DNA of 64,000 nucleotides from Tissierellia bacterium (GTDB lineage: Bacteria > Bacillota > Clostridia > Tissierellales > Tissierellaceae): the NCBI GenBank assembly GCA_012518035.1, contig JAAYTL010000001.1:20374-84373 (forward strand), given 5' to 3'. The notes beneath the pieces were generated by a model. The model saw nothing but the letters and a program-made list of their open reading frames with translations, was not told the origin of the DNA and made no database searches. The position numbers and the translations under genes are program-made. Positions 1-64,000 of this stretch are shown in pieces; the first letter of the stretch is position 1, and each line of letters opens with the position of its first letter.

Positions 1-68
1 TTGGTGAAGGCATAGAGAAAAAACAAGAAGATTTTGCAGAAGAAGTTGCAAAGCAAATGGGACAATAA
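1..68 (+). CDS. tsf: 3' end of elongation factor Ts gene (partial, enters from outside the window)
   Basis: Frame 3 reads GEGIEKKQEDFAEEVAKQMGQ and stops at TAA 66-68, an EF-Ts-like C-terminus. Its position directly upstream of pyrH-frr matches the conserved tsf-pyrH-frr order. Confidence 0.6.
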   Translation, partial: GEGIEKKQEDFAEEVAKQMGQ

Positions 69-71
69 TCT

Positions 72-99
72 AATGGAGAACAAGTACTTGTTCTCCATT
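72..99 (+). terminator. hairpin after tsf (terminator or attenuator)
   Basis: Perfect 28-nt palindrome AATGGAGAACAAGT/ACTTGTTCTCCATT starts 4 nt after the tsf stop. Only a short T run follows. Confidence 0.5.
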
Positions 100-134
100 T
101 CAGTAAGTGGAAATATACATAAGGAGTGAATTAT

Positions 135-848
135 ATGGAACCCATATTTAAAAGAATAGTGCTAAAGCTAAGCGGTGAAGCACTGGCAGGCGATAAGGGT
201 AGTGGTATAGATGGTTATACCATTAAAAAAATATCTAAGGAGATTAAACGAGTTCATGACCTAGGTGTGGAGGTTTCCATAGTAGTAGGCGGAGGAAATT
301 TTTGGAGAGGTGCTAGTGCCAAGGAATTAGACAGAACTACATCAGATCATATAGGTATGTTGGGAACAGTTATGAATGCTTTAGCACTACAAGATGCTTT
401 GGAAAAGATGGGTGTTGTTACAAGGGTACAGTCTGCCATAGATATGAAACAGATTGCTGAACCCTATATTAGGAGGAGGGCCATTAGACACTTGGAAAAA
501 GCAAGGGTGGTTATATTTGCTGCTGGCTCAGGTAACCCTTATTTTTCAACTGACACAGCTGCTGCTCTAAGGGCTGCAGAAATTGAAGCAGATGTAATCT
601 TATTGGCCAAAAAAGGTGTAGATGGTGTATATGATTCAGATCCTAATATAAATAATTCTGCAAAAAAGTTTGAAACTTTAAAATATATTGATATACTTAA
701 TTTAGGACTTGGAATTATGGATTCTACAGCAACTTCTTTATGCATGGACAATCAAATTCCATTGATTGTATTCGGAATTGATGAACCGGAAAATATTTAT
801 AAGGTTATTGTAGGCCAAAAAATAGGTACACATGTAAAGGAGGACTAA
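135..848 (+). CDS. pyrH: UMP kinase
   Basis: Motifs [10 protein letters not shown] and [18 protein letters not shown] lies 8 nt upstream of ATG 135; the ORF-track GTG at 126 overlaps the SD. tsf-pyrH-frr synteny. Confidence 0.95.
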
Positions 849-849
849 G

Positions 850-1407
850 ATGAAGTTACCAATTTTTAAAGACTTGGAAAGCAGAATGAATAAAACTATT
901 TCAGTCTACAAGGAAGATTTACAAGCAATAAGGGCTGGCCGCGCTAATCCACAATTATTGGATAGGATTACAGTTGAATACTATGGCCAAATGACCCCAC
1001 TAAATCAAGTATCAAGTATATCTGCACCAGAACCAAGACTATTAACTATTCAACCATGGGATTCCAGCTTAATACCAGTTATTGAAAAGGAAATACTTAG
1101 GTCGGATTTAGGTATTAATCCTTCAAATGATGGGAAAATAATAAGGCTAGCTATTCCCCAATTAACAGAGGAAAGAAGAATTGAGCTTACTAAACTAGTA
1201 AGGAAGAATGGGGAAAATGCGAAAATTGCAATTAGAAATATTAGAAGAGATGGTATTGATGAAGTTAGGAAAATGGAAAAGAACAAGGAACTAACTGAGG
1301 ATGAAAAGAAGCAGGCTGAAGATGAAATTCAAAAGATAACTGATAAGTTTATTAAGGAAATAGATTCTATCACAGAAAAAAAAGAAGAAGAGTTAATGGA
1401 AATTTAG
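850..1407 (+). CDS. frr: ribosome recycling factor
   Basis: 185 aa containing [16 protein letters not shown] and a K/E-rich C-terminal helix. Sits immediately after pyrH. Confidence 0.95.
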
Positions 1408-1412
1408 TGATA

Positions 1413-1440
1413 CCCCTTCTTGATAGAAGGGGTTTATTTC
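1413..1440 (+). terminator. intrinsic terminator/attenuator between frr and uppS
   Basis: CCCCTTCT-TGAT-AGAAGGGG stem-loop followed by TTTATTT. It lies inside the N-terminal extension of the ORF-track uppS call, which argues for the downstream start. Confidence 0.55.
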
Positions 1441-1454
1441 TGGGGGATATGTTT

Positions 1455-2198
1455 ATGGAACAAAACAAAGGGAATTCGCTGTTAAGTCAAATAGATTTAG
1501 AAAACCTACCTAGACATATAGCCATTATTATGGATGGAAATGGTAGATGGGCAAGTAAAAGGTTGCTTCCTAGGAATTTTGGCCATAGGGAGGGTATGAA
1601 AAGGGTTGTAGAGATTGTAGAAGCCGCTACCCAGCTTGGTATTGATTCTTTAACCCTTTATGCCTTTTCCACTGAGAATTGGAAGAGGCCAGAAAAAGAG
1701 ATTGATGGTCTTATGAATCTTTTGGTCATCTATATAAGAAATGAGTTGAATAGGTTGATCAAGAATAATGTCAAGCTTAATATCCTGGGGGATATAAGTC
1801 CTTTACCTAACATAGCCAAGGATGAGGTTAAAAGAGCTCTTGAGGAGACCAAGGATAATACAGGTATGAATCTTAATATTGCCTTAAACTATGGTGGGCG
1901 TCATGAAATTCTTAACAGTATAAAATTGATATTAAAAGATATAGAAGTGGGTAATATTAGTATAGATGACTTAGATGAAGAAATATTTTCTCAATATCTT
2001 TATACCAGGGACCAAGCAGATCCAGATTTGCTAATTAGACCAAGCGGAGAATTGAGAATAAGTAATTTCTTACTATATCAGATAGCCTACACTGAATTCT
2101 GGTTCTCAAACGTCTTATGGCCAGATTTCACAAAGGAAAAATTATATGAGGCTATAATCGATTTTCAAAAAAGAAATCGACGATTTGGAGGAATTTAG
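1455..2198 (+). CDS. uppS: undecaprenyl diphosphate synthase
   Basis: HIAIIMDGNGRWA and RPSGELRISNFLLYQIAYTEF cis-prenyltransferase motifs. SD GGGGGA lies 7 nt before ATG 1455; ATG 1449 is also possible. Confidence 0.92.
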   Translation: MEQNKGNSLLSQIDLENLPRHIAIIMDGNGRWASKRLLPRNFGHREGMKRVVEIVEAATQLGIDSLTLYAFSTENWKRPEKEIDGLMNLLVIYIRNELNRLIKNNVKLNILGDISPLPNIAKDEVKRALEETKDNTGMNLNIALNYGGRHEILNSIKLILKDIEVGNISIDDLDEEIFSQYLYTRDQADPDLLIRPSGELRISNFLLYQIAYTEFWFSNVLWPDFTKEKLYEAIIDFQKRNRRFGGI

Positions 2199-2975
2199 GT
2201 GAAAGATTTAAAAACTAGAACCCTAACAGGGATTTTTGGAATTGCCTTGCTTCTTTTTATTGTATCCAAGGGTAAAATTTACCTATCGGTAGCAATTTCC
2301 CTCCTTTCAATAATAGGTTTGTGGGAATTCTACCAAGCCATGAATAATATTAAAATTAAACCAGTAAAGCTTATTGGTTACCTGGCTGTTATGGGACTTT
2401 TCATTAGTAACCAATACCATGTAATAAATACAGAATTTGTATTATATCTTATAATGATATCCTTACTTATAATGCTACTTATAAATAAGAAAATCAAGGT
2501 TATTGATGTTGCAGCTACCTTATTAGGGATCTTGTATGTTCCTTTTTTTCTATTCTACATCTATAGATTGGATGGTAGTATATACATATGGTTAATATTC
2601 CTAATCTCTTTTGGAACTGACACATTTGCCTATTTTGTCGGTAATGCCTTTGGCAGGAACAAGCTATGTCCAAATATTAGTCCAAACAAGACTCAGGAGG
2701 GTGCCCTGGGTGGAATCCTGGGTAGTCTGGTTGTTACCCTAATATTGGGGTATTTCATCAAAGCTGAAATCTTATGGAAGTTGGCCATATTGGCTATCCT
2801 AGCATCAATCACAGCCCAGATAGGAGACCTAGTAGCCTCAAGGATTAAAAGGCTGGCCAAAATCAAGGATTATGGATTTATATTTCCTGGCCATGGTGGT
2901 GTCTTAGACAGGTTTGATAGTATTATTTTTACTGCTCCGTTAATATATTATTATGTGGAACATATTTTAATTTAA
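2199..2975 (+). CDS. cdsA: phosphatidate cytidylyltransferase
   Basis: Multi-TM protein with the CDS signature SRIKRLAKIKDYGFIFPGHGGVLDRFDS. GTG start abuts the uppS stop. Confidence 0.9.
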   Translation: MKDLKTRTLTGIFGIALLLFIVSKGKIYLSVAISLLSIIGLWEFYQAMNNIKIKPVKLIGYLAVMGLFISNQYHVINTEFVLYLIMISLLIMLLINKKIKVIDVAATLLGILYVPFFLFYIYRLDGSIYIWLIFLISFGTDTFAYFVGNAFGRNKLCPNISPNKTQEGALGGILGSLVVTLILGYFIKAEILWKLAILAILASITAQIGDLVASRIKRLAKIKDYGFIFPGHGGVLDRFDSIIFTAPLIYYYVEHILI

Positions 2976-2982
2976 GCTCTAG

Positions 2983-4011
2983 GTGGTGTTTTTTGTGCAA
3001 ACAGCAATAGCTTCAATTTTTGTTTTTTTACTGGTTATATTATTACATGAGTTAGGACATTTTACAGTTGCAAAACTAGTTGGTATACAGGTAAATGAAT
3101 TTTCCATAGGGATGGGACCTAAACTCTTCCAAAAGAAGAGGGGAGAAACCCAATACACCCTAAGGGCCCTACCCATAGGTGGTTATGTTAGTATGGAAGG
3201 TGAAGATGAAGAGTCTAATAATCCAAGAGCCTTTGGTAATGTACCTGCCCTTTCTAGAATAGGTGTTATAGCTGCTGGCGCAATTATGAACTTTGTCTTA
3301 GCTATCATTGTTCTTTCCATTGTATCCTTTAGCATGGGGGATTTGGATAAGCCGACCAATATTCTTGCTGGCACTGTAGCAGATAGTCCAGCTGAGCATC
3401 TGGGTATCCTAGAAGGGGATGAAATTATTGCAATTAATAATATCCCTACTGAAACCTGGGATGAAATAGCTGATACCATTAGCAGGTCAGACCCCAACCA
3501 GGAGCTGGAGATAAGGCTAATTAGGGATGGAAAAGAGGAGATCTTTTCTATAATGCCATATGTGGAAGATGGTAGGGTTATGATTGGTATCATTCCCAGC
3601 TATGAGAAGTCTCTTGGGGCGGGTATCAAGGGTGGCTTTCAAATGACAGGTAACTTTATTGTTCTAATGTTTGATTTTATCAAGATGATCTTTACTGGCC
3701 AAGTATCCCTAGACCATTTGGCTGGTCCTGTTGGTGTAATAAGTGAAATAGGTCATGCTGCCCAAATGGGTCTTATGAACTTGTTGGTTCTATTAGGATT
3801 TATCAGCGTTAATTTGGGATTTTTTAATCTCCTACCCATACCAGCCCTGGATGGTAGTAGACTTGTATTTTTATTTATAGAGTTGATTAGAGGCAAGCCA
3901 ATCGATTCTAAGAAGGAGAACCTTATCCATTTTGTTGGTCTAGTTTTCCTTTTAGGCCTAATGTTGATAATAACTTATAGGGACTTAATTAGAATTGATG
4001 TATTTGGATAG
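2983..4011 (+). CDS. rseP: RIP (site-2) zinc metalloprotease RseP/RasP
   Basis: HELGHF zinc motif, a central PDZ-like segment, and NLLPIPALDGS in a C-terminal TM. uppS-cdsA-rseP synteny. Confidence 0.9.
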   Translation: MVFFVQTAIASIFVFLLVILLHELGHFTVAKLVGIQVNEFSIGMGPKLFQKKRGETQYTLRALPIGGYVSMEGEDEESNNPRAFGNVPALSRIGVIAAGAIMNFVLAIIVLSIVSFSMGDLDKPTNILAGTVADSPAEHLGILEGDEIIAINNIPTETWDEIADTISRSDPNQELEIRLIRDGKEEIFSIMPYVEDGRVMIGIIPSYEKSLGAGIKGGFQMTGNFIVLMFDFIKMIFTGQVSLDHLAGPVGVISEIGHAAQMGLMNLLVLLGFISVNLGFFNLLPIPALDGSRLVFLFIELIRGKPIDSKKENLIHFVGLVFLLGLMLIITYRDLIRIDVFG

Positions 4012-4078
4012 GGGACTTGTATAGGTCCCTTAAATTTTGAGAATGAAGTATATAGTTAGATGATAAAAGGTGGTTACG

Positions 4079-5128
4079 ATGAAAAGAAGAAATACTAGGG
4101 TCATTAAGGTTGGTGATAGGCTGATTGGAGGGAATAATCCCATCACAGTCCAATCTATGACCAATACTCTTACAAAGGATATAGATAGCACTGTTAAACA
4201 GATAAAGAGCCTTGAGGATGCAGGCTGTGATATAATAAGGCTTGCTATTTCAGACTTGGATGACGCAAAGGCAATAAGTGAGATTAAAAGAAGTATCAAG
4301 ATACCAATGATTGCTGATATCCAATATGATTATAGGTTAGCCCTAGAATCCATAAAATATGGGATAGATGGTTTGAGGATTAACCCTGGCAATATAGGAA
4401 GCCTGGATAAGGTTAAGGAGATTGTCAAGGCCTGTAAGGAAAGAGACATTTCCATCAGGATAGGGGTAAATTCAGGCTCAATTAAGAAGGAATTCTTAGA
4501 AAAATTCAATGGGGTAAATGAGGATTCTATGGTCCATAGTGCCCTTGAGCAAATAAGATTGCTTGAGGATCTTGACTTTCATGACATAAAAATATCCCTT
4601 AAGGCCAGTAATGTTCCCTTAACTATTAAGGCCTACGATAAGATGAGTCAGGTTTGTGATTATCCCCTACACCTGGGAATTACAGAGGCTGGTCCCGGTA
4701 TGAAGGGTACAGTAAAATCCTCTGTAGGGATGGGGATACTCTTATCCATGGGTATAGGTGATACAATCCGAATCTCCTTAACAGGAGACCCTGTTGATGA
4801 AGTTAGGGTAGGCAGAGAGATATTAAAATCCCTCCATCTGCTCAAGGAGGGTGTTGAATTGATCTCCTGTCCAACCTGCGGTAGGACTAGGATTGATTTA
4901 ATAGATATAGTTAAGGAAGCTGAAAAGCGGCTAGAAGGCATTAAGAAACATATAACTGTTGCTATTATGGGCTGCCCAGTGAATGGTCCAGGAGAAGCAA
5001 GAGAGGCTGATATAGGCATTGCTGGAGGTAATGGTGAAGGCTTGATTTTTATCAAGGGGAAAATTGTAAAGAAGGTTAAGGAAGAAGATCTACTTGATGA
5101 GTTAATAAGGGAGATTGAAAAACTCTAA
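4079..5128 (+). CDS. ispG: 4-hydroxy-3-methylbut-2-en-1-yl diphosphate synthase
   Basis: CPTCGRT and GCPVNGPGEA Fe-S cysteine motifs. SD AAGGTGG precedes ATG 4079. Confidence 0.93.
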   Translation: MKRRNTRVIKVGDRLIGGNNPITVQSMTNTLTKDIDSTVKQIKSLEDAGCDIIRLAISDLDDAKAISEIKRSIKIPMIADIQYDYRLALESIKYGIDGLRINPGNIGSLDKVKEIVKACKERDISIRIGVNSGSIKKEFLEKFNGVNEDSMVHSALEQIRLLEDLDFHDIKISLKASNVPLTIKAYDKMSQVCDYPLHLGITEAGPGMKGTVKSSVGMGILLSMGIGDTIRISLTGDPVDEVRVGREILKSLHLLKEGVELISCPTCGRTRIDLIDIVKEAEKRLEGIKKHITVAIMGCPVNGPGEAREADIGIAGGNGEGLIFIKGKIVKKVKEEDLLDELIREIEKL

Positions 5129-5163
5129 GATGATATCCCATAAAAGAGGGGGCATAGGTTGAA

Positions 5164-8100
5164 TTGAACTATGTATATCTAAATAAATTAATCAGGGATG
5201 AAGAATATAATTATTTAAAAGACTATAATCTATTGCTATATAAGGTAGAAATCTTTAAATCTACCATGGAGATGAAGTTATTCATCCAGGCTAAGGAGAT
5301 TCTTGGTAAGGAGTCCATAAAAGATATAGAAGAAATAATTAAGAAGAGCTTCCCAGATTTTAAGATTGATATAAATATTAAATATAAGATTGATACTAAT
5401 TCCCAGAAGGACATGGAAATTTATATAGATAGGATAAGGAACTATATTTTGGATAAGATACCCTCAAGTTCATCTTGGATTGAGGGTATAAAATTTGAAC
5501 TAGATGAAAATACCCTTAAGCTTTTAATTCCTAATGACATTGCCCTCCACTCCATGGATAGGAATGGTTTTATGGATGACTTAAGGAGCATGGTTCTCTC
5601 AGAGGTAGGTTTAAAACTATTTCTATCTTCCAGGGAGATAAACCCCATAGAGGCGGAAAGCTTTTTAGAGGAGAAATACCAGGAAGAAAAATCAATTTCA
5701 CAGGATGTTTTACTTAACTCTAACTATGAAGCTAAAAAATCTAATGGAAGGGCTAAGTCATCTAAGGATTATATTTTTGGTAAAGCAATTAAGTCAGAGC
5801 TTATCAAGATAAATACCGTAGATTTACAGACAGGAACTGCTGCTGTTAAGGGTGAAATATTTCAACTGGATACCAGGGATATTAAGGGAAATAGAACCCT
5901 AATTAGCTTTTATATTTCTGATTGGACTGATTCCATACTAGCCAAGGCCTTCCTGGCCAAGGATAAGGCTGAAGAATTATTAGCTAATATCAAATCTGGA
6001 GATTATGTAATCTTAGAAGGGGATGTTGTATATGATAGTTATTCTAAGACAGTAGCTATTATGCTTAAATCCCTTCAAAAGGTTGAGAAAGAAGAGCGTA
6101 AGGACCAAGCAGATGAAAAAAGGATAGAACTCCATCTCCATACTCAAATGAGCTCCATGGATGGGGTTACCAATGTGAAGAAACTAATTGAAAGGGCTCA
6201 TTCTTGGGGGCACCCTGCGGTGGCAATTACAGACCATGGAGTAGTACAAGCCTTTCCAGATGCTATGGAGATATCTGAAAGGTTGGGAATGAAAATCATT
6301 TACGGCCTGGAGGGCTACTTGGTAAACGACAAAAAGCAGATAATCACTGCCTATAATCCAGATAGGGATTATGATGAATTTGTTATATTTGATATAGAAA
6401 CCACAGGCTTATCAGCTATTAATGATGCTATAACCGAGATTGGAGCAGTGAAGGTTAAGGATGGTGAAGTTATAGATAGTTTTAGCCAACTAGTTAATCC
6501 AGGAAGGGAAATTCCTGAATTTATAACCAACTTAACTGGCATTACAAATGAAATGGTAAAGGATGCACCAACTATTGATGAGGTTATAGTTGACTTCAAC
6601 GAATTTATCCAAGGGAGTGTTGTGGTGGCCCATAATGCTAGTTTTGATGTGGGTTTCATTAGGGAGAACCTTAAGAAGGTTGGCTTAGGTTTATATAATC
6701 CAGTATTGGATACCTTGGAATTGGCTAGGGCCGTATTCCCAGATCTAAAGAACCACAAACTAAATACTCTTGCTGAACATCTAGAAGTTGTATTAGAAAA
6801 CCATCATAGGGCACTAGATGATGCAAATGCTACTAAGGATATCTTTTTAAAAACTATGGAGCTACTTAAAGCAAGGGGAATAACAAGTTTTGATGATATA
6901 AATAGATTAAACTCGAACAAGGATGCCACTAGGGATGAGGTATTCCATGTCACCATATTAGTGAAGAACCAAGTTGGCTTAAAGAATCTCTATAAGATAG
7001 TTTCTGAATCCCATATTAATTATTTCTATCGGAGGCCTAGAATCCCTAAATCCCTATTGGAAGCAAACAGGGAAGGCCTTTTGATTGGTAGTGCCTGTGA
7101 AGCTGGTGAATTATATAAGGCTATTCTCAAGGGGAGGTCCTATAACGAGATTAGAAGCATTGTACGATTCTATGACTACTTAGAGATCCAACCCCTTGAC
7201 AATAATATGCACTTGGTTCGAAATGGCAGTGTTAGGGATAGAAATCAATTGGAGGAAATCAATAGGAATATCTATAATTTGGGTAAGAAGTACAATAAGC
7301 TTGTAGTTGCTACTGGTGATGTTCACTTCTTAGACCCAGAAGACGAGATCTATCGTAGAATCTTGATGAGTGGTCAAGGCTTCCAGGATGCGGATACACA
7401 GCCTCCCCTTTACTTAAGGACTACGGAGGAGATGCTAGAGGAGTTTTCTTACTTGGGTCAAGAAATAGCCAAGGAAGTTGTTATATTAAATCCAAATCTT
7501 GTGAATAATATAATTGAAGATGTTAGGCCAATTCCAAAAGGAACCTATCCCCCTATAATCGAGGGCTCAGAAGATGAATTGAGAAAAATAACTTATGAAA
7601 GAGCTCATGAATTATATGGAGATCCCCTACCTGAAATTGTACAAAAGCGTCTAGAAAGGGAACTAACATCTATAATCAGTAATGGGTATGCAGTCATGTA
7701 TATAATCGCTCAGAAGCTGGTTTGGAAGTCCCTAGAGGATGGTTATTTGGTAGGCTCCAGGGGTTCAGTAGGTTCATCCTTTGCTGCTACCATGGCTGGT
7801 ATAACTGAGGTCAACCCCCTTAAACCCCACTATCTTTGTCCTAAGTGTAAAAACAGTGAGTTCTTTGAAGACGGTTCAATTGCATCAGGTTCAGATTTAC
7901 CAGACAAACTTTGTCCAGTATGCAATACTGAGTATGTCAAGGATGGCCATGATATCCCCTTTGAAGTTTTTTTAGGCTTTGAAGGAGACAAGGAACCAGA
8001 TATAGATTTGAACTTTGCAGGTGAATATCAGGCTAAGGCCCATAAATATACTGAGGAATTGTTTGGTGAAGAATATGTATATAGGGCAGGGACAATAGGA

Positions 8101-9417
8101 ACCATAAAGGACAAAACCGCCTATGGTTTTGTTAAAAAGTATTTTGAAGAGAAGGGGATTGATGTCAGCCCTGCTGAAATAAATAGGCTTGTTCTGGGTT
8201 GTACAGGAATCAAGAGGACCACTGGTCAACATCCTGGTGGGGTTATGATTGTACCAGACAATAAGGAAATCTATGATTTTTCTCCTATTCAATACCCTGC
8301 TAATGATAAAAATTCAGGAGTTATTACAACTCATTTTGATTATGATGCCATCAGTGGCACCATCTTGAAATTGGATATCTTAGGACATGATGTACCTTCA
8401 ATTATTAAAATGTTAGAGGATATTACAGGTATTGACCCCACATCTATACCCTTAGATGATAAGGAGACCATGAAGTTATTCTCTAGTCCTGAGCCCCTCG
8501 GGGTAAGTGAAGCTGACATCAATTGTAAGGTAGGCACCTTGGGTATACCAGAATTTGGGACTAAATTTGTTAGGCAAATGTTAGTAGAGACTAAGCCTCA
8601 AGCTTTTTCAGACCTGGTAAGGATAAGTGGTTTATCCCATGGGACTGACGTCTGGATTAATAATGCCCAGGATCTTATCAGGAATAAGGAGGCAACCATT
8701 TCCGAAGTTATTTCTACCAGGGAAGATATTATGCTCTATCTTATAAATGCAGGCTTGGACAATAGAAAGTCCTTCTTTATAATGGAGAAGGTTAGAAAGG
8801 GCAAGGGTCTATCTGAGGAAGACGAAAGAGAAATGAGTGCCTTGGATTTGCCCGCTTGGTATATAGACTCCTGTAATAAGATCAAGTACATGTTCCCTAA
8901 GGCCCATGCTGTTGCCTATGTTATGATGTCCTTTAGGATTGCATATTTTAAGGTGTATTACCCTCAAGCCTTTTATGCCACTTATTTTACTAGTAAGGCT
9001 GCTGATTTCGATGCCCAACTGATCCTAGAAGGTAAGGATAGGGTTAATGAAAAGATTGATGAAATAGAATCCTTAGGCAATGATGCTAGTCCTAAGGAAA
9101 GGAATTTGCTTAATGTTTTAGAGGTTGCTAGGGAAATGTATATGAGGGGATTCAAATTCCAAAACATAGACTTATACAAATCCCATAGCGATAAGTTCTT
9201 AATTGGTGAAGATGGAATATTACCACCCTTAAAAGGCTTAGATGGTGTTGGAGAAAATGCAGCTAGAAAGATTGCTGAAGAAAGGTCTAAGGGTAGGTTT
9301 ATCTCTATTGAGGATTTGGTTATGAGGACCAAGGTTACCAAAACTGTAGTAGAAGCTCTACTAAATCATGGTTGTCTCGATGGATTACCTGAAAGTAACC
9401 AATTAAGCCTGTTTTAG
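5164..9417 (+). CDS. polC: DNA polymerase III PolC-type alpha subunit
   Basis: 1417 aa with PHP motif HLHTQMSSMDG, inserted 3'-5' exonuclease FVIFDIETTGL...HNASFD...HRALDDA, and a Zn-finger CPKC...CPVC. TTG start with SD AGAGGGGG upstream. Confidence 0.96.
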   Translation: MNYVYLNKLIRDEEYNYLKDYNLLLYKVEIFKSTMEMKLFIQAKEILGKESIKDIEEIIKKSFPDFKIDINIKYKIDTNSQKDMEIYIDRIRNYILDKIPSSSSWIEGIKFELDENTLKLLIPNDIALHSMDRNGFMDDLRSMVLSEVGLKLFLSSREINPIEAESFLEEKYQEEKSISQDVLLNSNYEAKKSNGRAKSSKDYIFGKAIKSELIKINTVDLQTGTAAVKGEIFQLDTRDIKGNRTLISFYISDWTDSILAKAFLAKDKAEELLANIKSGDYVILEGDVVYDSYSKTVAIMLKSLQKVEKEERKDQADEKRIELHLHTQMSSMDGVTNVKKLIERAHSWGHPAVAITDHGVVQAFPDAMEISERLGMKIIYGLEGYLVNDKKQIITAYNPDRDYDEFVIFDIETTGLSAINDAITEIGAVKVKDGEVIDSFSQLVNPGREIPEFITNLTGITNEMVKDAPTIDEVIVDFNEFIQGSVVVAHNASFDVGFIRENLKKVGLGLYNPVLDTLELARAVFPDLKNHKLNTLAEHLEVVLENHHRALDDANATKDIFLKTMELLKARGITSFDDINRLNSNKDATRDEVFHVTILVKNQVGLKNLYKIVSESHINYFYRRPRIPKSLLEANREGLLIGSACEAGELYKAILKGRSYNEIRSIVRFYDYLEIQPLDNNMHLVRNGSVRDRNQLEEINRNIYNLGKKYNKLVVATGDVHFLDPEDEIYRRILMSGQGFQDADTQPPLYLRTTEEMLEEFSYLGQEIAKEVVILNPNLVNNIIEDVRPIPKGTYPPIIEGSEDELRKITYERAHELYGDPLPEIVQKRLERELTSIISNGYAVMYIIAQKLVWKSLEDGYLVGSRGSVGSSFAATMAGITEVNPLKPHYLCPKCKNSEFFEDGSIASGSDLPDKLCPVCNTEYVKDGHDIPFEVFLGFEGDKEPDIDLNFAGEYQAKAHKYTEELFGEEYVYRAGTIGTIKDKTAYGFVKKYFEEKGIDVSPAEINRLVLGCTGIKRTTGQHPGGVMIVPDNKEIYDFSPIQYPANDKNSGVITTHFDYDAISGTILKLDILGHDVPSIIKMLEDITGIDPTSIPLDDKETMKLFSSPEPLGVSEADINCKVGTLGIPEFGTKFVRQMLVETKPQAFSDLVRISGLSHGTDVWINNAQDLIRNKEATISEVISTREDIMLYLINAGLDNRKSFFIMEKVRKGKGLSEEDEREMSALDLPAWYIDSCNKIKYMFPKAHAVAYVMMSFRIAYFKVYYPQAFYATYFTSKAADFDAQLILEGKDRVNEKIDEIESLGNDASPKERNLLNVLEVAREMYMRGFKFQNIDLYKSHSDKFLIGEDGILPPLKGLDGVGENAARKIAEERSKGRFISIEDLVMRTKVTKTVVEALLNHGCLDGLPESNQLSLF

Positions 9418-9420
9418 TGT

Positions 9421-9449
9421 TTGATTTTATTTTTGTCAGGTGATATAAT
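9421..9449 (+). promoter_or_regulatory. sigma-A type promoter of the rimP-nusA-infB operon
   Basis: TTGATT (9421-9426), 17-nt spacer, TATAAT (9444-9449). Confidence 0.55.
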
Positions 9450-9478
9450 AAAGACGACAATAATAAGGTTATTTGCAA

Positions 9479-9500
9479 AAGAGTGGGGTTTCCCACTCTT
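9479..9500 (+). promoter_or_regulatory. leader hairpin, possible attenuator, upstream of rimP
   Basis: AAGAGTGGG-GTTT-CCCACTCTT, a 9-bp GC-rich stem, followed by GATTTAT. It lies between the promoter and the rimP SD. Confidence 0.4.
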
Positions 9501-9527
9501 GATTTATGTATCTATGGAGGTAGTATT

Positions 9528-10007
9528 ATGAGTACTCAAAGAACCAACAGAAGGGAAATGTTTAAACTAGTAGGGGAAGTGTGTGAAAGTCTTGCAGAAG
9601 AGTTAGGGTTTGAGCTGGTAGACATAGAGTATGTTAAAGAGTTTGGTAGTTATTTTTTAAGAGTCTTTATAGATAAACCTGGTGGTGTTACCAGTGACGA
9701 TTGCGAAGAGATGAGTGTTAGGTTGAGTCCTATATTAGATGAAAAGGACCCCATTAAGGAGCCCTACTATCTAGAAGTTTCATCTCCAGGCCTGGATAGG
9801 CCCCTAAAGACAGATAAGGATCTGAAACGTAACCTAAACAAGGAAGTAGAGATTAAACTTTACAAGGCCCTTAATAAGGTGAAGAACTATCAAGGAAGGC
9901 TGGTAGAATTTAATGATGATACCATCATAATTGAGGATGGATCAGGTGAAGTTATTTCATTGCCAAGGGATCTAATCTCACTTGTCCGGTTGGTAATCAA
10001 ATTTTAA
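9528..10007 (+). CDS. rimP: ribosome maturation factor RimP
   Basis: YYLEVSSPGLDRPL motif. SD GGAGG lies 7 nt before ATG 9528; the ORF-track start at 9483 overlaps the leader hairpin. Confidence 0.9.
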   Translation: MSTQRTNRREMFKLVGEVCESLAEELGFELVDIEYVKEFGSYFLRVFIDKPGGVTSDDCEEMSVRLSPILDEKDPIKEPYYLEVSSPGLDRPLKTDKDLKRNLNKEVEIKLYKALNKVKNYQGRLVEFNDDTIIIEDGSGEVISLPRDLISLVRLVIKF

Positions 10008-10023
10008 GGAGGTAATTTATTAA

Positions 10024-11238
10024 ATGAATGAAGATTTTATTCAAGCCCTTCATGAAATTGAAAAGGAAAAGGGAATTTCAAAGGACATAATCTTTGAGGC
10101 TTTAGAATCCGCCCTTATATCTAGCTATAAGAAGAATTTTGGTTCTGCGCAAAATGTTGTTATAGATATAGACAGGGAGACTGGGCTTACTAAGGTCCTG
10201 GCACTAAAGGAAGTAGTAGAAGAGGTAGAAAATGAAAACCTTGAAATAGGGTTGGAAGAAGCAAAGGAAATAGATGACAAGTATAGCCTAGGTGATATAG
10301 TTTCTATAGAGATTACACCTAAGGATTTCGGGCGGATAGCTGCACAAACTGCCAAGCAGGTTGTAATCCAAAGGATTAAAGACGCCGAAAGAGATGTTAT
10401 CTATGAGGAGTTTATAAACAGAGAAAATGAAATAATAACTGGGATGATTCAAAGGATTTCAAAGAATAATGTTTTTATCGATTTAGGAAAAACAGAAGGA
10501 ATTCTACCCCCATCAGAGCAGATTGAAGGCGAGGTCTATCAGCAATCAGGAAGACTTAAACTACTTATTGTAGAAGTAAAAAAGACCACCAAGGGGCCTC
10601 AGGTTATCCTATCCAGATCCCATCCAGGCCTGGTAAAGAGATTGTTCGAATTAGAAGTGCCAGAAATCAGTGATGGAATAGTAGAAATATTTTCAGTTGC
10701 CAGGGAGGCAGGTTCCAGAACCAAGGTGGCGGTATTCTCTAAGGATCCAGACGTAGACCCCTTGGGAGCATGTGTAGGTTTTAAGGGCAGCAGGGTAAAG
10801 GCTATTGTGGATGAGTTGAATGGAGAGAAGCTAGATGTTGTAATCTGGAGCAAGAATATCGCTGAATTTATAGCTAATAGTCTGAGCCCATCTAAGGTAC
10901 TTAAGGTTGATATAGATGAAAAGGAGAAATCTGCTACAGTAGTGGTTCCTGATTATCAATTATCCCTGGCCATAGGAAAGGAAGGACAAAATGCCCGCTT
11001 AGCTGCAAAACTGACCAATTGGAAAATCGACATAAAGTCTGAGACCCAATACGCAGAGGAAAAAGCAGCTTTAGAGGAAAGAGCAGAAGACTCGGTGGAT
11101 GATACCTTGATAGAAGATCTTGATGAAACTATAAATGATTCAATTGAAGAAGTCCTAGATAAATCAATTGATAAAGAATTATATCAAGAAATAAATGAGG
11201 GTGATGAGTATGAAGAAAAAGAGGAAGATTCCTATTAG
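10024..11238 (+). CDS. nusA: transcription termination/antitermination factor NusA
   Basis: S1 and two KH regions (SRSHPGLVKRLFELEVPEI, GACVGFKGSRVKAI, AIGKEGQNARLAAKLT) and an acidic tail. Confidence 0.95.
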   Translation: MNEDFIQALHEIEKEKGISKDIIFEALESALISSYKKNFGSAQNVVIDIDRETGLTKVLALKEVVEEVENENLEIGLEEAKEIDDKYSLGDIVSIEITPKDFGRIAAQTAKQVVIQRIKDAERDVIYEEFINRENEIITGMIQRISKNNVFIDLGKTEGILPPSEQIEGEVYQQSGRLKLLIVEVKKTTKGPQVILSRSHPGLVKRLFELEVPEISDGIVEIFSVAREAGSRTKVAVFSKDPDVDPLGACVGFKGSRVKAIVDELNGEKLDVVIWSKNIAEFIANSLSPSKVLKVDIDEKEKSATVVVPDYQLSLAIGKEGQNARLAAKLTNWKIDIKSETQYAEEKAALEERAEDSVDDTLIEDLDETINDSIEEVLDKSIDKELYQEINEGDEYEEKEEDSY

Positions 11239-11503
11239 GAAATGCATAGCCTGTGGCGAAGGCAGGCCTAAAAAGGAACTTATTAGAATAGTTAAGACAG
11301 CTGAGGATGGTGTAAAGGTTGATTTAACCGGAAAGGTTAACGGCAGAGGGGCCTATATATGCCCCAGAATTGAATGTTATGAATCCATAATCAAAACAAA
11401 GAAGCTTTCAAGGCATCTTGATACGGAAGTAACTAATGAACTTTACGAGGAATTAAAGAAGGTAGTCGAGGGTTTTGAGCAGGAGGGGAACACCTTGAAA
11501 TAA
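11210..11503 (+). CDS. ylxR: YlxR/DUF448 RNA-binding protein
   Basis: RKCIACGEGRPKKELIRIV motif. SD GAGGGTGA precedes ATG 11210. Overlaps the nusA 3' end. Confidence 0.85.
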   Translation: MKKKRKIPIRKCIACGEGRPKKELIRIVKTAEDGVKVDLTGKVNGRGAYICPRIECYESIIKTKKLSRHLDTEVTNELYEELKKVVEGFEQEGNTLK

Positions 11504-11520
11504 TATAGGGGGTGCGTTAT

Positions 11521-13551
11521 ATGGCAAAAATTAGAGTGTATGAATTAGCTAAAGAGCTAAATATCTCAAGTAAGGAGCTTATTGAAAAACTAGGTGACTT
11601 GGATGTTTCCATAAGTAGTCACATGAGCTCCATTGAAGAAGAGGAGGCAGACCTAATAAGGGATTTATTTAAAGAATCTAAGGAGGATACATCTCCTAAA
11701 AAGGTAGAAGATAAAAATATGGGTGTGAAAAAAGAAGAAAGTAATGAGGAGCCAGTTGAAGAAGGACCCAGCATAGAACTTAGTGGGGATATTATAGTAA
11801 AAGATTTGGCTGATCAACTAAATGCTCAGGTATCCCAGGTAATTACGAAATTGATTTCCTTGGGAGTAATGGCTAGTCAAAATCAAGAGATTGATTTTGA
11901 TACTGCCCAAATTATTGCAGAAGAATTTGGGTATAAGGTTATACTAAGAGATACAGAAGATGATGAAGTAGATGAGGCAGAAGAAACTGAAGAAATGATA
12001 GCTGAATTCCAATTGGACTATGAAGATGACCCTAAGGATATGGTGACAAGACCACCAGTGGTAACTGTAATGGGACACGTCGACCATGGTAAGACCTCCT
12101 TGTTGGATGCTATAAGGCATACTAGTGTTACTGAAGGAGAAGCTGGGGGTATTACACAACATATAGGTGCTTATTCTGTCAAGGTTAATGATAAGAAGGT
12201 AGTATTCTTAGATACACCTGGCCATGAAGCCTTTACTTCTATGAGGGCTAGAGGGGCTAGTATAACAGACATAGCTGTCCTAGTTGTAGCTGCTGATGAT
12301 GGTGTTATGCCCCAAACCATAGAGGCTATTAACCACGCTAGGGCTGCTGGTGTACCTATTATTGTAGCTATAAATAAGATAGATAAACCAACGGCTAATG
12401 TAGAAAGATTAAAACAAGAGCTAACTGAAAATGGTTTATTACCTGAAGATTGGGGTGGAGACACCATAACTGTTCCTGTATCAGCCAAACAAAGGGAAAA
12501 TATCGGAGAATTATTGGATATGATTCTCTTAGTAGCTGAAATGGAAGAATTGAAGGCCAACCCCAACAGAAATGCTGTTGGTACAATTATAGAGGCTCAA
12601 TTGGATAAGGGTAAGGGCCCCCTTGCAACTGTCCTGGTTCAAAAAGGAACCCTATCCACAGGAGATATGGTTGTTTCTGGAACTGCTAGCGGTAGGATTA
12701 GGGCCATGATAGATGATAAGGGTAATAGGGTTGATAAGGCTGGACCATCTACACCTGTGGTAATACTAGGACTTTCTGAGGTACCAGAGGCTGGAGACCA
12801 ATTATTTGCTGTTGAAAATGAGAGAATTGCCAGGACCTATGCTGAAAGAATTAAGGAAATGCAAAGGGAAAGACAATTAAAGGCAACCAGCAAATCCCAG
12901 GTATCCCTTGATGATTTATTTGAGCAAATTAAAGAAGGGGAGATCAAGGACTTAAATATAATCATTAAGGCGGATGTAAGGGGTTCTATCGAAGCCTTGA
13001 GTCAGTCCTTGGAAAAACTAGACCACGAAGAGGTCAAGATAAATATTATCCATGGTGGAGTTGGAGGTATAACTGAAAATGATATTCTCTTAGCATCTGC
13101 ATCAAATGCCATTGTTATAGGATTTAATGTTAGACCTAATCTTAATGCTATAGCCGCATCCAAGAGGGATAAAGTGGATGTCAGGACCTATAGGGTCATC
13201 TATGAAGCCATAGAAGATATAGAGAAGGCTGTTAAGGGTATGTTAGCACCTACCATCGTGGAAGAAGTTCTGGGAAGGGCTGAAGTTAGGGCTACATTTA
13301 GGCTACCTAACAACTCTACCGTTGCTGGTATCTACGTGCTAGATGGTAAGATTACTCGTAATGCACAAGTAAGGCTATTAAGGGATGATATTGTGATATT
13401 TGAAGGCGGTATTTCTTCACTTAAGAGGTTCAAGGACGATGTTAGGGAGGTAGCATCTGGTTATGAGGCTGGTTTAGGCCTGGAGAACTATAATGACATT
13501 AAGGAAAATGACATGATAGAAGCATTTATTTTAAAAGAGGTAGAAAGATAG
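11521..13551 (+). CDS. infB: translation initiation factor IF-2
   Basis: G-domain [39 protein letters not shown] precedes ATG 11521. Confidence 0.96.
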
Positions 13552-13563
13552 AGGTATATTCTT

Positions 13564-13941
13564 ATGAAAAACAAGAGAATAAATAGGATCTCAGAGGAAG
13601 TAAGAAGAGTTGTTTCAGATCTAATCCTCAACGGATTGAAGGACCCTAGAATCAGTAAGATGGCATCTGTTACCAGCGTCGAAGTAACTAGGGACCTAAG
13701 TTTTGCCAATATCTATATTTCCGTATTAGGAAATGACTTGGAGAAGGAAAATACAATCCTTGGACTTGAGAGTGCCAAGGGTTATATTAGAAATGAAATA
13801 GGTAACAGAATCGATCTAAGGCACGTACCTGAACCTATTTTCCATCTTGATGAGACTATAGAGAATGCTATGTATATGTCCGAATTAATCGATAAGGTTG
13901 CTAAGAAGGAAAAGGATACTAGAGGTAATGGGAATGAATGA
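13564..13941 (+). CDS. rbfA: ribosome-binding factor A
   Basis: RINRISEEVRRVVSDLI N-terminus and its position after infB. Confidence 0.9.
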   Translation: MKNKRINRISEEVRRVVSDLILNGLKDPRISKMASVTSVEVTRDLSFANIYISVLGNDLEKENTILGLESAKGYIRNEIGNRIDLRHVPEPIFHLDETIENAMYMSELIDKVAKKEKDTRGNGNE

Positions 13942-14911
13942 TCTAATCTTAAAATCCATGGATGAAGCAATAGAATATATCAAGAAAAGTGATAAGATAT
14001 TTATTGCTTCCCATGTAAATCCAGATGGAGACAATGTTGGCTCAAGTCTAGCCATGGCCTTGGCCTTAAAAAAGTTGAATAAGAAGGTTATTCTTTTAAA
14101 AACAGATAGCATACCTGAAGACTATATGTTTTTACCAGGTGTAGACTTATACCAAGACTATAGTGATGACTTGGGACCAGCAGATGTCTTTATCGCTCTT
14201 GATTCAAGTGATCTAGACCGTCTGGGTCAGAATAAGGAAGTATTACTCAAGGCCCATAGGGTGATCAATATTGACCATCATATTACCAGTACAAACTTTG
14301 GCCACATTAATATCGTGGATGATAAAAGTGCCGCTACAGGAGAACTAATCTTTTATTTTCTAAAGAGGATGGACATAGATATAGATAAGGATATTGCCAC
14401 CAACCTGTATACGGCTATAAACACCGATACCGGTAAGTTTTCCTATGAAAGTGTTACTAGCAAGACCCATAGGATAACTGCCGAATTAATAGATGTAGGA
14501 ATCAGTGTTAAGGATATAAATATCCAGCTTTATGAGAAATATAGCATAGAAAGAACCAGCCTTTTTATCAAGAGCTTGGGAACCTTAAATACCTATGCTA
14601 ATGATAGGATTTCTTCAGTTAAGGTTAGCCAGAGGATGTTAAGGGAAACCAATACCAGTTTTGATGACACTGAGGGAATAGTCTCCTTCCTTAGGAGTAT
14701 AGGGCCGGTTGAGGTGTCCTGTCTCTTGAAGGAAATCAAACCTGATGAAATCAAGGTGAGTCTAAGGAGCAAGGAATATGTCGATGTTTCCTCAATCTGT
14801 AAGGTGTTTGGCGGAGGCGGACATATTCGGGCTGCAGGGTGTACTATATATGAGGATTTGGATACAGCAGAATCCATAATTATCAAGGAAATAATGAAGA
14901 ATTTAAGGTGA
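13934..14911 (+). CDS. nrnA: DHH/DHHA1 phosphoesterase (NrnA-like nanoRNase/pAp phosphatase)
   Basis: SHVNPDGDNVGSSLA, NIDHH and GGGGHIRAAG motifs. ATG 13934 overlaps the rbfA stop; ATG 13928 is also possible. Confidence 0.85.
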   Translation: MNDLILKSMDEAIEYIKKSDKIFIASHVNPDGDNVGSSLAMALALKKLNKKVILLKTDSIPEDYMFLPGVDLYQDYSDDLGPADVFIALDSSDLDRLGQNKEVLLKAHRVINIDHHITSTNFGHINIVDDKSAATGELIFYFLKRMDIDIDKDIATNLYTAINTDTGKFSYESVTSKTHRITAELIDVGISVKDINIQLYEKYSIERTSLFIKSLGTLNTYANDRISSVKVSQRMLRETNTSFDDTEGIVSFLRSIGPVEVSCLLKEIKPDEIKVSLRSKEYVDVSSICKVFGGGGHIRAAGCTIYEDLDTAESIIIKEIMKNLR

Positions 14912-14915
14912 CTAA

Positions 14916-15800
14916 ATGAATGGAATAATAAATTTTAATAAGCCAAAGGGTATGACTTCCCACGATGCAGTGTATTATTTTAGGCGCTTGTTAAAGATAA
15001 AAAAAGTTGGACATACTGGAACCCTGGATCCAGATGCTACAGGAGTATTACCAATTTGTATCGGCAAGGGAACGAGGGTTTCTGAATATATATTGGATGC
15101 TGATAAGGAGTATATTGGTGTTTTAAGGTTGGGAACTGAAACCGACACCCAAGATAGTAGCGGTCAAGTTCTTCATACATCCTCCAAGAAGGTTAATGAG
15201 GACGAAATATATGTCTCCTTTAATAAGTTTAAGGGTGATATTTTACAGGTTCCACCAATGTACTCGGCGATTAAACATAAAGGCAAAAGGTTGTATGAGC
15301 TTGCCAGGGAGGGCAAGGTGGTTGAGAGAAAACCCAGGCCTGTTAAAATCTATGAGTTGAATATTCTTGAAATTAAGGGAAATAGAGAGATTACTTTCTA
15401 TACTAGATGTTCCAGGGGTACCTATATAAGAACTTTGTGTAATGATATAGGTAGAGACTTAGGAACCTATGGTCATATGTCAGGCTTGACTAGGGTAGGG
15501 GTTGGAAGTTTTAAGCTTGAAGATTCTTTTAGCATGGAGGATTTACAAGACCTTAGCCTAGATGAGATAAGGGATTTGATAATGCCCATGGATATGGCCT
15601 TAGATAAGCTAATTAGGATTGATGTTGATAAAGGATACCTTGCCAAGATTATTAATGGGGCCCTAGTACCAGTTACAGTCATAGATCCAAAGTATGGTAA
15701 TAACTATAGGGTATACTGTGACAGCAAGTTTATAGGCATAGGAAGAATTATAAGCAAGGAAGATAAACAATTCATAAAAATGGACAAAGTACTAGTTTAG
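14916..15800 (+). CDS. truB: tRNA pseudouridine-55 synthase
   Basis: GHTGTLDPDATGVLPI catalytic Asp motif. Confidence 0.94.
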   Translation: MNGIINFNKPKGMTSHDAVYYFRRLLKIKKVGHTGTLDPDATGVLPICIGKGTRVSEYILDADKEYIGVLRLGTETDTQDSSGQVLHTSSKKVNEDEIYVSFNKFKGDILQVPPMYSAIKHKGKRLYELAREGKVVERKPRPVKIYELNILEIKGNREITFYTRCSRGTYIRTLCNDIGRDLGTYGHMSGLTRVGVGSFKLEDSFSMEDLQDLSLDEIRDLIMPMDMALDKLIRIDVDKGYLAKIINGALVPVTVIDPKYGNNYRVYCDSKFIGIGRIISKEDKQFIKMDKVLV

Positions 15801-15809
15801 GGTGATGAG

Positions 15810-16724
15810 ATGGAGAAAATAAGGATAGACAACTTTAAGGAAGACAGATTTGAAACGGCTATTGCCTTAGGAAATTTTGACGGGGTACACATTGGACATA
15901 AAAAGATACTATTAAACATGGTGGAAGAGGCTAGGAAACTGAATTTAGTACCATCCATCCTACTCTTTGATAATCATTCAAAATTAACTACCAAGGGAAA
16001 GGCTCCCATGTATTTGACTATTAAGGATCAGAAGGAAGAAATAATTGAAAGTCTGGGAATTGAGACCCTCTATAATATTAAATTTGATGAAAATTTAATG
16101 AGACTGCAGCCAGAAGAGTTTGTTAAGGATATTCTAATAGATAAATTGAATACCAAGCTAATCGTTGTAGGCTTTGATTATAGATTTGGCCATAAGGCAT
16201 CTGGAGATGTAGATCTATTAAAGGAGTTAGCAAAAAAGTATGGACTAGGGGTAAAAGTCATAGAACCAATATATGTAGATGACATACTAGTTAGCAGTAC
16301 TAAGATCAGGGAGCTAATCCTAGATGGAGATCTTGAATTAGCCAATAAGATGTTAGATAGGAATTTTCAAATTTCTGGCAGGGTTATTCCAGGAAACAAG
16401 TTGGGCCGTAAGTTAGGATTTCCTACAGCAAATATTGATTTGTTGGCGGGATATCCTATACCCAAGCATGGTGTTTATAGAACTGAAACCATTATAGACG
16501 GTAAGAGATATGCAAGTGCAACAAATATAGGATATAATCAAACCTTCGACAATAAGAAGGTAAAAATAGAATGTCATATAATTGACTTCAAGGGCGATTT
16601 ATATGATAAAATAATATATATAGATTTAATTGAATTTCTAAGAGATGAAATTAAATTTGACAACCTTGATGATTTAATCATACAGATGGAGGAAGATATA
16701 AAAATCGTCCTAGCCCGACATTAA
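15810..16724 (+). CDS. ribF: bifunctional riboflavin kinase / FMN adenylyltransferase
   Basis: GNFDGVHIGH nucleotidyltransferase motif and GFPTANI kinase motif. Confidence 0.93.
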   Translation: MEKIRIDNFKEDRFETAIALGNFDGVHIGHKKILLNMVEEARKLNLVPSILLFDNHSKLTTKGKAPMYLTIKDQKEEIIESLGIETLYNIKFDENLMRLQPEEFVKDILIDKLNTKLIVVGFDYRFGHKASGDVDLLKELAKKYGLGVKVIEPIYVDDILVSSTKIRELILDGDLELANKMLDRNFQISGRVIPGNKLGRKLGFPTANIDLLAGYPIPKHGVYRTETIIDGKRYASATNIGYNQTFDNKKVKIECHIIDFKGDLYDKIIYIDLIEFLRDEIKFDNLDDLIIQMEEDIKIVLARH

Positions 16725-16726
16725 TA

Positions 16727-16755
16727 TTTACATTTAGCCAGAAGTGTGGTATTAT
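16727..16755 (+). promoter_or_regulatory. sigma-A type promoter of rpsO
   Basis: TTTACA (16727-16732), 17-nt spacer, TGg-TATTAT extended -10 (16750-16755). Confidence 0.5.
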
Positions 16756-16847
16756 TTAGAATGTAAATAACTACCTATTGCTAAGTTCTACGTTACCTCG
16801 GCGTATTACTAAGCTCTAGGTGAATAAGACTTATGGAGGTGTAGTAA

Positions 16848-17114
16848 ATGTTGACAAAGGAAATTAAGGAACAAATCATCAATGAGTACAAGTTGCACGA
16901 AGGAGACACAGGCTCACCAGAAGTACAAATTGCCCTATTAACTTATAGGATTAATTCATTGAATGAACATCTTAAAACTCATAAAAAAGACCATCATTCA
17001 AGAAGAGGCCTACTGAAGATGGTTGGACAAAGAAGAGGGCTTTTAAGATATCTACAGGAAAAAGACATCGATAGATATCGTTCATTGATTAGCAGACTAA
17101 ATATAAGAGGCTAA
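16848..17114 (+). CDS. rpsO: 30S ribosomal protein S15
   Basis: 88 aa containing [11 protein letters not shown] and [23 protein letters not shown]. Confidence 0.96.
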
Positions 17115-17120
17115 GTATAA

Positions 17121-17151
17121 AGAGCGGGCAAGCCCGCTCTAATTATATTTT
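17121..17151 (+). terminator. rpsO terminator/attenuator ahead of pnp
   Basis: AGAGCGGG-CAAG-CCCGCTCT stem-loop 7 nt after the stop, followed by an AT-rich T tract. Confidence 0.65.
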
Positions 17152-17208
17152 ATTTAATAATGCTAAAACTAATAGTATTATATAATCTAAAGACAAAGGA
17201 GGTATTAC

Positions 17209-19323
17209 ATGGAAAGAAAATTCCAATTGGATTTGGCCGGGAGGGAGCTTACCATTACCACTGGAAAGGTTGCTGAGCAGGCCAATGGAGCTTGCATAGT
17301 ACAATATGGAGACACCGTAATCTTAGTGACTGCAACTGCTTCTAAGGAACCAAGGGAAGGGATAGATTTTTTCCCATTAAGTGTTGATTATGAAGAAAAG
17401 TTATATTCTGTAGGTAAGATTCCAGGTGGTTTTATAAAGAGGGAAGGTAGGGCTAGCGAAAAGGCCATCCTGACTGCAAGATTGATAGATAGGCCCATTA
17501 GACCTTTATTCCCTAATGGCTTTAGAAACGACGTGCAGGTTATTGCAACGGTTTTATCAGTAGACCAGGATAACTCCCCAGAGATTGCCTCCATGATTGG
17601 ATCCTCGATAGCCTTATCAATTTCAGACATACCTTTTTCAGGACCCATCGGTGCTGTTAATGTAGGTTTGATAGATGGTAAGTTTATCGTCAACCCCAAT
17701 AGTGAAGAGAGAGAAACATCTCAATTAGACCTAACTGTAGCAGGAACCAAGGATGCGATTATGATGGTAGAGGCTGGTGCCAATGTAGTAGCCGAAGAAA
17801 CCATACTTGAAGCGATTTTCTTTGCCCATGATGAAATTAAGAGAATCTGTGATTTCATCGAAGGAATTACCAAGGAAGTTGGTAAGGATAAACTTGAATT
17901 TGAGGTTTTTGTGCCTGACAAGGAACTAGAAGAAAAGATTATCGAATATGGCACTGAAAGTCTTATTGAGGCTATCAATACTGTTGAAAAACAGGAGAGG
18001 GAAGAAAAAATCGATGAAGTAAGTAATAAAATATTTGAACACTTCATTGAGGAATATCCCGATAATGAAGCCGATATTAAAGAGGTAATAGACAGTATAA
18101 TCAAGAAGGAAGTTAGAAGGCTCATTTTAGAAGGAATAAGACCTGATAATAGGAAACCAGATGAAATTAGACCTATTTCATGCGAAGTAGGAATTCTGCC
18201 TAGGACTCATGGTTCAGGTTTATTTACCAGAGGTCAAACTCAGGTTTTAACAGTTACAACTCTAGGTGCTTCATCAGATGTCCAAATCCTAGATGGACTT
18301 GGGGAAGAGGAGTCCAAGAGATACATGCACCACTATAACTTCCCACCATATTCAGTAGGTGAGACTAGGCCAATAAGAGGACCTGGTAGAAGGGAAATCG
18401 GACATGGAGCATTGGCAGAAAGAGCCCTTGAACCAGTTATTCCTTCAGTTGATGAGTTTCCTTATACCATACGTCTAGTATCTGAAGTATTGAGTTCCAA
18501 TGGTTCATCTTCCCAAGCCAGTGTTTGTGGTAGTACCCTATCATTACTAGATGCTGGAGTCCCTATTAAGGCATCAGTAGCAGGTATAGCCATGGGATTA
18601 ATCAAGGAAGAGGAGAAGACAGTTATCCTAGCAGATATCCAGGGTATGGAGGACCACTTGGGTGATATGGACTTCAAGGTGGCTGGTACTAGGGAAGGTA
18701 TTACAGCTATTCAAATGGATATCAAGATAGCTGGTATAGACAGGGAGATACTGAAAGAAGCTCTTAAAAAGGCCAGGGAAGGAAGACTTTTCATTCTATC
18801 AAAGATGGAGGAAGCCATTGCTAGTCCAAGGCCTGAACTTTCAAAATATGCTCCTAAGATATTTACAATGAACATCGATCCAGATAAGATCAGGGAAGTA
18901 ATTGGACCTGGTGGAAAGGTAATTAACAAGATCATAGATGAAACTGGAGTTAAAATAGACATCGATGACGATGGAAGGATAGATATAGCAGCTGAAAATG
19001 CTGAAAGTGGCAATAAGGCTATTAAGATGATAGAGGATATAGTAAGGGATGTTGAAGTTGGCGAAGTATATATGGGTAAGGTAGTTAAGATAACCAGCTT
19101 CGGTGCTTTCTTAGAAGTTCTTAATGGTAAGGAAGGATTGCTGCATATATCTAATATCTCCAAGGAAAGAGTAAAAAGGGTTGAAGATGTCCTCAAGGTT
19201 GGTGACGAGGTAATGGTTAAGGTTACCGATATCGACAAGCAGGGTAGAATCAATTTAAATAGAAAGGTACTTTTATCTGATGAGCCAGAAAAAGATAATG
19301 GCAATGGTAAAGGTAACAGGTAA
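17209..19323 (+). CDS. pnp: polynucleotide phosphorylase
   Basis: 704 aa with two RNase PH domains ([21 protein letters not shown]), a KH domain and an S1 domain ([20 protein letters not shown]). Confidence 0.96.
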
Positions 19324-19331
19324 AAAAAAGG

Positions 19332-19361
19332 CATGAACCAATTTGGTTCATGTTTATTTTT
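19332..19361 (+). terminator. pnp intrinsic terminator
   Basis: CATGAACC-AATTT-GGTTCATG followed by TTTATTTTT. Confidence 0.7.
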
Positions 19362-19417
19362 GTATAAATAATTTCCTCCTGAATATATATTAATGTATTA
19401 AGAATGGGAGGGATTAT

Positions 19418-20122
19418 ATGAGATTTATTATTCTTGGCAGAAAGACCCTGATTAGCATCCTAGTAGTAGCCTTGGTTTTGATTATTTTGCTAGTGGGGTT
19501 TTTAAGACTTAACAGGGCGAAAGAAGTCTTTAACAAGGATATCTACTATCAAGGAAGCAGGGAAGAAAAGATTGTTGCATTTGCATGTAATATAGACTGG
19601 GGAAATGAATATATAGGGGACATGTTAGATATCTTTCATGATAATAAGATTAAAATCTCCTTCTTTCCCACTGGAAGGTGGGCTGAAGAAAACAGGGATT
19701 TATTGTTAAAGATCTATAGGGCTGGCCATGAGATAGGTAATCATGGCTACAGTCATTTAGACTATGATAAGTTAGACTATGATGGTAATTATAAAGAAAT
19801 AGCCAAGGCCCACAAGGTTATTGAGGGAATCATTGATGAATCGCCTAAATACTTTGCACCTCCATCTGGAGCCTATAATGAATTTACTATTCAGGCTGCC
19901 AGGAATCTAGGATATAAGACAATCCTATGGAGCATAGATACCATTGATTGGAGGGAAGATAGCCATAAGGATTTGATAGTTAGTAGGGTGATTGAGAAAA
20001 TACACAAGTCAGCCATTGTCCTTATGCATCCCACTGATGAGACAAGAAAGGCCTTGCCAGAAATCATAAATAAGCTATATGAAATGGGTTATAAAATTGG
20101 TAGAATAAGTGATATAATCTAA
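19418..20122 (+). CDS. polysaccharide deacetylase family protein (YlxY/PdaB-like, sporulation-associated)
   Basis: N-terminal TM and a NodB domain with GHEIGNHGYSH. Occupies the ylxY position after pnp as in Bacillus. Confidence 0.82.
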   Translation: MRFIILGRKTLISILVVALVLIILLVGFLRLNRAKEVFNKDIYYQGSREEKIVAFACNIDWGNEYIGDMLDIFHDNKIKISFFPTGRWAEENRDLLLKIYRAGHEIGNHGYSHLDYDKLDYDGNYKEIAKAHKVIEGIIDESPKYFAPPSGAYNEFTIQAARNLGYKTILWSIDTIDWREDSHKDLIVSRVIEKIHKSAIVLMHPTDETRKALPEIINKLYEMGYKIGRISDII

Positions 20123-20155
20123 GATATATATGACAACTAGAGATGAGGTGGTAAA

Positions 20156-20587
20156 ATGAAAATCAAGGTTATAAATGAAAGTCCCTTTCCCCTTCCTTCA
20201 TATGAGACAAGTGGTTCTGCTGGGATGGATTTAAGGGCATTTATAAGTGAGCCCATTGAGTTAAAACCTTTTAGTAGGGCCTTGGTACCAACTGGCCTTT
20301 ATCTATCCATACCAAGGGGATATGAGGCCCAAATTAGGGGTAGAAGTGGACTAGCCCTTAAGTATGGTATTACCTTAGCCAATGGAGTAGGTACTATTGA
20401 TAGTGACTACCGGGGAGAAATCAAGGTCATACTTATAAATCTTGGTGAAGAGGTCTTTATTATTAATAATGGAGATAGAATTGCACAATTAATCCTGGCC
20501 AAATATGAAGAAATTGAGTTTCAAGAAGTTGACTCCTTGGAAGAGACTTCCAGAGGGACAGGTGGATTTGGACATACTGGACTGTAG
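20156..20587 (+). CDS. dut: dUTP diphosphatase
   Basis: GSAGMDLRA and [12 protein letters not shown] motifs. Confidence 0.93.
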
Positions 20588-20684
20588 GAATAGCTTAATC
20601 TCATATAAGATATTATCATAATTGATAATGAATATTTACTTAATTATTACATATAGTTTAGTAAAAGGTCATGGGGTGAAAAAT

Positions 20685-20924
20685 ATGAGATTAAGTGAGT
20701 TAGGAGATAAGGAGATTGTAAATTTAAACAATGGTGCTAGACTTGGTCTCCTTTATGATGCAGATATTATCTTTGACGAAGAGACAGGTAAGATTATATC
20801 TCTGATTGCGCCGGATAGGAAGCTAAGCCTTAAACTGCTGGGAATAGAGAGTAATGGAATGGAGATTCCATGGACTGCAATTAGAAAGATTGGTCATGAT
20901 ATGATAATTATCGAAATGGACTAA
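20685..20924 (+). CDS. YlmC/YmxH family PRC-barrel sporulation protein
   Basis: [22 protein letters not shown]-terminus typical of YlmC/YmxH. SD GGGGTG precedes ATG 20685. Confidence 0.8.
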
Positions 20925-20935
20925 TAAAGAATTTT

Positions 20936-20970
20936 TGAAAAAACATTGCTTCAATGTTTTTTCTTTTTTA
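20936..20970 (+). terminator. intrinsic terminator after the ymxH-like gene
   Basis: GAAAAAACATTG-CTT-CAATGTTTTTTC followed by a T run. It lies inside the ORF-track extension of the next gene. Confidence 0.65.
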
Positions 20971-21039
20971 TATAAAATGTATGATATACCTTCCTATAGT
21001 AAAAGATATACTTATGAAAATCTATTGGGAGGAAGAGAG

Positions 21040-21723
21040 ATGAAGGATAAGCAAAACAATACTAATGAAGTCGATAGAAATGAATCAATAAAGGACTATG
21101 GAACTCCGGAAGTAAAATCCTTTAAAAGTAACATCCAATTCATATCTATAATAGGTGAAATAGAGGGCCATACCATGGCTCCTTCAGACAAGAAATCAAC
21201 CAAATATGAACATATAATTCCCCTTCTAATCAGTGCCCAGATTGATCCTAAGATTGAGGGAATATTAATTATTCTTAATACTGTTGGAGGTGATGTTGAA
21301 GCAGGACTGGCGCTTTCGGAGATGATCAACAGTCTGAGTAAGCCAACCGTGTCCATTGTTCTTGGGGGTGGCCATAGTATTGGGGTTCCCCTAGCCACAT
21401 CTACTGATTATTCCTTTATTGTCCCAACTGCAACTATGACCATTCATCCCATTAGGACTACTGGGCTAGTAATAGGTGTGCCTCAGACCTTCAGGTATTT
21501 TCAAAAGATGCAGCAAAGGATTAATGACTTTGTCATTAGAACATCTAAAATCAGTCCTGATAGGTTCTATGAATTGATGAATGCAACAGATGAACTAGCC
21601 AATGATGTGGGTACCATACTTGTAGGCGAGGCTGCTGTAGAAAACGGATTAATTGACGAAGTAGGAGGCTTGGCAAAGGCCCTAGATAAGTTGAATGAGT
21701 TAATGGGTGGAAATAATAAATAG
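21040..21723 (+). CDS. tepA: ClpP-fold protein, TepA (translocation-enhancing protein) like
   Basis: [13 protein letters not shown] and GGGHSIG ClpP-like motifs. SD GGGAGG precedes ATG 21040. Position before ftsK/spoIIIE as in B. subtilis. Confidence 0.78.
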
Positions 21724-21801
21724 AATAAGCATAGATATTGTGCTATAATAACATATGGAAAGGCAAAGGGGGCAGTTTCCCTCCTGATTAGGTGAGGTAA
21801 T

Positions 21802-23976
21802 ATGAGTAAAACAAAGAAACGAAAAAACAGAAGAAAAAATCCACAAGGACTTAATAAGGATATAATTGGCAGCCTATTTATAGCGATTGGGCTTATCTGG
21901 TTAATAAGCCTTTTTAGCCTTCAAATGGGTCTCATTGGCTCTCTATTAAGGGGGACTAGTTTCTTATTAATGGGCTTTGGAGCTTATTTTTTGCCTGTAG
22001 CCCTGTTTGCTATAGGACTAATACATATATTAGAAAGATTTGATAATGAAGAGTTTCAAAAATCTATACTTATTTTAATAATGCTTGTATTATTAGTAAT
22101 ATTCTTAGATGCTCCCAATATTGAAATCCATGATTTCTTCGACAGGATGAGGATTGCTAACTCCCTGTCCTTGGTAAATAAGGGTGGAGGAATTATAGGT
22201 GGCTTTTTGGGATTTTTCTTTTATAAGCTATTTGGGAAAATAGGTGGTTACATAGTCCTCTTTTCTGGATTTAGTATATGCATCATGATCCTGACCAAGA
22301 TAGAATTGAAGGTCTTATTAAGGAGGCTAAGCCTAAATAACAAGCTTAAGGATGACCTAGGCAAACCTAGCAATAAGACTAAGACTAGGAAGGCAAGGGT
22401 TAAAAGTGCTCAGGAACAACTAGAATTGGATCCTGAAGAAATAAGGATCCTAGACTACAAGTCTAACACTAGCAATACTAAAAAGACCCAGCCTACTAAG
22501 GATAAGGTGAGTTCAACGGATGAGGAGCTTATCATTATAGATCCTTCGTCTAAGGGACAAGTATACACCATACCACCCATACATTTATTAACTTCTCATG
22601 AAAGCAAGAAAAATGACGATGAGAAGAAGGAGATAATAAATAATGCAAGAATAATAGAAGAGACCATGAAGAATTTTGGTATAGAAGCAACTATAACTCA
22701 GATCAATAGGGGGCCTACTATAACTTGCTATGAGTTATCGCCTTCTCCAGGTATAAAATTAAGTAGAATAGTTAGTCTATCAGACAACATAGCCCTAAGC
22801 CTAGCATCATCTGATATTAGGATAGAGGCTCCAATTCCTGGAAAGGCAGCTGTAGGGATTGAGGTGCCCAACAAAACCAAGGAAGCTGTAACCCTTAAAG
22901 AGATGTTATTAACAGATGAGTATAAGGATATAGATTCTGACCTACCCTTGGTCTTAGGCAAGGATGTTAGTGGTAAACCAATTATATCATCCATAGATAA
23001 GATGCCCCACCTGTTAATAGCTGGTGCAACTGGCTCTGGAAAGAGTGTACTAATCAACTCCATCATTATGAGCATTATTTATAAATCAAGTCCTGATGAT
23101 GTGAAGTTGATGCTTATAGATCCTAAGGTTGTAGAACTAGGTATTTATAATGAGATTCCCCATCTATTGATTCCGGTTGTAACCGATCCGAAGAAGGCTT
23201 CATTTGCCTTAAGTTGGGCAGTAGGTGAGATGGAAAATAGATATAAATTATTTGCCCAGGAAAGCGTTAGGGATATAACTTCATATAATTCAAAACAGGA
23301 AGCTAATAAGGGAGAGAAGTTATCCTCTATAGTTATTATTATAGATGAACTGGCTGACTTGATGATGGTATCAGCCAATGAAGTAGAGGACTACATATGC
23401 AGGTTGGCCCAAATGGCTAGGGCTGCTGGAATTTATTTGGTTGTAGCCACCCAAAGGCCATCTGTGGATGTTATTACTGGAACAATCAAGGCCAATATAC
23501 CATCAAGAATCTCCTTTGCTGTATCTTCCCAGGTTGACTCAAGAACAATCCTGGATATGGGAGGGGCTGAGAAGCTCCTTGGTAGAGGGGATATGCTCTT
23601 TTACCCATCCTTTTATTCCAAACCCTTAAGGGTACAAGGTGCATTTGTTAGCGATAAGGAAGTTGAATCTGTTGTTAATTATTTAAAAGAAAACAATAAG
23701 GTGGATTATGACGACGAAGTTATTGACCTTGTTCAAACCTCAAAGGAAATACAGCTGGATAATAGTGATGAGTTATTGGATGAAGCCATCCAGCTTGTTG
23801 TTGATGAAGGACAAGCATCTATCTCCCTCCTTCAAAGGCGACTTAGAATCGGGTATACTCGAGCTGCCAGGCTTATCGATGAAATGGAAGCCAGAGGTGT
23901 CATAGGGGGATTTGAAGGGAGTAAGCCTAGGAAGGTCCTTATTAGTGCTGATGAATTAGAGGAACACGGTAATTAG
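21802..23976 (+). CDS. ftsK: DNA translocase FtsK/SpoIIIE
   Basis: N-terminal TM segments, Walker A HLLIAGATGSGKSV, Walker B VIIIDELADLMM, and a C-terminal gamma wHTH (ISLLQRRLRIGYTRAARLIDEME). Confidence 0.94.
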   Translation: MSKTKKRKNRRKNPQGLNKDIIGSLFIAIGLIWLISLFSLQMGLIGSLLRGTSFLLMGFGAYFLPVALFAIGLIHILERFDNEEFQKSILILIMLVLLVIFLDAPNIEIHDFFDRMRIANSLSLVNKGGGIIGGFLGFFFYKLFGKIGGYIVLFSGFSICIMILTKIELKVLLRRLSLNNKLKDDLGKPSNKTKTRKARVKSAQEQLELDPEEIRILDYKSNTSNTKKTQPTKDKVSSTDEELIIIDPSSKGQVYTIPPIHLLTSHESKKNDDEKKEIINNARIIEETMKNFGIEATITQINRGPTITCYELSPSPGIKLSRIVSLSDNIALSLASSDIRIEAPIPGKAAVGIEVPNKTKEAVTLKEMLLTDEYKDIDSDLPLVLGKDVSGKPIISSIDKMPHLLIAGATGSGKSVLINSIIMSIIYKSSPDDVKLMLIDPKVVELGIYNEIPHLLIPVVTDPKKASFALSWAVGEMENRYKLFAQESVRDITSYNSKQEANKGEKLSSIVIIIDELADLMMVSANEVEDYICRLAQMARAAGIYLVVATQRPSVDVITGTIKANIPSRISFAVSSQVDSRTILDMGGAEKLLGRGDMLFYPSFYSKPLRVQGAFVSDKEVESVVNYLKENNKVDYDDEVIDLVQTSKEIQLDNSDELLDEAIQLVVDEGQASISLLQRRLRIGYTRAARLIDEMEARGVIGGFEGSKPRKVLISADELEEHGN

Positions 23977-24014
23977 TATAATGTTCTGATAAAATTATTA
24001 GAAGGAGAAAGAAG

Positions 24015-24560
24015 ATGAATATAGCTAATAAGATTACTATATTTAGGGTTGCTATGGTACCAGTTTTTCTACTGGTGCTATACTCAGACCTTAACAACAG
24101 TCATATAATAGCAGGTATAATCTTTATATTTGCTTCACTTACTGATACCCTTGATGGTTATTTAGCTAGAAGCAGGAACCTGATTACAAACTTTGGAAAA
24201 TTTGTCGACCCCTTGGCTGACAAGATCCTGGTTTCTGCAGCCCTGATCTCCCTGGTGGAAATGGGCAAGATACCTGGTTGGATAGTTGTGGTAATCATAG
24301 CAAGGGAGTTCACTATAACTGGGTTTAGGGTTTTGGCAGCCTCTGAAGGGGTTACCATTGCTGCCAGCTCCCTGGGCAAGTTTAAAACCATAACCCAACT
24401 ACTTGGTATAATACTAGTTCTTTTTAATAATTTTCCATTTGCAGGGGTTGGCATACCTATGGATAAGATTATGATTTATCTTGCCTTCTTTTTTACCGTC
24501 TTATCTGGTATAGATTATATAGCAAAAAACAAGGATGTTTTAAATATAAAAGATATTTAA
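24015..24560 (+). CDS. pgsA: CDP-diacylglycerol--glycerol-3-phosphate 3-phosphatidyltransferase
   Basis: CDP-alcohol phosphatidyltransferase motif DTLDGYLARSRNLITNFGKFVDPLADK. Confidence 0.93.
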   Translation: MNIANKITIFRVAMVPVFLLVLYSDLNNSHIIAGIIFIFASLTDTLDGYLARSRNLITNFGKFVDPLADKILVSAALISLVEMGKIPGWIVVVIIAREFTITGFRVLAASEGVTIAASSLGKFKTITQLLGIILVLFNNFPFAGVGIPMDKIMIYLAFFFTVLSGIDYIAKNKDVLNIKDI

Positions 24561-24570
24561 CAGGAGATGG

Positions 24571-25806
24571 ATGATGAAAGCAGAAATAATCACAATTGGT
24601 ACCGAAATAACCATTGGCAGTACTTTAAATACCAATGCCTATTATTTGGCTCAAAAGCTCTTTGAACTTGGAATAGAGAACCATTATCAAACTACAGTTG
24701 ATGATGATGCCCAAAGATTAAAGGATGTTATTAGTATTGCCCTGAACAGGGCTGATATAATTATCACTACTGGCGGTCTAGGTCCAACTAAGGATGACAT
24801 GACTAAGGAAGTTATAGCTGAAGTTATGGGCTTAGAACTAGAACACAACCCTGAGATGGAAAAGCATATCCAAGATATGTTTACCAGGATAGGAAGATGC
24901 ATGAGTAGCAACAATAGAAAGCAAGCTACCAAGCCAGAAGGGTCTATTTTTATTGAGAATAGTGTTGGTACGGCTCCTGGAATTTATATTTATCATAAGG
25001 AAAAGAAAATAATAATGTTGCCTGGCCCACCCCGTGAGATGAGGACCATGTTTGAAAACCACGTAAAGGACCTAATTCAAGATGATTATATCATGTTAAC
25101 TAAGTCTGTAAATACTGTGGGGATAGGTGAATCATCCCTAGAGTCTAGATTAAATGAGCTAAACCTAGCCTACGAAAATATCAATATTGCCACCTTCGCC
25201 AGGGATGGTAGGGTTGAAATCAAGCTAATTGGCAAGGGATTAAGTAGGCAAGAAATAGAAAGGGACATGGATGAAATTATAGCCAGACTTAATGTAGAGT
25301 TCCGTGAATATATATATGGCTATGATAACATCAGCCTGGAAGAAGTTGTTGTCAACCAGCTAATGCAAAAAGGGCTTAAGATTGGCCTATGTGAATCCTG
25401 CACAGGAGGACTCGTATCCAGTATGATTACAAGGGTGCCAGGCGCTTCCAATGTCTTGGATAGGGCTGTTGTGACTTATAGTAATGAGGCAAAGATGGAG
25501 GAATTGAATGTAAAGAGTTCCACCTTGAAGAAGTATGGGGCTGTCAGTGAAGAGACTGCATATGAAATGGCCAAGGGTTTAATGGAAAAAGTTAATCTAG
25601 ATCTAGTTGCCTCTATAACCGGTATAGCTGGACCTACTGGTGCTAATGAAAATAAGCCTGTAGGCCTGGTCTATGTATGCATTATGTCCAAGGACAGGCA
25701 TAAGGTAATTAAGTTGAATTTTAACGGTAATCGAATCCAAATCCAAAATAGGACAGCCATAAATGTATTGGATGAAATAAGGAAATATTGTAGAGATTTT
25801 AATTGA
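24571..25806 (+). CDS. cinA: competence/damage-inducible protein CinA (MoCF + PncC domains)
   Basis: IITTGGLGPTKDD MoCF motif and C-terminal CESCTGG PncC motif. pgsA-cinA-recA synteny. Confidence 0.9.
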   Translation: MMKAEIITIGTEITIGSTLNTNAYYLAQKLFELGIENHYQTTVDDDAQRLKDVISIALNRADIIITTGGLGPTKDDMTKEVIAEVMGLELEHNPEMEKHIQDMFTRIGRCMSSNNRKQATKPEGSIFIENSVGTAPGIYIYHKEKKIIMLPGPPREMRTMFENHVKDLIQDDYIMLTKSVNTVGIGESSLESRLNELNLAYENINIATFARDGRVEIKLIGKGLSRQEIERDMDEIIARLNVEFREYIYGYDNISLEEVVVNQLMQKGLKIGLCESCTGGLVSSMITRVPGASNVLDRAVVTYSNEAKMEELNVKSSTLKKYGAVSEETAYEMAKGLMEKVNLDLVASITGIAGPTGANENKPVGLVYVCIMSKDRHKVIKLNFNGNRIQIQNRTAINVLDEIRKYCRDFN

Positions 25807-25831
25807 CATAATGGATAATATAGTATAAGAT
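25803..25831 (+). promoter_or_regulatory. recA promoter
   Basis: TTGACA (25803-25808), 17-nt spacer, TAAGAT (25826-25831). Confidence 0.6.
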
Positions 25832-25839
25832 AGAATAAA

Positions 25840-25851
25840 GAACGGACGTTC
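25840..25851. promoter_or_regulatory. LexA (Cheo) box upstream of recA
   Basis: GAACGGACGTTC, a perfect GAAC-N4-GTTC palindrome 9 nt downstream of the -10 and 40 nt upstream of the recA ATG. Confidence 0.85.
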
Positions 25852-25890
25852 TAATGATGAAAGGGGTGAATCCAGTATAACTGGAAGGCT

Positions 25891-26916
25891 ATGAGTGATT
25901 ATGAAGAAAAAAGAAAGGCACTAAACTTAACATTAAATCAGATAGAGAAACAGTTTGGCAAGGGATCTGTTATGCTTTTGGGAGATGGTGCTAAATTGGA
26001 TTTAGACGTAATCTCAACAGGATCCTTAGACCTAGATATTGCTTTAGGTATTGGAGGAGTACCAAGGGGAAGGATAATAGAGATTTTTGGACCTGAATCC
26101 TCTGGTAAGACAACCTTGGCCTTACATATAGTGGCTGAGGCCCAAAAAGATGGGGGTATTGCAGCCTTTATAGATGCAGAGCACGCCCTAGATCCTTCTT
26201 ATGCAAAAAATCTAGGGGTTGATATTGAAAATTTGATAATTTCTCAGCCAGATACTGGTGAGCAAGCCTTAGAAATTACAGAAGCCCTAGTTAGAAGTGG
26301 AGCTGTAGATATTGTTGTTGTAGACTCAGTAGCTGCCCTAGTTCCCAAGGCGGAAATCGAGGGTGAAATGGGAGATTCCCATATGGGGCTCCAGGCAAGG
26401 CTAATGTCCCAGGCTCTAAGAAAACTAGCTGGTTCCATAAATAAATCTAATACTACTGTTATTTTCATAAATCAATTAAGGGAAAAAATCGGTGTAATGT
26501 TTGGTAATCCTGAAACAACTACTGGTGGTAGGGCCCTTAAGTTCTATGCTAGTGTTCGCCTAGATGTTAGAAGGGTGGAAACTATTAAGCAGGGAGATGA
26601 AATCCTAGGAAATAGGACCAGGGTTAAGGTAGTTAAAAACAAGGTAGCCCCTCCTTTCAAACAGGCTGAATTCGATATCATGTACGGCAAGGGCATATCA
26701 AAGGAAGGTAATATAGTGGATGCCGGTGTTAGTGCAGGGATTATTAAGAAGGCAGGATCTTGGTTCAGTTATGGTGAGCACAAGTTCCAAGGTAGGGAAA
26801 ATGCCAAAGACTTCTTTGCTGAAAACCCTGACCTAAGGGAAGAAATCGAAGAGAAGATTAAGGAAAAGTTTGGACTAATAAAAAATAAGAGCTCCGCAAT
26901 GGAGGAAGAAAGTTAG
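25891..26916 (+). CDS. recA: recombinase RecA
   Basis: [15 protein letters not shown] Walker A, VVDSVAAL, and full-length collinearity with RecA. Confidence 0.98.
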
Positions 26917-26934
26917 AAAAATAGAGATTTATAT

Positions 26935-26962
26935 AAAACCTCCTCATAGAAGGAGGTTTTAT
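26935..26962 (+). terminator. recA intrinsic terminator
   Basis: AAAACCTCCT-CATAGA-AGGAGGTTTT followed by ATT. Confidence 0.75.
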
Positions 26963-26988
26963 TAACTATATAGGATGGAGGTGTTTCT

Positions 26989-27972
26989 TTGAGGATATTA
27001 TTTTTTACTGACTCTCATATCAGGGGTACTACACCTAGAAATCGAAAGGACGATTTTGTTGATACCCTAGAGGAGAAGTTTTTGGAAATTAGAGATATTA
27101 TAAATACGAACCATGTGGATTTTGTCTTGCATGGAGGAGATTTGTTTGATAGACCGGATGTATCCATATCCATTACAGCCCGTTTTTCAAGAATCTTAAA
27201 AGAAATCCAGGCTCCAATCTATATAGTTAGTGGAAACCACGATGTTTTTGGGCATAATCCACTCACTATAAATAGAACCATGTTAGGCTTATTAAGTCAA
27301 TTAGATATCTTTACTATCATTGATGAAAAGGATAAGCTAATCCTAGATAAGGATGGTATAAGGGTTCAGGTAACCGGTCAACCCTATATATATAATATGG
27401 ATGACTCAGCTAATCGAAAATACTATATCCTTGATGATGTAGATGAAGGAGTTAATTACTCAATACATATTGTGCATGGGATGCTTTTGGACAAACCTTT
27501 TGTTAAAGGTGTACCATATACCTTAGTGGAGGAAATCAAGGATACCAAGGCCGACATAACCTTAGCAGGACATTATCATTCAGGCTTCGATAATATCCAA
27601 ATTGAGGGGAAGTATTTTATAAATCCAGGCAGTATAGTCCGTATATCCAATAGTTTAAGAGAGATGGAAAGAAGGCCCAAGGTCATAATTATAGACCTGG
27701 AGGATGAAATTAAGATTTCCAACATCTATTTGGAAAGCGCACTAGACAGTAACCTGGTCCTAGACAGGGAAGAGATTGAAAAGAGTATATTTAAAAGGGA
27801 AAGACTATACGAATTTAAACAAACCATTGACTCTGCAGTAAACTTTGAAAAAATGGACATCAATGATCTCTTGATTGAGGTTTCCAGGAGCGAAGGATTG
27901 AGTGAAGAGGTTAAGGAGGAGGCCTTGAGGAGAATAGCTATGGTTCAGATGAAAGGATTAAGTGGTGATTAG
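26989..27972 (+). CDS. Mre11/SbcD-type calcineurin-like metallophosphoesterase
   Basis: All phosphoesterase motifs are present in order: FTDSH, HGGDLFD, SGNHD, IVHG, AGHYH. TTG start 5 nt after SD GGAGGTG. Confidence 0.8.
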   Translation: MRILFFTDSHIRGTTPRNRKDDFVDTLEEKFLEIRDIINTNHVDFVLHGGDLFDRPDVSISITARFSRILKEIQAPIYIVSGNHDVFGHNPLTINRTMLGLLSQLDIFTIIDEKDKLILDKDGIRVQVTGQPYIYNMDDSANRKYYILDDVDEGVNYSIHIVHGMLLDKPFVKGVPYTLVEEIKDTKADITLAGHYHSGFDNIQIEGKYFINPGSIVRISNSLREMERRPKVIIIDLEDEIKISNIYLESALDSNLVLDREEIEKSIFKRERLYEFKQTIDSAVNFEKMDINDLLIEVSRSEGLSEEVKEEALRRIAMVQMKGLSGD

Positions 27973-27973
27973 C

Positions 27974-29416
27974 ATGAAATATTTAAAAACAGTTATATTA
28001 GAAAACTTTCAATCCCACAAGCACACCTCAATAGAATTTAATGAAGGATTAAATGTTATCCTAGGCCCATCCGATTCTGGCAAATCTGCCATAATTAGGG
28101 GAATTAAATGGGCCCTATACAATGAGCCTGCTGGAGACTTTTTTATCAAGGAAGGGGAGCGCGAGGCATCAGTAACCCTAATCTTCAGTGATGATACTAA
28201 GGTACAAAGAATAAGAAGCAAGTCAAAAAATATCTATATTCTCAGCAAGCAGGATGGTGAAGAGCTCCGTTTTGAGGGGTTTGGTATGACTGTACCTGAA
28301 GAAATCATAGAAGCAACCGGAATATACAAGATTAAGCTGGATAGTGATTCCTCCAATGCCATCAATTTAGCTGAGCAACTTGAGGGCCCCTTTCTTCTCT
28401 CAGAGAAGACCAGTACCAGGGCAGTGGCCATAGGGAGGCTTATAGGCGTTAATGTGATAGACGATGCCCTAAGGGAGACCTTAAGGGATAAGGGTAATAA
28501 ATCAAGAAGAAAAAATGACTTGGAAGATAGAAAAGACAAGCTAAAAGAAGAATTAGGCCAATATGAATACCTTGATATGCTTAAACTAAAACTAGATAGG
28601 GTTGAGAATTTAAGAACAATTATTGCTGAAAAATCTAAGATGAAGGAAAGGCTTGAATCTTCAGCAGAAAACTATAGGAGACTTAACAAGGATCTAGTAT
28701 CTATCAATAAGCAACTATCCCGCCTAGATAAGCTAGATGAGATTGATAAGCTATTAAAGGATTTAAATTACTTAGCATCAAGGTTAAGATATCTAGAAAT
28801 TAAAAGAGAGAATTATAATAATTATAGGAGAGACATCTATAGCAGTGCTGACCTTATAAGTAAATTAAATGGAGTAGACCATGTAGATAGAATACTAAAG
28901 AAGACTGATAAATTATATTCCCAAATAAATAGACTGACCAGGCTTAAAAACAAGTTTGACACTATTAAAGGGGATAGGCAAGCTTTGAACAGGACCTATA
29001 CTAGGTTAGAAAACTTAGATAGGGTGGAAGATAACTTATCTTCCCTTAACAAAATCTCTCCTCAACTTAACAAGCTTAAAAAGTTAAAGGATGAGTATGA
29101 TAAGGTCCTAGAAAGTTTAAAAGTAGGTAGTGAATTTATATATAGATTTAAGGACCTGGAAAAAGCTGAATCCCTGTCTAAGGAAATGGATACTAGAGTA
29201 AAAAGACTTAATAGCTTAATGGACTTATCCATGAGATTAAAGAAATTGGAAATTAATCTTAAAAATGAAAGCCAAGAGATTGAAAGACTTGATAAGGGTA
29301 TAGAGATTCAATTAAGCAAGTATAAGGAAATTCTAGGGAAATTTGAGAGGTGTCCATTCTGTCTAAACGAAATTGATAGCGATAAAATGGAGCATATTAT
29401 CAAACATTATAAGTAG
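27974..29416 (+). CDS. Rad50/SbcC-like ATPase, N-terminal head plus ascending coiled coil ending in a CPFC hook
   Basis: SMC/RecF-type N-terminus ILENFQSH...LNVILGPSDSGKSA (Walker A). About 270 aa of K/E/L/N-rich heptad sequence follows, with CPFC 20 aa before the stop. No Walker B or signature motif occurs in this ORF. Confidence 0.7.
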   Translation: MKYLKTVILENFQSHKHTSIEFNEGLNVILGPSDSGKSAIIRGIKWALYNEPAGDFFIKEGEREASVTLIFSDDTKVQRIRSKSKNIYILSKQDGEELRFEGFGMTVPEEIIEATGIYKIKLDSDSSNAINLAEQLEGPFLLSEKTSTRAVAIGRLIGVNVIDDALRETLRDKGNKSRRKNDLEDRKDKLKEELGQYEYLDMLKLKLDRVENLRTIIAEKSKMKERLESSAENYRRLNKDLVSINKQLSRLDKLDEIDKLLKDLNYLASRLRYLEIKRENYNNYRRDIYSSADLISKLNGVDHVDRILKKTDKLYSQINRLTRLKNKFDTIKGDRQALNRTYTRLENLDRVEDNLSSLNKISPQLNKLKKLKDEYDKVLESLKVGSEFIYRFKDLEKAESLSKEMDTRVKRLNSLMDLSMRLKKLEINLKNESQEIERLDKGIEIQLSKYKEILGKFERCPFCLNEIDSDKMEHIIKHYK

Positions 29417-29425
29417 GGGGTAAGA

Positions 29426-29677
29426 ATGATGAATTATGAAATGGAATTGAACAAGCTTAAGGAAGATTTAGATAAGGCCAAGGATTTAAAGTATCGGGCA
29501 GAAGCTAGGTTAGATGAATTAAAGAAACAGGAAAATGAGTTAATAAAAGAACTAGAGGAATTAGGAGTAGACCCAAAAGATTTGGACTCAGAAATTGAAA
29601 AACTAACCAAGGAAATGAACAGTCTCTTGGATGAAGCAAATAGCCTATTACCTAAGGATTTACTAGAAAAGAAGTGA
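29426..29677 (+). CDS. 83-aa coiled-coil protein (candidate descending-arm fragment)
   Basis: Entirely heptad-like K/E/L sequence. SD GGGGGT precedes ATG 29426. Same reading frame as the upstream ORF, separated from it by one TAG. Confidence 0.5.
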   Translation: MMNYEMELNKLKEDLDKAKDLKYRAEARLDELKKQENELIKELEELGVDPKDLDSEIEKLTKEMNSLLDEANSLLPKDLLEKK

Positions 29678-29681
29678 TCTT

Positions 29682-30335
29682 ATGAATGAGAAAATTATAG
29701 CCTTAGATGAAAAGATAAGCGATTTAAGGGATTTCCTTGCCAGGGAAGGCGGTAAGAGAGAAAAACTTGAGGAACAATTAAAAGAGGTTGATGCGGATTT
29801 AATCCTAGTCTCTGACAATATAGAACTATTAGAGAAAGTTATTATCCTCTACCAAAAGACCGCTGAATTTGCAAGGAAACAAGCAACCATGCAAATAGAA
29901 TCATTGGTAACGAAATGCCTACAGTTCATTTTCGAATCAAATGTTGAGTTCCTTATTGAGATAGAAGAGCTGCGTGATAAGGCCAATGCTGAATTCTACG
30001 TAGTCAATGAGAGTGAGGACTTTATAATCAAGACCAGGCCAGAACTATCAAGGGGTGGTGGAGTAGTAGATATTGTTTCCCTAGCTTTAAGAATTGCCTT
30101 CTTACAGATACATAAGCCCAAGGTTGAGGGGCCCTTGATCCTGGATGAGCCTGCCAAACATGTAAGTGAAGAGTATATTTTTAATGTAGGCAATTTTTTG
30201 AAGCAGACTTCTGAAATGTTCAACCGCCAAATTATTATGGTAACCCATAACCAGCATTTATCAGCTATAAGCAACAACTGCTATAGAGTGGAGATAGACG
30301 ATTCAGTTAGCTATGTGACTAAAGTTGACCACTAA
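29682..30335 (+). CDS. Rad50/SbcC-like ATPase, C-terminal head fragment
   Basis: About 65 aa of coiled coil, then signature-like SRGGGVVDIVSLALRIA, Walker B PLILDEPAKH and H-loop MVTHNQ. No Walker A occurs in this ORF. Confidence 0.65.
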   Translation: MNEKIIALDEKISDLRDFLAREGGKREKLEEQLKEVDADLILVSDNIELLEKVIILYQKTAEFARKQATMQIESLVTKCLQFIFESNVEFLIEIEELRDKANAEFYVVNESEDFIIKTRPELSRGGGVVDIVSLALRIAFLQIHKPKVEGPLILDEPAKHVSEEYIFNVGNFLKQTSEMFNRQIIMVTHNQHLSAISNNCYRVEIDDSVSYVTKVDH

Positions 30336-30341
30336 TATATC

Positions 30342-30370
30342 TTGACATTAGTTTAGATAAGTAATAGAAT
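30342..30370 (+). promoter_or_regulatory. sigma-A type promoter of rny
   Basis: TTGACA (30342-30347), 17-nt spacer, TAGAAT (30365-30370), about 140 nt upstream of rny. Confidence 0.55.
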
Positions 30371-30511
30371 AAAGGTGTAACCATACAATGGTATATTGTA
30401 GCCACTTCTACAAGTTGCTACAAATCTAAACTTCAGTTAGGGATTTTTATAGCTGAATTTAACAATATACTTGAAAAATAAAACGTAGTATGGAACTTGA
30501 AAACTAAATAA

Positions 30512-32059
30512 ATGGAGGTGTTTGACATTAAAGAAGTTTTATTCTCAATTCTTGGCGCACTTATTGGAATGATCGTCGGATATTTTATTCGAAAAAATAT
30601 AGGCGAAGGAAAAATAAATAATGCTGAAGAGTTGGCAAAAAAAATTATTGAAGATGCGAAAAAGAATGCTGAATCTTATAAAAGAGAAGCGATACTTGAG
30701 GCTAAAGATGAGATTCACAAGTTGAGAACGGAAGCCGAAAGAGAAAACAGAGAAAGACGCAATGAAGTTCAAAGATTAGAACGACGTGTCATCAAGAAGG
30801 AAGAATCTGTTGATCGAAAATTGGATTCCATTGAAAAGAAGGAAGAAACAATTGCCAAGAAAATCAAGCAATTGGAAGAAAAAGAAGCAACTATTAATAG
30901 TCTGCATGAACAGCAATTAAAGGAATTGGAAAAACTATCTGGCTTAACCTCTGAAGAGGCAAAAACCATCTTATTAGATGGGGTTAAAAGAGAAATCTCT
31001 CATGAAACTGCTGTTATGATCAAGGAAATGGAACAGCAGGCCAAATTAGAGGCTGAAAAGAATGCCAAGGAAATCATCACTATGGCTATACAAAGATGCG
31101 CAGCTGACCACGTTGCCGAGACAACTGTTACTGTAGTTTCTTTGCCTAATGACGAAATGAAGGGTAGGATAATTGGTAGAGAGGGAAGGAATATTAGGAC
31201 CCTTGAAACCTTAACTGGAATCGATTTGATTATCGACGATACCCCAGAGGCCGTAGTTTTGTCAGGTTTTGACCCTATAAGAAGGGAAATCGCTAGGATT
31301 GCATTAGAGAAGCTCATCGTAGATGGAAGAATCCACCCTGCTCGAATTGAAGAAATGGTTGATAAAGCCAAGAAGGAAGTTGAAAACATCATCAAGGAAG
31401 AAGGGGAACAGGCAGCATTTGAAACTGGTATTCACAATCTGCATCCTGAAATTATCAAGCTATTGGGTAGGCTAAGATATAGAACCAGCTATGGACAAAA
31501 TGTCCTAAAGCATTCTATAGAAGTATCCCATTTAGCTGGATTAATGGCTTCAGAACTTGGTGCAGATGTTAGGTTGGCCAAGAGGGCTGGTTTACTGCAT
31601 GACTTAGGAAAGGCTGTAGACCATGAAGTTGAAGGTCCTCATGTTGATATCGGGGTTGACTTAGCTAGAAAATATAGGGAATCCAAGGAAGTAGTCCATG
31701 CCATTGCAGCCCACCATGGTGATATAGAACCAACAACTATTGAAGCCGTACTGGTACAAGCAGCGGATGCAATATCTGCAGCTAGACCAGGAGCTAGGAG
31801 AGAAACCCTTGAAGCATATATTAAGAGGCTTGAAAAACTTGAAGAAATAGCCAACTCCATTAGAGGGGTTGATAAATCATATGCTATTCAAGCAGGAAGA
31901 GAGATTAGAATATTAGTTAAACCTGATGAAGTTGATGAAAGTCAAACGGTACACACAGCAAGAGAAATTGTTAAGAAAATTGAATCAGAATTAGATTATC
32001 CAGGTCAAATCAAGGTAAATGTAATTCGTGAAACCAGAGCTATTGAATACGCTAAGTAG
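30512..32059 (+). CDS. rny: ribonuclease Y
   Basis: N-terminal TM, coiled coil, KH ([15 protein letters not shown]) and HD domain (LLHDLGKA). The start is uncertain: ATG 30512 has no SD, while GGAGGTG at 30514-30520 precedes in-frame ATT 30527. Confidence 0.93.
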
Positions 32060-32181
32060 TAACTTAGCCAATAGCTTTTATATAGATTATAATATTAAAT
32101 ACTTAACTATGGATAAGTGTTACTTATATTATAATTATGGTTTAAGATATTCAGTTTAGTTGATAATGAACCTAGATAAAG

Positions 32182-32208
32182 AAAAACCTGCCTATAGGGC
32201 AGGTTTTT
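32182..32208 (+). terminator. intrinsic terminator downstream of rny
   Basis: AAAAACCTGCC-TATAG-GGCAGGTTTTT, located 20 nt before the PHP gene start. Confidence 0.7.
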
Positions 32209-32229
32209 CCATATGAAAGGAGTTTTAAT

Positions 32230-33048
32230 TTGAGGTATGATCTGCATGTCCATACGCATTATTCAGACGGTCTTCATAGTCCGAAAAAGGTTATAGATAA
32301 GGCAAGAAGCTTAGGTTTAAGAGGAATTGCTATAACTGACCATGATAGTGTAATGGGTATAGAAGAAGCCTTATCTTACAGTAAGGAATTTGAGGACTTT
32401 GAACTGATACCAGGAATAGAATTATCTTGTATCTATAGGGATGATGAAGTACATATATTAGGCTACTTCATCGACTACAAGGAAGAAAAGCTCCATAATA
32501 CTACTCAAGATTTAAGAAAACATAGAAAAATCAGGGGCAAAAGAATGGTAGAGAAACTAAATACATTTGGAATAGCTATAGATTTCCACAAGATTAAGTC
32601 GGATAATCCTAATGACTTTGTAGGTAGGGTAGCTATCGCCAGAGAGTTAATAAGCAAGGGTTATGCCAATAACATACAAGATGCCTTTAACAAGTACCTA
32701 AACCCAGGAAGACCTGCCTTCGTAGAAAGGTATAAATTAGCCGTAGAGGATGCTATTAAGCTAATTAAAGGTGCGGGAGGATTAGCTGTACTAGCTCATC
32801 CAGGACTTCTAAAGGATGAAACTAGCATAGACTACAGTATTATAAAAGGTATAGATGGGATTGAGGCCATCCATTCTAAACATACCCCCAAGGAAGTTAA
32901 GGCCTTCAAAGAAATAGCTAGAAGAAATAATTTGATAGCTACAGGCGGCTCCGACTGTCACGGTGAATACCATAATGGTGATATCCTATTGGGTAAGTAT
33001 TATACTGATCTGGATACTATAAAGATAATGAAGGAGAGGATCAAATGA
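32230..33048 (+). CDS. PHP-domain phosphoesterase (TrpH/YciV-like)
   Basis: YDLHVHTHYSDG, ITDHD and GGSDCHG PHP metal-binding motifs. TTG start 8 nt after SD AAGGAG. Confidence 0.85.
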   Translation: MRYDLHVHTHYSDGLHSPKKVIDKARSLGLRGIAITDHDSVMGIEEALSYSKEFEDFELIPGIELSCIYRDDEVHILGYFIDYKEEKLHNTTQDLRKHRKIRGKRMVEKLNTFGIAIDFHKIKSDNPNDFVGRVAIARELISKGYANNIQDAFNKYLNPGRPAFVERYKLAVEDAIKLIKGAGGLAVLAHPGLLKDETSIDYSIIKGIDGIEAIHSKHTPKEVKAFKEIARRNNLIATGGSDCHGEYHNGDILLGKYYTDLDTIKIMKERIK

Positions 33049-33428
33049 CTTTATACAAGGGCCAAAGACAAAGGCAATTTCCTCCAACCATAGGGACCAC
33101 ATCCTTTGTAAAACTATATATACTCCATATATTAATTGAAAAAAACTGTTATGGTAATAGGATTAAAGACGAGATAAGTGAGAGACTAAACCATAAATGG
33201 ACCCCAAGCCCTGGTATGATATATCCTTTGCTTAGGGAATTAGAGGAAGAGGGATATATAAATGGATGGTGGGAGGAACCCCAAAAGAGATCCATTAGAA
33301 GGTATAGGATTACTGACGAAGGTATCAAACATTATAAGGTCATCAGGAGACAGGCAAAGGAATCCTTGGATAATTCATTATATATAGTCAAAACAGTTTT
33401 GAATGACATATATAAGGAAAAGTATTAA
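33045..33428 (+). CDS. PadR family transcriptional regulator
   Basis: wHTH YGNRIKDEISERL...SPGMIYPLLRELEEEGYI. ATGA overlap with the PHP gene. Confidence 0.8.
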   Translation: MTLYKGQRQRQFPPTIGTTSFVKLYILHILIEKNCYGNRIKDEISERLNHKWTPSPGMIYPLLRELEEEGYINGWWEEPQKRSIRRYRITDEGIKHYKVIRRQAKESLDNSLYIVKTVLNDIYKEKY

Positions 33429-33466
33429 TTATATAGTTAAGCTCATCATGTCATAAACAAAATATT

Positions 33467-33510
33467 AAATGGTTTACATATATACTTTATGTAAACCATT
33501 TTTCATTTTT
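33467..33510 (+). terminator. intrinsic terminator after the PadR gene
   Basis: Perfect 14-bp stem AAATGGTTTACATA/TATGTAAACCATTT, 7-nt loop, then TTCATTTTT, 39 nt after the stop. The 3' arm resembles a XerD-arm word (see findings). Confidence 0.7.
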
Positions 33511-33897
33511 ATATTGTTATTATGGTTTTTAATTTCAACCTTACAAAAGATTAGAACCATAATTTTAAAGTTTATAAAAATGATCTTTAAAATATTGAAG
33601 TAGAAGCTATTTATACGATCTTTTGAGGGAGGCAAAAATTTTATTAAGAAGTCAAAATTATCAGGCCTTAAATTGGCCTGTAAGGCATTTTTAAGATGCG
33701 GTTAATATAATTAGATTATAATGTCGGTAAAATTAATTATAAAGGAAATATGAGCCTCTGAGTTGGTTTAGTAGTGATTAAGGTAAAATTTTGGTAAATC
33801 CAGCTAAATATTTACTATAAAATGAGTGTTTCCATAGTTGTAAGTGTGTTTTCAGCTGTTATGGCTATTGAGATGCCTAGTATAGCTATTAAGAAAA

Positions 33898-33907
33898 TCA
33901 CAAAATA
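33898..33907 (+). repeat. third copy of the 10-mer TCACAAAATA found in both arms of the downstream palindrome
   Basis: Exact 10-mer at 33898-33907. The same 10-mer occurs at 33960-33969 and, inverted, at 33972-33981. Confidence 0.6.
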
Positions 33908-33912
33908 TTATC

Positions 33913-33941
33913 TGGATATTTTTACTAGGTTGTGGTATTAT
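33913..33941 (+). promoter_or_regulatory. candidate promoter of the Xer-like recombinase gene
   Basis: TGGATA (33913-33918), 17-nt spacer, TGg-TATTAT extended -10 (33936-33941). Confidence 0.35.
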
Positions 33942-33954
33942 ATTATTATAAATG

Positions 33955-33986
33955 ATTAGTCACAAAATAGATATTTTGTGACTAAT
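33955..33986. repeat. 32-bp near-perfect palindrome (operator, RNA hairpin or recombinase core-type site)
   Basis: ATTAGTCACAAAATA-GA-TATTTTGTGACTAAT, 15-bp perfect arms. It also reads as 12-8-12: ATTAGTCACAAA / ATAGATAT / TTTGTGACTAAT. Ends 31 nt before the recombinase ATG. Confidence 0.6.
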
Positions 33987-34017
33987 GTAGTAAAAAAATT
34001 AAGAAAAGAGGATTTTT

Positions 34018-34983
34018 ATGACAAATACCCCCCTTATTCTTGAAGATTTTTTAAATTATATGGAAACTATCAGAGGTGCCTCCCCTAATACTGTAAAAGA
34101 ATACTATTATGATTTAAATACCTTCTTTCGCTACTTAAAGCATAGGTATAAAATGGTCCCTTCTGATACAGAGTTTGAAGAAATTGAAATCCATGATATC
34201 GACTTAGATCTAATTAAAAAAATAAATATACAGGATTTACATGCCTATGTTTCCTATGTAGACAAGGTTCTAAAAAATGGCAACAATGCTAAATCTAGAA
34301 AAGTGTCCTCCCTCAGGTCCTTTTTCAAGTACTTATACTCAACCCTTAACCTGATAGAGAAAAATCCTGCTGATTCCTTGGAGCTTCCTAAGGCCAACTC
34401 TAGGTATCCTGTCTACCTCACCCTAGACCAGGCTGAGACGCTATTAGATACGATTTTAGAAAACCCCAGTGAAGAATATCGTAAACGGGATTATGCTATT
34501 ATTATGCTCTTTTTAAACTGCGGTCTACGTCTATCAGAGCTTTCAAGTATAAATATTAGCAAGATCAAAAATAACGAAACCTTGACAGTTATCGGTAAGG
34601 GCAATAAAGAAAGAACCATCTACCTTAATGAGGCCTGCCAGGCCGCAATAAAAGATTACCTATCCATCAGGCCTAAGGATGCCAAGGACCCTGATGCCCT
34701 CTTCATCAGCAAGAGGAAAAACAGGATGAGTAATCGGGCCATTCAGCATATGGTAGAAAGATATTTTAAGAGAATGGGTTTGGATACAAATATATACTCA
34801 ACTCACAAGTTAAGACACACTGCTGCAACCCTCATGTACCAGCATGGAAATGTCGATATAAGGGCCCTACAGGAGATTCTAGGCCATGAGTCAGTATCCA
34901 CCACCCAAATCTATACCCATTTAGATGATGAAAGATTAAGGGATGCTATCAATAGCAATCCCCTTGCTAAGAGAAAGAAGTAG
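34018..34983 (+). CDS. tyrosine site-specific recombinase (XerC/XerD family)
   Basis: N-terminal SAM-like core-binding domain. Catalytic signature GLRLSEL (Arg), HKLRHTAAT (H-x-x-R) and LGHESVSTTQIYTH (His, Tyr). Confidence 0.85.
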   Translation: MTNTPLILEDFLNYMETIRGASPNTVKEYYYDLNTFFRYLKHRYKMVPSDTEFEEIEIHDIDLDLIKKINIQDLHAYVSYVDKVLKNGNNAKSRKVSSLRSFFKYLYSTLNLIEKNPADSLELPKANSRYPVYLTLDQAETLLDTILENPSEEYRKRDYAIIMLFLNCGLRLSELSSINISKIKNNETLTVIGKGNKERTIYLNEACQAAIKDYLSIRPKDAKDPDALFISKRKNRMSNRAIQHMVERYFKRMGLDTNIYSTHKLRHTAATLMYQHGNVDIRALQEILGHESVSTTQIYTHLDDERLRDAINSNPLAKRKK

Positions 34984-34985
34984 TA

Positions 34986-35288
34986 TTATTCTAGTACAGG
35001 AACAAAGATTATATCACCCGGATAAATATATGCTGTATCTAGGCTATTAAACTCCTTAAGTTTATAGACCAAGTACCTAACATCGTACTTGTCAGGCATA
35101 TTCCTTAAGGCAATATCCCAAAGGGTATCCCCTTCCATAACTAGAACTTCTATATAGTCTTCTTCTAACACCAGGCTATGGGCTCCCTTGGAGTTAAGTA
35201 TTGTAAATACAAGGGTAAATACCAGCACCATCAAGATAGTAGTAAACAAATAAAATCTTTGTTTATTTACAATTCTATACTTTTTCAT
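34986..35288 (-). CDS. LysM-domain membrane protein, YneA-like SOS cell-division inhibitor candidate
   Basis: Single N-terminal TM plus a LysM domain (VMEGDTLWDIA...GDIIFVP). Divergent from lexA with LexA boxes in its promoter. ATG 35288 with SD GGGGTG is preferred over the ORF-track TTG 35318, which overlaps a LexA box. Confidence 0.7.
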   Translation of the reverse strand: MKKYRIVNKQRFYLFTTILMVLVFTLVFTILNSKGAHSLVLEEDYIEVLVMEGDTLWDIALRNMPDKYDVRYLVYKLKEFNSLDTAYIYPGDIIFVPVLE

Positions 35289-35312
35289 AGTCACACCCCG
35301 CACTATTGTTCT

Positions 35313-35324
35313 GAACAATTGTTC
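35313..35324. promoter_or_regulatory. LexA (Cheo) box 1, yneA-like promoter-proximal
   Basis: GAACAATTGTTC, a perfect GAAC-N4-GTTC palindrome just downstream of the yneA-like -10. Confidence 0.8.
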
Positions 35325-35332
35325 TTATCTAT

Positions 35333-35361
35333 ATATTAATCAAACGTCCGTTCCTTGTCAA
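35333..35361 (-). promoter_or_regulatory. promoter of the yneA-like gene
   Basis: On the minus strand: TTGACA (35361-35356), 17-nt spacer containing GAACGGACGTTT, TAATAT (35338-35333). Confidence 0.6.
35342..35353. promoter_or_regulatory. LexA (Cheo) box 2
   Basis: Minus strand reads GAACGGACGTTT, one mismatch from the recA box GAACGGACGTTC. Lies in the spacer of the yneA-like promoter. Confidence 0.7.
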
Positions 35362-35381
35362 TAGGTTTTTGCAAAAAATCA

Positions 35382-35393
35382 GAACCTTTGTTT
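35382..35393. promoter_or_regulatory. LexA (Cheo) box 3, overlapping the lexA -35
   Basis: GAACCTTTGTTT, a GAAC-N4-GTTT box overlapping TTGATT. Confidence 0.6.
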
Positions 35394-35420
35394 GATTATT
35401 TGTTTTCCTTGTGTTATAAT
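35392..35420 (+). promoter_or_regulatory. lexA promoter
   Basis: TTGATT (35392-35397), 17-nt spacer, TGt-TATAAT extended -10 (35415-35420). Confidence 0.65.
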
Positions 35421-35466
35421 TTGTTTAGTTATATAAGTGAGGATGGAAAACTAAGGAGGTGCCAAC

Positions 35467-36084
35467 ATGTATGAAGATTTGTCCCAAAAACAGATAGAGA
35501 TCTTATTATATATAAAAAATGAAATCCAAAGACAAGGTTACCCCCCTGCTGTAAGGGATATATGTAAGGGTGTTAATCTAAAGTCCACCTCAACTGTTCA
35601 CGGACATCTAGAGAAACTTGAAGCGAAAGGATATATTAGAAGGGACCCCACCAAACCTAGGGCCATAGAGATATTGGATAAGGAAGATAATTTTCTACTG
35701 GCCAAGAAAAAGACTGTTGATATCCCCATTGTGGGTCAGGTAACAGCTGGTCTACCAATTCTAGCGGTAGAAAATATTGAAGATACCTTCCCTATAGCTG
35801 TTGAATTTGTTGAAGGTCATGATGTTTTTTTCTTAAGAGTCAAAGGTGAAAGCATGATTGAAGCAGGAATTATGGATGGAGATCTTGTCCTAGTCCAAGA
35901 ACAAAAAACAGCTAAAAACGGTGAAATTGTAGTTGCCCTATTAGAAGATGAGGCAACAGTAAAAACTTTCTATAAGGAGAAAGACCAAATAAGACTACAA
36001 CCTGAAAACCAGTTTATGGAACCAATCTATACAAGGAATGTACAGATTATAGGAAAGGTTATTGGCTTATTTAGGAAGATATAA
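35467..36084 (+). CDS. lexA: LexA repressor
   Basis: N-terminal wHTH, cleavage-site region [10 protein letters not shown], and S24 peptidase [12 protein letters not shown]. Confidence 0.96.
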
Positions 36085-36097
36085 GATTATATAAAGC

Positions 36098-36134
36098 AAA
36101 AAGCTATGTAATGGGATATTACATAGCTTTTTTT
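36098..36134. terminator. bidirectional terminator between convergent lexA and ynbB-like genes
   Basis: AAAAAGCTATGTAAT-GGGAT-ATTACATAGCTTTTTTT, an 11-bp stem flanked by an A run and a T run. Confidence 0.8.
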
Positions 36135-36137
36135 ATC

Positions 36138-37430
36138 TCATTTTAAATTGATTAGGCCTTTTTTATAGAGGTTGTTTAAGGATTTATAAACTCCTAACTT
36201 GCAATGGTCATAGGTCAGACCGCCCTGATAATAGGCATAATAGGGTTCCCGCATAGGTCCATCAGCGCTTAACTCAATTGAGGAGCCATCTATAAAACCA
36301 CCAGCAGCCATTATAACCTTATCCTCATATCCAGGCATTTCCCATGCTTCTGGCATAATGAAGGAATCAACAGCAGAGGCTGCTTGGATACCCATGCAAA
36401 ATTCAGCAACCCTCTCCCTACTTAATAATTCCACCCCTTGGATAATATCACTCCTCTTATCATCTAAATCAGGAGTTATTTTGAAACCCAAGCTCTTGTA
36501 AACTGCCCCTACAAGCAAGGCACCTTTAACAGCTTCAGAGACGATATGAGGGGCTAAAAATAATCCCTGCAGGGTAGTTCTGGTAGTTCCAAAGGTAAGA
36601 CCTGTGTCCTTACCAAGACCGGGTGCTGTACTCCTAATAGCAACCATCTCTACCAGATCCCTTCTACCAACTATGTAACCTCCAGAAAGAGCGATGCCCC
36701 CTCCTGGATTTTTTATTAGGGATCCAGCCATTATATCAGCTCCAACATCAGTTGGTTCTTTATAATCTAAAAACTCCCCATAACAATTATCAACCATTAT
36801 AATAATATCCGTATTATAGCTTTTAATTGCCCTTATGGCATCCCCTATCTCCTCTATGGTCAAGGCCCTTCTATCACTATACCCAGTAGACCTTTGAATT
36901 CCTATCATCCTAGTATCCTTGTTGATGGCCTTTAGAACACTATCAATATCTATTTTATTATCTACTAGGTCTACCTCCTTATATTTAATTCCAAATTCAG
37001 CTAGGCTACCTGCTGAATTCCCCTTTATTCCAATCACCTGTTGTAGTGTATCATATGGAGCCCCTGTTACGTATAAGAGCTCATCCCCTGGCCTTAAGAT
37101 TCCAGATAAGGTAAGTGCTAGGGCATGGGTTCCTGAAGCAATAGTAGGCCTTACCAAGGCATCATCAGTATTAAAAACCAGAGAGTAAATTTCTTCAGCC
37201 TTTTCCCTTCCTACATCCCCATATCCATAACCAGTAGTCCAATTAAAATGCATGGAGCTAAGCCCTGCTTCCTGCATCTTTGCTATTACCTTGTATTGAT
37301 TGTACTCTCTTATCCTTTCAATCTCTTCTACCTTATCTACTATCAACTTTTCCTTATCATTTACAAATTCAATGATTTCTTCTTCTATTCCCAATTCTTT
37401 ACATAATATATTTACTGTAAACTGATTCAT
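36138..37430 (-). CDS. YnbB/aluminium-resistance family PLP-dependent enzyme (Cys/Met metabolism fold)
   Basis: 430 aa containing TGYGYGDVGREK and an aminotransferase-like fold pattern. Position downstream of hfq. Confidence 0.8.
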   Translation of the reverse strand: MNQFTVNILCKELGIEEEIIEFVNDKEKLIVDKVEEIERIREYNQYKVIAKMQEAGLSSMHFNWTTGYGYGDVGREKAEEIYSLVFNTDDALVRPTIASGTHALALTLSGILRPGDELLYVTGAPYDTLQQVIGIKGNSAGSLAEFGIKYKEVDLVDNKIDIDSVLKAINKDTRMIGIQRSTGYSDRRALTIEEIGDAIRAIKSYNTDIIIMVDNCYGEFLDYKEPTDVGADIMAGSLIKNPGGGIALSGGYIVGRRDLVEMVAIRSTAPGLGKDTGLTFGTTRTTLQGLFLAPHIVSEAVKGALLVGAVYKSLGFKITPDLDDKRSDIIQGVELLSRERVAEFCMGIQAASAVDSFIMPEAWEMPGYEDKVIMAAGGFIDGSSIELSADGPMREPYYAYYQGGLTYDHCKLGVYKSLNNLYKKGLINLK

Positions 37431-37456
37431 CTTGTGACTTACCTTCCTATATTTTT

Positions 37457-37678
37457 TTACTCATGGAGATTTATTGTCGTTGCCGGTACTATAGTGGAGA
37501 TGGCATGCTTATAAATGAGTTGTTGCTTTCCATCACTGTCTAAGACCAAGGTATAATTATCAAATCCTTTAACTAGGCCCTTGATTTGATATCCATTTAC
37601 CAAGAAAACAGTCAAGGTCACGTTTTCTTTTCTAGCCTTGTTGAGAAATAGATCCTGCAGATTAATGTTTTGCTTCAT
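37457..37678 (-). CDS. hfq: RNA chaperone Hfq
   Basis: Sm motifs [39 protein letters not shown]. Confidence 0.94.
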
Positions 37679-37692
37679 TCATAATCCTCCTC

Positions 37693-38637
37693 TTAAATTT
37701 TTAATTTATTTTTAGCTTGGTTATATATATAACTACTTAACTCATCCCTGTCCTTAAAATCTTCTACATCAATCCAGTTAATTCTTTTATCCCGTCTAAA
37801 CCAAGTTAATTGTCTTTTTGCATAGTTCCGACTGGCCTGCTTGATTGTATTGACAGCCTCCTCCAAACTGATCTTTCCCTCTAGGTAGCTAATTATTTCC
37901 TTATATCCTATAGCCTGTAGGGATACTAGATTCTTATCATAGCCCTTATCAAGTATGCCCTTGACCTCATCTATTAGACCTTCTTCAATCATTAAATCTA
38001 CCCTTAGATTTATCCTGTCATAGAGCTTTTTTCTATCCATGTTCAAACAAACCATAAATAGCTGGTACTTGTCTACCTCTTTTCTAAAATCCTTATTATG
38101 CTCACTCATGGTCTTTCCAGTTAGATAATAAATTTCAAGGGCTCTTATTATCCTTTTCCTATCATTAGGGCTGATGGTCATACTACTAACTGGATCCACC
38201 TCTTCTAGCATTTGATGGAGGTAGCCTTCTCCATTAATCCTTGCATACTCCTCTAACTCCATCCGGTATTCCTCATCTGGTGGGACTTCGGTAAAATTTA
38301 GATTATATACTAAGGAATTTATATATAATCCTGTCCCTCCTACAACTATTGGTAGCATATCCCTTGCATTTATTTCCTCTATTAGCCTAGAGGCATCCCT
38401 CTGATAATTGGAAACAGTATAGTCTTCATCAGGGTAAACTATATCTATTAGATGATGGGGTATATCATCCATCTCATCCCTAGTTACCTTAGCCGTACCT
38501 ATATCCATATATTTATAGATTTGCATGGAATCAGCAGAAATGATTTCCCCCTTTAATCTCTTGGCTAGATCTATGGATAGTGCTGTCTTTCCAATAGCTG
38601 TGGGGCCAACTAAAATAAATAGCTTATCTTTCATCAT
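37693..38637 (-). CDS. miaA: tRNA dimethylallyltransferase
   Basis: P-loop LVGPTAIGKTALS. Several ATGs lie at 38634-38643; SD GAAGGA favours 38637 or 38634. Confidence 0.93.
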   Translation of the reverse strand: MMKDKLFILVGPTAIGKTALSIDLAKRLKGEIISADSMQIYKYMDIGTAKVTRDEMDDIPHHLIDIVYPDEDYTVSNYQRDASRLIEEINARDMLPIVVGGTGLYINSLVYNLNFTEVPPDEEYRMELEEYARINGEGYLHQMLEEVDPVSSMTISPNDRKRIIRALEIYYLTGKTMSEHNKDFRKEVDKYQLFMVCLNMDRKKLYDRINLRVDLMIEEGLIDEVKGILDKGYDKNLVSLQAIGYKEIISYLEGKISLEEAVNTIKQASRNYAKRQLTWFRRDKRINWIDVEDFKDRDELSSYIYNQAKNKLKI

Positions 38638-38648
38638 TATCATCCTTC

Positions 38649-40559
38649 TTAAACAATCCGTAAAAACTCCTTCTCAATCTGTTCTCTAGTCATACTAACC
38701 ATGGTTGGCCTTCCATGTGGACAGGTATAGGGATTTTCACACGCCTTTAAATCCTTTATCAAGGCCATAATCTCCATATCCTTAATGACGTCTCCGCCCT
38801 TGATTGCATTAGTACATGCCAGTTTCATAATCTTCTGGATGCTGGTTTCATAAGAGTTCTTAATCCCAGTATCTAGACTATCCAATATCTGCAGGAACAA
38901 GTCCTTGGTTTTTGGACTTCCAAACAGGATTGGAACAGCCCTTAGGGCAATACTATTATGCCCAAACTCATCTATGTCAAATCCCAGGTCCCTAAAGACT
39001 TGAATGTTCTCCCTAACATAATTTAATTCCCTATCTGTCAATTCTATGATTTCTGGTACCATCAAGAGTTGTACATTGATAGCCTCGTTTTCATATTCCT
39101 TTTTATATCTTTCATACATAATCCTTTCATGGGCGGCATGCTGGTCAATAAAGATTAGTTTTTCATCAACCTTGCTTTCAACAATTATATAGGTATCAAA
39201 GACCTGGCCAATGGGCTTAATATCAAATAGTAAATCCTCAATCTTCTGTTCCTCTGGGATTTCAGGTTTACTATCCAAGTCTAACTTGTCTTCCCTTATA
39301 TCCCTAGACTCAATAGCCTTAAAGGAAATGTCCGTATAAATATCTTCTTCCCTATCTTCATCAAGGTTGTCTTCTAGAATATCCATTAATAAATCATACT
39401 CATTTGTCTCTCTAATTGGTAGATTATCCTGTTTACTTGTGAAATCATGTACTACTATATCGTCAAACTTATTTGATTCACCTAGGTTAAATAGGTTAAC
39501 CACTTCTTCCTTGTCTTGTTTGTCTTCTTTATCCTCTTTATCAAGCTTGAATTGGGGGGCATAGATTGATGCCCTCAAGGTTTCTTTGACCAGGTTGCTA
39601 ATTTTCCCGTATACAAAATCGCTATTAGAGAACTTAATCTCTTGCTTAGTTGGATGTATATTTACATCGACTTCCAGAGGGTCTATTTCCAGATAGAGGA
39701 TAAATACCGGGAACCTATTTTGGGGAATCATTGTCCTATACTGGTTTTCTATAACCTTGGCAAGTGGATAGTCAACCACATATCTACCATTGATATAGAG
39801 GTACTGATGGTTTCTATTTCCCCTATAGAGGTTGCTATTAGATATATATCCCTTAACTTTAATCCTACTATCTTTATATTCCAAGGGGATTAGAGACTTG
39901 GCAGTATCCTTACCAAGTATACTATATATGTTATCCAAGAGACTATTGCTCTGAGAGGTTTGCAAGACAGTTTTATTATCCCTTATGAACTTAAAGGATA
40001 TATCTGGATTACCTAGGGCCAGCTTATTTACAATGTCGCTAACATAATTACCCTCAGATAAATCACTTTTTAAAAACTTCTTCCTAACAGGAAGGTTATA
40101 AAATAAATCTCTTACTATCATGGTTGTCCCCTTGGGGCTACCAACCACATCCAATGAGATGATTTCACCTTCCTCTACAAGGGCCTGTAATCCTGCATTG
40201 GAACCTTCCGTCCTTGTTAGTACCTCTACCCTGGCAACACTAGCTATACTGGATAGGGCCTCACCCCTAAAACCTAGGGACATTATAGTGAAGATATCCT
40301 CTATGGACCTAAGTTTAGAGGTAGAATGCTTCTTAAAGGCTAGTGCTAGATCCTCTTCTAAGATACCATCACCATTATCACTGATTCTTATAAGGGATTT
40401 CCCACCATTTTTTATCTCCACAACTATATTATCTGAGTTTGCGTCTATGGAATTCTCTATTAATTCCTTAACTACAGAGGCCGGTCTTTCAATCACTTCA
40501 CCAGCGGCGATTTTTTGAATGGTCAAATCATCTAAAACCCTTATCTTAGCCATCATCAA
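38649..40559 (-). CDS. mutL: DNA mismatch repair protein MutL
   Basis: GHKL ATPase N-terminus IAAGEVIERPASVVKELIENSIDA, a K/E/D-rich linker, and a C-terminal endonuclease domain with DQHAAHERI. Confidence 0.96.
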   Translation of the reverse strand: MMMAKIRVLDDLTIQKIAAGEVIERPASVVKELIENSIDANSDNIVVEIKNGGKSLIRISDNGDGILEEDLALAFKKHSTSKLRSIEDIFTIMSLGFRGEALSSIASVARVEVLTRTEGSNAGLQALVEEGEIISLDVVGSPKGTTMIVRDLFYNLPVRKKFLKSDLSEGNYVSDIVNKLALGNPDISFKFIRDNKTVLQTSQSNSLLDNIYSILGKDTAKSLIPLEYKDSRIKVKGYISNSNLYRGNRNHQYLYINGRYVVDYPLAKVIENQYRTMIPQNRFPVFILYLEIDPLEVDVNIHPTKQEIKFSNSDFVYGKISNLVKETLRASIYAPQFKLDKEDKEDKQDKEEVVNLFNLGESNKFDDIVVHDFTSKQDNLPIRETNEYDLLMDILEDNLDEDREEDIYTDISFKAIESRDIREDKLDLDSKPEIPEEQKIEDLLFDIKPIGQVFDTYIIVESKVDEKLIFIDQHAAHERIMYERYKKEYENEAINVQLLMVPEIIELTDRELNYVRENIQVFRDLGFDIDEFGHNSIALRAVPILFGSPKTKDLFLQILDSLDTGIKNSYETSIQKIMKLACTNAIKGGDVIKDMEIMALIKDLKACENPYTCPHGRPTMVSMTREQIEKEFLRIV

Positions 40560-43174
40560 CCCTCCTTAAGGTTGTTAGCATCTTGTACTAAGTTATTTAA
40601 GAGGGATAAGGCTTCAATGGGAGTTAAATTGTCTATATCTACACTAGAAACCCTATCTATAAAATAATCCTTCTTGTACTCATACAGGTCCATCTGCCTA
40701 TTATTAGTTTTAGGAAGATCTTCAATATTGATCTCATGGGAGCCTTCTATGATTGTAAGTATCTCCCTGGCCCTCATAATAATATCATTATTAATTCCTG
40801 CTAAACGGGCTACCTGTATACCATATGATTTGTTAGTGCTACCCTCAACTATCTTCCTTAAAAAGGCAATATCTTCGCCCTTTTCTTCAGCAAGAATGGT
40901 TAAGTTTTTTACTGTTGAAAATTTCTCTTCAAGCTGGGTTAATTCATGGTAGTGGGTTGCAAACAAGGTCTTGGCCCTGATATGAGTGGCAATATATTCG
41001 ATAATGGACCATGCTATACTCAAACCATCGTAGGTACTGGTCCCCCTACCAACCTCATCCAAGATTATTAGGCTATCCTCAGTTGCATGCCTAATAATAT
41101 TTGCAACCTCATTCATTTCAACCATAAAAGTTGACTCTCCCTCAGCCAGGTTATCCGATGCTCCTATTCTAGTAAAGATTCTATCTACAATTGAAATATC
41201 CGCCTTATCCGCAGGCACAAAGGAGCCTACCTGGGCCAAGAGGGTAATTAATGCTACCTGCCTCATATAGGTGGATTTACCAGCCATATTGGGTCCAGTT
41301 ATGATGTGAATCATGTTCTCACCCTTGTCCATGGTGGTGTCGTTGGCGACAAAAAGATTGTTTTCTATGGTGTTCTCTACTACTGGGTGCCTCCCATTTA
41401 CAATTTTTATATACCCATCCTTGTTTAAGCTAGGCCTAGTATAATTATTGCTTCTTGCTACTCTTGCAAAGGATACTAGGACGTCCAATATGGATATAAT
41501 TCTGCTGGTCCCTTGTATACGATTGATTTCATCCTTAATCCTGTCCCTAATTTTGATAAATATTTCATATTCAAGTTGCAAGGATTTTTCCTCTGAGCCC
41601 AGTATCTTTAACTCCATGGACTTTAACTCTTCGGTGAAATATCTTTCAGCATTTTTCAAGGTCTGTTTTCTCATAAAATATTCAGGTACAAGGGAAATAT
41701 TGGATTTGGTTACTTCAAAGTAATAACCCATTACCTTGTTGAATCCAATTCTAAGATTCTTAATCCCAGTCTTTTCCCTCTCATTAGTTTCTAAGGTCGC
41801 TAACCATTCCTTTCCCTTAATGCTAGCCTCCCTGACCTCATCTAAGTCCTTGTTAAAACCTGGCTTAATTAGGTTCCCATCCTTGATGGTTGTTGGAGGG
41901 TTTTCATCAATTGATCTATCTATCAAGTCATATATATCCTCTAAACCATCTATATTTGCCCCTAACTCCCTCAAGCTCCTATTCTCTACCTTACTTAATA
42001 GGGATTTTAAGTCTGGTAATACAGAAATAGAATTCCTTAATGAAATCAAGTCCCTACCGTTGCAATTACCAGTTGATATCCTACCAGCTAGCCTTTCAAT
42101 ATCGTAGATGGATTTAAGCCTGGTGGTAATTTCGTCCATAAAGATCATGTTATTATATAAGTATTCCACCATATCAAGCCTATAGTTGATTTCCTCTATA
42201 TTTAATAGAGGCTGTTCCAGCCAATTCTTTAGCAATCTTCCTCCCATGGCAGTTGAAGTCCTATCAATATGGTAGATCAAGGTAGACTTCCTATTCCTAG
42301 ACATTATACTATCCTGGATTTCTAGGTTTGTCCTGGTGTTTATGTCCAGAATCATATAGTCCTTGGGTTCATAGTAGATTATCTCATTTATATGGTCTAG
42401 GGAATTTTTTTGAGTAGTATATAAGTAGTCTATTAACTTTGAAGTAGCTAAAATTGAATACATCCTACCCTCTAACCCTAATTCCTTGAGAGATTTAGCT
42501 TGAAATAATTCAAGAATTCTATTTATATGCCCTTCCTCAATCCCTTTAACATTCACATAGGAATTAAAAAAAGGGTTAATCTTGTTTTGGATTATCTTTA
42601 TAAATTTTTCATAGTTCATAAAGAATTCATTACAAATAATCTCTGCTGGTAGGGTCTTGCCAAGCTCATCTATAACGAACCTATAGTTATTCTCTAAACT
42701 ACTGGAATATTCACTAGTATACATTTCTCCAGTCGAATTATCTGCATAGGCTATTCCTACCCCAAAATCATCCAGGTAGATAGATACCAGGTAATTATTA
42801 CTCTTTTCGTCCAAGACATTGGAATCAGTTATAGTTCCAGGGGTAATCACCCTGATAACATCCCTCTTGACTAATCCCTTGGCCAGGGCTGGATCTTCTA
42901 ATTGGTCACATATGGCTACCTTATAGCCCTTTTTTACGAGTTTGGAAATATAGGAATCAGCAACGTGGTGGGGTACTCCACACATGGGTACCTTTTCATC
43001 CATACCTGCCCCCCTCTGGGTCAAGGTGATTTCTAATTCCTTGGATGCTATGATGGCATCATCAAAGAACATCTCATAAAAATCACCCAATCTAAAGAAG
43101 AGGATGGAATCCTTATATCTTTCTTTAATACTGACATATTGTTGCATCATAGGAGTTAAATTATCCAAATTCAT
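40556..43174 (-). CDS. mutS: DNA mismatch repair protein MutS
   Basis: LTPMMQQY N-terminus and Walker A ITGPNMAGKSTYMRQ. The start may be TTG 43168, because the SD abuts ATG 43174. Confidence 0.97.
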   Translation of the reverse strand: MNLDNLTPMMQQYVSIKERYKDSILFFRLGDFYEMFFDDAIIASKELEITLTQRGAGMDEKVPMCGVPHHVADSYISKLVKKGYKVAICDQLEDPALAKGLVKRDVIRVITPGTITDSNVLDEKSNNYLVSIYLDDFGVGIAYADNSTGEMYTSEYSSSLENNYRFVIDELGKTLPAEIICNEFFMNYEKFIKIIQNKINPFFNSYVNVKGIEEGHINRILELFQAKSLKELGLEGRMYSILATSKLIDYLYTTQKNSLDHINEIIYYEPKDYMILDINTRTNLEIQDSIMSRNRKSTLIYHIDRTSTAMGGRLLKNWLEQPLLNIEEINYRLDMVEYLYNNMIFMDEITTRLKSIYDIERLAGRISTGNCNGRDLISLRNSISVLPDLKSLLSKVENRSLRELGANIDGLEDIYDLIDRSIDENPPTTIKDGNLIKPGFNKDLDEVREASIKGKEWLATLETNEREKTGIKNLRIGFNKVMGYYFEVTKSNISLVPEYFMRKQTLKNAERYFTEELKSMELKILGSEEKSLQLEYEIFIKIRDRIKDEINRIQGTSRIISILDVLVSFARVARSNNYTRPSLNKDGYIKIVNGRHPVVENTIENNLFVANDTTMDKGENMIHIITGPNMAGKSTYMRQVALITLLAQVGSFVPADKADISIVDRIFTRIGASDNLAEGESTFMVEMNEVANIIRHATEDSLIILDEVGRGTSTYDGLSIAWSIIEYIATHIRAKTLFATHYHELTQLEEKFSTVKNLTILAEEKGEDIAFLRKIVEGSTNKSYGIQVARLAGINNDIIMRAREILTIIEGSHEINIEDLPKTNNRQMDLYEYKKDYFIDRVSSVDIDNLTPIEALSLLNNLVQDANNLKEG

Positions 43175-43183
43175 ACCTCCATA

Positions 43184-44506
43184 CTATTGGTCAACTAATA
43201 CACCTTCCAAGGTAAAAGTTTTGGCCTTGGTGATCCTAACATCAACTAATTCACCTATTAAGCCCTTATCACCCTTAAAATGAACTAATTTTCCTGAATT
43301 AGTTCTACCATTTAAGATTTCTTCATTATTCTTGCTGACTTCTTCAACCAGTACCTCTACTGTCTGGTCTAAATATCTTCTATTATATTCCAGTCCAATT
43401 GGATGTAGGACTTCCATCAACCTCTGGAATCTCTGGTTTTTCACTTCATCGTCAACCTGGTCCTTCATGTTTGCAGCCGGGGTCCCCTCCCTAACAGAAT
43501 ATAGGAAGGTAAAGGCTGAATCAAATCCAACCTTCTTAACCAAGTCAAGGGTATCATTGAAGTCATCTTCTGTCTCACCAGGAAAGCCAACTATTAGGTC
43601 CGTGGTTATACTAATATCTGGCTTGACCCTTCTAACCTTGTCAATTATCTTTAGATAATCCTCCCTAGTATACTTACGATTCATTAATTTAAGTATCCTA
43701 TTACTACCGGATTGGATAGGTAGATGGAGCTGGTTACAAAGTTTGTCTAGTTCTCCATAAAGGCTAATTAACTCATCTGATATATCCTTTGGATGGGAGG
43801 TCATAAATCTTATCCTCTCAATCCCATCTATTTTGTGTATATCTCTAATCAAGTCAGCAAAGCTATATTCCTTGTCCAAGGTTTTACCATAGGAGTTGAC
43901 ATTTTGACCAAGTAGGGTAACTTCCTTACAACCTGTCTTAGCCAACTTTTCAATCTCTTCAATGATATATTCCGGTTCCCTGCTCCTTTCCCTACCCCTA
44001 GTATAGGGTACTATACAGTAGGTACAAAAATTGTTGCAACCATAGGTGATATTGACAAAGGATTTAAAGCTGTACTTACGGTTTGCTTCTATACTTTCAT
44101 CTATTTCTCTATTTTCTTCAACTATATCAATTATTGTCTCACCTGTTTTTTCATGGTTGTTGATCAATTGGGGTAATTTATGGATATTATTGGTACCAAA
44201 GATTATATCCACATGCCTATGCTTGCTTGTTATAATCTCCAATACTTCATCCCTTTGCATCATACAACCGCAGATGGAAATAATCAGACCAGGTTTAATC
44301 CTTTTTAGTCTTTTTAACTCGCCTATCTGCCCATAAACCCTTTCTTCAGCACTCTTCCTTACTGCACAGGTGTTGAAAATGATTAAGTCTGCATCCTCTT
44401 CCCTGTCTGTACTTCTATAATTCATCCCTTCTAAAACCCAGGATATTTTTTCAGAATCATGCTCATTCATCTGGCAACCAAAGGTGCGTATTAAATACTT
44501 CTTCAT
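43184..44506 (-). CDS. miaB: tRNA-i6A37 methylthiotransferase (radical SAM)
   Basis: UPF0004 N-domain TFGCQMNEHDSE, radical SAM CNNFCTYCIVP, and a C-terminal TRAM domain. Confidence 0.93.
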   Translation of the reverse strand: MKKYLIRTFGCQMNEHDSEKISWVLEGMNYRSTDREEDADLIIFNTCAVRKSAEERVYGQIGELKRLKRIKPGLIISICGCMMQRDEVLEIITSKHRHVDIIFGTNNIHKLPQLINNHEKTGETIIDIVEENREIDESIEANRKYSFKSFVNITYGCNNFCTYCIVPYTRGRERSREPEYIIEEIEKLAKTGCKEVTLLGQNVNSYGKTLDKEYSFADLIRDIHKIDGIERIRFMTSHPKDISDELISLYGELDKLCNQLHLPIQSGSNRILKLMNRKYTREDYLKIIDKVRRVKPDISITTDLIVGFPGETEDDFNDTLDLVKKVGFDSAFTFLYSVREGTPAANMKDQVDDEVKNQRFQRLMEVLHPIGLEYNRRYLDQTVEVLVEEVSKNNEEILNGRTNSGKLVHFKGDKGLIGELVDVRITKAKTFTLEGVLVDQ

Positions 44507-44594
44507 TTATATAATGTCCTCACTTTCTTATTACAAGTATCAAGCAAATTAATTAATATATAAATACCATAACTTATATTATACCATAGAAAAC

Positions 44595-44620
44595 ATAAAA
44601 GAGTAGCAATTAGCTACCCT
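44595..44620 (-). terminator. weak terminator after the MerR-like gene
   Basis: Minus strand reads GGGTAGC-TAATT-GCTACTC (one G-U pair) followed by TTTTAT. Confidence 0.4.
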
Positions 44621-44627
44621 TCAATGA

Positions 44628-45233
44628 TTAATACCTAGGTATTTTTTTAAATATTTTTTTGAAAAACCCCTGTTTCTCATTCTTTAATCTAAAAATCTCT
44701 TCCTTCAACCTTACATTTTCATAAACCTTTTCCTTAACCTTCATCCTAAGTTTAGCATTTTCACAGATTAGCACATCATGTTCTTTAGAATTTATCTCCT
44801 TCCTTAAGGCAATAATTTCTTCCTTTAGGGCTTCTACTAAATCACTAGTATTGTTATGGTTCTCCTCCAAATAATTTGATAATTTTTCAAAAAACCTATC
44901 TTCAATAATTGTGGATATTTGACTGGCAATCTCTCTAGAATCAACCATAGATACATCATCTTTTACTAGGGCAAGATTGGTCTCCTCTTGATTAAATACG
45001 GTTTCAGGTGAATTGATTATCATCTTTATCTGTTTATTGCCAAATCCCTTATCCTTTAAATCCTTGATATATTGGATTAGTTCAATTTCCCTATAGGTAT
45101 AATATCTATGGTTGGAGTCTCTTCTTGGAACATCAATGTCAAACTCCTTTTCATAATATCTAAGAACATGAGGAGCAAATCCAGTGATTTCCGCTACTTC
45201 AGATATGGAATATTCATATGAAAGATCTATCAA
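44628..45233 (-). CDS. MerR family transcriptional regulator with a coiled-coil C-terminus
   Basis: HTH YSISEVAEITGFAPHVLRYYEKEF. TTG start 5 nt after SD AGGGGGGAG. Confidence 0.8.
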   Translation of the reverse strand: MIDLSYEYSISEVAEITGFAPHVLRYYEKEFDIDVPRRDSNHRYYTYREIELIQYIKDLKDKGFGNKQIKMIINSPETVFNQEETNLALVKDDVSMVDSREIASQISTIIEDRFFEKLSNYLEENHNNTSDLVEALKEEIIALRKEINSKEHDVLICENAKLRMKVKEKVYENVRLKEEIFRLKNEKQGFFKKIFKKIPRY

Positions 45234-45335
45234 AGTTACTCCCCCCTTAACCTATAATATCACTATTTCGGTTAATAGGGGGAAAATTCCTCTAGAATTT
45301 GAGTACTTTTTTCATACAAATAAGTTGAATTTCCA

Positions 45336-45366
45336 ACAAAAAGCTAGGGTTATAGAGAACCCTAGC
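45336..45366 (-). terminator. terminator after the M42 peptidase cluster
   Basis: Minus strand reads GCTAGGGTT-CTCTAT-AACCCTAGC followed by TTTTTGTT. Confidence 0.7.
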
Positions 45367-45391
45367 CTGTAAGATGTCATTTCTTGACCGA

Positions 45392-46390
45392 TTAGATATC
45401 AAATTCTGTATTCAAGAATTCAACTAGTAATTTAATACTATTATTTATATCTTCCTTAGAAGCCATTTCCACTGTTGAGTGGACATACCTGGTTGGAATT
45501 GATATGACTCCAGATGGAACCCCCTCCTTGTTTATATGAATAGCTCCTGAATCGGTGCCACCATATTCCAAGACTTCCATCTGATAAGGTATTTCCTTAT
45601 CTTCAGCAAGTTTTACAAGGGTTTCCCTTATATATGGGTGGGCTATCAAGGACCTATCCTTTACCTTAATAGCCGTTCCCTTATTTAAACCTATAGCTAA
45701 TCTTCTTGCCTTTGGAGTATCCCCATGACCTGTTACATCTAAGGATATACCTAGGTCTGGTTCAATGGAAAAGGCAGCTGTCTTGGCCCCCCTTAGTCCA
45801 ACCTCCTCCTGGACTGAAAAGACATAATAAAGGTCATTGTGAGGTTCTTTTATCTGTTTTAAAGCCTCTATAGCTACAAAACATCCCACCCTGTCATCTA
45901 AGTAGGGGGTAAAGACTACCTTATCATTCTCAACGAAATCTGATTTATATATACAAATGTCCCCTATACTTACCTTCTCCAAGGCTTCCTCCTTTGAAAA
46001 AGCTCCTATATCTATATACATCTTATCCAGCTTAAGCTTGGACATGTCATCTAAAGGCTCAGCAAAGATAACCCCAACAGTTCCGTTCTCAAATATAACC
46101 TGCTGGCCATAGGAATAATAAGGAGATATACCTCCTATATTTGTGAACCTTAAGAATCCATTTTCATCAATATCAATAACCATCATGCCAATTTGGTCCA
46201 TATGGGCAGAAATCATGACCTTCTTCCCCTGGCCCTTCTTATGGGCTATAAGATTTCCCAGGGCATCTACCCTTATATCATCAACATAATCCCTTATCTC
46301 ATCGGAAATAAATTCCCTAATCCTATCTTCCTTGCTAGATGGACCGTATATTTTAACTAACTTACTTAATAATTCACTATTAAAAGCCAT
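45392..46390 (-). CDS. M42 family metallopeptidase (TET/FrvX-like aminopeptidase), paralogue 3
   Basis: SAHMDQIGMMV, LDDRVGC, VQEEVGLRGA and RYVHS motifs. SD AAGGAGGG precedes ATG 46390. 11-nt overlap with paralogue 2. Confidence 0.85.
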   Translation of the reverse strand: MAFNSELLSKLVKIYGPSSKEDRIREFISDEIRDYVDDIRVDALGNLIAHKKGQGKKVMISAHMDQIGMMVIDIDENGFLRFTNIGGISPYYSYGQQVIFENGTVGVIFAEPLDDMSKLKLDKMYIDIGAFSKEEALEKVSIGDICIYKSDFVENDKVVFTPYLDDRVGCFVAIEALKQIKEPHNDLYYVFSVQEEVGLRGAKTAAFSIEPDLGISLDVTGHGDTPKARRLAIGLNKGTAIKVKDRSLIAHPYIRETLVKLAEDKEIPYQMEVLEYGGTDSGAIHINKEGVPSGVISIPTRYVHSTVEMASKEDINNSIKLLVEFLNTEFDI

Positions 46391-47405
46391 TGTAACCCTC
46401 CTTGAAATCATATAAAACAGCCTTAGCTAATTTAAATGTATTTTTATAATCATCCATACTCATTACAGAGACTGGAGAATGGATATTACGACAAGGCACA
46501 GATATGGTAGTAGTCAGGGACCCATCTCTTGAAGTATGAATCTTCCCGGAGTCATTTCCACCCATTGAGGTCTTCCTAAATTGATAGGGTATGTTATTTT
46601 TCTCAGCAATTTCTACAACCCTATCCCTTAATTTATGATTGTAGACAGTTGTCCTATCAGCCAAGGATATAGCTGGACCACCACCAAGATAGGTTGGTAC
46701 TAGATGGCTGTCTAACTCTGGTATATCATAGGCCAGGGTTCCCTCTAGTACAATAGTTAAATCTGGATCTACCTCATAGGCAGCAGGCCCTGCTCCTACT
46801 AGACCTACTTCTTCCATTACAGTAAATACAGCATAAAAACTAACGTCTTCTACATTCTTAATTAAGTCAATTAATATGGCGCATCCAACCCTATTATCCA
46901 GGGCCTTGGCCTTGACAAGCCCTTGCCCAAACTCAACATATTCACTATCAAAGGCTATATAGTCACCTATATTCACATATTTCTCTGCATCTTCCTTGGA
47001 CTTTGCTCCTATATCTATATAGAGGTCATCCATGGATAGGGCATTTGACCACTCATTCCTCTTTTGTAGGTGAATGGGCTTAGCACCGATAACTCCAGCT
47101 ATCTTCTTCTCTCCAATCAAGACAGGCTTAGAAACTAAGATCCTCTTATCGATTCCACCAACAGGCAAGAATTTTATCAGCCCATGTGAATCAATTTCCT
47201 TAACCATTAATCCAACCTCGTCCATATGGGCTGTAACCATGATTCTCTTTGAATTAGCTTTACCTTCCTTAAAAGCTATTATATTTCCCAATCTATCTAT
47301 TTTAAGACTTGTGCAATAGGGTTCTATTTCGGAAATTATTATATCTCGAACTTCTTTTTCATTGCCTGATAGTCCAGATGCTTCAGTTAGGGTTTTTAAT
47401 AACAT
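46380..47405 (-). CDS. M42 family metallopeptidase, paralogue 2
   Basis: TAHMDEVGLMV, LDNRVGC, VMEEVGLVGA and RNIHS motifs. 10-nt overlap with paralogue 1. Confidence 0.85.
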   Translation of the reverse strand: MLLKTLTEASGLSGNEKEVRDIIISEIEPYCTSLKIDRLGNIIAFKEGKANSKRIMVTAHMDEVGLMVKEIDSHGLIKFLPVGGIDKRILVSKPVLIGEKKIAGVIGAKPIHLQKRNEWSNALSMDDLYIDIGAKSKEDAEKYVNIGDYIAFDSEYVEFGQGLVKAKALDNRVGCAILIDLIKNVEDVSFYAVFTVMEEVGLVGAGPAAYEVDPDLTIVLEGTLAYDIPELDSHLVPTYLGGGPAISLADRTTVYNHKLRDRVVEIAEKNNIPYQFRKTSMGGNDSGKIHTSRDGSLTTTISVPCRNIHSPVSVMSMDDYKNTFKLAKAVLYDFKEGYNGF

Positions 47406-48451
47406 AATAATCCCTCCAAATTCTCCTTGCTTATCTCCTTAATAAAAAATGCCAATAGCTTTCCTGTGTCTTTAATGTCAGACATGTCAATCACTTCAAC
47501 CGAAGTATGCATATATCTTAGGGGTATGGATAAGACCAAGGCTGGGATACCTTCTTTGGTTATTTGTATTGCCCTCGCATCTGTTCCTGTAGGTCCAACA
47601 TTGATTTCCATTTGATAAGGAATGTTATATTCATCGGCTACTGAGACTAGCTTCTTCCTTAGTCCTGGATGAATATTACCTCCTAGGGTTATTCCTGGCC
47701 CCTTACCCAGCTCTATAGTGTCAGCATCACCTAGCTCTGGGGTCGCACCAAAACCAACATCTACAGCTATCCCTATATCAGGGTTTATCCTATATGCAGC
47801 TGTAAAGGCGCCTGCCATGCTAACTTCTTCCTGTACTGTGATAACAAAATATATGTCCGCCTCATGATCTAATTTGCTTAACTCCTTAAGGCATTCATAT
47901 AGGGCAACTACTCCAGCCCTATCATCAAGGGCCTTGCCTGATACCCTATTGTTTTTTAGTCTTGTAAAGGACCTCTTGATGGTTATAGGATCTCCAACCT
48001 TTACAAGCTCTTTTGCCTGAGGATAAGGTAGTCCTATATCAATTGTCATATCCTTCATCTTTATTGCCTTATCGCCTTCATCAGGCTCCTGTAAATGGGG
48101 TGGCTTGGCTCCAATCACACCAAAAAGCTTCTCCTTGCCATGGACAAGGACCTCTTGACCTAGGATGGTCCTAGGGTCAATCCCACCTACACTAGTAAAC
48201 CTTAAAAATCCGTTTTCTTCTATATCCTTTACCATAAGACCTATCTCGTCCATATGGGCAGCCAACATAATCCTAATGCTGCTTTCAGAAGACTTCCCCT
48301 TCTTAAGAATTGTAATATTTCCTAATCTATCAAGGCTAACTTCATCTGCATATTCTTCAAAATATGAAATAATTTTCTCATTCAAGGTATATTCAAAACC
48401 AGAAACACCGTTATGATTAGATAAAACTTCTAGAAAATCTAAGTTTGACAA
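47396..48451 (-). CDS. M42 family metallopeptidase, paralogue 1
   Basis: AAHMDEIGLMV, LDDRAGV, VQEEVSMAGA and RYMHT motifs. TTG start. Confidence 0.85.
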   Translation of the reverse strand: MSNLDFLEVLSNHNGVSGFEYTLNEKIISYFEEYADEVSLDRLGNITILKKGKSSESSIRIMLAAHMDEIGLMVKDIEENGFLRFTSVGGIDPRTILGQEVLVHGKEKLFGVIGAKPPHLQEPDEGDKAIKMKDMTIDIGLPYPQAKELVKVGDPITIKRSFTRLKNNRVSGKALDDRAGVVALYECLKELSKLDHEADIYFVITVQEEVSMAGAFTAAYRINPDIGIAVDVGFGATPELGDADTIELGKGPGITLGGNIHPGLRKKLVSVADEYNIPYQMEINVGPTGTDARAIQITKEGIPALVLSIPLRYMHTSVEVIDMSDIKDTGKLLAFFIKEISKENLEGLLCY

Positions 48452-48481
48452 TCCAAATCAATCCCCTCTATAATAAATCTC

Positions 48482-48524
48482 TACAAAGGAAAGTACTAAA
48501 GCTATTATTTAATAACTTTAGTAC
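48482..48524 (-). terminator. hairpin after ispH/rpsA (possible terminator)
   Basis: GTACTAAAG / CTTTAGTAC 9-bp stem with a 14-nt loop. A T-rich tract follows on the minus strand. Confidence 0.4.
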
Positions 48525-48531
48525 CTACCTC

Positions 48532-50790
48532 TTATTTATTATTGATTATATCTTCTATTGTGGCATCAATATCTTCATTGACTATGGTTACTTCATCTTC
48601 ACCAGCTGGCTCTTCCTTAGTTTCTTCAGCCTCTCCTAGCTCCTCTTCTTCCTTTGCTTCCTCTTCCTTGAGGGCTTCCTTGATGCTAAGGCTAATCTTT
48701 CTCTCCTCGTCATTGATATCGATTACCTTAACCTTAACTTCTTGACCAAGACTTAGTACATCTGATGGTTTAGGTACGTGCTCCTTAGATATTTGAGAGA
48801 CATGCAATAGACCATCAACACCACTTTCAAGCCTAATAAAGGCACCAAAATCAAGTAGATTTACTACCTTACCTTCCACTATATCGCCAACATTTACGGT
48901 CTTAGTAAAGGTTACCCAAGGCTCTTCTATGGTTTGCTTTAGGCCTAAAGAAATTCTGTTTTTCTCCTTATCAAAGGATAGGACTTGTACTTCTACCTTA
49001 TCGCCAGGATTAACAACTTCAGATGGATGCTTTACCCTATGCCAGGATAGGTCAGATATATGGATTAAACCATCTACGCCACCCAAATCTACGAAAGCAC
49101 CAAAGTCAGTTAGTCTTTGAACAGTACCTTGGATGATCTTGTTCTCCTCTAGGCTATCCCAAAGAGCCTCTCTTTTTATCTCAAGTTCTTTTTTCTCTAA
49201 TTCCTTTCTAGAAAGGATAAGTCTTCTCTTTTCCTTATCAAAATCAATAATTTCTACTTTAAGAACCTGTTTTACATAAGAGTCCAAGTTTGATACATAA
49301 TTTACTGACACATGAGAAGCTGGTATGAAGCCTTCAACCCCGTCTACTAGGGCTATTAAGCCTCCCTTTACCACCCTTAGAACCTTAGCTTCTAAAATGT
49401 CCTTGTTTTTAAAGTTCTCTTCTAGGCTATCCCATTTCTTCAGGTCCTCTACCCTTTTTGCAGAAAGAACAACATTTCCTTCACCATCATCATTTCTTAG
49501 GACATAGACGTATATTTCATCGCCTTGTTTATAGAGGTCCTTAGGATTTACATCTGTATCACTCGTTAGCTCATCCCTAGTGATAATTCCATCGGATTTA
49601 TAATTAATGTTAACCATGACTTCGTTATCAGTTACAAAAAGCACCTCACCTTTGATAACATCTCCACGACGAATCTTAGTAAAGGTATTCTCCAAAGCCT
49701 CCATCATTTCGTCGGTGATTTCATTATTTCCTTCTTCAACTTCCTCTTCTGCCACTTCGGCCTCTTCTGTAACTACCAGATCTTCTTCATTTTCTTCAGC
49801 TACATCAGCCTCTTCAACAGCCTCTTCTTCAGAAGATGTTGCTTCCATTTCTTCTGTTACTTCCTCTACTTTTAGGTCTTCTTCCTTCTTGTCAAGCCCC
49901 TCCTTGACATCTTGTACCTCTTCAGCCCTTAATTCTTCATTATTAGTTTCCTTATTAATATTGTCCATTGCCTCAATAGCCTCCTTAATTATCCAATCAG
50001 GTGTAGATGCACCTGCTGTTATTCCTATTGTATTAAATTTTGTTAGTTCTTGTAAAGGTAAATCTTTAATGGTCTCAATTTGATATACATAATCACAATG
50101 TTTCCTACTTATTTCAGCAAGTTTCCTGGTATTAGAACTAGTATATCCTCCTATAACTATCATGGCATCAACTTCTTTAGCTAGATCCTCAGTAGCCTCC
50201 TGACGATTCTTGGTCGCCTTACAAATAGTATTAAATATTTCTACTTCCCTACCCTTATCTTTGATTGCTTCTGATAGGATATCAAATTTCTCCTTAGTAT
50301 TTGTAGTTTGTGACACAACACATATTTTATCCATAAATGGCAATTGGTTAACCTCTTCTAGGCTGTTGACCACATACGCTTCTCCAGCTTGGGAATAACC
50401 CTTAATGCCAATAACTTCTGGATGGTCCTTATTACCAATTATAACAATATTGTAACCTTCAGAGCTATATTTTTCAACTCTTTTGTGTACTGCCTTTACA
50501 TAGGGACAGGTTGAATCAACAACGCTTAATCCCTTAGCCTTCATCTCCTCTTCTATGAGTTTTGGTACCCCATGGGACCTGATAATAATTCGACCATCTT
50601 GGACTTCATTATAATCCTCTACTGTTATTAAACCATCTTTCTCCAGTTTGTCTACTGCTTGCGGATTATGTATTAAAGGTCCATAAGAGTATAATCTATT
50701 TGAATCTGATTCAAGTTCAGATTTTGTCATATCCACGGCTCTTTTTACTCCAAAACAAAAGCCTGAATGTTCAGCTATGATTACCTTCAT
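48532..50790 (-). CDS. ispH: bifunctional IspH (HMBPP reductase) / ribosomal protein S1 fusion
   Basis: N-terminal ~280 aa is LytB/IspH with three Cys motifs (GFCFGV, STCPYV, NTICKAT). An ~85-aa acidic linker follows, then four S1 repeats (for example IIQGTVQRLTDFGAFVDL and GDIVEGKVVNLLDFGAFIRL). cmk-rpsA synteny. Confidence 0.9.
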   Translation of the reverse strand: MKVIIAEHSGFCFGVKRAVDMTKSELESDSNRLYSYGPLIHNPQAVDKLEKDGLITVEDYNEVQDGRIIIRSHGVPKLIEEEMKAKGLSVVDSTCPYVKAVHKRVEKYSSEGYNIVIIGNKDHPEVIGIKGYSQAGEAYVVNSLEEVNQLPFMDKICVVSQTTNTKEKFDILSEAIKDKGREVEIFNTICKATKNRQEATEDLAKEVDAMIVIGGYTSSNTRKLAEISRKHCDYVYQIETIKDLPLQELTKFNTIGITAGASTPDWIIKEAIEAMDNINKETNNEELRAEEVQDVKEGLDKKEEDLKVEEVTEEMEATSSEEEAVEEADVAEENEEDLVVTEEAEVAEEEVEEGNNEITDEMMEALENTFTKIRRGDVIKGEVLFVTDNEVMVNINYKSDGIITRDELTSDTDVNPKDLYKQGDEIYVYVLRNDDGEGNVVLSAKRVEDLKKWDSLEENFKNKDILEAKVLRVVKGGLIALVDGVEGFIPASHVSVNYVSNLDSYVKQVLKVEIIDFDKEKRRLILSRKELEKKELEIKREALWDSLEENKIIQGTVQRLTDFGAFVDLGGVDGLIHISDLSWHRVKHPSEVVNPGDKVEVQVLSFDKEKNRISLGLKQTIEEPWVTFTKTVNVGDIVEGKVVNLLDFGAFIRLESGVDGLLHVSQISKEHVPKPSDVLSLGQEVKVKVIDINDEERKISLSIKEALKEEEAKEEEELGEAEETKEEPAGEDEVTIVNEDIDATIEDIINNK

Positions 50791-51379
50791 TAATTTCCTC
50801 CTGCGGTTTTAGACTATATATAGTAGAAAGAACATGTTTGCTCATATTTAGATAATCTTCATTACTTGGCCTATCTTCTACCATATTAGATAAGTCTATG
50901 GTCTTTCCAATATAAATATTGATTTTACTAAAAATTTTATAATTGCCTTCTATATAGATTGGTAAAATGGGTGCCCCAGATCTTATTCCTAGCATGGCAA
51001 CACCAGATTTTGCATTATCTAAATCAAATTCCTTAACCCTGGTTCCTTCAGGAAATAGGCCAAGAACTCCTTCATTTTTTAACAACCTTAAGGATGTTCT
51101 GATGGCACTCAGGTCACTTCCATCCCTATCAACGGGGAAGACAGTAAGTTTTGATAAAATAGCTGCTAGGAGTTTATTCTTAAACAATTCCTTCTTCCCC
51201 ATCCAAGAAATCTGTCTTGGAAAGGCAATGGAAATAAATATTGGATCCCAGGCACTGGCATGGTTGGAGCAGATTATCAACTTTCCTTCGAGAGGAAGAT
51301 TTTCTAGACCGTGAGCCCTGATTCTATAAAAGATACCTAAAATTACCTTGGCTAAACCTTTAACAAAACTATAAAACAT
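50771..51379 (-). CDS. plsC: 1-acyl-sn-glycerol-3-phosphate acyltransferase
   Basis: HxxxxD motif CSNHASAWDP and the FPEGTR motif. 20-nt overlap with ispH. Confidence 0.88.
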   Translation of the reverse strand: MFYSFVKGLAKVILGIFYRIRAHGLENLPLEGKLIICSNHASAWDPIFISIAFPRQISWMGKKELFKNKLLAAILSKLTVFPVDRDGSDLSAIRTSLRLLKNEGVLGLFPEGTRVKEFDLDNAKSGVAMLGIRSGAPILPIYIEGNYKIFSKINIYIGKTIDLSNMVEDRPSNEDYLNMSKHVLSTIYSLKPQEEINEGNHS

Positions 51380-52045
51380 TTAGCTACCTCCAGTGACAAT
51401 TGAAATAATAAAGTCAACTGACTCATCTATTGTTCTATTAGTAGTATCTAAAACATGGGCATCTTCAGCCTGGATTAAGGGACCAATCTCACGGTTACTA
51501 TCGATTTCATCCCTTTTAACTATATCTGCTACAATATCTTCTAGGCTTATATTCTTTTCTCCCCTATCTAGGAGCTCCTTGTATCTTCTCCTGGCCCTCT
51601 CATCTACTGATGCTGTTACATAAAACTTATAATTGGCATCAGGTAGAACTACTGTCCCAATATCCCTGCCATCCATAATTACATTCTTAGTTTTAGCCAT
51701 GGATTGCTGAAGATGAACTAGAATCTCTCTTACTTCTTTGATACGGGCTATATAGGAAACATTCTTAGAAACGATATTCTGCCTGATTTCCTTATCTACG
51801 ATGACACCATCTAAATATATGCTATTATTAATAAAATCAATATTTGTATTCTTGAGTATTTCAATTACACCCTGGGTATCCTTAACGTCAATCTTATTTT
51901 TTAATACCTTATAGGTCAAAGCCCTATACATGGCACCGGTGTCTATATATTCGATATTTAGTTTTTTCGCTACCTCTTTAGCAATTGTGCTCTTCCCTGA
52001 AGCTGATGGGCCATCAATTGCAATTGAATAATTGTCATTATTCAT
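51380..52045 (-). CDS. cmk: cytidylate kinase
   Basis: P-loop IAIDGPSASGKST. Confidence 0.94.
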   Translation of the reverse strand: MNNDNYSIAIDGPSASGKSTIAKEVAKKLNIEYIDTGAMYRALTYKVLKNKIDVKDTQGVIEILKNTNIDFINNSIYLDGVIVDKEIRQNIVSKNVSYIARIKEVREILVHLQQSMAKTKNVIMDGRDIGTVVLPDANYKFYVTASVDERARRRYKELLDRGEKNISLEDIVADIVKRDEIDSNREIGPLIQAEDAHVLDTTNRTIDESVDFIISIVTGGS

Positions 52046-52173
52046 TCAATTCCTCCTCTGTATTCCTTTACCCGTGGGTGTATATCAATGACTCACTACC
52101 TAATAATTATATATTAAATATGCTTTCTATACAAGTAATATTAGGCCCTTGAACATGGAGAAGGATAGAATCC

Positions 52174-53394
52174 CTATATGTTCATACCTGCCAGATAACC
52201 GGTAGAATAGGCAATTTGTAAATTATATCCTCCTGTCAGAGCATCGACATCAATTATTTCACCAGCAAAGTATAGGTTTGGGATTAGTTTGGACTCCATG
52301 GTGGAAGGATTGATCTCCTGGGTATCCACCCCTCCTGATGTTACTATTGCCTCTTCAATTGGCCTAAACCCCTTAAATTCTAGTAGGAAGTTCTTCATAG
52401 TATTTAGAATCTGGTGCCTTTCATCCCTGCTTACTTGGTTGACACTTTTTTCTGGATTTACCTTGGAAAACTTAATAACCCACGGGATTATCCTCTGGGG
52501 TAGTAAATCATCCAGGGCATTTTTTACCTGCCTATTCTTATATTCTTCAAAATCCCTTAGGATCCTATTGTCAAGCTTATTAAAATCTAGGGCAGGTTTT
52601 AAATCAATCATTAGTTTCAGTTTATCCTTATGGTACCTGTTGATATAATTACTTGTGGTCAAGGCAATGGGTCCTGAAATCCCAAAGTGGGTGAATAACA
52701 TCTCTCCAAATTCTTCATGGACTAGTCTATCAGCAACTAAAGTTTTTAGCCTAACATTCCTTAATGAAAGACCCTGCAAGTCCTTAAGCCATTCTCCATC
52801 TATAACAAGAGGAACCAAGGAGGGTTTTAAGGGTATTATCCTGTGGCCTAGATTCTTGGCGAACCTATATCCATCCCCTGTAGAGCCTGTTAATGGATAG
52901 GACTTTCCTCCTGTAGCTATGATTACTCCATCAAATTCCAGAGATTCATTATCTACCTTTACCTTAAACTTATTATCCTGGTAATCTATACTCTTAACAT
53001 TGGAACTAAGCTTAAGTTTAACTCCACTATCCATTAGTAGTTCCTTGAAGGCCTTAATAACATCACTGGACTTGTCACTTACAGGAAATACCCTATTTCC
53101 CCTTTCCACCTTGATATCTAAACCATACTTCTTCAAAAGATTGATAATATCATCATTGGTAAAGGAGTATAGACTACTATACAAAAATTCCTTATTGGTA
53201 GGGATGTTGTCAAAGAATTCATCTATAGGGGCTGCATTGGTAATATTGCATCTTCCCTTCCCTGTAATATAAAGTTTTCTACCTATCTTATTGTTCTTTT
53301 CAAATAAGCTTACGTCTAATCCCCTAGAGGCAGCCACACTGGAAGCAATAAGACCTGCCGGTCCTGCACCTATAACACATATTTTTTTAGTCAT
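52174..53394 (-). CDS. HI0933/YhiN-family FAD-dependent flavoprotein
   Basis: Dinucleotide fold VIGAGPAGL and GKGRCNITN typical of the family. SD AAGAGGGA favours ATG 53394. Confidence 0.82.
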   Translation of the reverse strand: MTKKICVIGAGPAGLIASSVAASRGLDVSLFEKNNKIGRKLYITGKGRCNITNAAPIDEFFDNIPTNKEFLYSSLYSFTNDDIINLLKKYGLDIKVERGNRVFPVSDKSSDVIKAFKELLMDSGVKLKLSSNVKSIDYQDNKFKVKVDNESLEFDGVIIATGGKSYPLTGSTGDGYRFAKNLGHRIIPLKPSLVPLVIDGEWLKDLQGLSLRNVRLKTLVADRLVHEEFGEMLFTHFGISGPIALTTSNYINRYHKDKLKLMIDLKPALDFNKLDNRILRDFEEYKNRQVKNALDDLLPQRIIPWVIKFSKVNPEKSVNQVSRDERHQILNTMKNFLLEFKGFRPIEEAIVTSGGVDTQEINPSTMESKLIPNLYFAGEIIDVDALTGGYNLQIAYSTGYLAGMNI

Positions 53395-53474
53395 AGAATC
53401 CCTCTTCATGTAAATTATATTTTTTTATCGTTATCATTTATGATAAGATTTCTTATGATATAATATATCTCATT

Positions 53475-54341
53475 TTATGTCTCACTTCGTTCATAGATGT
53501 CATATCTTTCCCATATCTCTTCAAGTTGAATAAAGTAGTTATTCAAGTCTTCCTTACTCTTGTTACCTAAGGATATAATGAAGGAGTTTATCAAGCTCAT
53601 TGGTGCTACCAGGGAATCAATGAAGGATAGCATATCACTAACTGCAATCAGTGATATATCTGACTTTTCCGCTAATGGAGAAAGTTTGCTATCGGTTAAT
53701 GATATGATGGTGACATTTTTCTCCCTTACGAAGTCTACTACCTCAATAATCCTCTTAGAATACCTGGGGTAGGTTATAACTATTAAAACATCATCAGAAG
53801 TAATTCTAAGAAGCTGTTCGAATATATCGTTGGATTCTGACCTAATAACATGTACATCATCTAAAATAAAATTCAAGTAAAAGCCCAGATAGCCTGCTAG
53901 GAAGGATGAGGTCCTTAAGCCAACAATGTATTTCTTCTTGGCATTAAGTACTATGTCCACAGCCTCATTAAATTTTTCTAAATTTATTTCATTGATGGTT
54001 TTCTTGATGTTTTCCATATCCCTTTCCATGAGTTTGGGTAAGGTGTCATCATTTGAATACTCCCTCTCTGCCAGGTTAAGCCTTTGGATGGTGGTCAATT
54101 TGTTTTTAATTAAGCCTTGAAGGTCCTTCTGTAAATCCCGATAGCCCTCATATCCCAATCTGTTGGCAAATCTTACAACCGTTGATTCACTAATGTCTAT
54201 AGCTTGGCCCAGGGCTGCGGCTGTCATGAAGGCTGCCTTATCATAATCTTCTAATATGAAATTTGCGATTAGCTTATGTCCCTTACTTAGCCTAGGGTAT
54301 TCTTCCTTAATCTTCTTAATCAAATCAATATTTCTATCCAT
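53475..54341 (-). CDS. MurR/RpiR family transcriptional regulator (HTH + SIS)
   Basis: N-terminal HTH_6 (ALGQAIDISESTVVRFANRLGY) and a C-terminal SIS domain pattern. Confidence 0.82.
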   Translation of the reverse strand: MDRNIDLIKKIKEEYPRLSKGHKLIANFILEDYDKAAFMTAAALGQAIDISESTVVRFANRLGYEGYRDLQKDLQGLIKNKLTTIQRLNLAEREYSNDDTLPKLMERDMENIKKTINEINLEKFNEAVDIVLNAKKKYIVGLRTSSFLAGYLGFYLNFILDDVHVIRSESNDIFEQLLRITSDDVLIVITYPRYSKRIIEVVDFVREKNVTIISLTDSKLSPLAEKSDISLIAVSDMLSFIDSLVAPMSLINSFIISLGNKSKEDLNNYFIQLEEIWERYDIYERSET

Positions 54342-54435
54342 AACTTCACCCCTTTTTCCTATGAAATCTATTTATAATAATCCTATCAAATACCAGGTTT
54401 TACTGCAAGATAATCTGCATTTGTATGACAATTCA

Positions 54436-54472
54436 TAAAAACACACATCCTATAGAATATATAGGTGTGTGT
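54436..54472 (-). terminator. terminator after the methyltransferase gene
   Basis: Minus strand reads ACACACACCTATA...TATAGGATGTGTGT followed by TTTTTA. Confidence 0.7.
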
Positions 54473-54474
54473 TA

Positions 54475-55053
54475 TCATTCCTTACTAGACTTTTCTATTA
54501 GATATATTAGTGGAGGCATATTTTTTTGATTGAGAAATTCACTTCTTAAGACGTTAAACTGACCTTGATCAAGCCTTCCCAAATATTCTTCTAGGGCTAT
54601 TTTCTCTTCCAATCCTCCAGGATGTCCAATATAAGATACTATAAGCATAATTCCATTCTCTTTAAGAAGCTCCAGTGCCTTGGAAACACTAGTAAGGGTA
54701 GAGTCAGCCCTAGTTATTATCCTCTTATCACCCCTGGGAAGATAACCCAGGTTATATACGATAAGGTCTAAGGGCTCCTGAATATACTCATCTATCTTCT
54801 CATGGCTATCATGGATCAGGTAGACACGGTCTAGAAGGTTGTTTTCCTCAAGTAGCTTCCTAGTCCTAGCTATGGCCTCTTCCTGTATATCAAATCCGTA
54901 AACCATCCCCCTGCTTCCTACTAATTTACTAAGAATCAAGGTATCATTTCCATTACCTACAGTGGCATCAACTACAATATCACCATCCTTAACAAAGCGA
55001 TTAAGTAAGTCCTTGGACAGTGATATGGTATTTCTAATTTTTTTGTATCTCAA
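54475..55053 (-). CDS. YtqB/MnmM-like class I SAM-dependent methyltransferase
   Basis: VVDATVGNGNDT SAM-binding motif and about 190 aa in length. TTG start after SD AGGGGGA. Confidence 0.72.
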   Translation of the reverse strand: MRYKKIRNTISLSKDLLNRFVKDGDIVVDATVGNGNDTLILSKLVGSRGMVYGFDIQEEAIARTRKLLEENNLLDRVYLIHDSHEKIDEYIQEPLDLIVYNLGYLPRGDKRIITRADSTLTSVSKALELLKENGIMLIVSYIGHPGGLEEKIALEEYLGRLDQGQFNVLRSEFLNQKNMPPLIYLIEKSSKE

Positions 55054-55064
55054 TTATATCCCCC

Positions 55065-55772
55065 TTATAAGCTTCTTAAATATAAAAGTTCCTCATCATC
55101 CAAGTACCTCCAATTGCCAATATCCAAACCGCCAAGTTGGAGTTCTCCAATAGCTACCCTCTTAAGTTTTTTAACAGGATGGTTAATAGCCTCACACATA
55201 TTCTTTACCTGCCTATTCCGTCCTTCATGGATCCTAATATCCAGGATGGAATCACTTTCAAATCTTTTTAAAACCTTAATATAGGCCTTGGCTGTTTTCC
55301 TCCCATCGATAACTAGACCATTTCTAAAGCTTTCAAGCTCTGCCCTGTTGGGAGTGCCTTCAACTACTGCAATGTATTTCTTTAAAATCTCATTCCTAGG
55401 ATGCATAAGTTTGTTTGCCAAATCCCCATCATTGGTGAGAATCAGCAAACCTGATGTATCTATGTCCAACCTTCCAACTGGATAGATCCTTTCCTTAACC
55501 CCCTCAATTAAATCAGTCACTACCCTCCTACCCTTGTCATCCTTAAGGCTAGTTACATAGCCAACTGGCTTATTTAGCATAATGTAAACCATCTTTTCCT
55601 CTAACCGAATTACTTTGTTGTTAACCTTTACTATATCCCTATCAGGGTCAACCTTAAATCCAAGCTCCTCTACTATCCTGCCATTGACCTTGACCAAGCC
55701 AGCCTCTATCATCTCTTCAGCCTTTCGTCTAGAAGCAACTCCACATTTTGCCATATATTTTTGCAATCTCAT
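55065..55772 (-). CDS. rluB: 23S rRNA pseudouridine synthase (RluB/RsuA family)
   Basis: N-terminal S4 domain and catalytic GRLDIDTSGLLILTNDG. Confidence 0.9.
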   Translation of the reverse strand: MRLQKYMAKCGVASRRKAEEMIEAGLVKVNGRIVEELGFKVDPDRDIVKVNNKVIRLEEKMVYIMLNKPVGYVTSLKDDKGRRVVTDLIEGVKERIYPVGRLDIDTSGLLILTNDGDLANKLMHPRNEILKKYIAVVEGTPNRAELESFRNGLVIDGRKTAKAYIKVLKRFESDSILDIRIHEGRNRQVKNMCEAINHPVKKLKRVAIGELQLGGLDIGNWRYLDDEELLYLRSL

Positions 55773-55844
55773 TATAATCCCCCTATATTTTTCTACCTAT
55801 TTATTACCCTATTTTCAACAATGTATATATATTTCCATTTCATT

Positions 55845-56939
55845 TTAGTAAATAAAGTCAAGCAACCTATCCAATATTGTCTTCTTACTTACTCTTTTTT
55901 GAGCTACTAAATTATCACTCTTAACCAGTACCCCATCCAGATATGTCTCAATCTTCCCTAAGGTCTGACCCTTCTCTATGGGCAAATCAATATCTTTAAA
56001 GGGACTTATGCTTACCTTGACAGATTGCGTCTCTTCTTGGTTCAGCGGGTAGATTAAGTCCTTTTCTGCCACCAGATTTAAGTCTACAGCATCATCTCCC
56101 ACCTGAATCTTACCCATTAATTGGCCCCTATTATAGATGGTGTAGGGCTTGTAATTTTCAAAACCATAATCCAACAAGGCGTAATTATCCTTGAACCAAT
56201 CAGGAGCATTTAGACTTACAGCTATCAACCTCATACCCTCCCTCTGGGCAGTGGATACTAGGCACCTTCCTGCTGCCCTGGTATATCCAGTTTTAACACC
56301 ATCACCACCTGGGTACTCCCATAAGGTCTTATTTTTATTGACAAAGTAGGCATCCTGCTTCCTATTGGCCTTATAGGACTTAGAACCAACTATTTCCCTA
56401 AACATTTCATGCTTTAAGGCCTCCCTGGTTATTAGGGCCAGATCATAGGCTGTTGAATAATGATCATCATGACTTAAACCGTGGGGATTGGTAAAATGGG
56501 TGTTCAGAGCATTTAAGGATCTAGCCCTTTGGTTCATTAGATTTACAAACTCCTCTTCATCCTCACATATATGGTTAGCTATGGCCACAGCAGAGTCATT
56601 ACCTGAATTCAGCATCAAGCCATAAAGCAAATCCTTCATGGAGATTCTTTCCTTGTTCTTAAGGTAGATACTAGACCCCTCAATATCTATGGACCTTTCA
56701 TCTATTAGAATCTGATCATCTAGCTTGCTGTTTTCTAAGGCTAAAAGGGCCGTCATTATCTTGGTGGTGCTAGCCATGGGCATTTTAGTGTGGGCATTTT
56801 TTTCCACTAGTACCCTCCCACCACTTTCATCCATAAGAATATAGGATTGAGCACTTAGGTTGAGTCCCTGGGCATGTGATGGGTCCTGTGAAAATAATAG
56901 AATTGACATAAATAATAGGGTTATGAGCTTTTTGAGCAA
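55845..56939 (-). CDS. D-alanyl-D-alanine carboxypeptidase (S11), DacB-like
   Basis: Signal peptide, then SxxK ASTTKIMT, SGN LNSGNDSA and KTG KTGYT. Position after scpA-scpB as for dacB in Bacillus. Confidence 0.85.
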   Translation of the reverse strand: MLKKLITLLFMSILLFSQDPSHAQGLNLSAQSYILMDESGGRVLVEKNAHTKMPMASTTKIMTALLALENSKLDDQILIDERSIDIEGSSIYLKNKERISMKDLLYGLMLNSGNDSAVAIANHICEDEEEFVNLMNQRARSLNALNTHFTNPHGLSHDDHYSTAYDLALITREALKHEMFREIVGSKSYKANRKQDAYFVNKNKTLWEYPGGDGVKTGYTRAAGRCLVSTAQREGMRLIAVSLNAPDWFKDNYALLDYGFENYKPYTIYNRGQLMGKIQVGDDAVDLNLVAEKDLIYPLNQEETQSVKVSISPFKDIDLPIEKGQTLGKIETYLDGVLVKSDNLVAQKRVSKKTILDRLLDFIY

Positions 56940-56974
56940 TTCATTACCTCCTTATTTTATCATATCTATTATCT

Positions 56975-57009
56975 TGCCAAAAAAAAGAAAAATAATACAG
57001 GGTATTATT
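56975..57009 (-). terminator. weak AT-rich terminator overlapping the scpB stop
   Basis: Minus strand reads AATAATA-CCCTG-TATTATT followed by TTTCTTTTTTTT. Confidence 0.35.
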
Positions 57010-57556
57010 CTTCATACTCATTAAACTCCTCGTCTATCCTCACCACCATCTCCTGGAAATCCGGTAAATCATCCAAGGATTCTAAGGAGAAAAGCCTTAA
57101 GAATTCATCAGTTGTACCGTAAACAATAGGTCTACCTATCTTATCCAGGCGGCCCAATTCTTGTACTAGCTTCTTTTCCATCAAGGTTTCTAAAGACCTA
57201 TCACTTTTTACCCCCCTGATATTATCAATCTCAGATTTAATAATGGGTTGTCTATAGGCAATAATCGCCAGGGTCTCCATAGCGGCATTTGACAGACTCC
57301 TATTGGGCTTGGTATGGTTTAGCTTTTTTATCCATTGGTAGTGTTCTGGCCTAGTACTTAACTGGTATGTATCATTTGCCTTTACTATCCTTACTCCCCT
57401 TCTATTATAATCAAAATCATCCATCATCTCTTCAAGTAGGCTAGTAACCTCTTCCTTATCCATTTCTAATATAGTGGATATATCTTCAGCTGTTAGAGGG
57501 TCACCCCAAATAAACAACAAACCTTCTATAATGGATTTTATCTCCCTTATGTCCAT
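57005..57556 (-). CDS. scpB: segregation and condensation protein B
   Basis: IEGLLFIWGDPL N-terminus and two wHTH repeats. Confidence 0.9.
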   Translation of the reverse strand: MDIREIKSIIEGLLFIWGDPLTAEDISTILEMDKEEVTSLLEEMMDDFDYNRRGVRIVKANDTYQLSTRPEHYQWIKKLNHTKPNRSLSNAAMETLAIIAYRQPIIKSEIDNIRGVKSDRSLETLMEKKLVQELGRLDKIGRPIVYGTTDEFLRLFSLESLDDLPDFQEMVVRIDEEFNEYEE

Positions 57557-57559
57557 AAA

Positions 57560-58294
57560 TTAACCCGCTCCCATTTCATTTTTAATGATAATTAAGTCCG
57601 AAAAAGCTTCATCCTGCCTAACCAGAATGATCTTTAATCTAATCAACTCAAGCAAGGATAAAAAATATGATATTATCTCATTTCTTGTGGAATCCTTACC
57701 TAATAAATTACTAAAGCTCATTCGTTTGCATGCTTCTAGTCGTTTAAGGAGGTTCTCTGTACATTCTTCTATGGTGAACTCATCCCTGCTTATTTCGTCT
57801 AATACTAGATCTTCTGATTTAAGCCCTCTCCTATCCAAAATCCTATTTAGGGTATTAAATAAAAGATCTACATCAAAGGGACCTATATCCAACTCCTCTT
57901 CAAGAAATTGGGATAAGTCTTCCTGGGGCTTATAAAAGGCCTTAAGCCCTAGGGACTCATATTTACGTAGCTCACTAGCAATGGCCTTAAACCTCTTGTA
58001 GGCAATCAGCCTCCTTGCAAGTTCCTCCCTTGGGTCCTCCTCTTCCTCCTCATCCCCCTCAGTAGGTTTGGGTAGTAGGAGCTTTGACTTTATCTCAAGG
58101 AGGGTGGCAGCCATAACTAGAAAATCACTAGTGACCTCTAAATCAAACCTTCCCATCCTATCAATATAGTCTAGGTATTGCTCAGTTATTAAGTTTATTG
58201 GAATGTCATATATATCTATCTTGGCCTTTTCAATCAAGTCCAAGAGAAGATCCATGGGACCTTCATAGGTATCTAGTACTATTTTATAGTCCAT
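57560..58294 (-). CDS. scpA: segregation and condensation protein A (kleisin)
   Basis: YEGPMDLLLDLI N-terminal kleisin motif. Confidence 0.9.
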   Translation of the reverse strand: MDYKIVLDTYEGPMDLLLDLIEKAKIDIYDIPINLITEQYLDYIDRMGRFDLEVTSDFLVMAATLLEIKSKLLLPKPTEGDEEEEEDPREELARRLIAYKRFKAIASELRKYESLGLKAFYKPQEDLSQFLEEELDIGPFDVDLLFNTLNRILDRRGLKSEDLVLDEISRDEFTIEECTENLLKRLEACKRMSFSNLLGKDSTRNEIISYFLSLLELIRLKIILVRQDEAFSDLIIIKNEMGAG

Positions 58295-58307
58295 ATCCTT
58301 CTCCTAT

Positions 58308-58889
58308 TTAAATAGCCAACAATATATTGAGCACCAAATATATCATTGGACTTAAAATCCTATCAATCATGTTTGTATAAATCATAAGAATCAAGATTAT
58401 ATAGAAATACCTCTCATACCTATAAAAGAAATATTCAATTCTATCAGGTAAGAGACTGGCAACGATTTTTGACCCATCTAAGGGTGGAAAGGGTAAAAGA
58501 TTAAAGATTCCCAACATAATGTTATACCAAAGGGTTATGACCAGCATTTGAGTCAGTAAGTAATTTCTAACTATATTTGATTTAAGTATAATAACCACAA
58601 GGATAGCTAGAAAAAAATTTGAGATCGGTCCAGCCAGGGATACCAGGAGGGTATCTCTTTTTCTTTTTTTAAAGTTCAAGGGGTTTATAGGAACAGGCTT
58701 GGCCCATCCGAACTTAAAAATAAGCATGGCTAAAAAGCCAATTGGATCTATATGCTTAAGTGGATTCAAGGTCAATCTTCCTTCACTTTTAGCTGTATCA
58801 TCACCAAGGGCATAGGCAGTTAATCCATGGGCTAACTCATGAAAAACTATGGCAACCAGTAAGCCTGGCAAAGAATAAACGAATTCCAT
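58308..58889 (-). CDS. site-2 protease family (M50) membrane metalloprotease
   Basis: FHELAHG zinc motif in TM1, NLLPFPPLDGS motif, multi-TM. Confidence 0.8.
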   Translation of the reverse strand: MEFVYSLPGLLVAIVFHELAHGLTAYALGDDTAKSEGRLTLNPLKHIDPIGFLAMLIFKFGWAKPVPINPLNFKKRKRDTLLVSLAGPISNFFLAILVVIILKSNIVRNYLLTQMLVITLWYNIMLGIFNLLPFPPLDGSKIVASLLPDRIEYFFYRYERYFYIILILMIYTNMIDRILSPMIYLVLNILLAI

Positions 58890-58950
58890 GTAAACTTCCT
58901 CTCTATGTTTTCTCCATCCTTAGCATCAAGGACTTTCATATTAACATTAT

Positions 58951-58980
58951 ACAACCTCGACAGGTTTATGTCGAGGTTGT
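58951..58980 (-). other. strong hairpin between the dacF-like and M50 genes
   Basis: ACAACCTCGAC-AGGTTTAT-GTCGAGGTTGT, an 11-bp stem. No clear T tract on the minus strand. Confidence 0.4.
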
Positions 58981-58987
58981 GGATAGC

Positions 58988-60136
58988 CTATTTCCCGAAT
59001 AAAAAGTTCTCCCAGAGTTTTTTTAACAGGTGGACCAGGCTGGCCTTTCCAATTTCTGATTTGGCTACAAGGTTGATTCTATCAATCTCTTGACCGTCTA
59101 GTTTTACAATATATTCTCCTATTTTTTGACCTTGTTCAATAGGAGCTTTTATATGATCAGGATAAAGAATATCTTTTTCTATATTTGCTTTTTCACCTTT
59201 AGGTAGGAGTAGGTGGCTATCCCTCTCCAAAATAATGGAAAGGCTATCCTCCTTACCTTTCTCAATGGGAATGTCAGCAACCACATCCCCCCTCCTACCT
59301 ATAACCGTAGATTCATAATTAGCAAAGCCATAATCTAGGAGTTTGGCAGCCTCAGTAAATCTCAAGGCTGATGTTTCAGCTCCCATGACTACAGCAATTA
59401 ATTGCAGATCCCCCCTCTTGGCTGAGGCAGAAAGGCAATACTTAGCTTCAGAAGTAGAGCCTGTTTTAATACCATTTGCCCCCTCATAATCCTTAATAAG
59501 CCTATTGGTGTTTACCATGGTTTGAACACTAGGCTTAGACTTGCCCACCTTCATATCCTCCATATAGGTAGTTAAGTAAGGGATAATTTCCTCATGTTTC
59601 ATCAACTCCCTGGACATGATCCCAATATCATAGGCACTGGTATAATGGTCCTCTTCAGGTAGTCCACTGGAGTTCTTGAAGTTGGTATTTTCCATTCCTA
59701 GTTGGGCTGCCCTTTCATTCATCAGGTCTACAAAGGTTTCTTCAGAGCCCGCTATATGGACTGCCAGGGCTATTGAGGCATCGTTGGCTGACCTAATGCA
59801 TATAGCCTTCAACAAGCTTTCCACTGTTTGGACTTCACCAGCGTCTAGGTAGACGGAGGTTCCTATAGCCTTTGATGCACTTTCACTTATAATTACCTCT
59901 TCGTCCAATTTTAGACTTCCATTAGCCAGATATTCCATGGCAATTAAGAGGGTCATGATCTTGGTTATACTTGCAGGCGGTAATCTATCATGCTCATTCT
60001 TGGCCAGTATAATCTCTCCAGTATTAAAATCCATAAGTAAGTATGCCTTTGCGCTAAGACCCATATCTGCATAGGCGGTAGAAAAACCAAAGGATAATAT
60101 AATTATCAATAGTATGGATATTAGTCTCTTCTTCAA
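58988..60136 (-). CDS. D-alanyl-D-alanine carboxypeptidase (S11), DacF-like
   Basis: Signal peptide, then ASITKIMT (SxxK), RSANDAS (SxN) and KTGST (KTG). Confidence 0.85.
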   Translation of the reverse strand: MKKRLISILLIIILSFGFSTAYADMGLSAKAYLLMDFNTGEIILAKNEHDRLPPASITKIMTLLIAMEYLANGSLKLDEEVIISESASKAIGTSVYLDAGEVQTVESLLKAICIRSANDASIALAVHIAGSEETFVDLMNERAAQLGMENTNFKNSSGLPEEDHYTSAYDIGIMSRELMKHEEIIPYLTTYMEDMKVGKSKPSVQTMVNTNRLIKDYEGANGIKTGSTSEAKYCLSASAKRGDLQLIAVVMGAETSALRFTEAAKLLDYGFANYESTVIGRRGDVVADIPIEKGKEDSLSIILERDSHLLLPKGEKANIEKDILYPDHIKAPIEQGQKIGEYIVKLDGQEIDRINLVAKSEIGKASLVHLLKKLWENFLFGK

Positions 60137-60209
60137 CAGAATACCTCCAATACAATATTTACAATTATATTATCCAATCTAGCTATTTATATACTATTTT
60201 TACAAGGAC

Positions 60210-61028
60210 TTACATGCCCTTGATAGATTCCAAAACTAAATTCTGGAACTTGTCCTTAACCTTGAGGGAGGTCTCTACTACTTCTTCATGACTCAAGGGC
60301 TGGTCTAGTATTCCTGCCGCCATGTTGGTTATACAGGAAATTCCCATAACCCTAATGCCTTCATGGTTTGCAACTATGACCTCTGGAACAGTGGACATGC
60401 CTACAGCATCAGCCCCTAAGATTGAAGCCATCTTAATCTCAGCAGGAGTCTCATAGGTGGGTCCTGTAAACCACATATAAACCCCTTCCTTGACATCAAG
60501 ACCAAGTTTGTCAGCAGACTTTTTTACCAAGGCCATATATTCCCTATCATATGCCCAAGTCATATCTACAAACCTTGGGCCCTTTTCATCTAGGTTAGGT
60601 CCCATTAGGGGATTGGTTCCTGCATAATTTATATGGTCCTTTATTATCATTAGGTCCCCAGGCTTAAAATTCTTGTTTACACCACCACTAGCATTAGTAA
60701 CAATGAGGGACTCAATTCCTAAACCTATCATTACCCTTACAGGAAATACAACATCCTGGATGGGATATCCTTCATAATAATGGAATCTTCCCTGCATAGC
60801 TACAACATCCTTCCCCTGTAACTTACCAAATATTAACCTGCCTGCATGTCCCTCAACCGTAGAGACGGGAAAATTCACTATATCTTCATATGGTATTACA
60901 AGGGCTTCTTCAACCAAATCAGCTAGGCCCCCAAGTCCAGAACCTAGGATAATACCAATTTGTGGTTTTTTATCAATTTTGGATTTCAAAAATGCAGTTG
61001 TTTCTTCAATTTTTCTAATATAGTCCAT
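60210..61028 (-). CDS. punA: purine nucleoside phosphorylase (trimeric PunA type)
   Basis: GRFHYYEG and MSTVPE motifs. SD GGAGAG precedes ATG 61028; the ORF-track start at 61097 would overlap xerD. Confidence 0.9.
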   Translation of the reverse strand: MDYIRKIEETTAFLKSKIDKKPQIGIILGSGLGGLADLVEEALVIPYEDIVNFPVSTVEGHAGRLIFGKLQGKDVVAMQGRFHYYEGYPIQDVVFPVRVMIGLGIESLIVTNASGGVNKNFKPGDLMIIKDHINYAGTNPLMGPNLDEKGPRFVDMTWAYDREYMALVKKSADKLGLDVKEGVYMWFTGPTYETPAEIKMASILGADAVGMSTVPEVIVANHEGIRVMGISCITNMAAGILDQPLSHEEVVETSLKVKDKFQNLVLESIKGM

Positions 61029-61050
61029 CTTATCTCTCCTCAGTTTAATT

Positions 61051-61893
61051 TTAGTCATCTGACACATAGCGATATAGTTGTAGGGTGGACAAGTCACTGT
61101 GCCCCAGGATCTTCTGAATTTTTATTAAACTTACCCCCTTGTCCAACATATGGACAATAAAGCTATGCCTTAAAATATGGGGACTTATATCCTTATCTAT
61201 ATCAATCTGTTTACTGTACTGTTTAAATATCTTCCATACTCCCTGCCTAGTCAATCTCTCACCATATAGATTAACAAACAAGGGGCTATCAGAGTCTTCA
61301 TTGGCTCTATACCTTGTCAAATAATCTTCTAATGTGTCAAGGACCTTTTTAGCAAGGGGCAGAACCCTTTCCGCTTCTTCCTGTCTAATCTTAATTAAAC
61401 CTGCCTGCAGGTTAATATCTCCTATATCCAAGTCAATAATTTCGGATACCCTCAGACCAATGGAATAGATTAGGTATATTATGGCCCTATCGCGAGCCCC
61501 TTTTTCAACATTTATATTGGTCTGATCTATCAAGAGCTCTACTTCCTCTTTCTTAAGAACATCAGGAGTCTTTCTCTCAGGTTTTGGAGACTTTAAATTA
61601 AAGGTGGGGTCCTCTGGAATGAAATTATTATTTAGTAGATATTGATACAAACATCTTAAAGAGGCCAAATTCCTAGAGATTGTAGAAACAGCCTTACCCT
61701 CCCTTTGTAAATAGGATAGGTATTTTATAATAATTGTTTTGTTTATTTCAAGCAAATTGGACTTACTTGTACTTTTTAGGTATTCTTCAAATTGCAAGGC
61801 ATCTCTGATATAGGCATCCACGGTATTAGATGAAAGCTGCCTTTCTTCCTTTATATAGCGTATGTATTTCTCTAGAATTAGTTCAGCCATCAT
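61051..61893 (-). CDS. xerD: tyrosine recombinase XerD-like
   Basis: HILRHSF (H-x-x-R) and LGHSDLSTLQLY (His/Tyr). Neighbourhood with spoIIM as for ripX in Bacillus. Short at 280 aa. Confidence 0.82.
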   Translation of the reverse strand: MMAELILEKYIRYIKEERQLSSNTVDAYIRDALQFEEYLKSTSKSNLLEINKTIIIKYLSYLQREGKAVSTISRNLASLRCLYQYLLNNNFIPEDPTFNLKSPKPERKTPDVLKKEEVELLIDQTNINVEKGARDRAIIYLIYSIGLRVSEIIDLDIGDINLQAGLIKIRQEEAERVLPLAKKVLDTLEDYLTRYRANEDSDSPLFVNLYGERLTRQGVWKIFKQYSKQIDIDKDISPHILRHSFIVHMLDKGVSLIKIQKILGHSDLSTLQLYRYVSDD

Positions 61894-61907
61894 GCCTCTC
61901 CTCTTCC

Positions 61908-62549
61908 TTATAGTTTAATAAAATAATCCAAGCTTAAGCCTAGTATTCTAGGTGATAAAACTCCCTCTAAAATTGCCCCTACTAGAAGAATTATAGTGTA
62001 AAGTATACCTAAAACAATAGCATCATTAGACCTTCCCTTGTGATAATTTATGAATACCCTGGACAAGGGCTTTCTAACCACTTCCTTGGTAGACATTACT
62101 ACTGCCCCTAAACCTATCAATCCAGCCAGGATAAAAAGGTTTTGGGGATAAATCCCCCCTATGGATAAGACTAGACCTTTTAAACCCATGTTGCTAACTA
62201 AAAACCCAACAGTAAATCCTAAGGTTATCCCCTTGGCTAAAAGGACTAAAGGAAGTATATAGAAGCCAACATTTAGGAAACCCATCAGACAAATTACAAG
62301 GACTAAATATATCTGCTGGACTATTGATGCCCTTAGCACAGAATTCTCTAAATAACTACTTGTAAGGGCTAGACTAAAATATGGATTTGCCAGCCTAAGA
62401 ATCCTAATTTTTGACTCTAAATTAAAGATCTTAATCAGTAAAGGCCCAATTACTATCCCAGAAACCAGGGCTAGGGTTAATATGAGATAATATAAAAAAA
62501 AGTTTTTGAAATGATCCGTAAGCATTCTATAAATTCTTATTAATAGCAA
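61908..62549 (-). CDS. spoIIM: stage II sporulation protein M
   Basis: About 210 aa polytopic membrane protein. Position between xerD and nudF/spo0A. TTG start 7 nt after SD AGGAGG. Confidence 0.75.
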   Translation of the reverse strand: MLLIRIYRMLTDHFKNFFLYYLILTLALVSGIVIGPLLIKIFNLESKIRILRLANPYFSLALTSSYLENSVLRASIVQQIYLVLVICLMGFLNVGFYILPLVLLAKGITLGFTVGFLVSNMGLKGLVLSIGGIYPQNLFILAGLIGLGAVVMSTKEVVRKPLSRVFINYHKGRSNDAIVLGILYTIILLVGAILEGVLSPRILGLSLDYFIKL

Positions 62550-62614
62550 GGTTATTCCTCCTGGTATACAAGCTTTAGTAAATTCTATGCTTGTATATAG
62601 GACTTTATAACCCC

Positions 62615-63154
62615 TTAATTTTTCTCTAAAAACCTCATGGCAATGAAAACTCCTATTATGGTTTTGCTATCCATGATTTCTCCTCTTTCAATCATCCTTA
62701 GCAAATCATCCAGGGGCAGGGTTACCTTTTCAATGAACTCCCCTGAATCCGGCTGGGGATCTACCTCTATCAAGTCTTCAGCCAAAAACAAATGGATCTT
62801 TTCGCTGCTGTAGCCTGGAGAAGTGTAAAATTCAGTAATATAGGATAACTTCTTTGCCTCTAGGGATGTTTCTTCCCTTAACTCCCTGATAGCAGTCTCC
62901 CTAGGTTCCTCATTGACCTCCAACTTACCAGCTGGGATTTCCAAGACAAAATCTTCAACTGCCTTACGATACTGCTTTACTAAAACCATCTCCCTATTAG
63001 CTGTAATGGTTATGATGGCTACTCCACCTGGATGTTCCACTATTTCCCTCTTTGAATATCCCTTGTCAGGAAGTTCTACAGTATCTATCTTTAAGTTGAG
63101 AACTTTCCCCTCGTAAACCTTCTCTGACTTCATGGTTTTTTCTTCTTTAAGCAT
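62615..63154 (-). CDS. nudF: ADP-ribose pyrophosphatase (Nudix)
   Basis: Nudix box GKLEVNEEPRETAIRELREETSL. Confidence 0.85.
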   Translation of the reverse strand: MLKEEKTMKSEKVYEGKVLNLKIDTVELPDKGYSKREIVEHPGGVAIITITANREMVLVKQYRKAVEDFVLEIPAGKLEVNEEPRETAIRELREETSLEAKKLSYITEFYTSPGYSSEKIHLFLAEDLIEVDPQPDSGEFIEKVTLPLDDLLRMIERGEIMDSKTIIGVFIAMRFLEKN

Positions 63155-63228
63155 TGAAAAGTACCTCCAATTCGCATTTTATATGAGGAAGTTTATATAA
63201 GTATCTTTAATTATACCATATAAACAAT

Positions 63229-63267
63229 TAGAGAAAAACCTTCTACCAAATAGAAAGTTTTTCTCTA
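63229..63267 (-). terminator. spo0A terminator
   Basis: 17-bp stem with one mismatch (TAGAGAAAAACCTTCTA / TAGAAAGTTTTTCTCTA) and loop CCAAA, 14 nt after the spo0A stop. Confidence 0.65.
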
Positions 63268-63280
63268 ACTATATTATATT

Positions 63281-64000
63281 CTACTTATAAGCTGATATAC
63301 TAGACCCCTCTTCCTCAAGTCTAAGTTTGTCAGCAATCAAGGCTATAAATTCTGAATTAGTAGGCTTACCCTTGGCATTATTGATGGTGTAGCCAAATAT
63401 CCTATCTAAGGTTTCTATCTTACCCCTATTCCAGGCCACCTCAATGGCATGCCTGATAGCCCTTTCAACCCTACTTGAAGTAGTATTGAACTTGGAAGCT
63501 ACAGCTGGATATAATTCCTTGGTAACAGCTCCAAGGTAGTCCATGTCATCAATTACCATATTGATGGCCTCCCTTATGTATAGGTAGCCTTTAATATGGG
63601 CTGGTATTCCGATTTCTTGAATAATCTTAGTGATTTTAGTCTCTAAATCCCTTTCCCTAAAAGAATTACTATCCTCTTTGACCTCTAAATATCCCTTGTC
63701 TCCTTCCCTAACCTGGCTGGTGTCCATATCATATATTTGTCTTAGCCTATCGATGAGAATGTTAAAATCAAAGGGCTTTACCATATAATAGGATGCACCT
63801 AATTCTATTGCCCTATGAGTAATAGTATCTTGACCTACAGCAGACAAGACTATTACCTTTGGAAAGTAAGAATCATTGGATTCGTTGAGTCTTTCCAAAA
63901 CTCCCAAACCATCCAAATGAGGCATAATAATGTCTAAAACCAGTATATGGGGCCTTTCTTTTTCAATAAGTCTTAAGGCCTCCAGACCATCTCTTGCAAT
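63281..64000 (-). CDS. spo0A: sporulation master regulator Spo0A (5' end lies outside the window)
   Basis: Spo0A-specific C-terminal signature [15 protein letters not shown]. The frame stays open to position 64000 and reads receiver-domain sequence ([31 protein letters not shown]). Confidence 0.96.

Follow-up and report, generated by a model that had tools for sequence, protein, structure and literature searches.

Whether a Rad50/SbcC-like ATPase encoded in three separate pieces beside recA is a natural multi-chain machine or the remains of a broken gene is the question raised by a four-gene cassette in the window, the 64,000-nucleotide stretch of Tissierellia bacterium DNA analyzed here. All four genes lie on the forward strand. 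O1 (26989..27972; 327 aa, TTG start), assigned from its open reading frame and homology, encodes an Mre11/SbcD-like metallophosphoesterase. O2 (27974..29416; 480 aa, ATG start, with an alternative GTG start at 27962) encodes a Rad50-like N-terminal half-head, a helical repeat arm, a zinc-hook motif, and a 17-aa tail. O3 (29426..29677) encodes a conserved helical subunit of 83 aa, and O4 (29682..30335; 217 aa) an N-terminal helix of ~60 aa followed by a Rad50-like C-terminal half-head. These coordinates give gaps of 1, 9, and 4 nt, the same values as in a first-pass annotation of this DNA, and each of the four genes can be read as having its own ribosome-binding site and start codon. The motifs that this annotation had listed for O1, O2, and O4 were recovered in the translations, and family searches showed similarity beyond chance. 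The upstream neighbor, here and in nearly all relatives, is recA (25891..26916, forward strand). Judged from sequence, the products of the four intact genes beside recA are a nuclease of the Mre11 type and an ATPase of the Rad50 type, the latter naturally made as three proteins.

The O1 translation contains the motifs DSH, GGDLFD, SGNHD, VHG, and GHYH, and its Pfam match to Metallophos (PF00149, E = 3.9e-14) lies above the cut-off for the calcineurin-like phosphoesterase fold. Residues D8, H10, D51, N83, H84, H163, H195, and H197 are invariant among 20 diverse homologues, and the family keeps a size of ~327 aa. Searched against solved structures, the O1 family profile matched Mre11 of T. maritima and P. 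furiosus at 4–6e-9, and with the AF2 model (pLDDT 79.8, pTM 0.78) as a Foldseek query all of the top 50 PDB matches were Mre11/SbcD (TM 0.53–0.63 over 265–310 columns). Profiles and model together argue for the overall architecture of Mre11, a nuclease plus a capping domain, rather than that of other metallophosphoesterases. The C-terminal half of O1 also resembles YfcE/Vps29-type phosphoesterases. Helices predicted at residues 260–285, 291–299, and 306–324, where E311, A312, and R315 are conserved and pLDDT is low, may form the Rad50-binding domain. O1 scored below the curated NCBIfam thresholds (34.2 bits against 77.65 for TIGR00619; 20–35 bits against 434–600 for the Mre11 equivalogs). O1 is, by homology and modeling, an Mre11-fold protein with an intact active site and a predicted nuclease.

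The half-head of O2 spans residues 1–160. It includes the Walker A motif GPSDSGKS (residues 31–38; 28064..28087, forward strand), in which G31, D34, G36, and K37 are invariant, and a Q-loop whose Q135 is invariant in the alignment; O2 homologues are all ~480 aa long. O2 matches Pfam AAA_23 at 2e-15, its profile matches the N-terminal half of Rad50 among solved structures at 1e-12, and Foldseek placed the N-terminal part of its AF2 model on the P. furiosus Rad50 N-half (1f2u_A) with an rmsd of 3.0 Å over 102 columns at 37% identity. Residues 123–174, the conserved Q-loop region, have low confidence in the AF2 model of O2 alone, as expected because half a domain was modeled by itself. Sequence and model thus both point to the N-terminal half-head, with Walker A and Q-loop, that characterizes Rad50/SbcC. 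The second hallmark, a CxxC zinc hook, is represented by CPFC (residues 460–463; 29351..29362, forward strand), 17 residues before the O2 stop and with C460, P461, and C463 invariant. Over residues 411–479 the profile picks up the hook of Rad50 in 6zff and 1l8d (2–3e-4), and PF04423 was found in three of 22 O2-family members; the hook is recognizable as a motif and a profile match, and its zinc binding and apical position are putative.

The complementary half-head motifs occur in O4. These are, on the forward strand, a signature-like SRGGG (residues 123–127; 30048..30062; G125 and G127 invariant), Walker B LILDEP (residues 152–157; 30135..30152; D155 and E156 invariant), and an H-loop VTHN (residues 187–190; 30240..30251; H189 invariant); Q183 is also invariant. 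Across the family the signature is a variant, [SA]RGGG, in comparison with the usual SGG. The O4 profile matches the C-terminal half of Rad50 among solved structures at 7.7e-14, consistent with a C-terminal half-head carrying signature, Walker B, D-loop, and H-loop. Two natural armless fusions, P0244 and P0265, join O2 residues 1 to ~175 directly to O4 residues ~35–215 with an O1 orthologue adjacent, one in the order recA-recX-O1-[fusion]-rny and the other as O1-[fusion]-addB-addA. These fusions unite the two halves and show that O2 (Walker A, Q-loop) and O4 (signature, Walker B, H-loop) belong to one ABC head, a proposal of the first-pass annotation that profile searches, Foldseek, and the fusions all bear out. 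Pfam and NCBIfam searches returned partial Rad50, SMC, and Mre11 matches for the cassette proteins, and none of O1–O4 reached the curated NCBIfam cut-offs for SbcC, SbcD, Rad50, or Mre11. Rad50/SbcC carries both half-heads and the coiled coil in one polypeptide; in the window these parts are spread over three genes, and likewise in every close family member examined (~60 genomes, ~20 viral contigs, phages, and plasmids).

The split could in principle reflect a single sbcC/rad50 gene broken by stops or frameshifts in this genome, through decay or sequencing error; canonical Rad50 and SbcC are single chains, and O2 and O3 here share a reading frame, separated only by TAG and 9 nt. A survey of the recA-rny interval in relatives, which the first-pass annotation had suggested, found instead that the layout recurs: an O1-O2-O3-O4 cassette of constant gene sizes, flanked by recA (or recX) on one side and rny on the other, is present in ~60 species-level genomes spread over several Bacillota orders, in taxa including Tissierellales, Peptoniphilaceae, Thermosediminibacter, Natroniella, Alkalihalobacillus, Tumebacillus, and Ammonifex. 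The exact O4 sequence is present on 252 contigs, and the exact O4 and O1 sequences each occur on >220 independent contigs. Stand-alone O4 homologues of ~217 aa form >1285 clusters (50% identity level, E ≤ 1e-10), and their length stays at ~217 aa down to 31% identity. Relatives with one uninterrupted gene, which would have pointed to breakage in this genome, are not what these clusters, genomes, phages, and plasmids hold; they keep the split. The pieces retain constant lengths down to ~30% identity in hundreds of clusters and ~60 species, each with its own ribosome-binding site and start codon. The common frame of O2 and O3 is not conserved (the gap at locus L001 is 2 nt), and genuine draft-assembly frameshifts fall at random positions (loci L029, L037, L045, and L075). 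One systematic error across independent sources and taxa is not credible, and the comparative data exclude the decaying gene that the first-pass annotation had listed as an option: pieces of the same size recur in ~60 genomes, in phages, and on plasmids.

The layout also travels on mobile elements. Bacillus phages phBC6A51 and 0305phi8-36, ~20 viral contigs, and megaplasmids retain the order O2, O3, O4; O1 has moved there or is fused to O2, and the three-way split persists. In nearly all loci O1 adjoins O2, is fused to it, or lies just after O4, as a gene partner of the Mre11/SbcD kind does. Existing annotations of relatives read 'chromosome segregation ATPase' or ParA, and JGI labels the pieces SbcC and SbcD. 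A literature search, with one comprehensive ABC-ATPase survey outside it, yielded no published description of such a three-piece layout; as far as we found, this Rad50-type arrangement, conserved in many Firmicutes and their phages, is previously undescribed.

The arms depart from the canonical plan. The stretch of ~270 aa in O2 that had been called heptad-like is in fact an array of tandem 47-aa helical repeats (28580..29341, forward strand), with units starting near residues 203, 250, 297, 344, 391, and 438 and with helix breaks in the AF2 model. Among O2-family members the distance from Walker A to CPxC is 317, 374, 421, or 468 aa, in steps of whole 47-aa units, and comparison across the family found no matching length change in O3 or O4 when the O2 arm varies. 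The O2 arm comprises ~290 helical residues against ~130 contributed by O3 and the N-terminal helix of O4, so that the inequality of arms noted in the first reading is real, and it is conserved among relatives; the equal arms of an intramolecular antiparallel coiled coil, as in Rad50/SbcC, are not found here. Given this non-canonical geometry, the ATPase is not fully described as a Rad50 that has simply been cut at the hook. O3, whose gene always lies between O2 and O4, consists of a helix, an LGVxPExL turn, and a helix ending in LLPxDL. The conservation pattern indicates an ancient three-way split with an equally ancient small O3 subunit, both maintained by selection.

The position of the cassette suggests how it is expressed. 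Upstream of recA, a promoter-like site (TTGACA-17-TAAGAT) is followed by a perfect LexA (Cheo) box (25803..25851, forward strand, with the box GAACGGACGTTC at 25840–25851), and perfect boxes of a similar kind precede recA in most Tissierellales relatives. Between recA and O1 we found no promoter-like site, and the 12-bp hairpin 3′ of recA (26933..26962, forward strand; about −15 kcal/mol) ends in a weak U tail and is probably a leaky terminator or attenuator. Therefore the cassette is probably co-transcribed with recA by read-through, and the recA promoter/LexA region is its likely source of transcription. In most relatives −4 to 70 nt separate recA from O1, or recX occupies the interval, and in many the cassette abuts or overlaps recA or recX, so the description of a discrete operon no longer fits. 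The rny promoter named in the first-pass annotation corresponds to a promoter-like TTGACA-17-TAGAAT site, matching at 11 of 12 positions, which lies just past the O4 stop (30342..30370, forward strand) and forms the downstream boundary of the cassette; the recA terminator it named has the weak U tail. Its statement that no LexA box precedes the genes must be amended in view of the perfect box ahead of recA.

An anti-phage or anti-plasmid role, in which an SMC-like sensor and a nuclease effector comparable to those of Lamassu, Gabija, or Wadjet lie beside recA by chance, would accommodate the relatives on phages and plasmids and the weak partial PADLOC matches of O2 to LmuB (3e-17) and GajA (~1e-9) and of O4 to mad3 (4.5e-7). 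Those matches lie mainly over common P-loop and coiled-coil regions, however; no full-length match to LmuB, GajA, PtuA, or mad3 with partner genes was found, the neighbors being cinA, recA, and rny. Unlike defence islands, the chromosomal cassette stays at one housekeeping location across orders (cinA-recA-[recX]-cassette-rny-spoVS), in many taxa its translation is coupled to that of recA or recX, and one variant adjoins addBA. The mobile-element copies are phage-carried and sit in replication/recombination modules beside helicase, primase, and HU. The fixed recA-rny position and the lack of defence partner genes make the defence-type nuclease proposed in the first reading unlikely.

The neighbors and folds likewise bear on a third reading, in which the genes encode no DNA-end nuclease but an SMC-like factor for chromosome structure or segregation, or else an RNA-linked partner of RNase Y, and in which the phosphoesterase would act on nucleotides or RNA. 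Its appeal lies in the seven genomes where O4 stands directly upstream of rny and O1–O3 are not adjacent, in the 'chromosome segregation ATPase' and ParA annotations, and in the YfcE/Vps29-like half of O1. Adjacency to rny is equally explained, however, by the ancestral recA-rny synteny of Firmicutes; the 50 best structural matches of O1 are all Mre11/SbcD, sequence profiles of O1, O2, and O4 find Mre11 and Rad50 as their best matches, the hook motif is conserved, and recA, recX, and addBA as neighbors indicate DNA recombination. We regard such a role as improbable.

We propose that O1–O4 form a single working complex of the Mre11-Rad50 type, in which three polypeptides together make up the Rad50-like ATPase, with ATPase activity, nuclease activity, and complex formation all predicted (probability roughly 0.78); profiles, Foldseek, fusions, and the conserved split support the original reading as an Mre11/SbcD nuclease with a split Rad50-like ATPase. 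Two O2/O4 heads would engage on ATP, clamp DNA ends or hairpins, and regulate cleavage by a dimer of O1, much as SbcCD/Mre11-Rad50 does, and zinc bound by the CPxC motifs would link two complexes. Near the hook and near the head, the returning strand of the arm could come from O3 and the O4 N-terminal helix, and the 47-aa repeat array of O2 would be self-contained, folding back on itself or pairing O2 with O2. On the chromosome, expression of the cassette would be coupled to that of recA and governed by LexA, and its probable task is to make broken or blocked DNA ends ready for repair through RecA; phage and plasmid copies of the same module would serve replication and recombination. The cassette is most likely a DNA-damage-linked, ATP-dependent DNA-end nuclease.

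Among known systems, archaeal and Thermotoga Mre11-Rad50, for example of P. furiosus, M. jannaschii, and T. maritima (1f2u, 3av0, 3qg5, 1l8d), gives the best profile and structure matches for O1, the O2 head and hook, and the O4 head. These complexes share with the cassette a phosphoesterase nuclease, an ABC head with the same order of motifs (Walker A N-terminal; signature, Walker B, and H-loop C-terminal), the CPxC motif, and adjacent genes. Their Rad50 is a single ~880-aa chain whose two arms are equal; the cassette has three chains, broken 17 aa past the hook and ~60 aa before the C-terminal head half, an ascending arm with a variable number of 47-aa repeats, an RGGG signature, and a shorter O1 (327 aa). 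Bacterial SbcCD (E. coli, Staphylococcus, B. subtilis) likewise has the nuclease gene first and then the ATPase, and by analogy an ATP-dependent end or hairpin nuclease would be expected. SbcC, in contrast, is a single chain of ~1000 aa, to our knowledge SbcCD is not syntenic with recA, and the curated scores of the cassette proteins are far under cut-off (TIGR00619 34 against 78; sbcc_Staph 22 against 920). With phage T4 gp46/gp47 and other phage SbcCD-like nucleases the mobile-element copies share a location in replication/recombination modules; gp46 consists of one short-armed chain, and we know of no O3-like subunit for it.

YhaN/YhaO also pairs an SMC-like ATPase with a metallophosphoesterase in Firmicutes. 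The O2 match to the YhaN-type AAA_27 falls below cut-off (E = 0.0055), 20 of 22 homologues match at ≤0.01 (best E 4e-6), and these matches are much weaker than those to AAA_23/Rad50. As SbcE/SbcF of B. subtilis, YhaN/YhaO has been described as the 'fourth SMC-like protein' of Gram-positive bacteria, acting in double-strand-break repair (PMC2811018); by description YhaN differs from the cassette as a 963-aa single chain with its own central domain at the locus yhaONM. Mre11/Rad50 (SbcDC) fusion proteins have been reported from Mimivirus, plasmids, and Bacillus phage 0305phi8-36 (Yoshida, Claverie, and Ogata 2011; PMC3175470); for the phage protein, that study noted one P-loop NTPase segment that 'was not observed'. 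By our searches, gp8 of 0305phi8-36, which the study lists, is a member of the present family and an O1+O2 fusion (E 1e-77 and 2e-105), followed by gp7, which is O3, an unrelated insert, and gp5, which is O4; on this homology, the earlier study missed that the absent half of gp8 is a separate gene. Unlike those fusions, the window encodes O1 and O2 as separate genes.

In this uncultured Tissierellaceae bacterium, the cassette between recA (25891-26916, + strand), its 5′ neighbour, and rny (30512-32059, +), its 3′ neighbour, consists of four ORFs on one strand, with gaps of 1, 9 and 4 nt. O1 (26989-27972, +; 327 aa) is a Mre11/SbcD-like phosphoesterase with a TTG start and a GGAGGTG ribosome-binding site ahead of it; O2 (27974-29416, +; 480 aa, or four residues more from an alternative GTG at 27962) resembles the N-terminal half-head of Rad50, followed by helical repeats and a CPxC motif; O3 (29426-29677, +; 83 aa) is a small helical protein; and O4 (29682-30335, +; 217 aa) resembles the Rad50 C-terminal half-head. 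This layout and spacing agree with the first-pass annotation, and all the motifs it listed were found in the translations where it had placed them. No second copy of the cassette is present elsewhere within the window. The labels given in public databases are "metallophosphoesterase", "AAA family ATPase" and "ATPase", or, at JGI, SbcD/SbcC. The stop codon of O2 lies in frame with the start of O3 (TAG GGG GTA AGA ATG, 29414-29428), so that stop-codon read-through would give an O2-O3 fusion; the shared frame is probably a coincidence, because relatives do not keep it.

Scans with single sequences returned only partial, sub-cut-off matches, of O1 to Mre11/SbcD, O2 to the Rad50/SMC N-terminus and O4 to the Rad50 C-terminus. 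None of the four proteins reached the curated family thresholds of NCBIfam, and NCBI names for them and their homologues are generic. Family profiles built from diverse homologues were much clearer, matching O1 to Mre11 of T. maritima and P. furiosus (4-6e-9), O2 to the N-terminal halves of archaeal Rad50 (1e-12), the last 70 residues of O2 to Rad50 zinc-hook structures (2-3e-4), and O4 to Rad50 C-terminal halves (7.7e-14). Structure prediction by AlphaFold, run on single chains, pointed the same way: all of the best 50 PDB matches to the O1 model (pTM 0.78) were Mre11/SbcD, and the N-terminal part of O2 overlays the N-half of P. furiosus Rad50 (3.0 Å, 37% identity). The Q-loop segment of O2 (residues 123-174) is strongly conserved yet is predicted with very low confidence from O2 by itself, as expected of half a domain. 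Judged from homologue alignments, the invariant residues of O1 (D8, H10, D51, N83, H84, H163, H195 and H197), O2 (G31, D34, G36, K37, Q135 and C460-P461-x-C463) and O4 (G125, G127, D155, E156, Q183 and H189) are the catalytic ones.

Two members of the family fuse O2 residues 1-~175 with O4 residues ~35-215 in one chain, with neither arm, hook nor O3 but with O1 encoded alongside (two-gene variants; loci L117, 1-12360, and L116, 958-9025). One lies at the orthologous locus, recA-recX-O1-[fusion]-rny-ymdB-spoVS, and the other directly 5′ of addB-addA, in the order O1-[fusion]-addB-addA. These fusions are direct sequence evidence for a single ABC head built from O2 and O4; together with the profile matches they uphold the original proposal that the two proteins are Rad50 halves.

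The split is conserved in chromosomes. The exact O4 sequence of the window occurs on 252 contigs and the exact O1 on 227, and O4 homologues of 65-79% identity are all ~217 aa long. An exhaustive search with O4 found at least 1285 clusters (50% identity level, E ≤ 1e-10), the distant ones mostly without database names; among the best 150 of these clusters, 134 had lengths of 195-245 aa. Homologues of O2 and O1 are likewise uniform, at ~480 and ~327 aa. Scanning one genome per species with a 13-sequence O4 alignment gave 80 loci, about 60 of which carry the order O1(~327)-O2(~480)-O3(~80)-O4(~217) when ORFs and profiles are tabulated, almost always with recA and rny on either side. Among the carriers are Tissierellales, Peptoniphilaceae, Thermosediminibacter, Tepidanaerobacter, Caloramator, Natroniella, Alkalihalobacillus, Halalkalibacter, Shouchella, Tumebacillus, Paludifilum, Ammonifex, Desulfovirgula and one Sumerlaeota MAG. 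Where an uninterrupted gene had been sought between recA and rny in relatives, the split cassette was found instead, so the split is natural and not a sequence error. The first-pass annotation had allowed for a decaying gene, an option that the conserved sizes and order of the pieces rule out; genuine assembly frameshifts do occur in some drafts but fall at random positions, quite unlike the conserved O2/O3/O4 breaks, and a pseudogene or artefact thus has a negligible probability. As a separate observation, intact O4 genes without adjacent O1-O3 lie directly 5′ of rny in Acetivibrio and some Clostridia MAGs (loci L033, L038, L040, L042, L043, L044 and L046; ~50-55% identity to O4), the order in L046 being FtsK, radical SAM, FolD, O4 (5935-6636) and rny.

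Described earlier as a discrete operon, the cassette is best seen, from sequence context, as the distal part of the recA transcription unit. In front of recA lie a promoter-like site (25803-25831, +) and, at 25840-25851, a perfect LexA box (GAACGGACGTTC) that most Tissierellales relatives also have 5′ of recA, whereas the recA-O1 interval (72 nt) contains no promoter-like site; a 12-bp hairpin whose U tail is poor lies there. The distance from the recA stop to the O1 start is -4 to +13 nt in many lineages, and gaps of 500-690 nt are occupied by a RecX-like gene overlapping O1. This absence of an own promoter and the tight recA/recX linkage in relatives do not bear out the discrete operon, and with the LexA box they suggest that the cassette is read with recA. 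Some 5 kb downstream of the cassette, lexA (35467-36084, +) has a divergent neighbour, an ORF with a LysM domain (34986-35318, -), in a YneA-like arrangement, and the interval 35300-35393 contains four Cheo-box-like sites, including a perfect one (GAACAATTGTTC, 35313-35324); the pair and its boxes indicate a standard Firmicutes SOS circuit in the source genome. Near 34-36 kb, GC skew changes from ~+0.2 to -0.2 and gene orientation from + to - (window 32000-37500), and an ORF for a XerC/D-type tyrosine recombinase lies at 34018-34983; the region looks like a replication terminus or strand-switch point, ~4-8 kb from the cassette.

We propose that O1-O4 assemble into a working DNA-end nuclease of the Mre11-Rad50 type, with four subunits and a link to the recA/SOS unit, a reading to which we assign a probability of roughly 0.78. 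Its nuclease mechanism would follow from homology to Mre11-Rad50, and the neighbouring recA, recX and addBA genes point to a role in recombinational repair. A defence system, also raised in the first-pass annotation, is very improbable given the synteny and the lack of the partner genes of such systems, and a non-nuclease or RNA-linked role seems improbable.

The same breaks occur in mobile elements. O4-like genes were detected by tblastn in Bacillus phages and large Firmicutes plasmids. In the prophage phBC6A51, O2 (518 aa) is followed by a 100-aa protein, after which come O3, O4, another small protein of 125 aa and lastly O1 (327 aa); in phage 0305phi8-36, O1 and O2 are fused as gp8 (769 aa), with O3 (gp7), the unrelated gp6 and O4 (gp5) next in line; and plasmids P. 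polymyxa pSC2 and C. baratii pCBJ, the latter set adjoining helicase, primase and HU genes, have an O1O2 fusion, then O3 and O4, a pattern repeated on ~20 IMG/VR contigs. O1 is thus relocated or fused, while the O2|O3|O4 order and breaks are constant. In 2011, gp8 was given as a Mre11/Rad50 fusion in which one P-loop NTPase segment "was not observed" (PMC3175470); the missing half is the separate gene gp5, so the split was not recognised there. The extra small genes among the phage pieces (L084, 4428-4730 and 5629-6006; L083, 4282-4998), namely BC1853 and BC1856 of phBC6A51 and gp6 of 0305phi8-36, show no likeness to O1-O4. More distant O2/O3/O4 sets lie in apparent mobile-element contexts (L120, 193-7506; L118, 237-7962), one adjoining ParA/ParB, NurA and a TopoVI-like gene and the other a SNF2 helicase and DUF2786; O1 was not detected beside them within the stretches examined.

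Tandem repeats make up the helical region of O2: autocorrelation of the profile shows peaks at 47, 94 and 141 residues, and AlphaFold places helix breaks at the repeat boundaries (196/197, 253, 299/300, 345-347 and 392-394). The distance from Walker A to CPxC is 421±3 aa in 60 of 82 loci and 317, 373-376 or 465-470 aa in the others, and so changes by whole units of ~47 aa. Across the same loci, O3 stays at 77-92 aa and RGGG at ~122-126 aa from the O4 start. In Rad50, whose arm is intramolecular and antiparallel, a length change needs a match in the return strand, but the cassette shows none; the O2 repeats would therefore fold back on themselves or else pair across two O2 chains, with O3 and the N-terminal helix of O4 probably confined to the portions of the arm next to the hook and next to the head. 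O3 could not be identified as one more 47-aa repeat in a profile comparison with O2 (probability 14%, not significant). Tentatively, the cassette may represent a distinct, ancient Mre11-Rad50 class, a recA-operon-encoded DNA-end processor of many Firmicutes and their phages, in which the Rad50 ring would be closed non-covalently: the chain would always have one break directly behind the zinc hook and another ahead of the C-terminal head, O3 would be the dedicated small subunit spanning the gap, the long arm would be a modular 47-aa array pairing with itself or a second O2 without a return strand, and the breaks might serve as a built-in DNA entry/exit gate or assembly checkpoint.

We found no description of a split Rad50/SbcC in the full-text literature, in keeping with the initial remark that no described system built this way was known, although a comprehensive 2020 classification of ABC ATPases (PMC7544218) may already list the clade; in the phage SPN3US paper "split" refers to gene order, not to the protein. 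Gram-positive SMC-like proteins number four in the B. subtilis literature, SMC, SbcC, RecN and SbcE (PMC2811018), and the cassette family would be a fifth such system in Firmicutes, hard-wired to recA, recX and addBA. The cassette, with its predicted nuclease function, is widespread, and recognition of the family would re-annotate thousands of genes in bacteria, phages and plasmids now named "ATPase", "hypothetical protein" or "ParA", the "missing" half of the 0305phi8-36 fusion being an example. Mre11-Rad50/SbcCD is a universal DNA-break machine for which the entry of DNA into the ring and the role of the long arms and hook are debated. A widespread natural version with a hook-cut ring, an extra arm subunit and quantised arm length would be a ready-made experiment on those debates, to which the naturally armless relatives add, the two fusions being natural counterparts of the engineered Rad50 head constructs used in crystallography.
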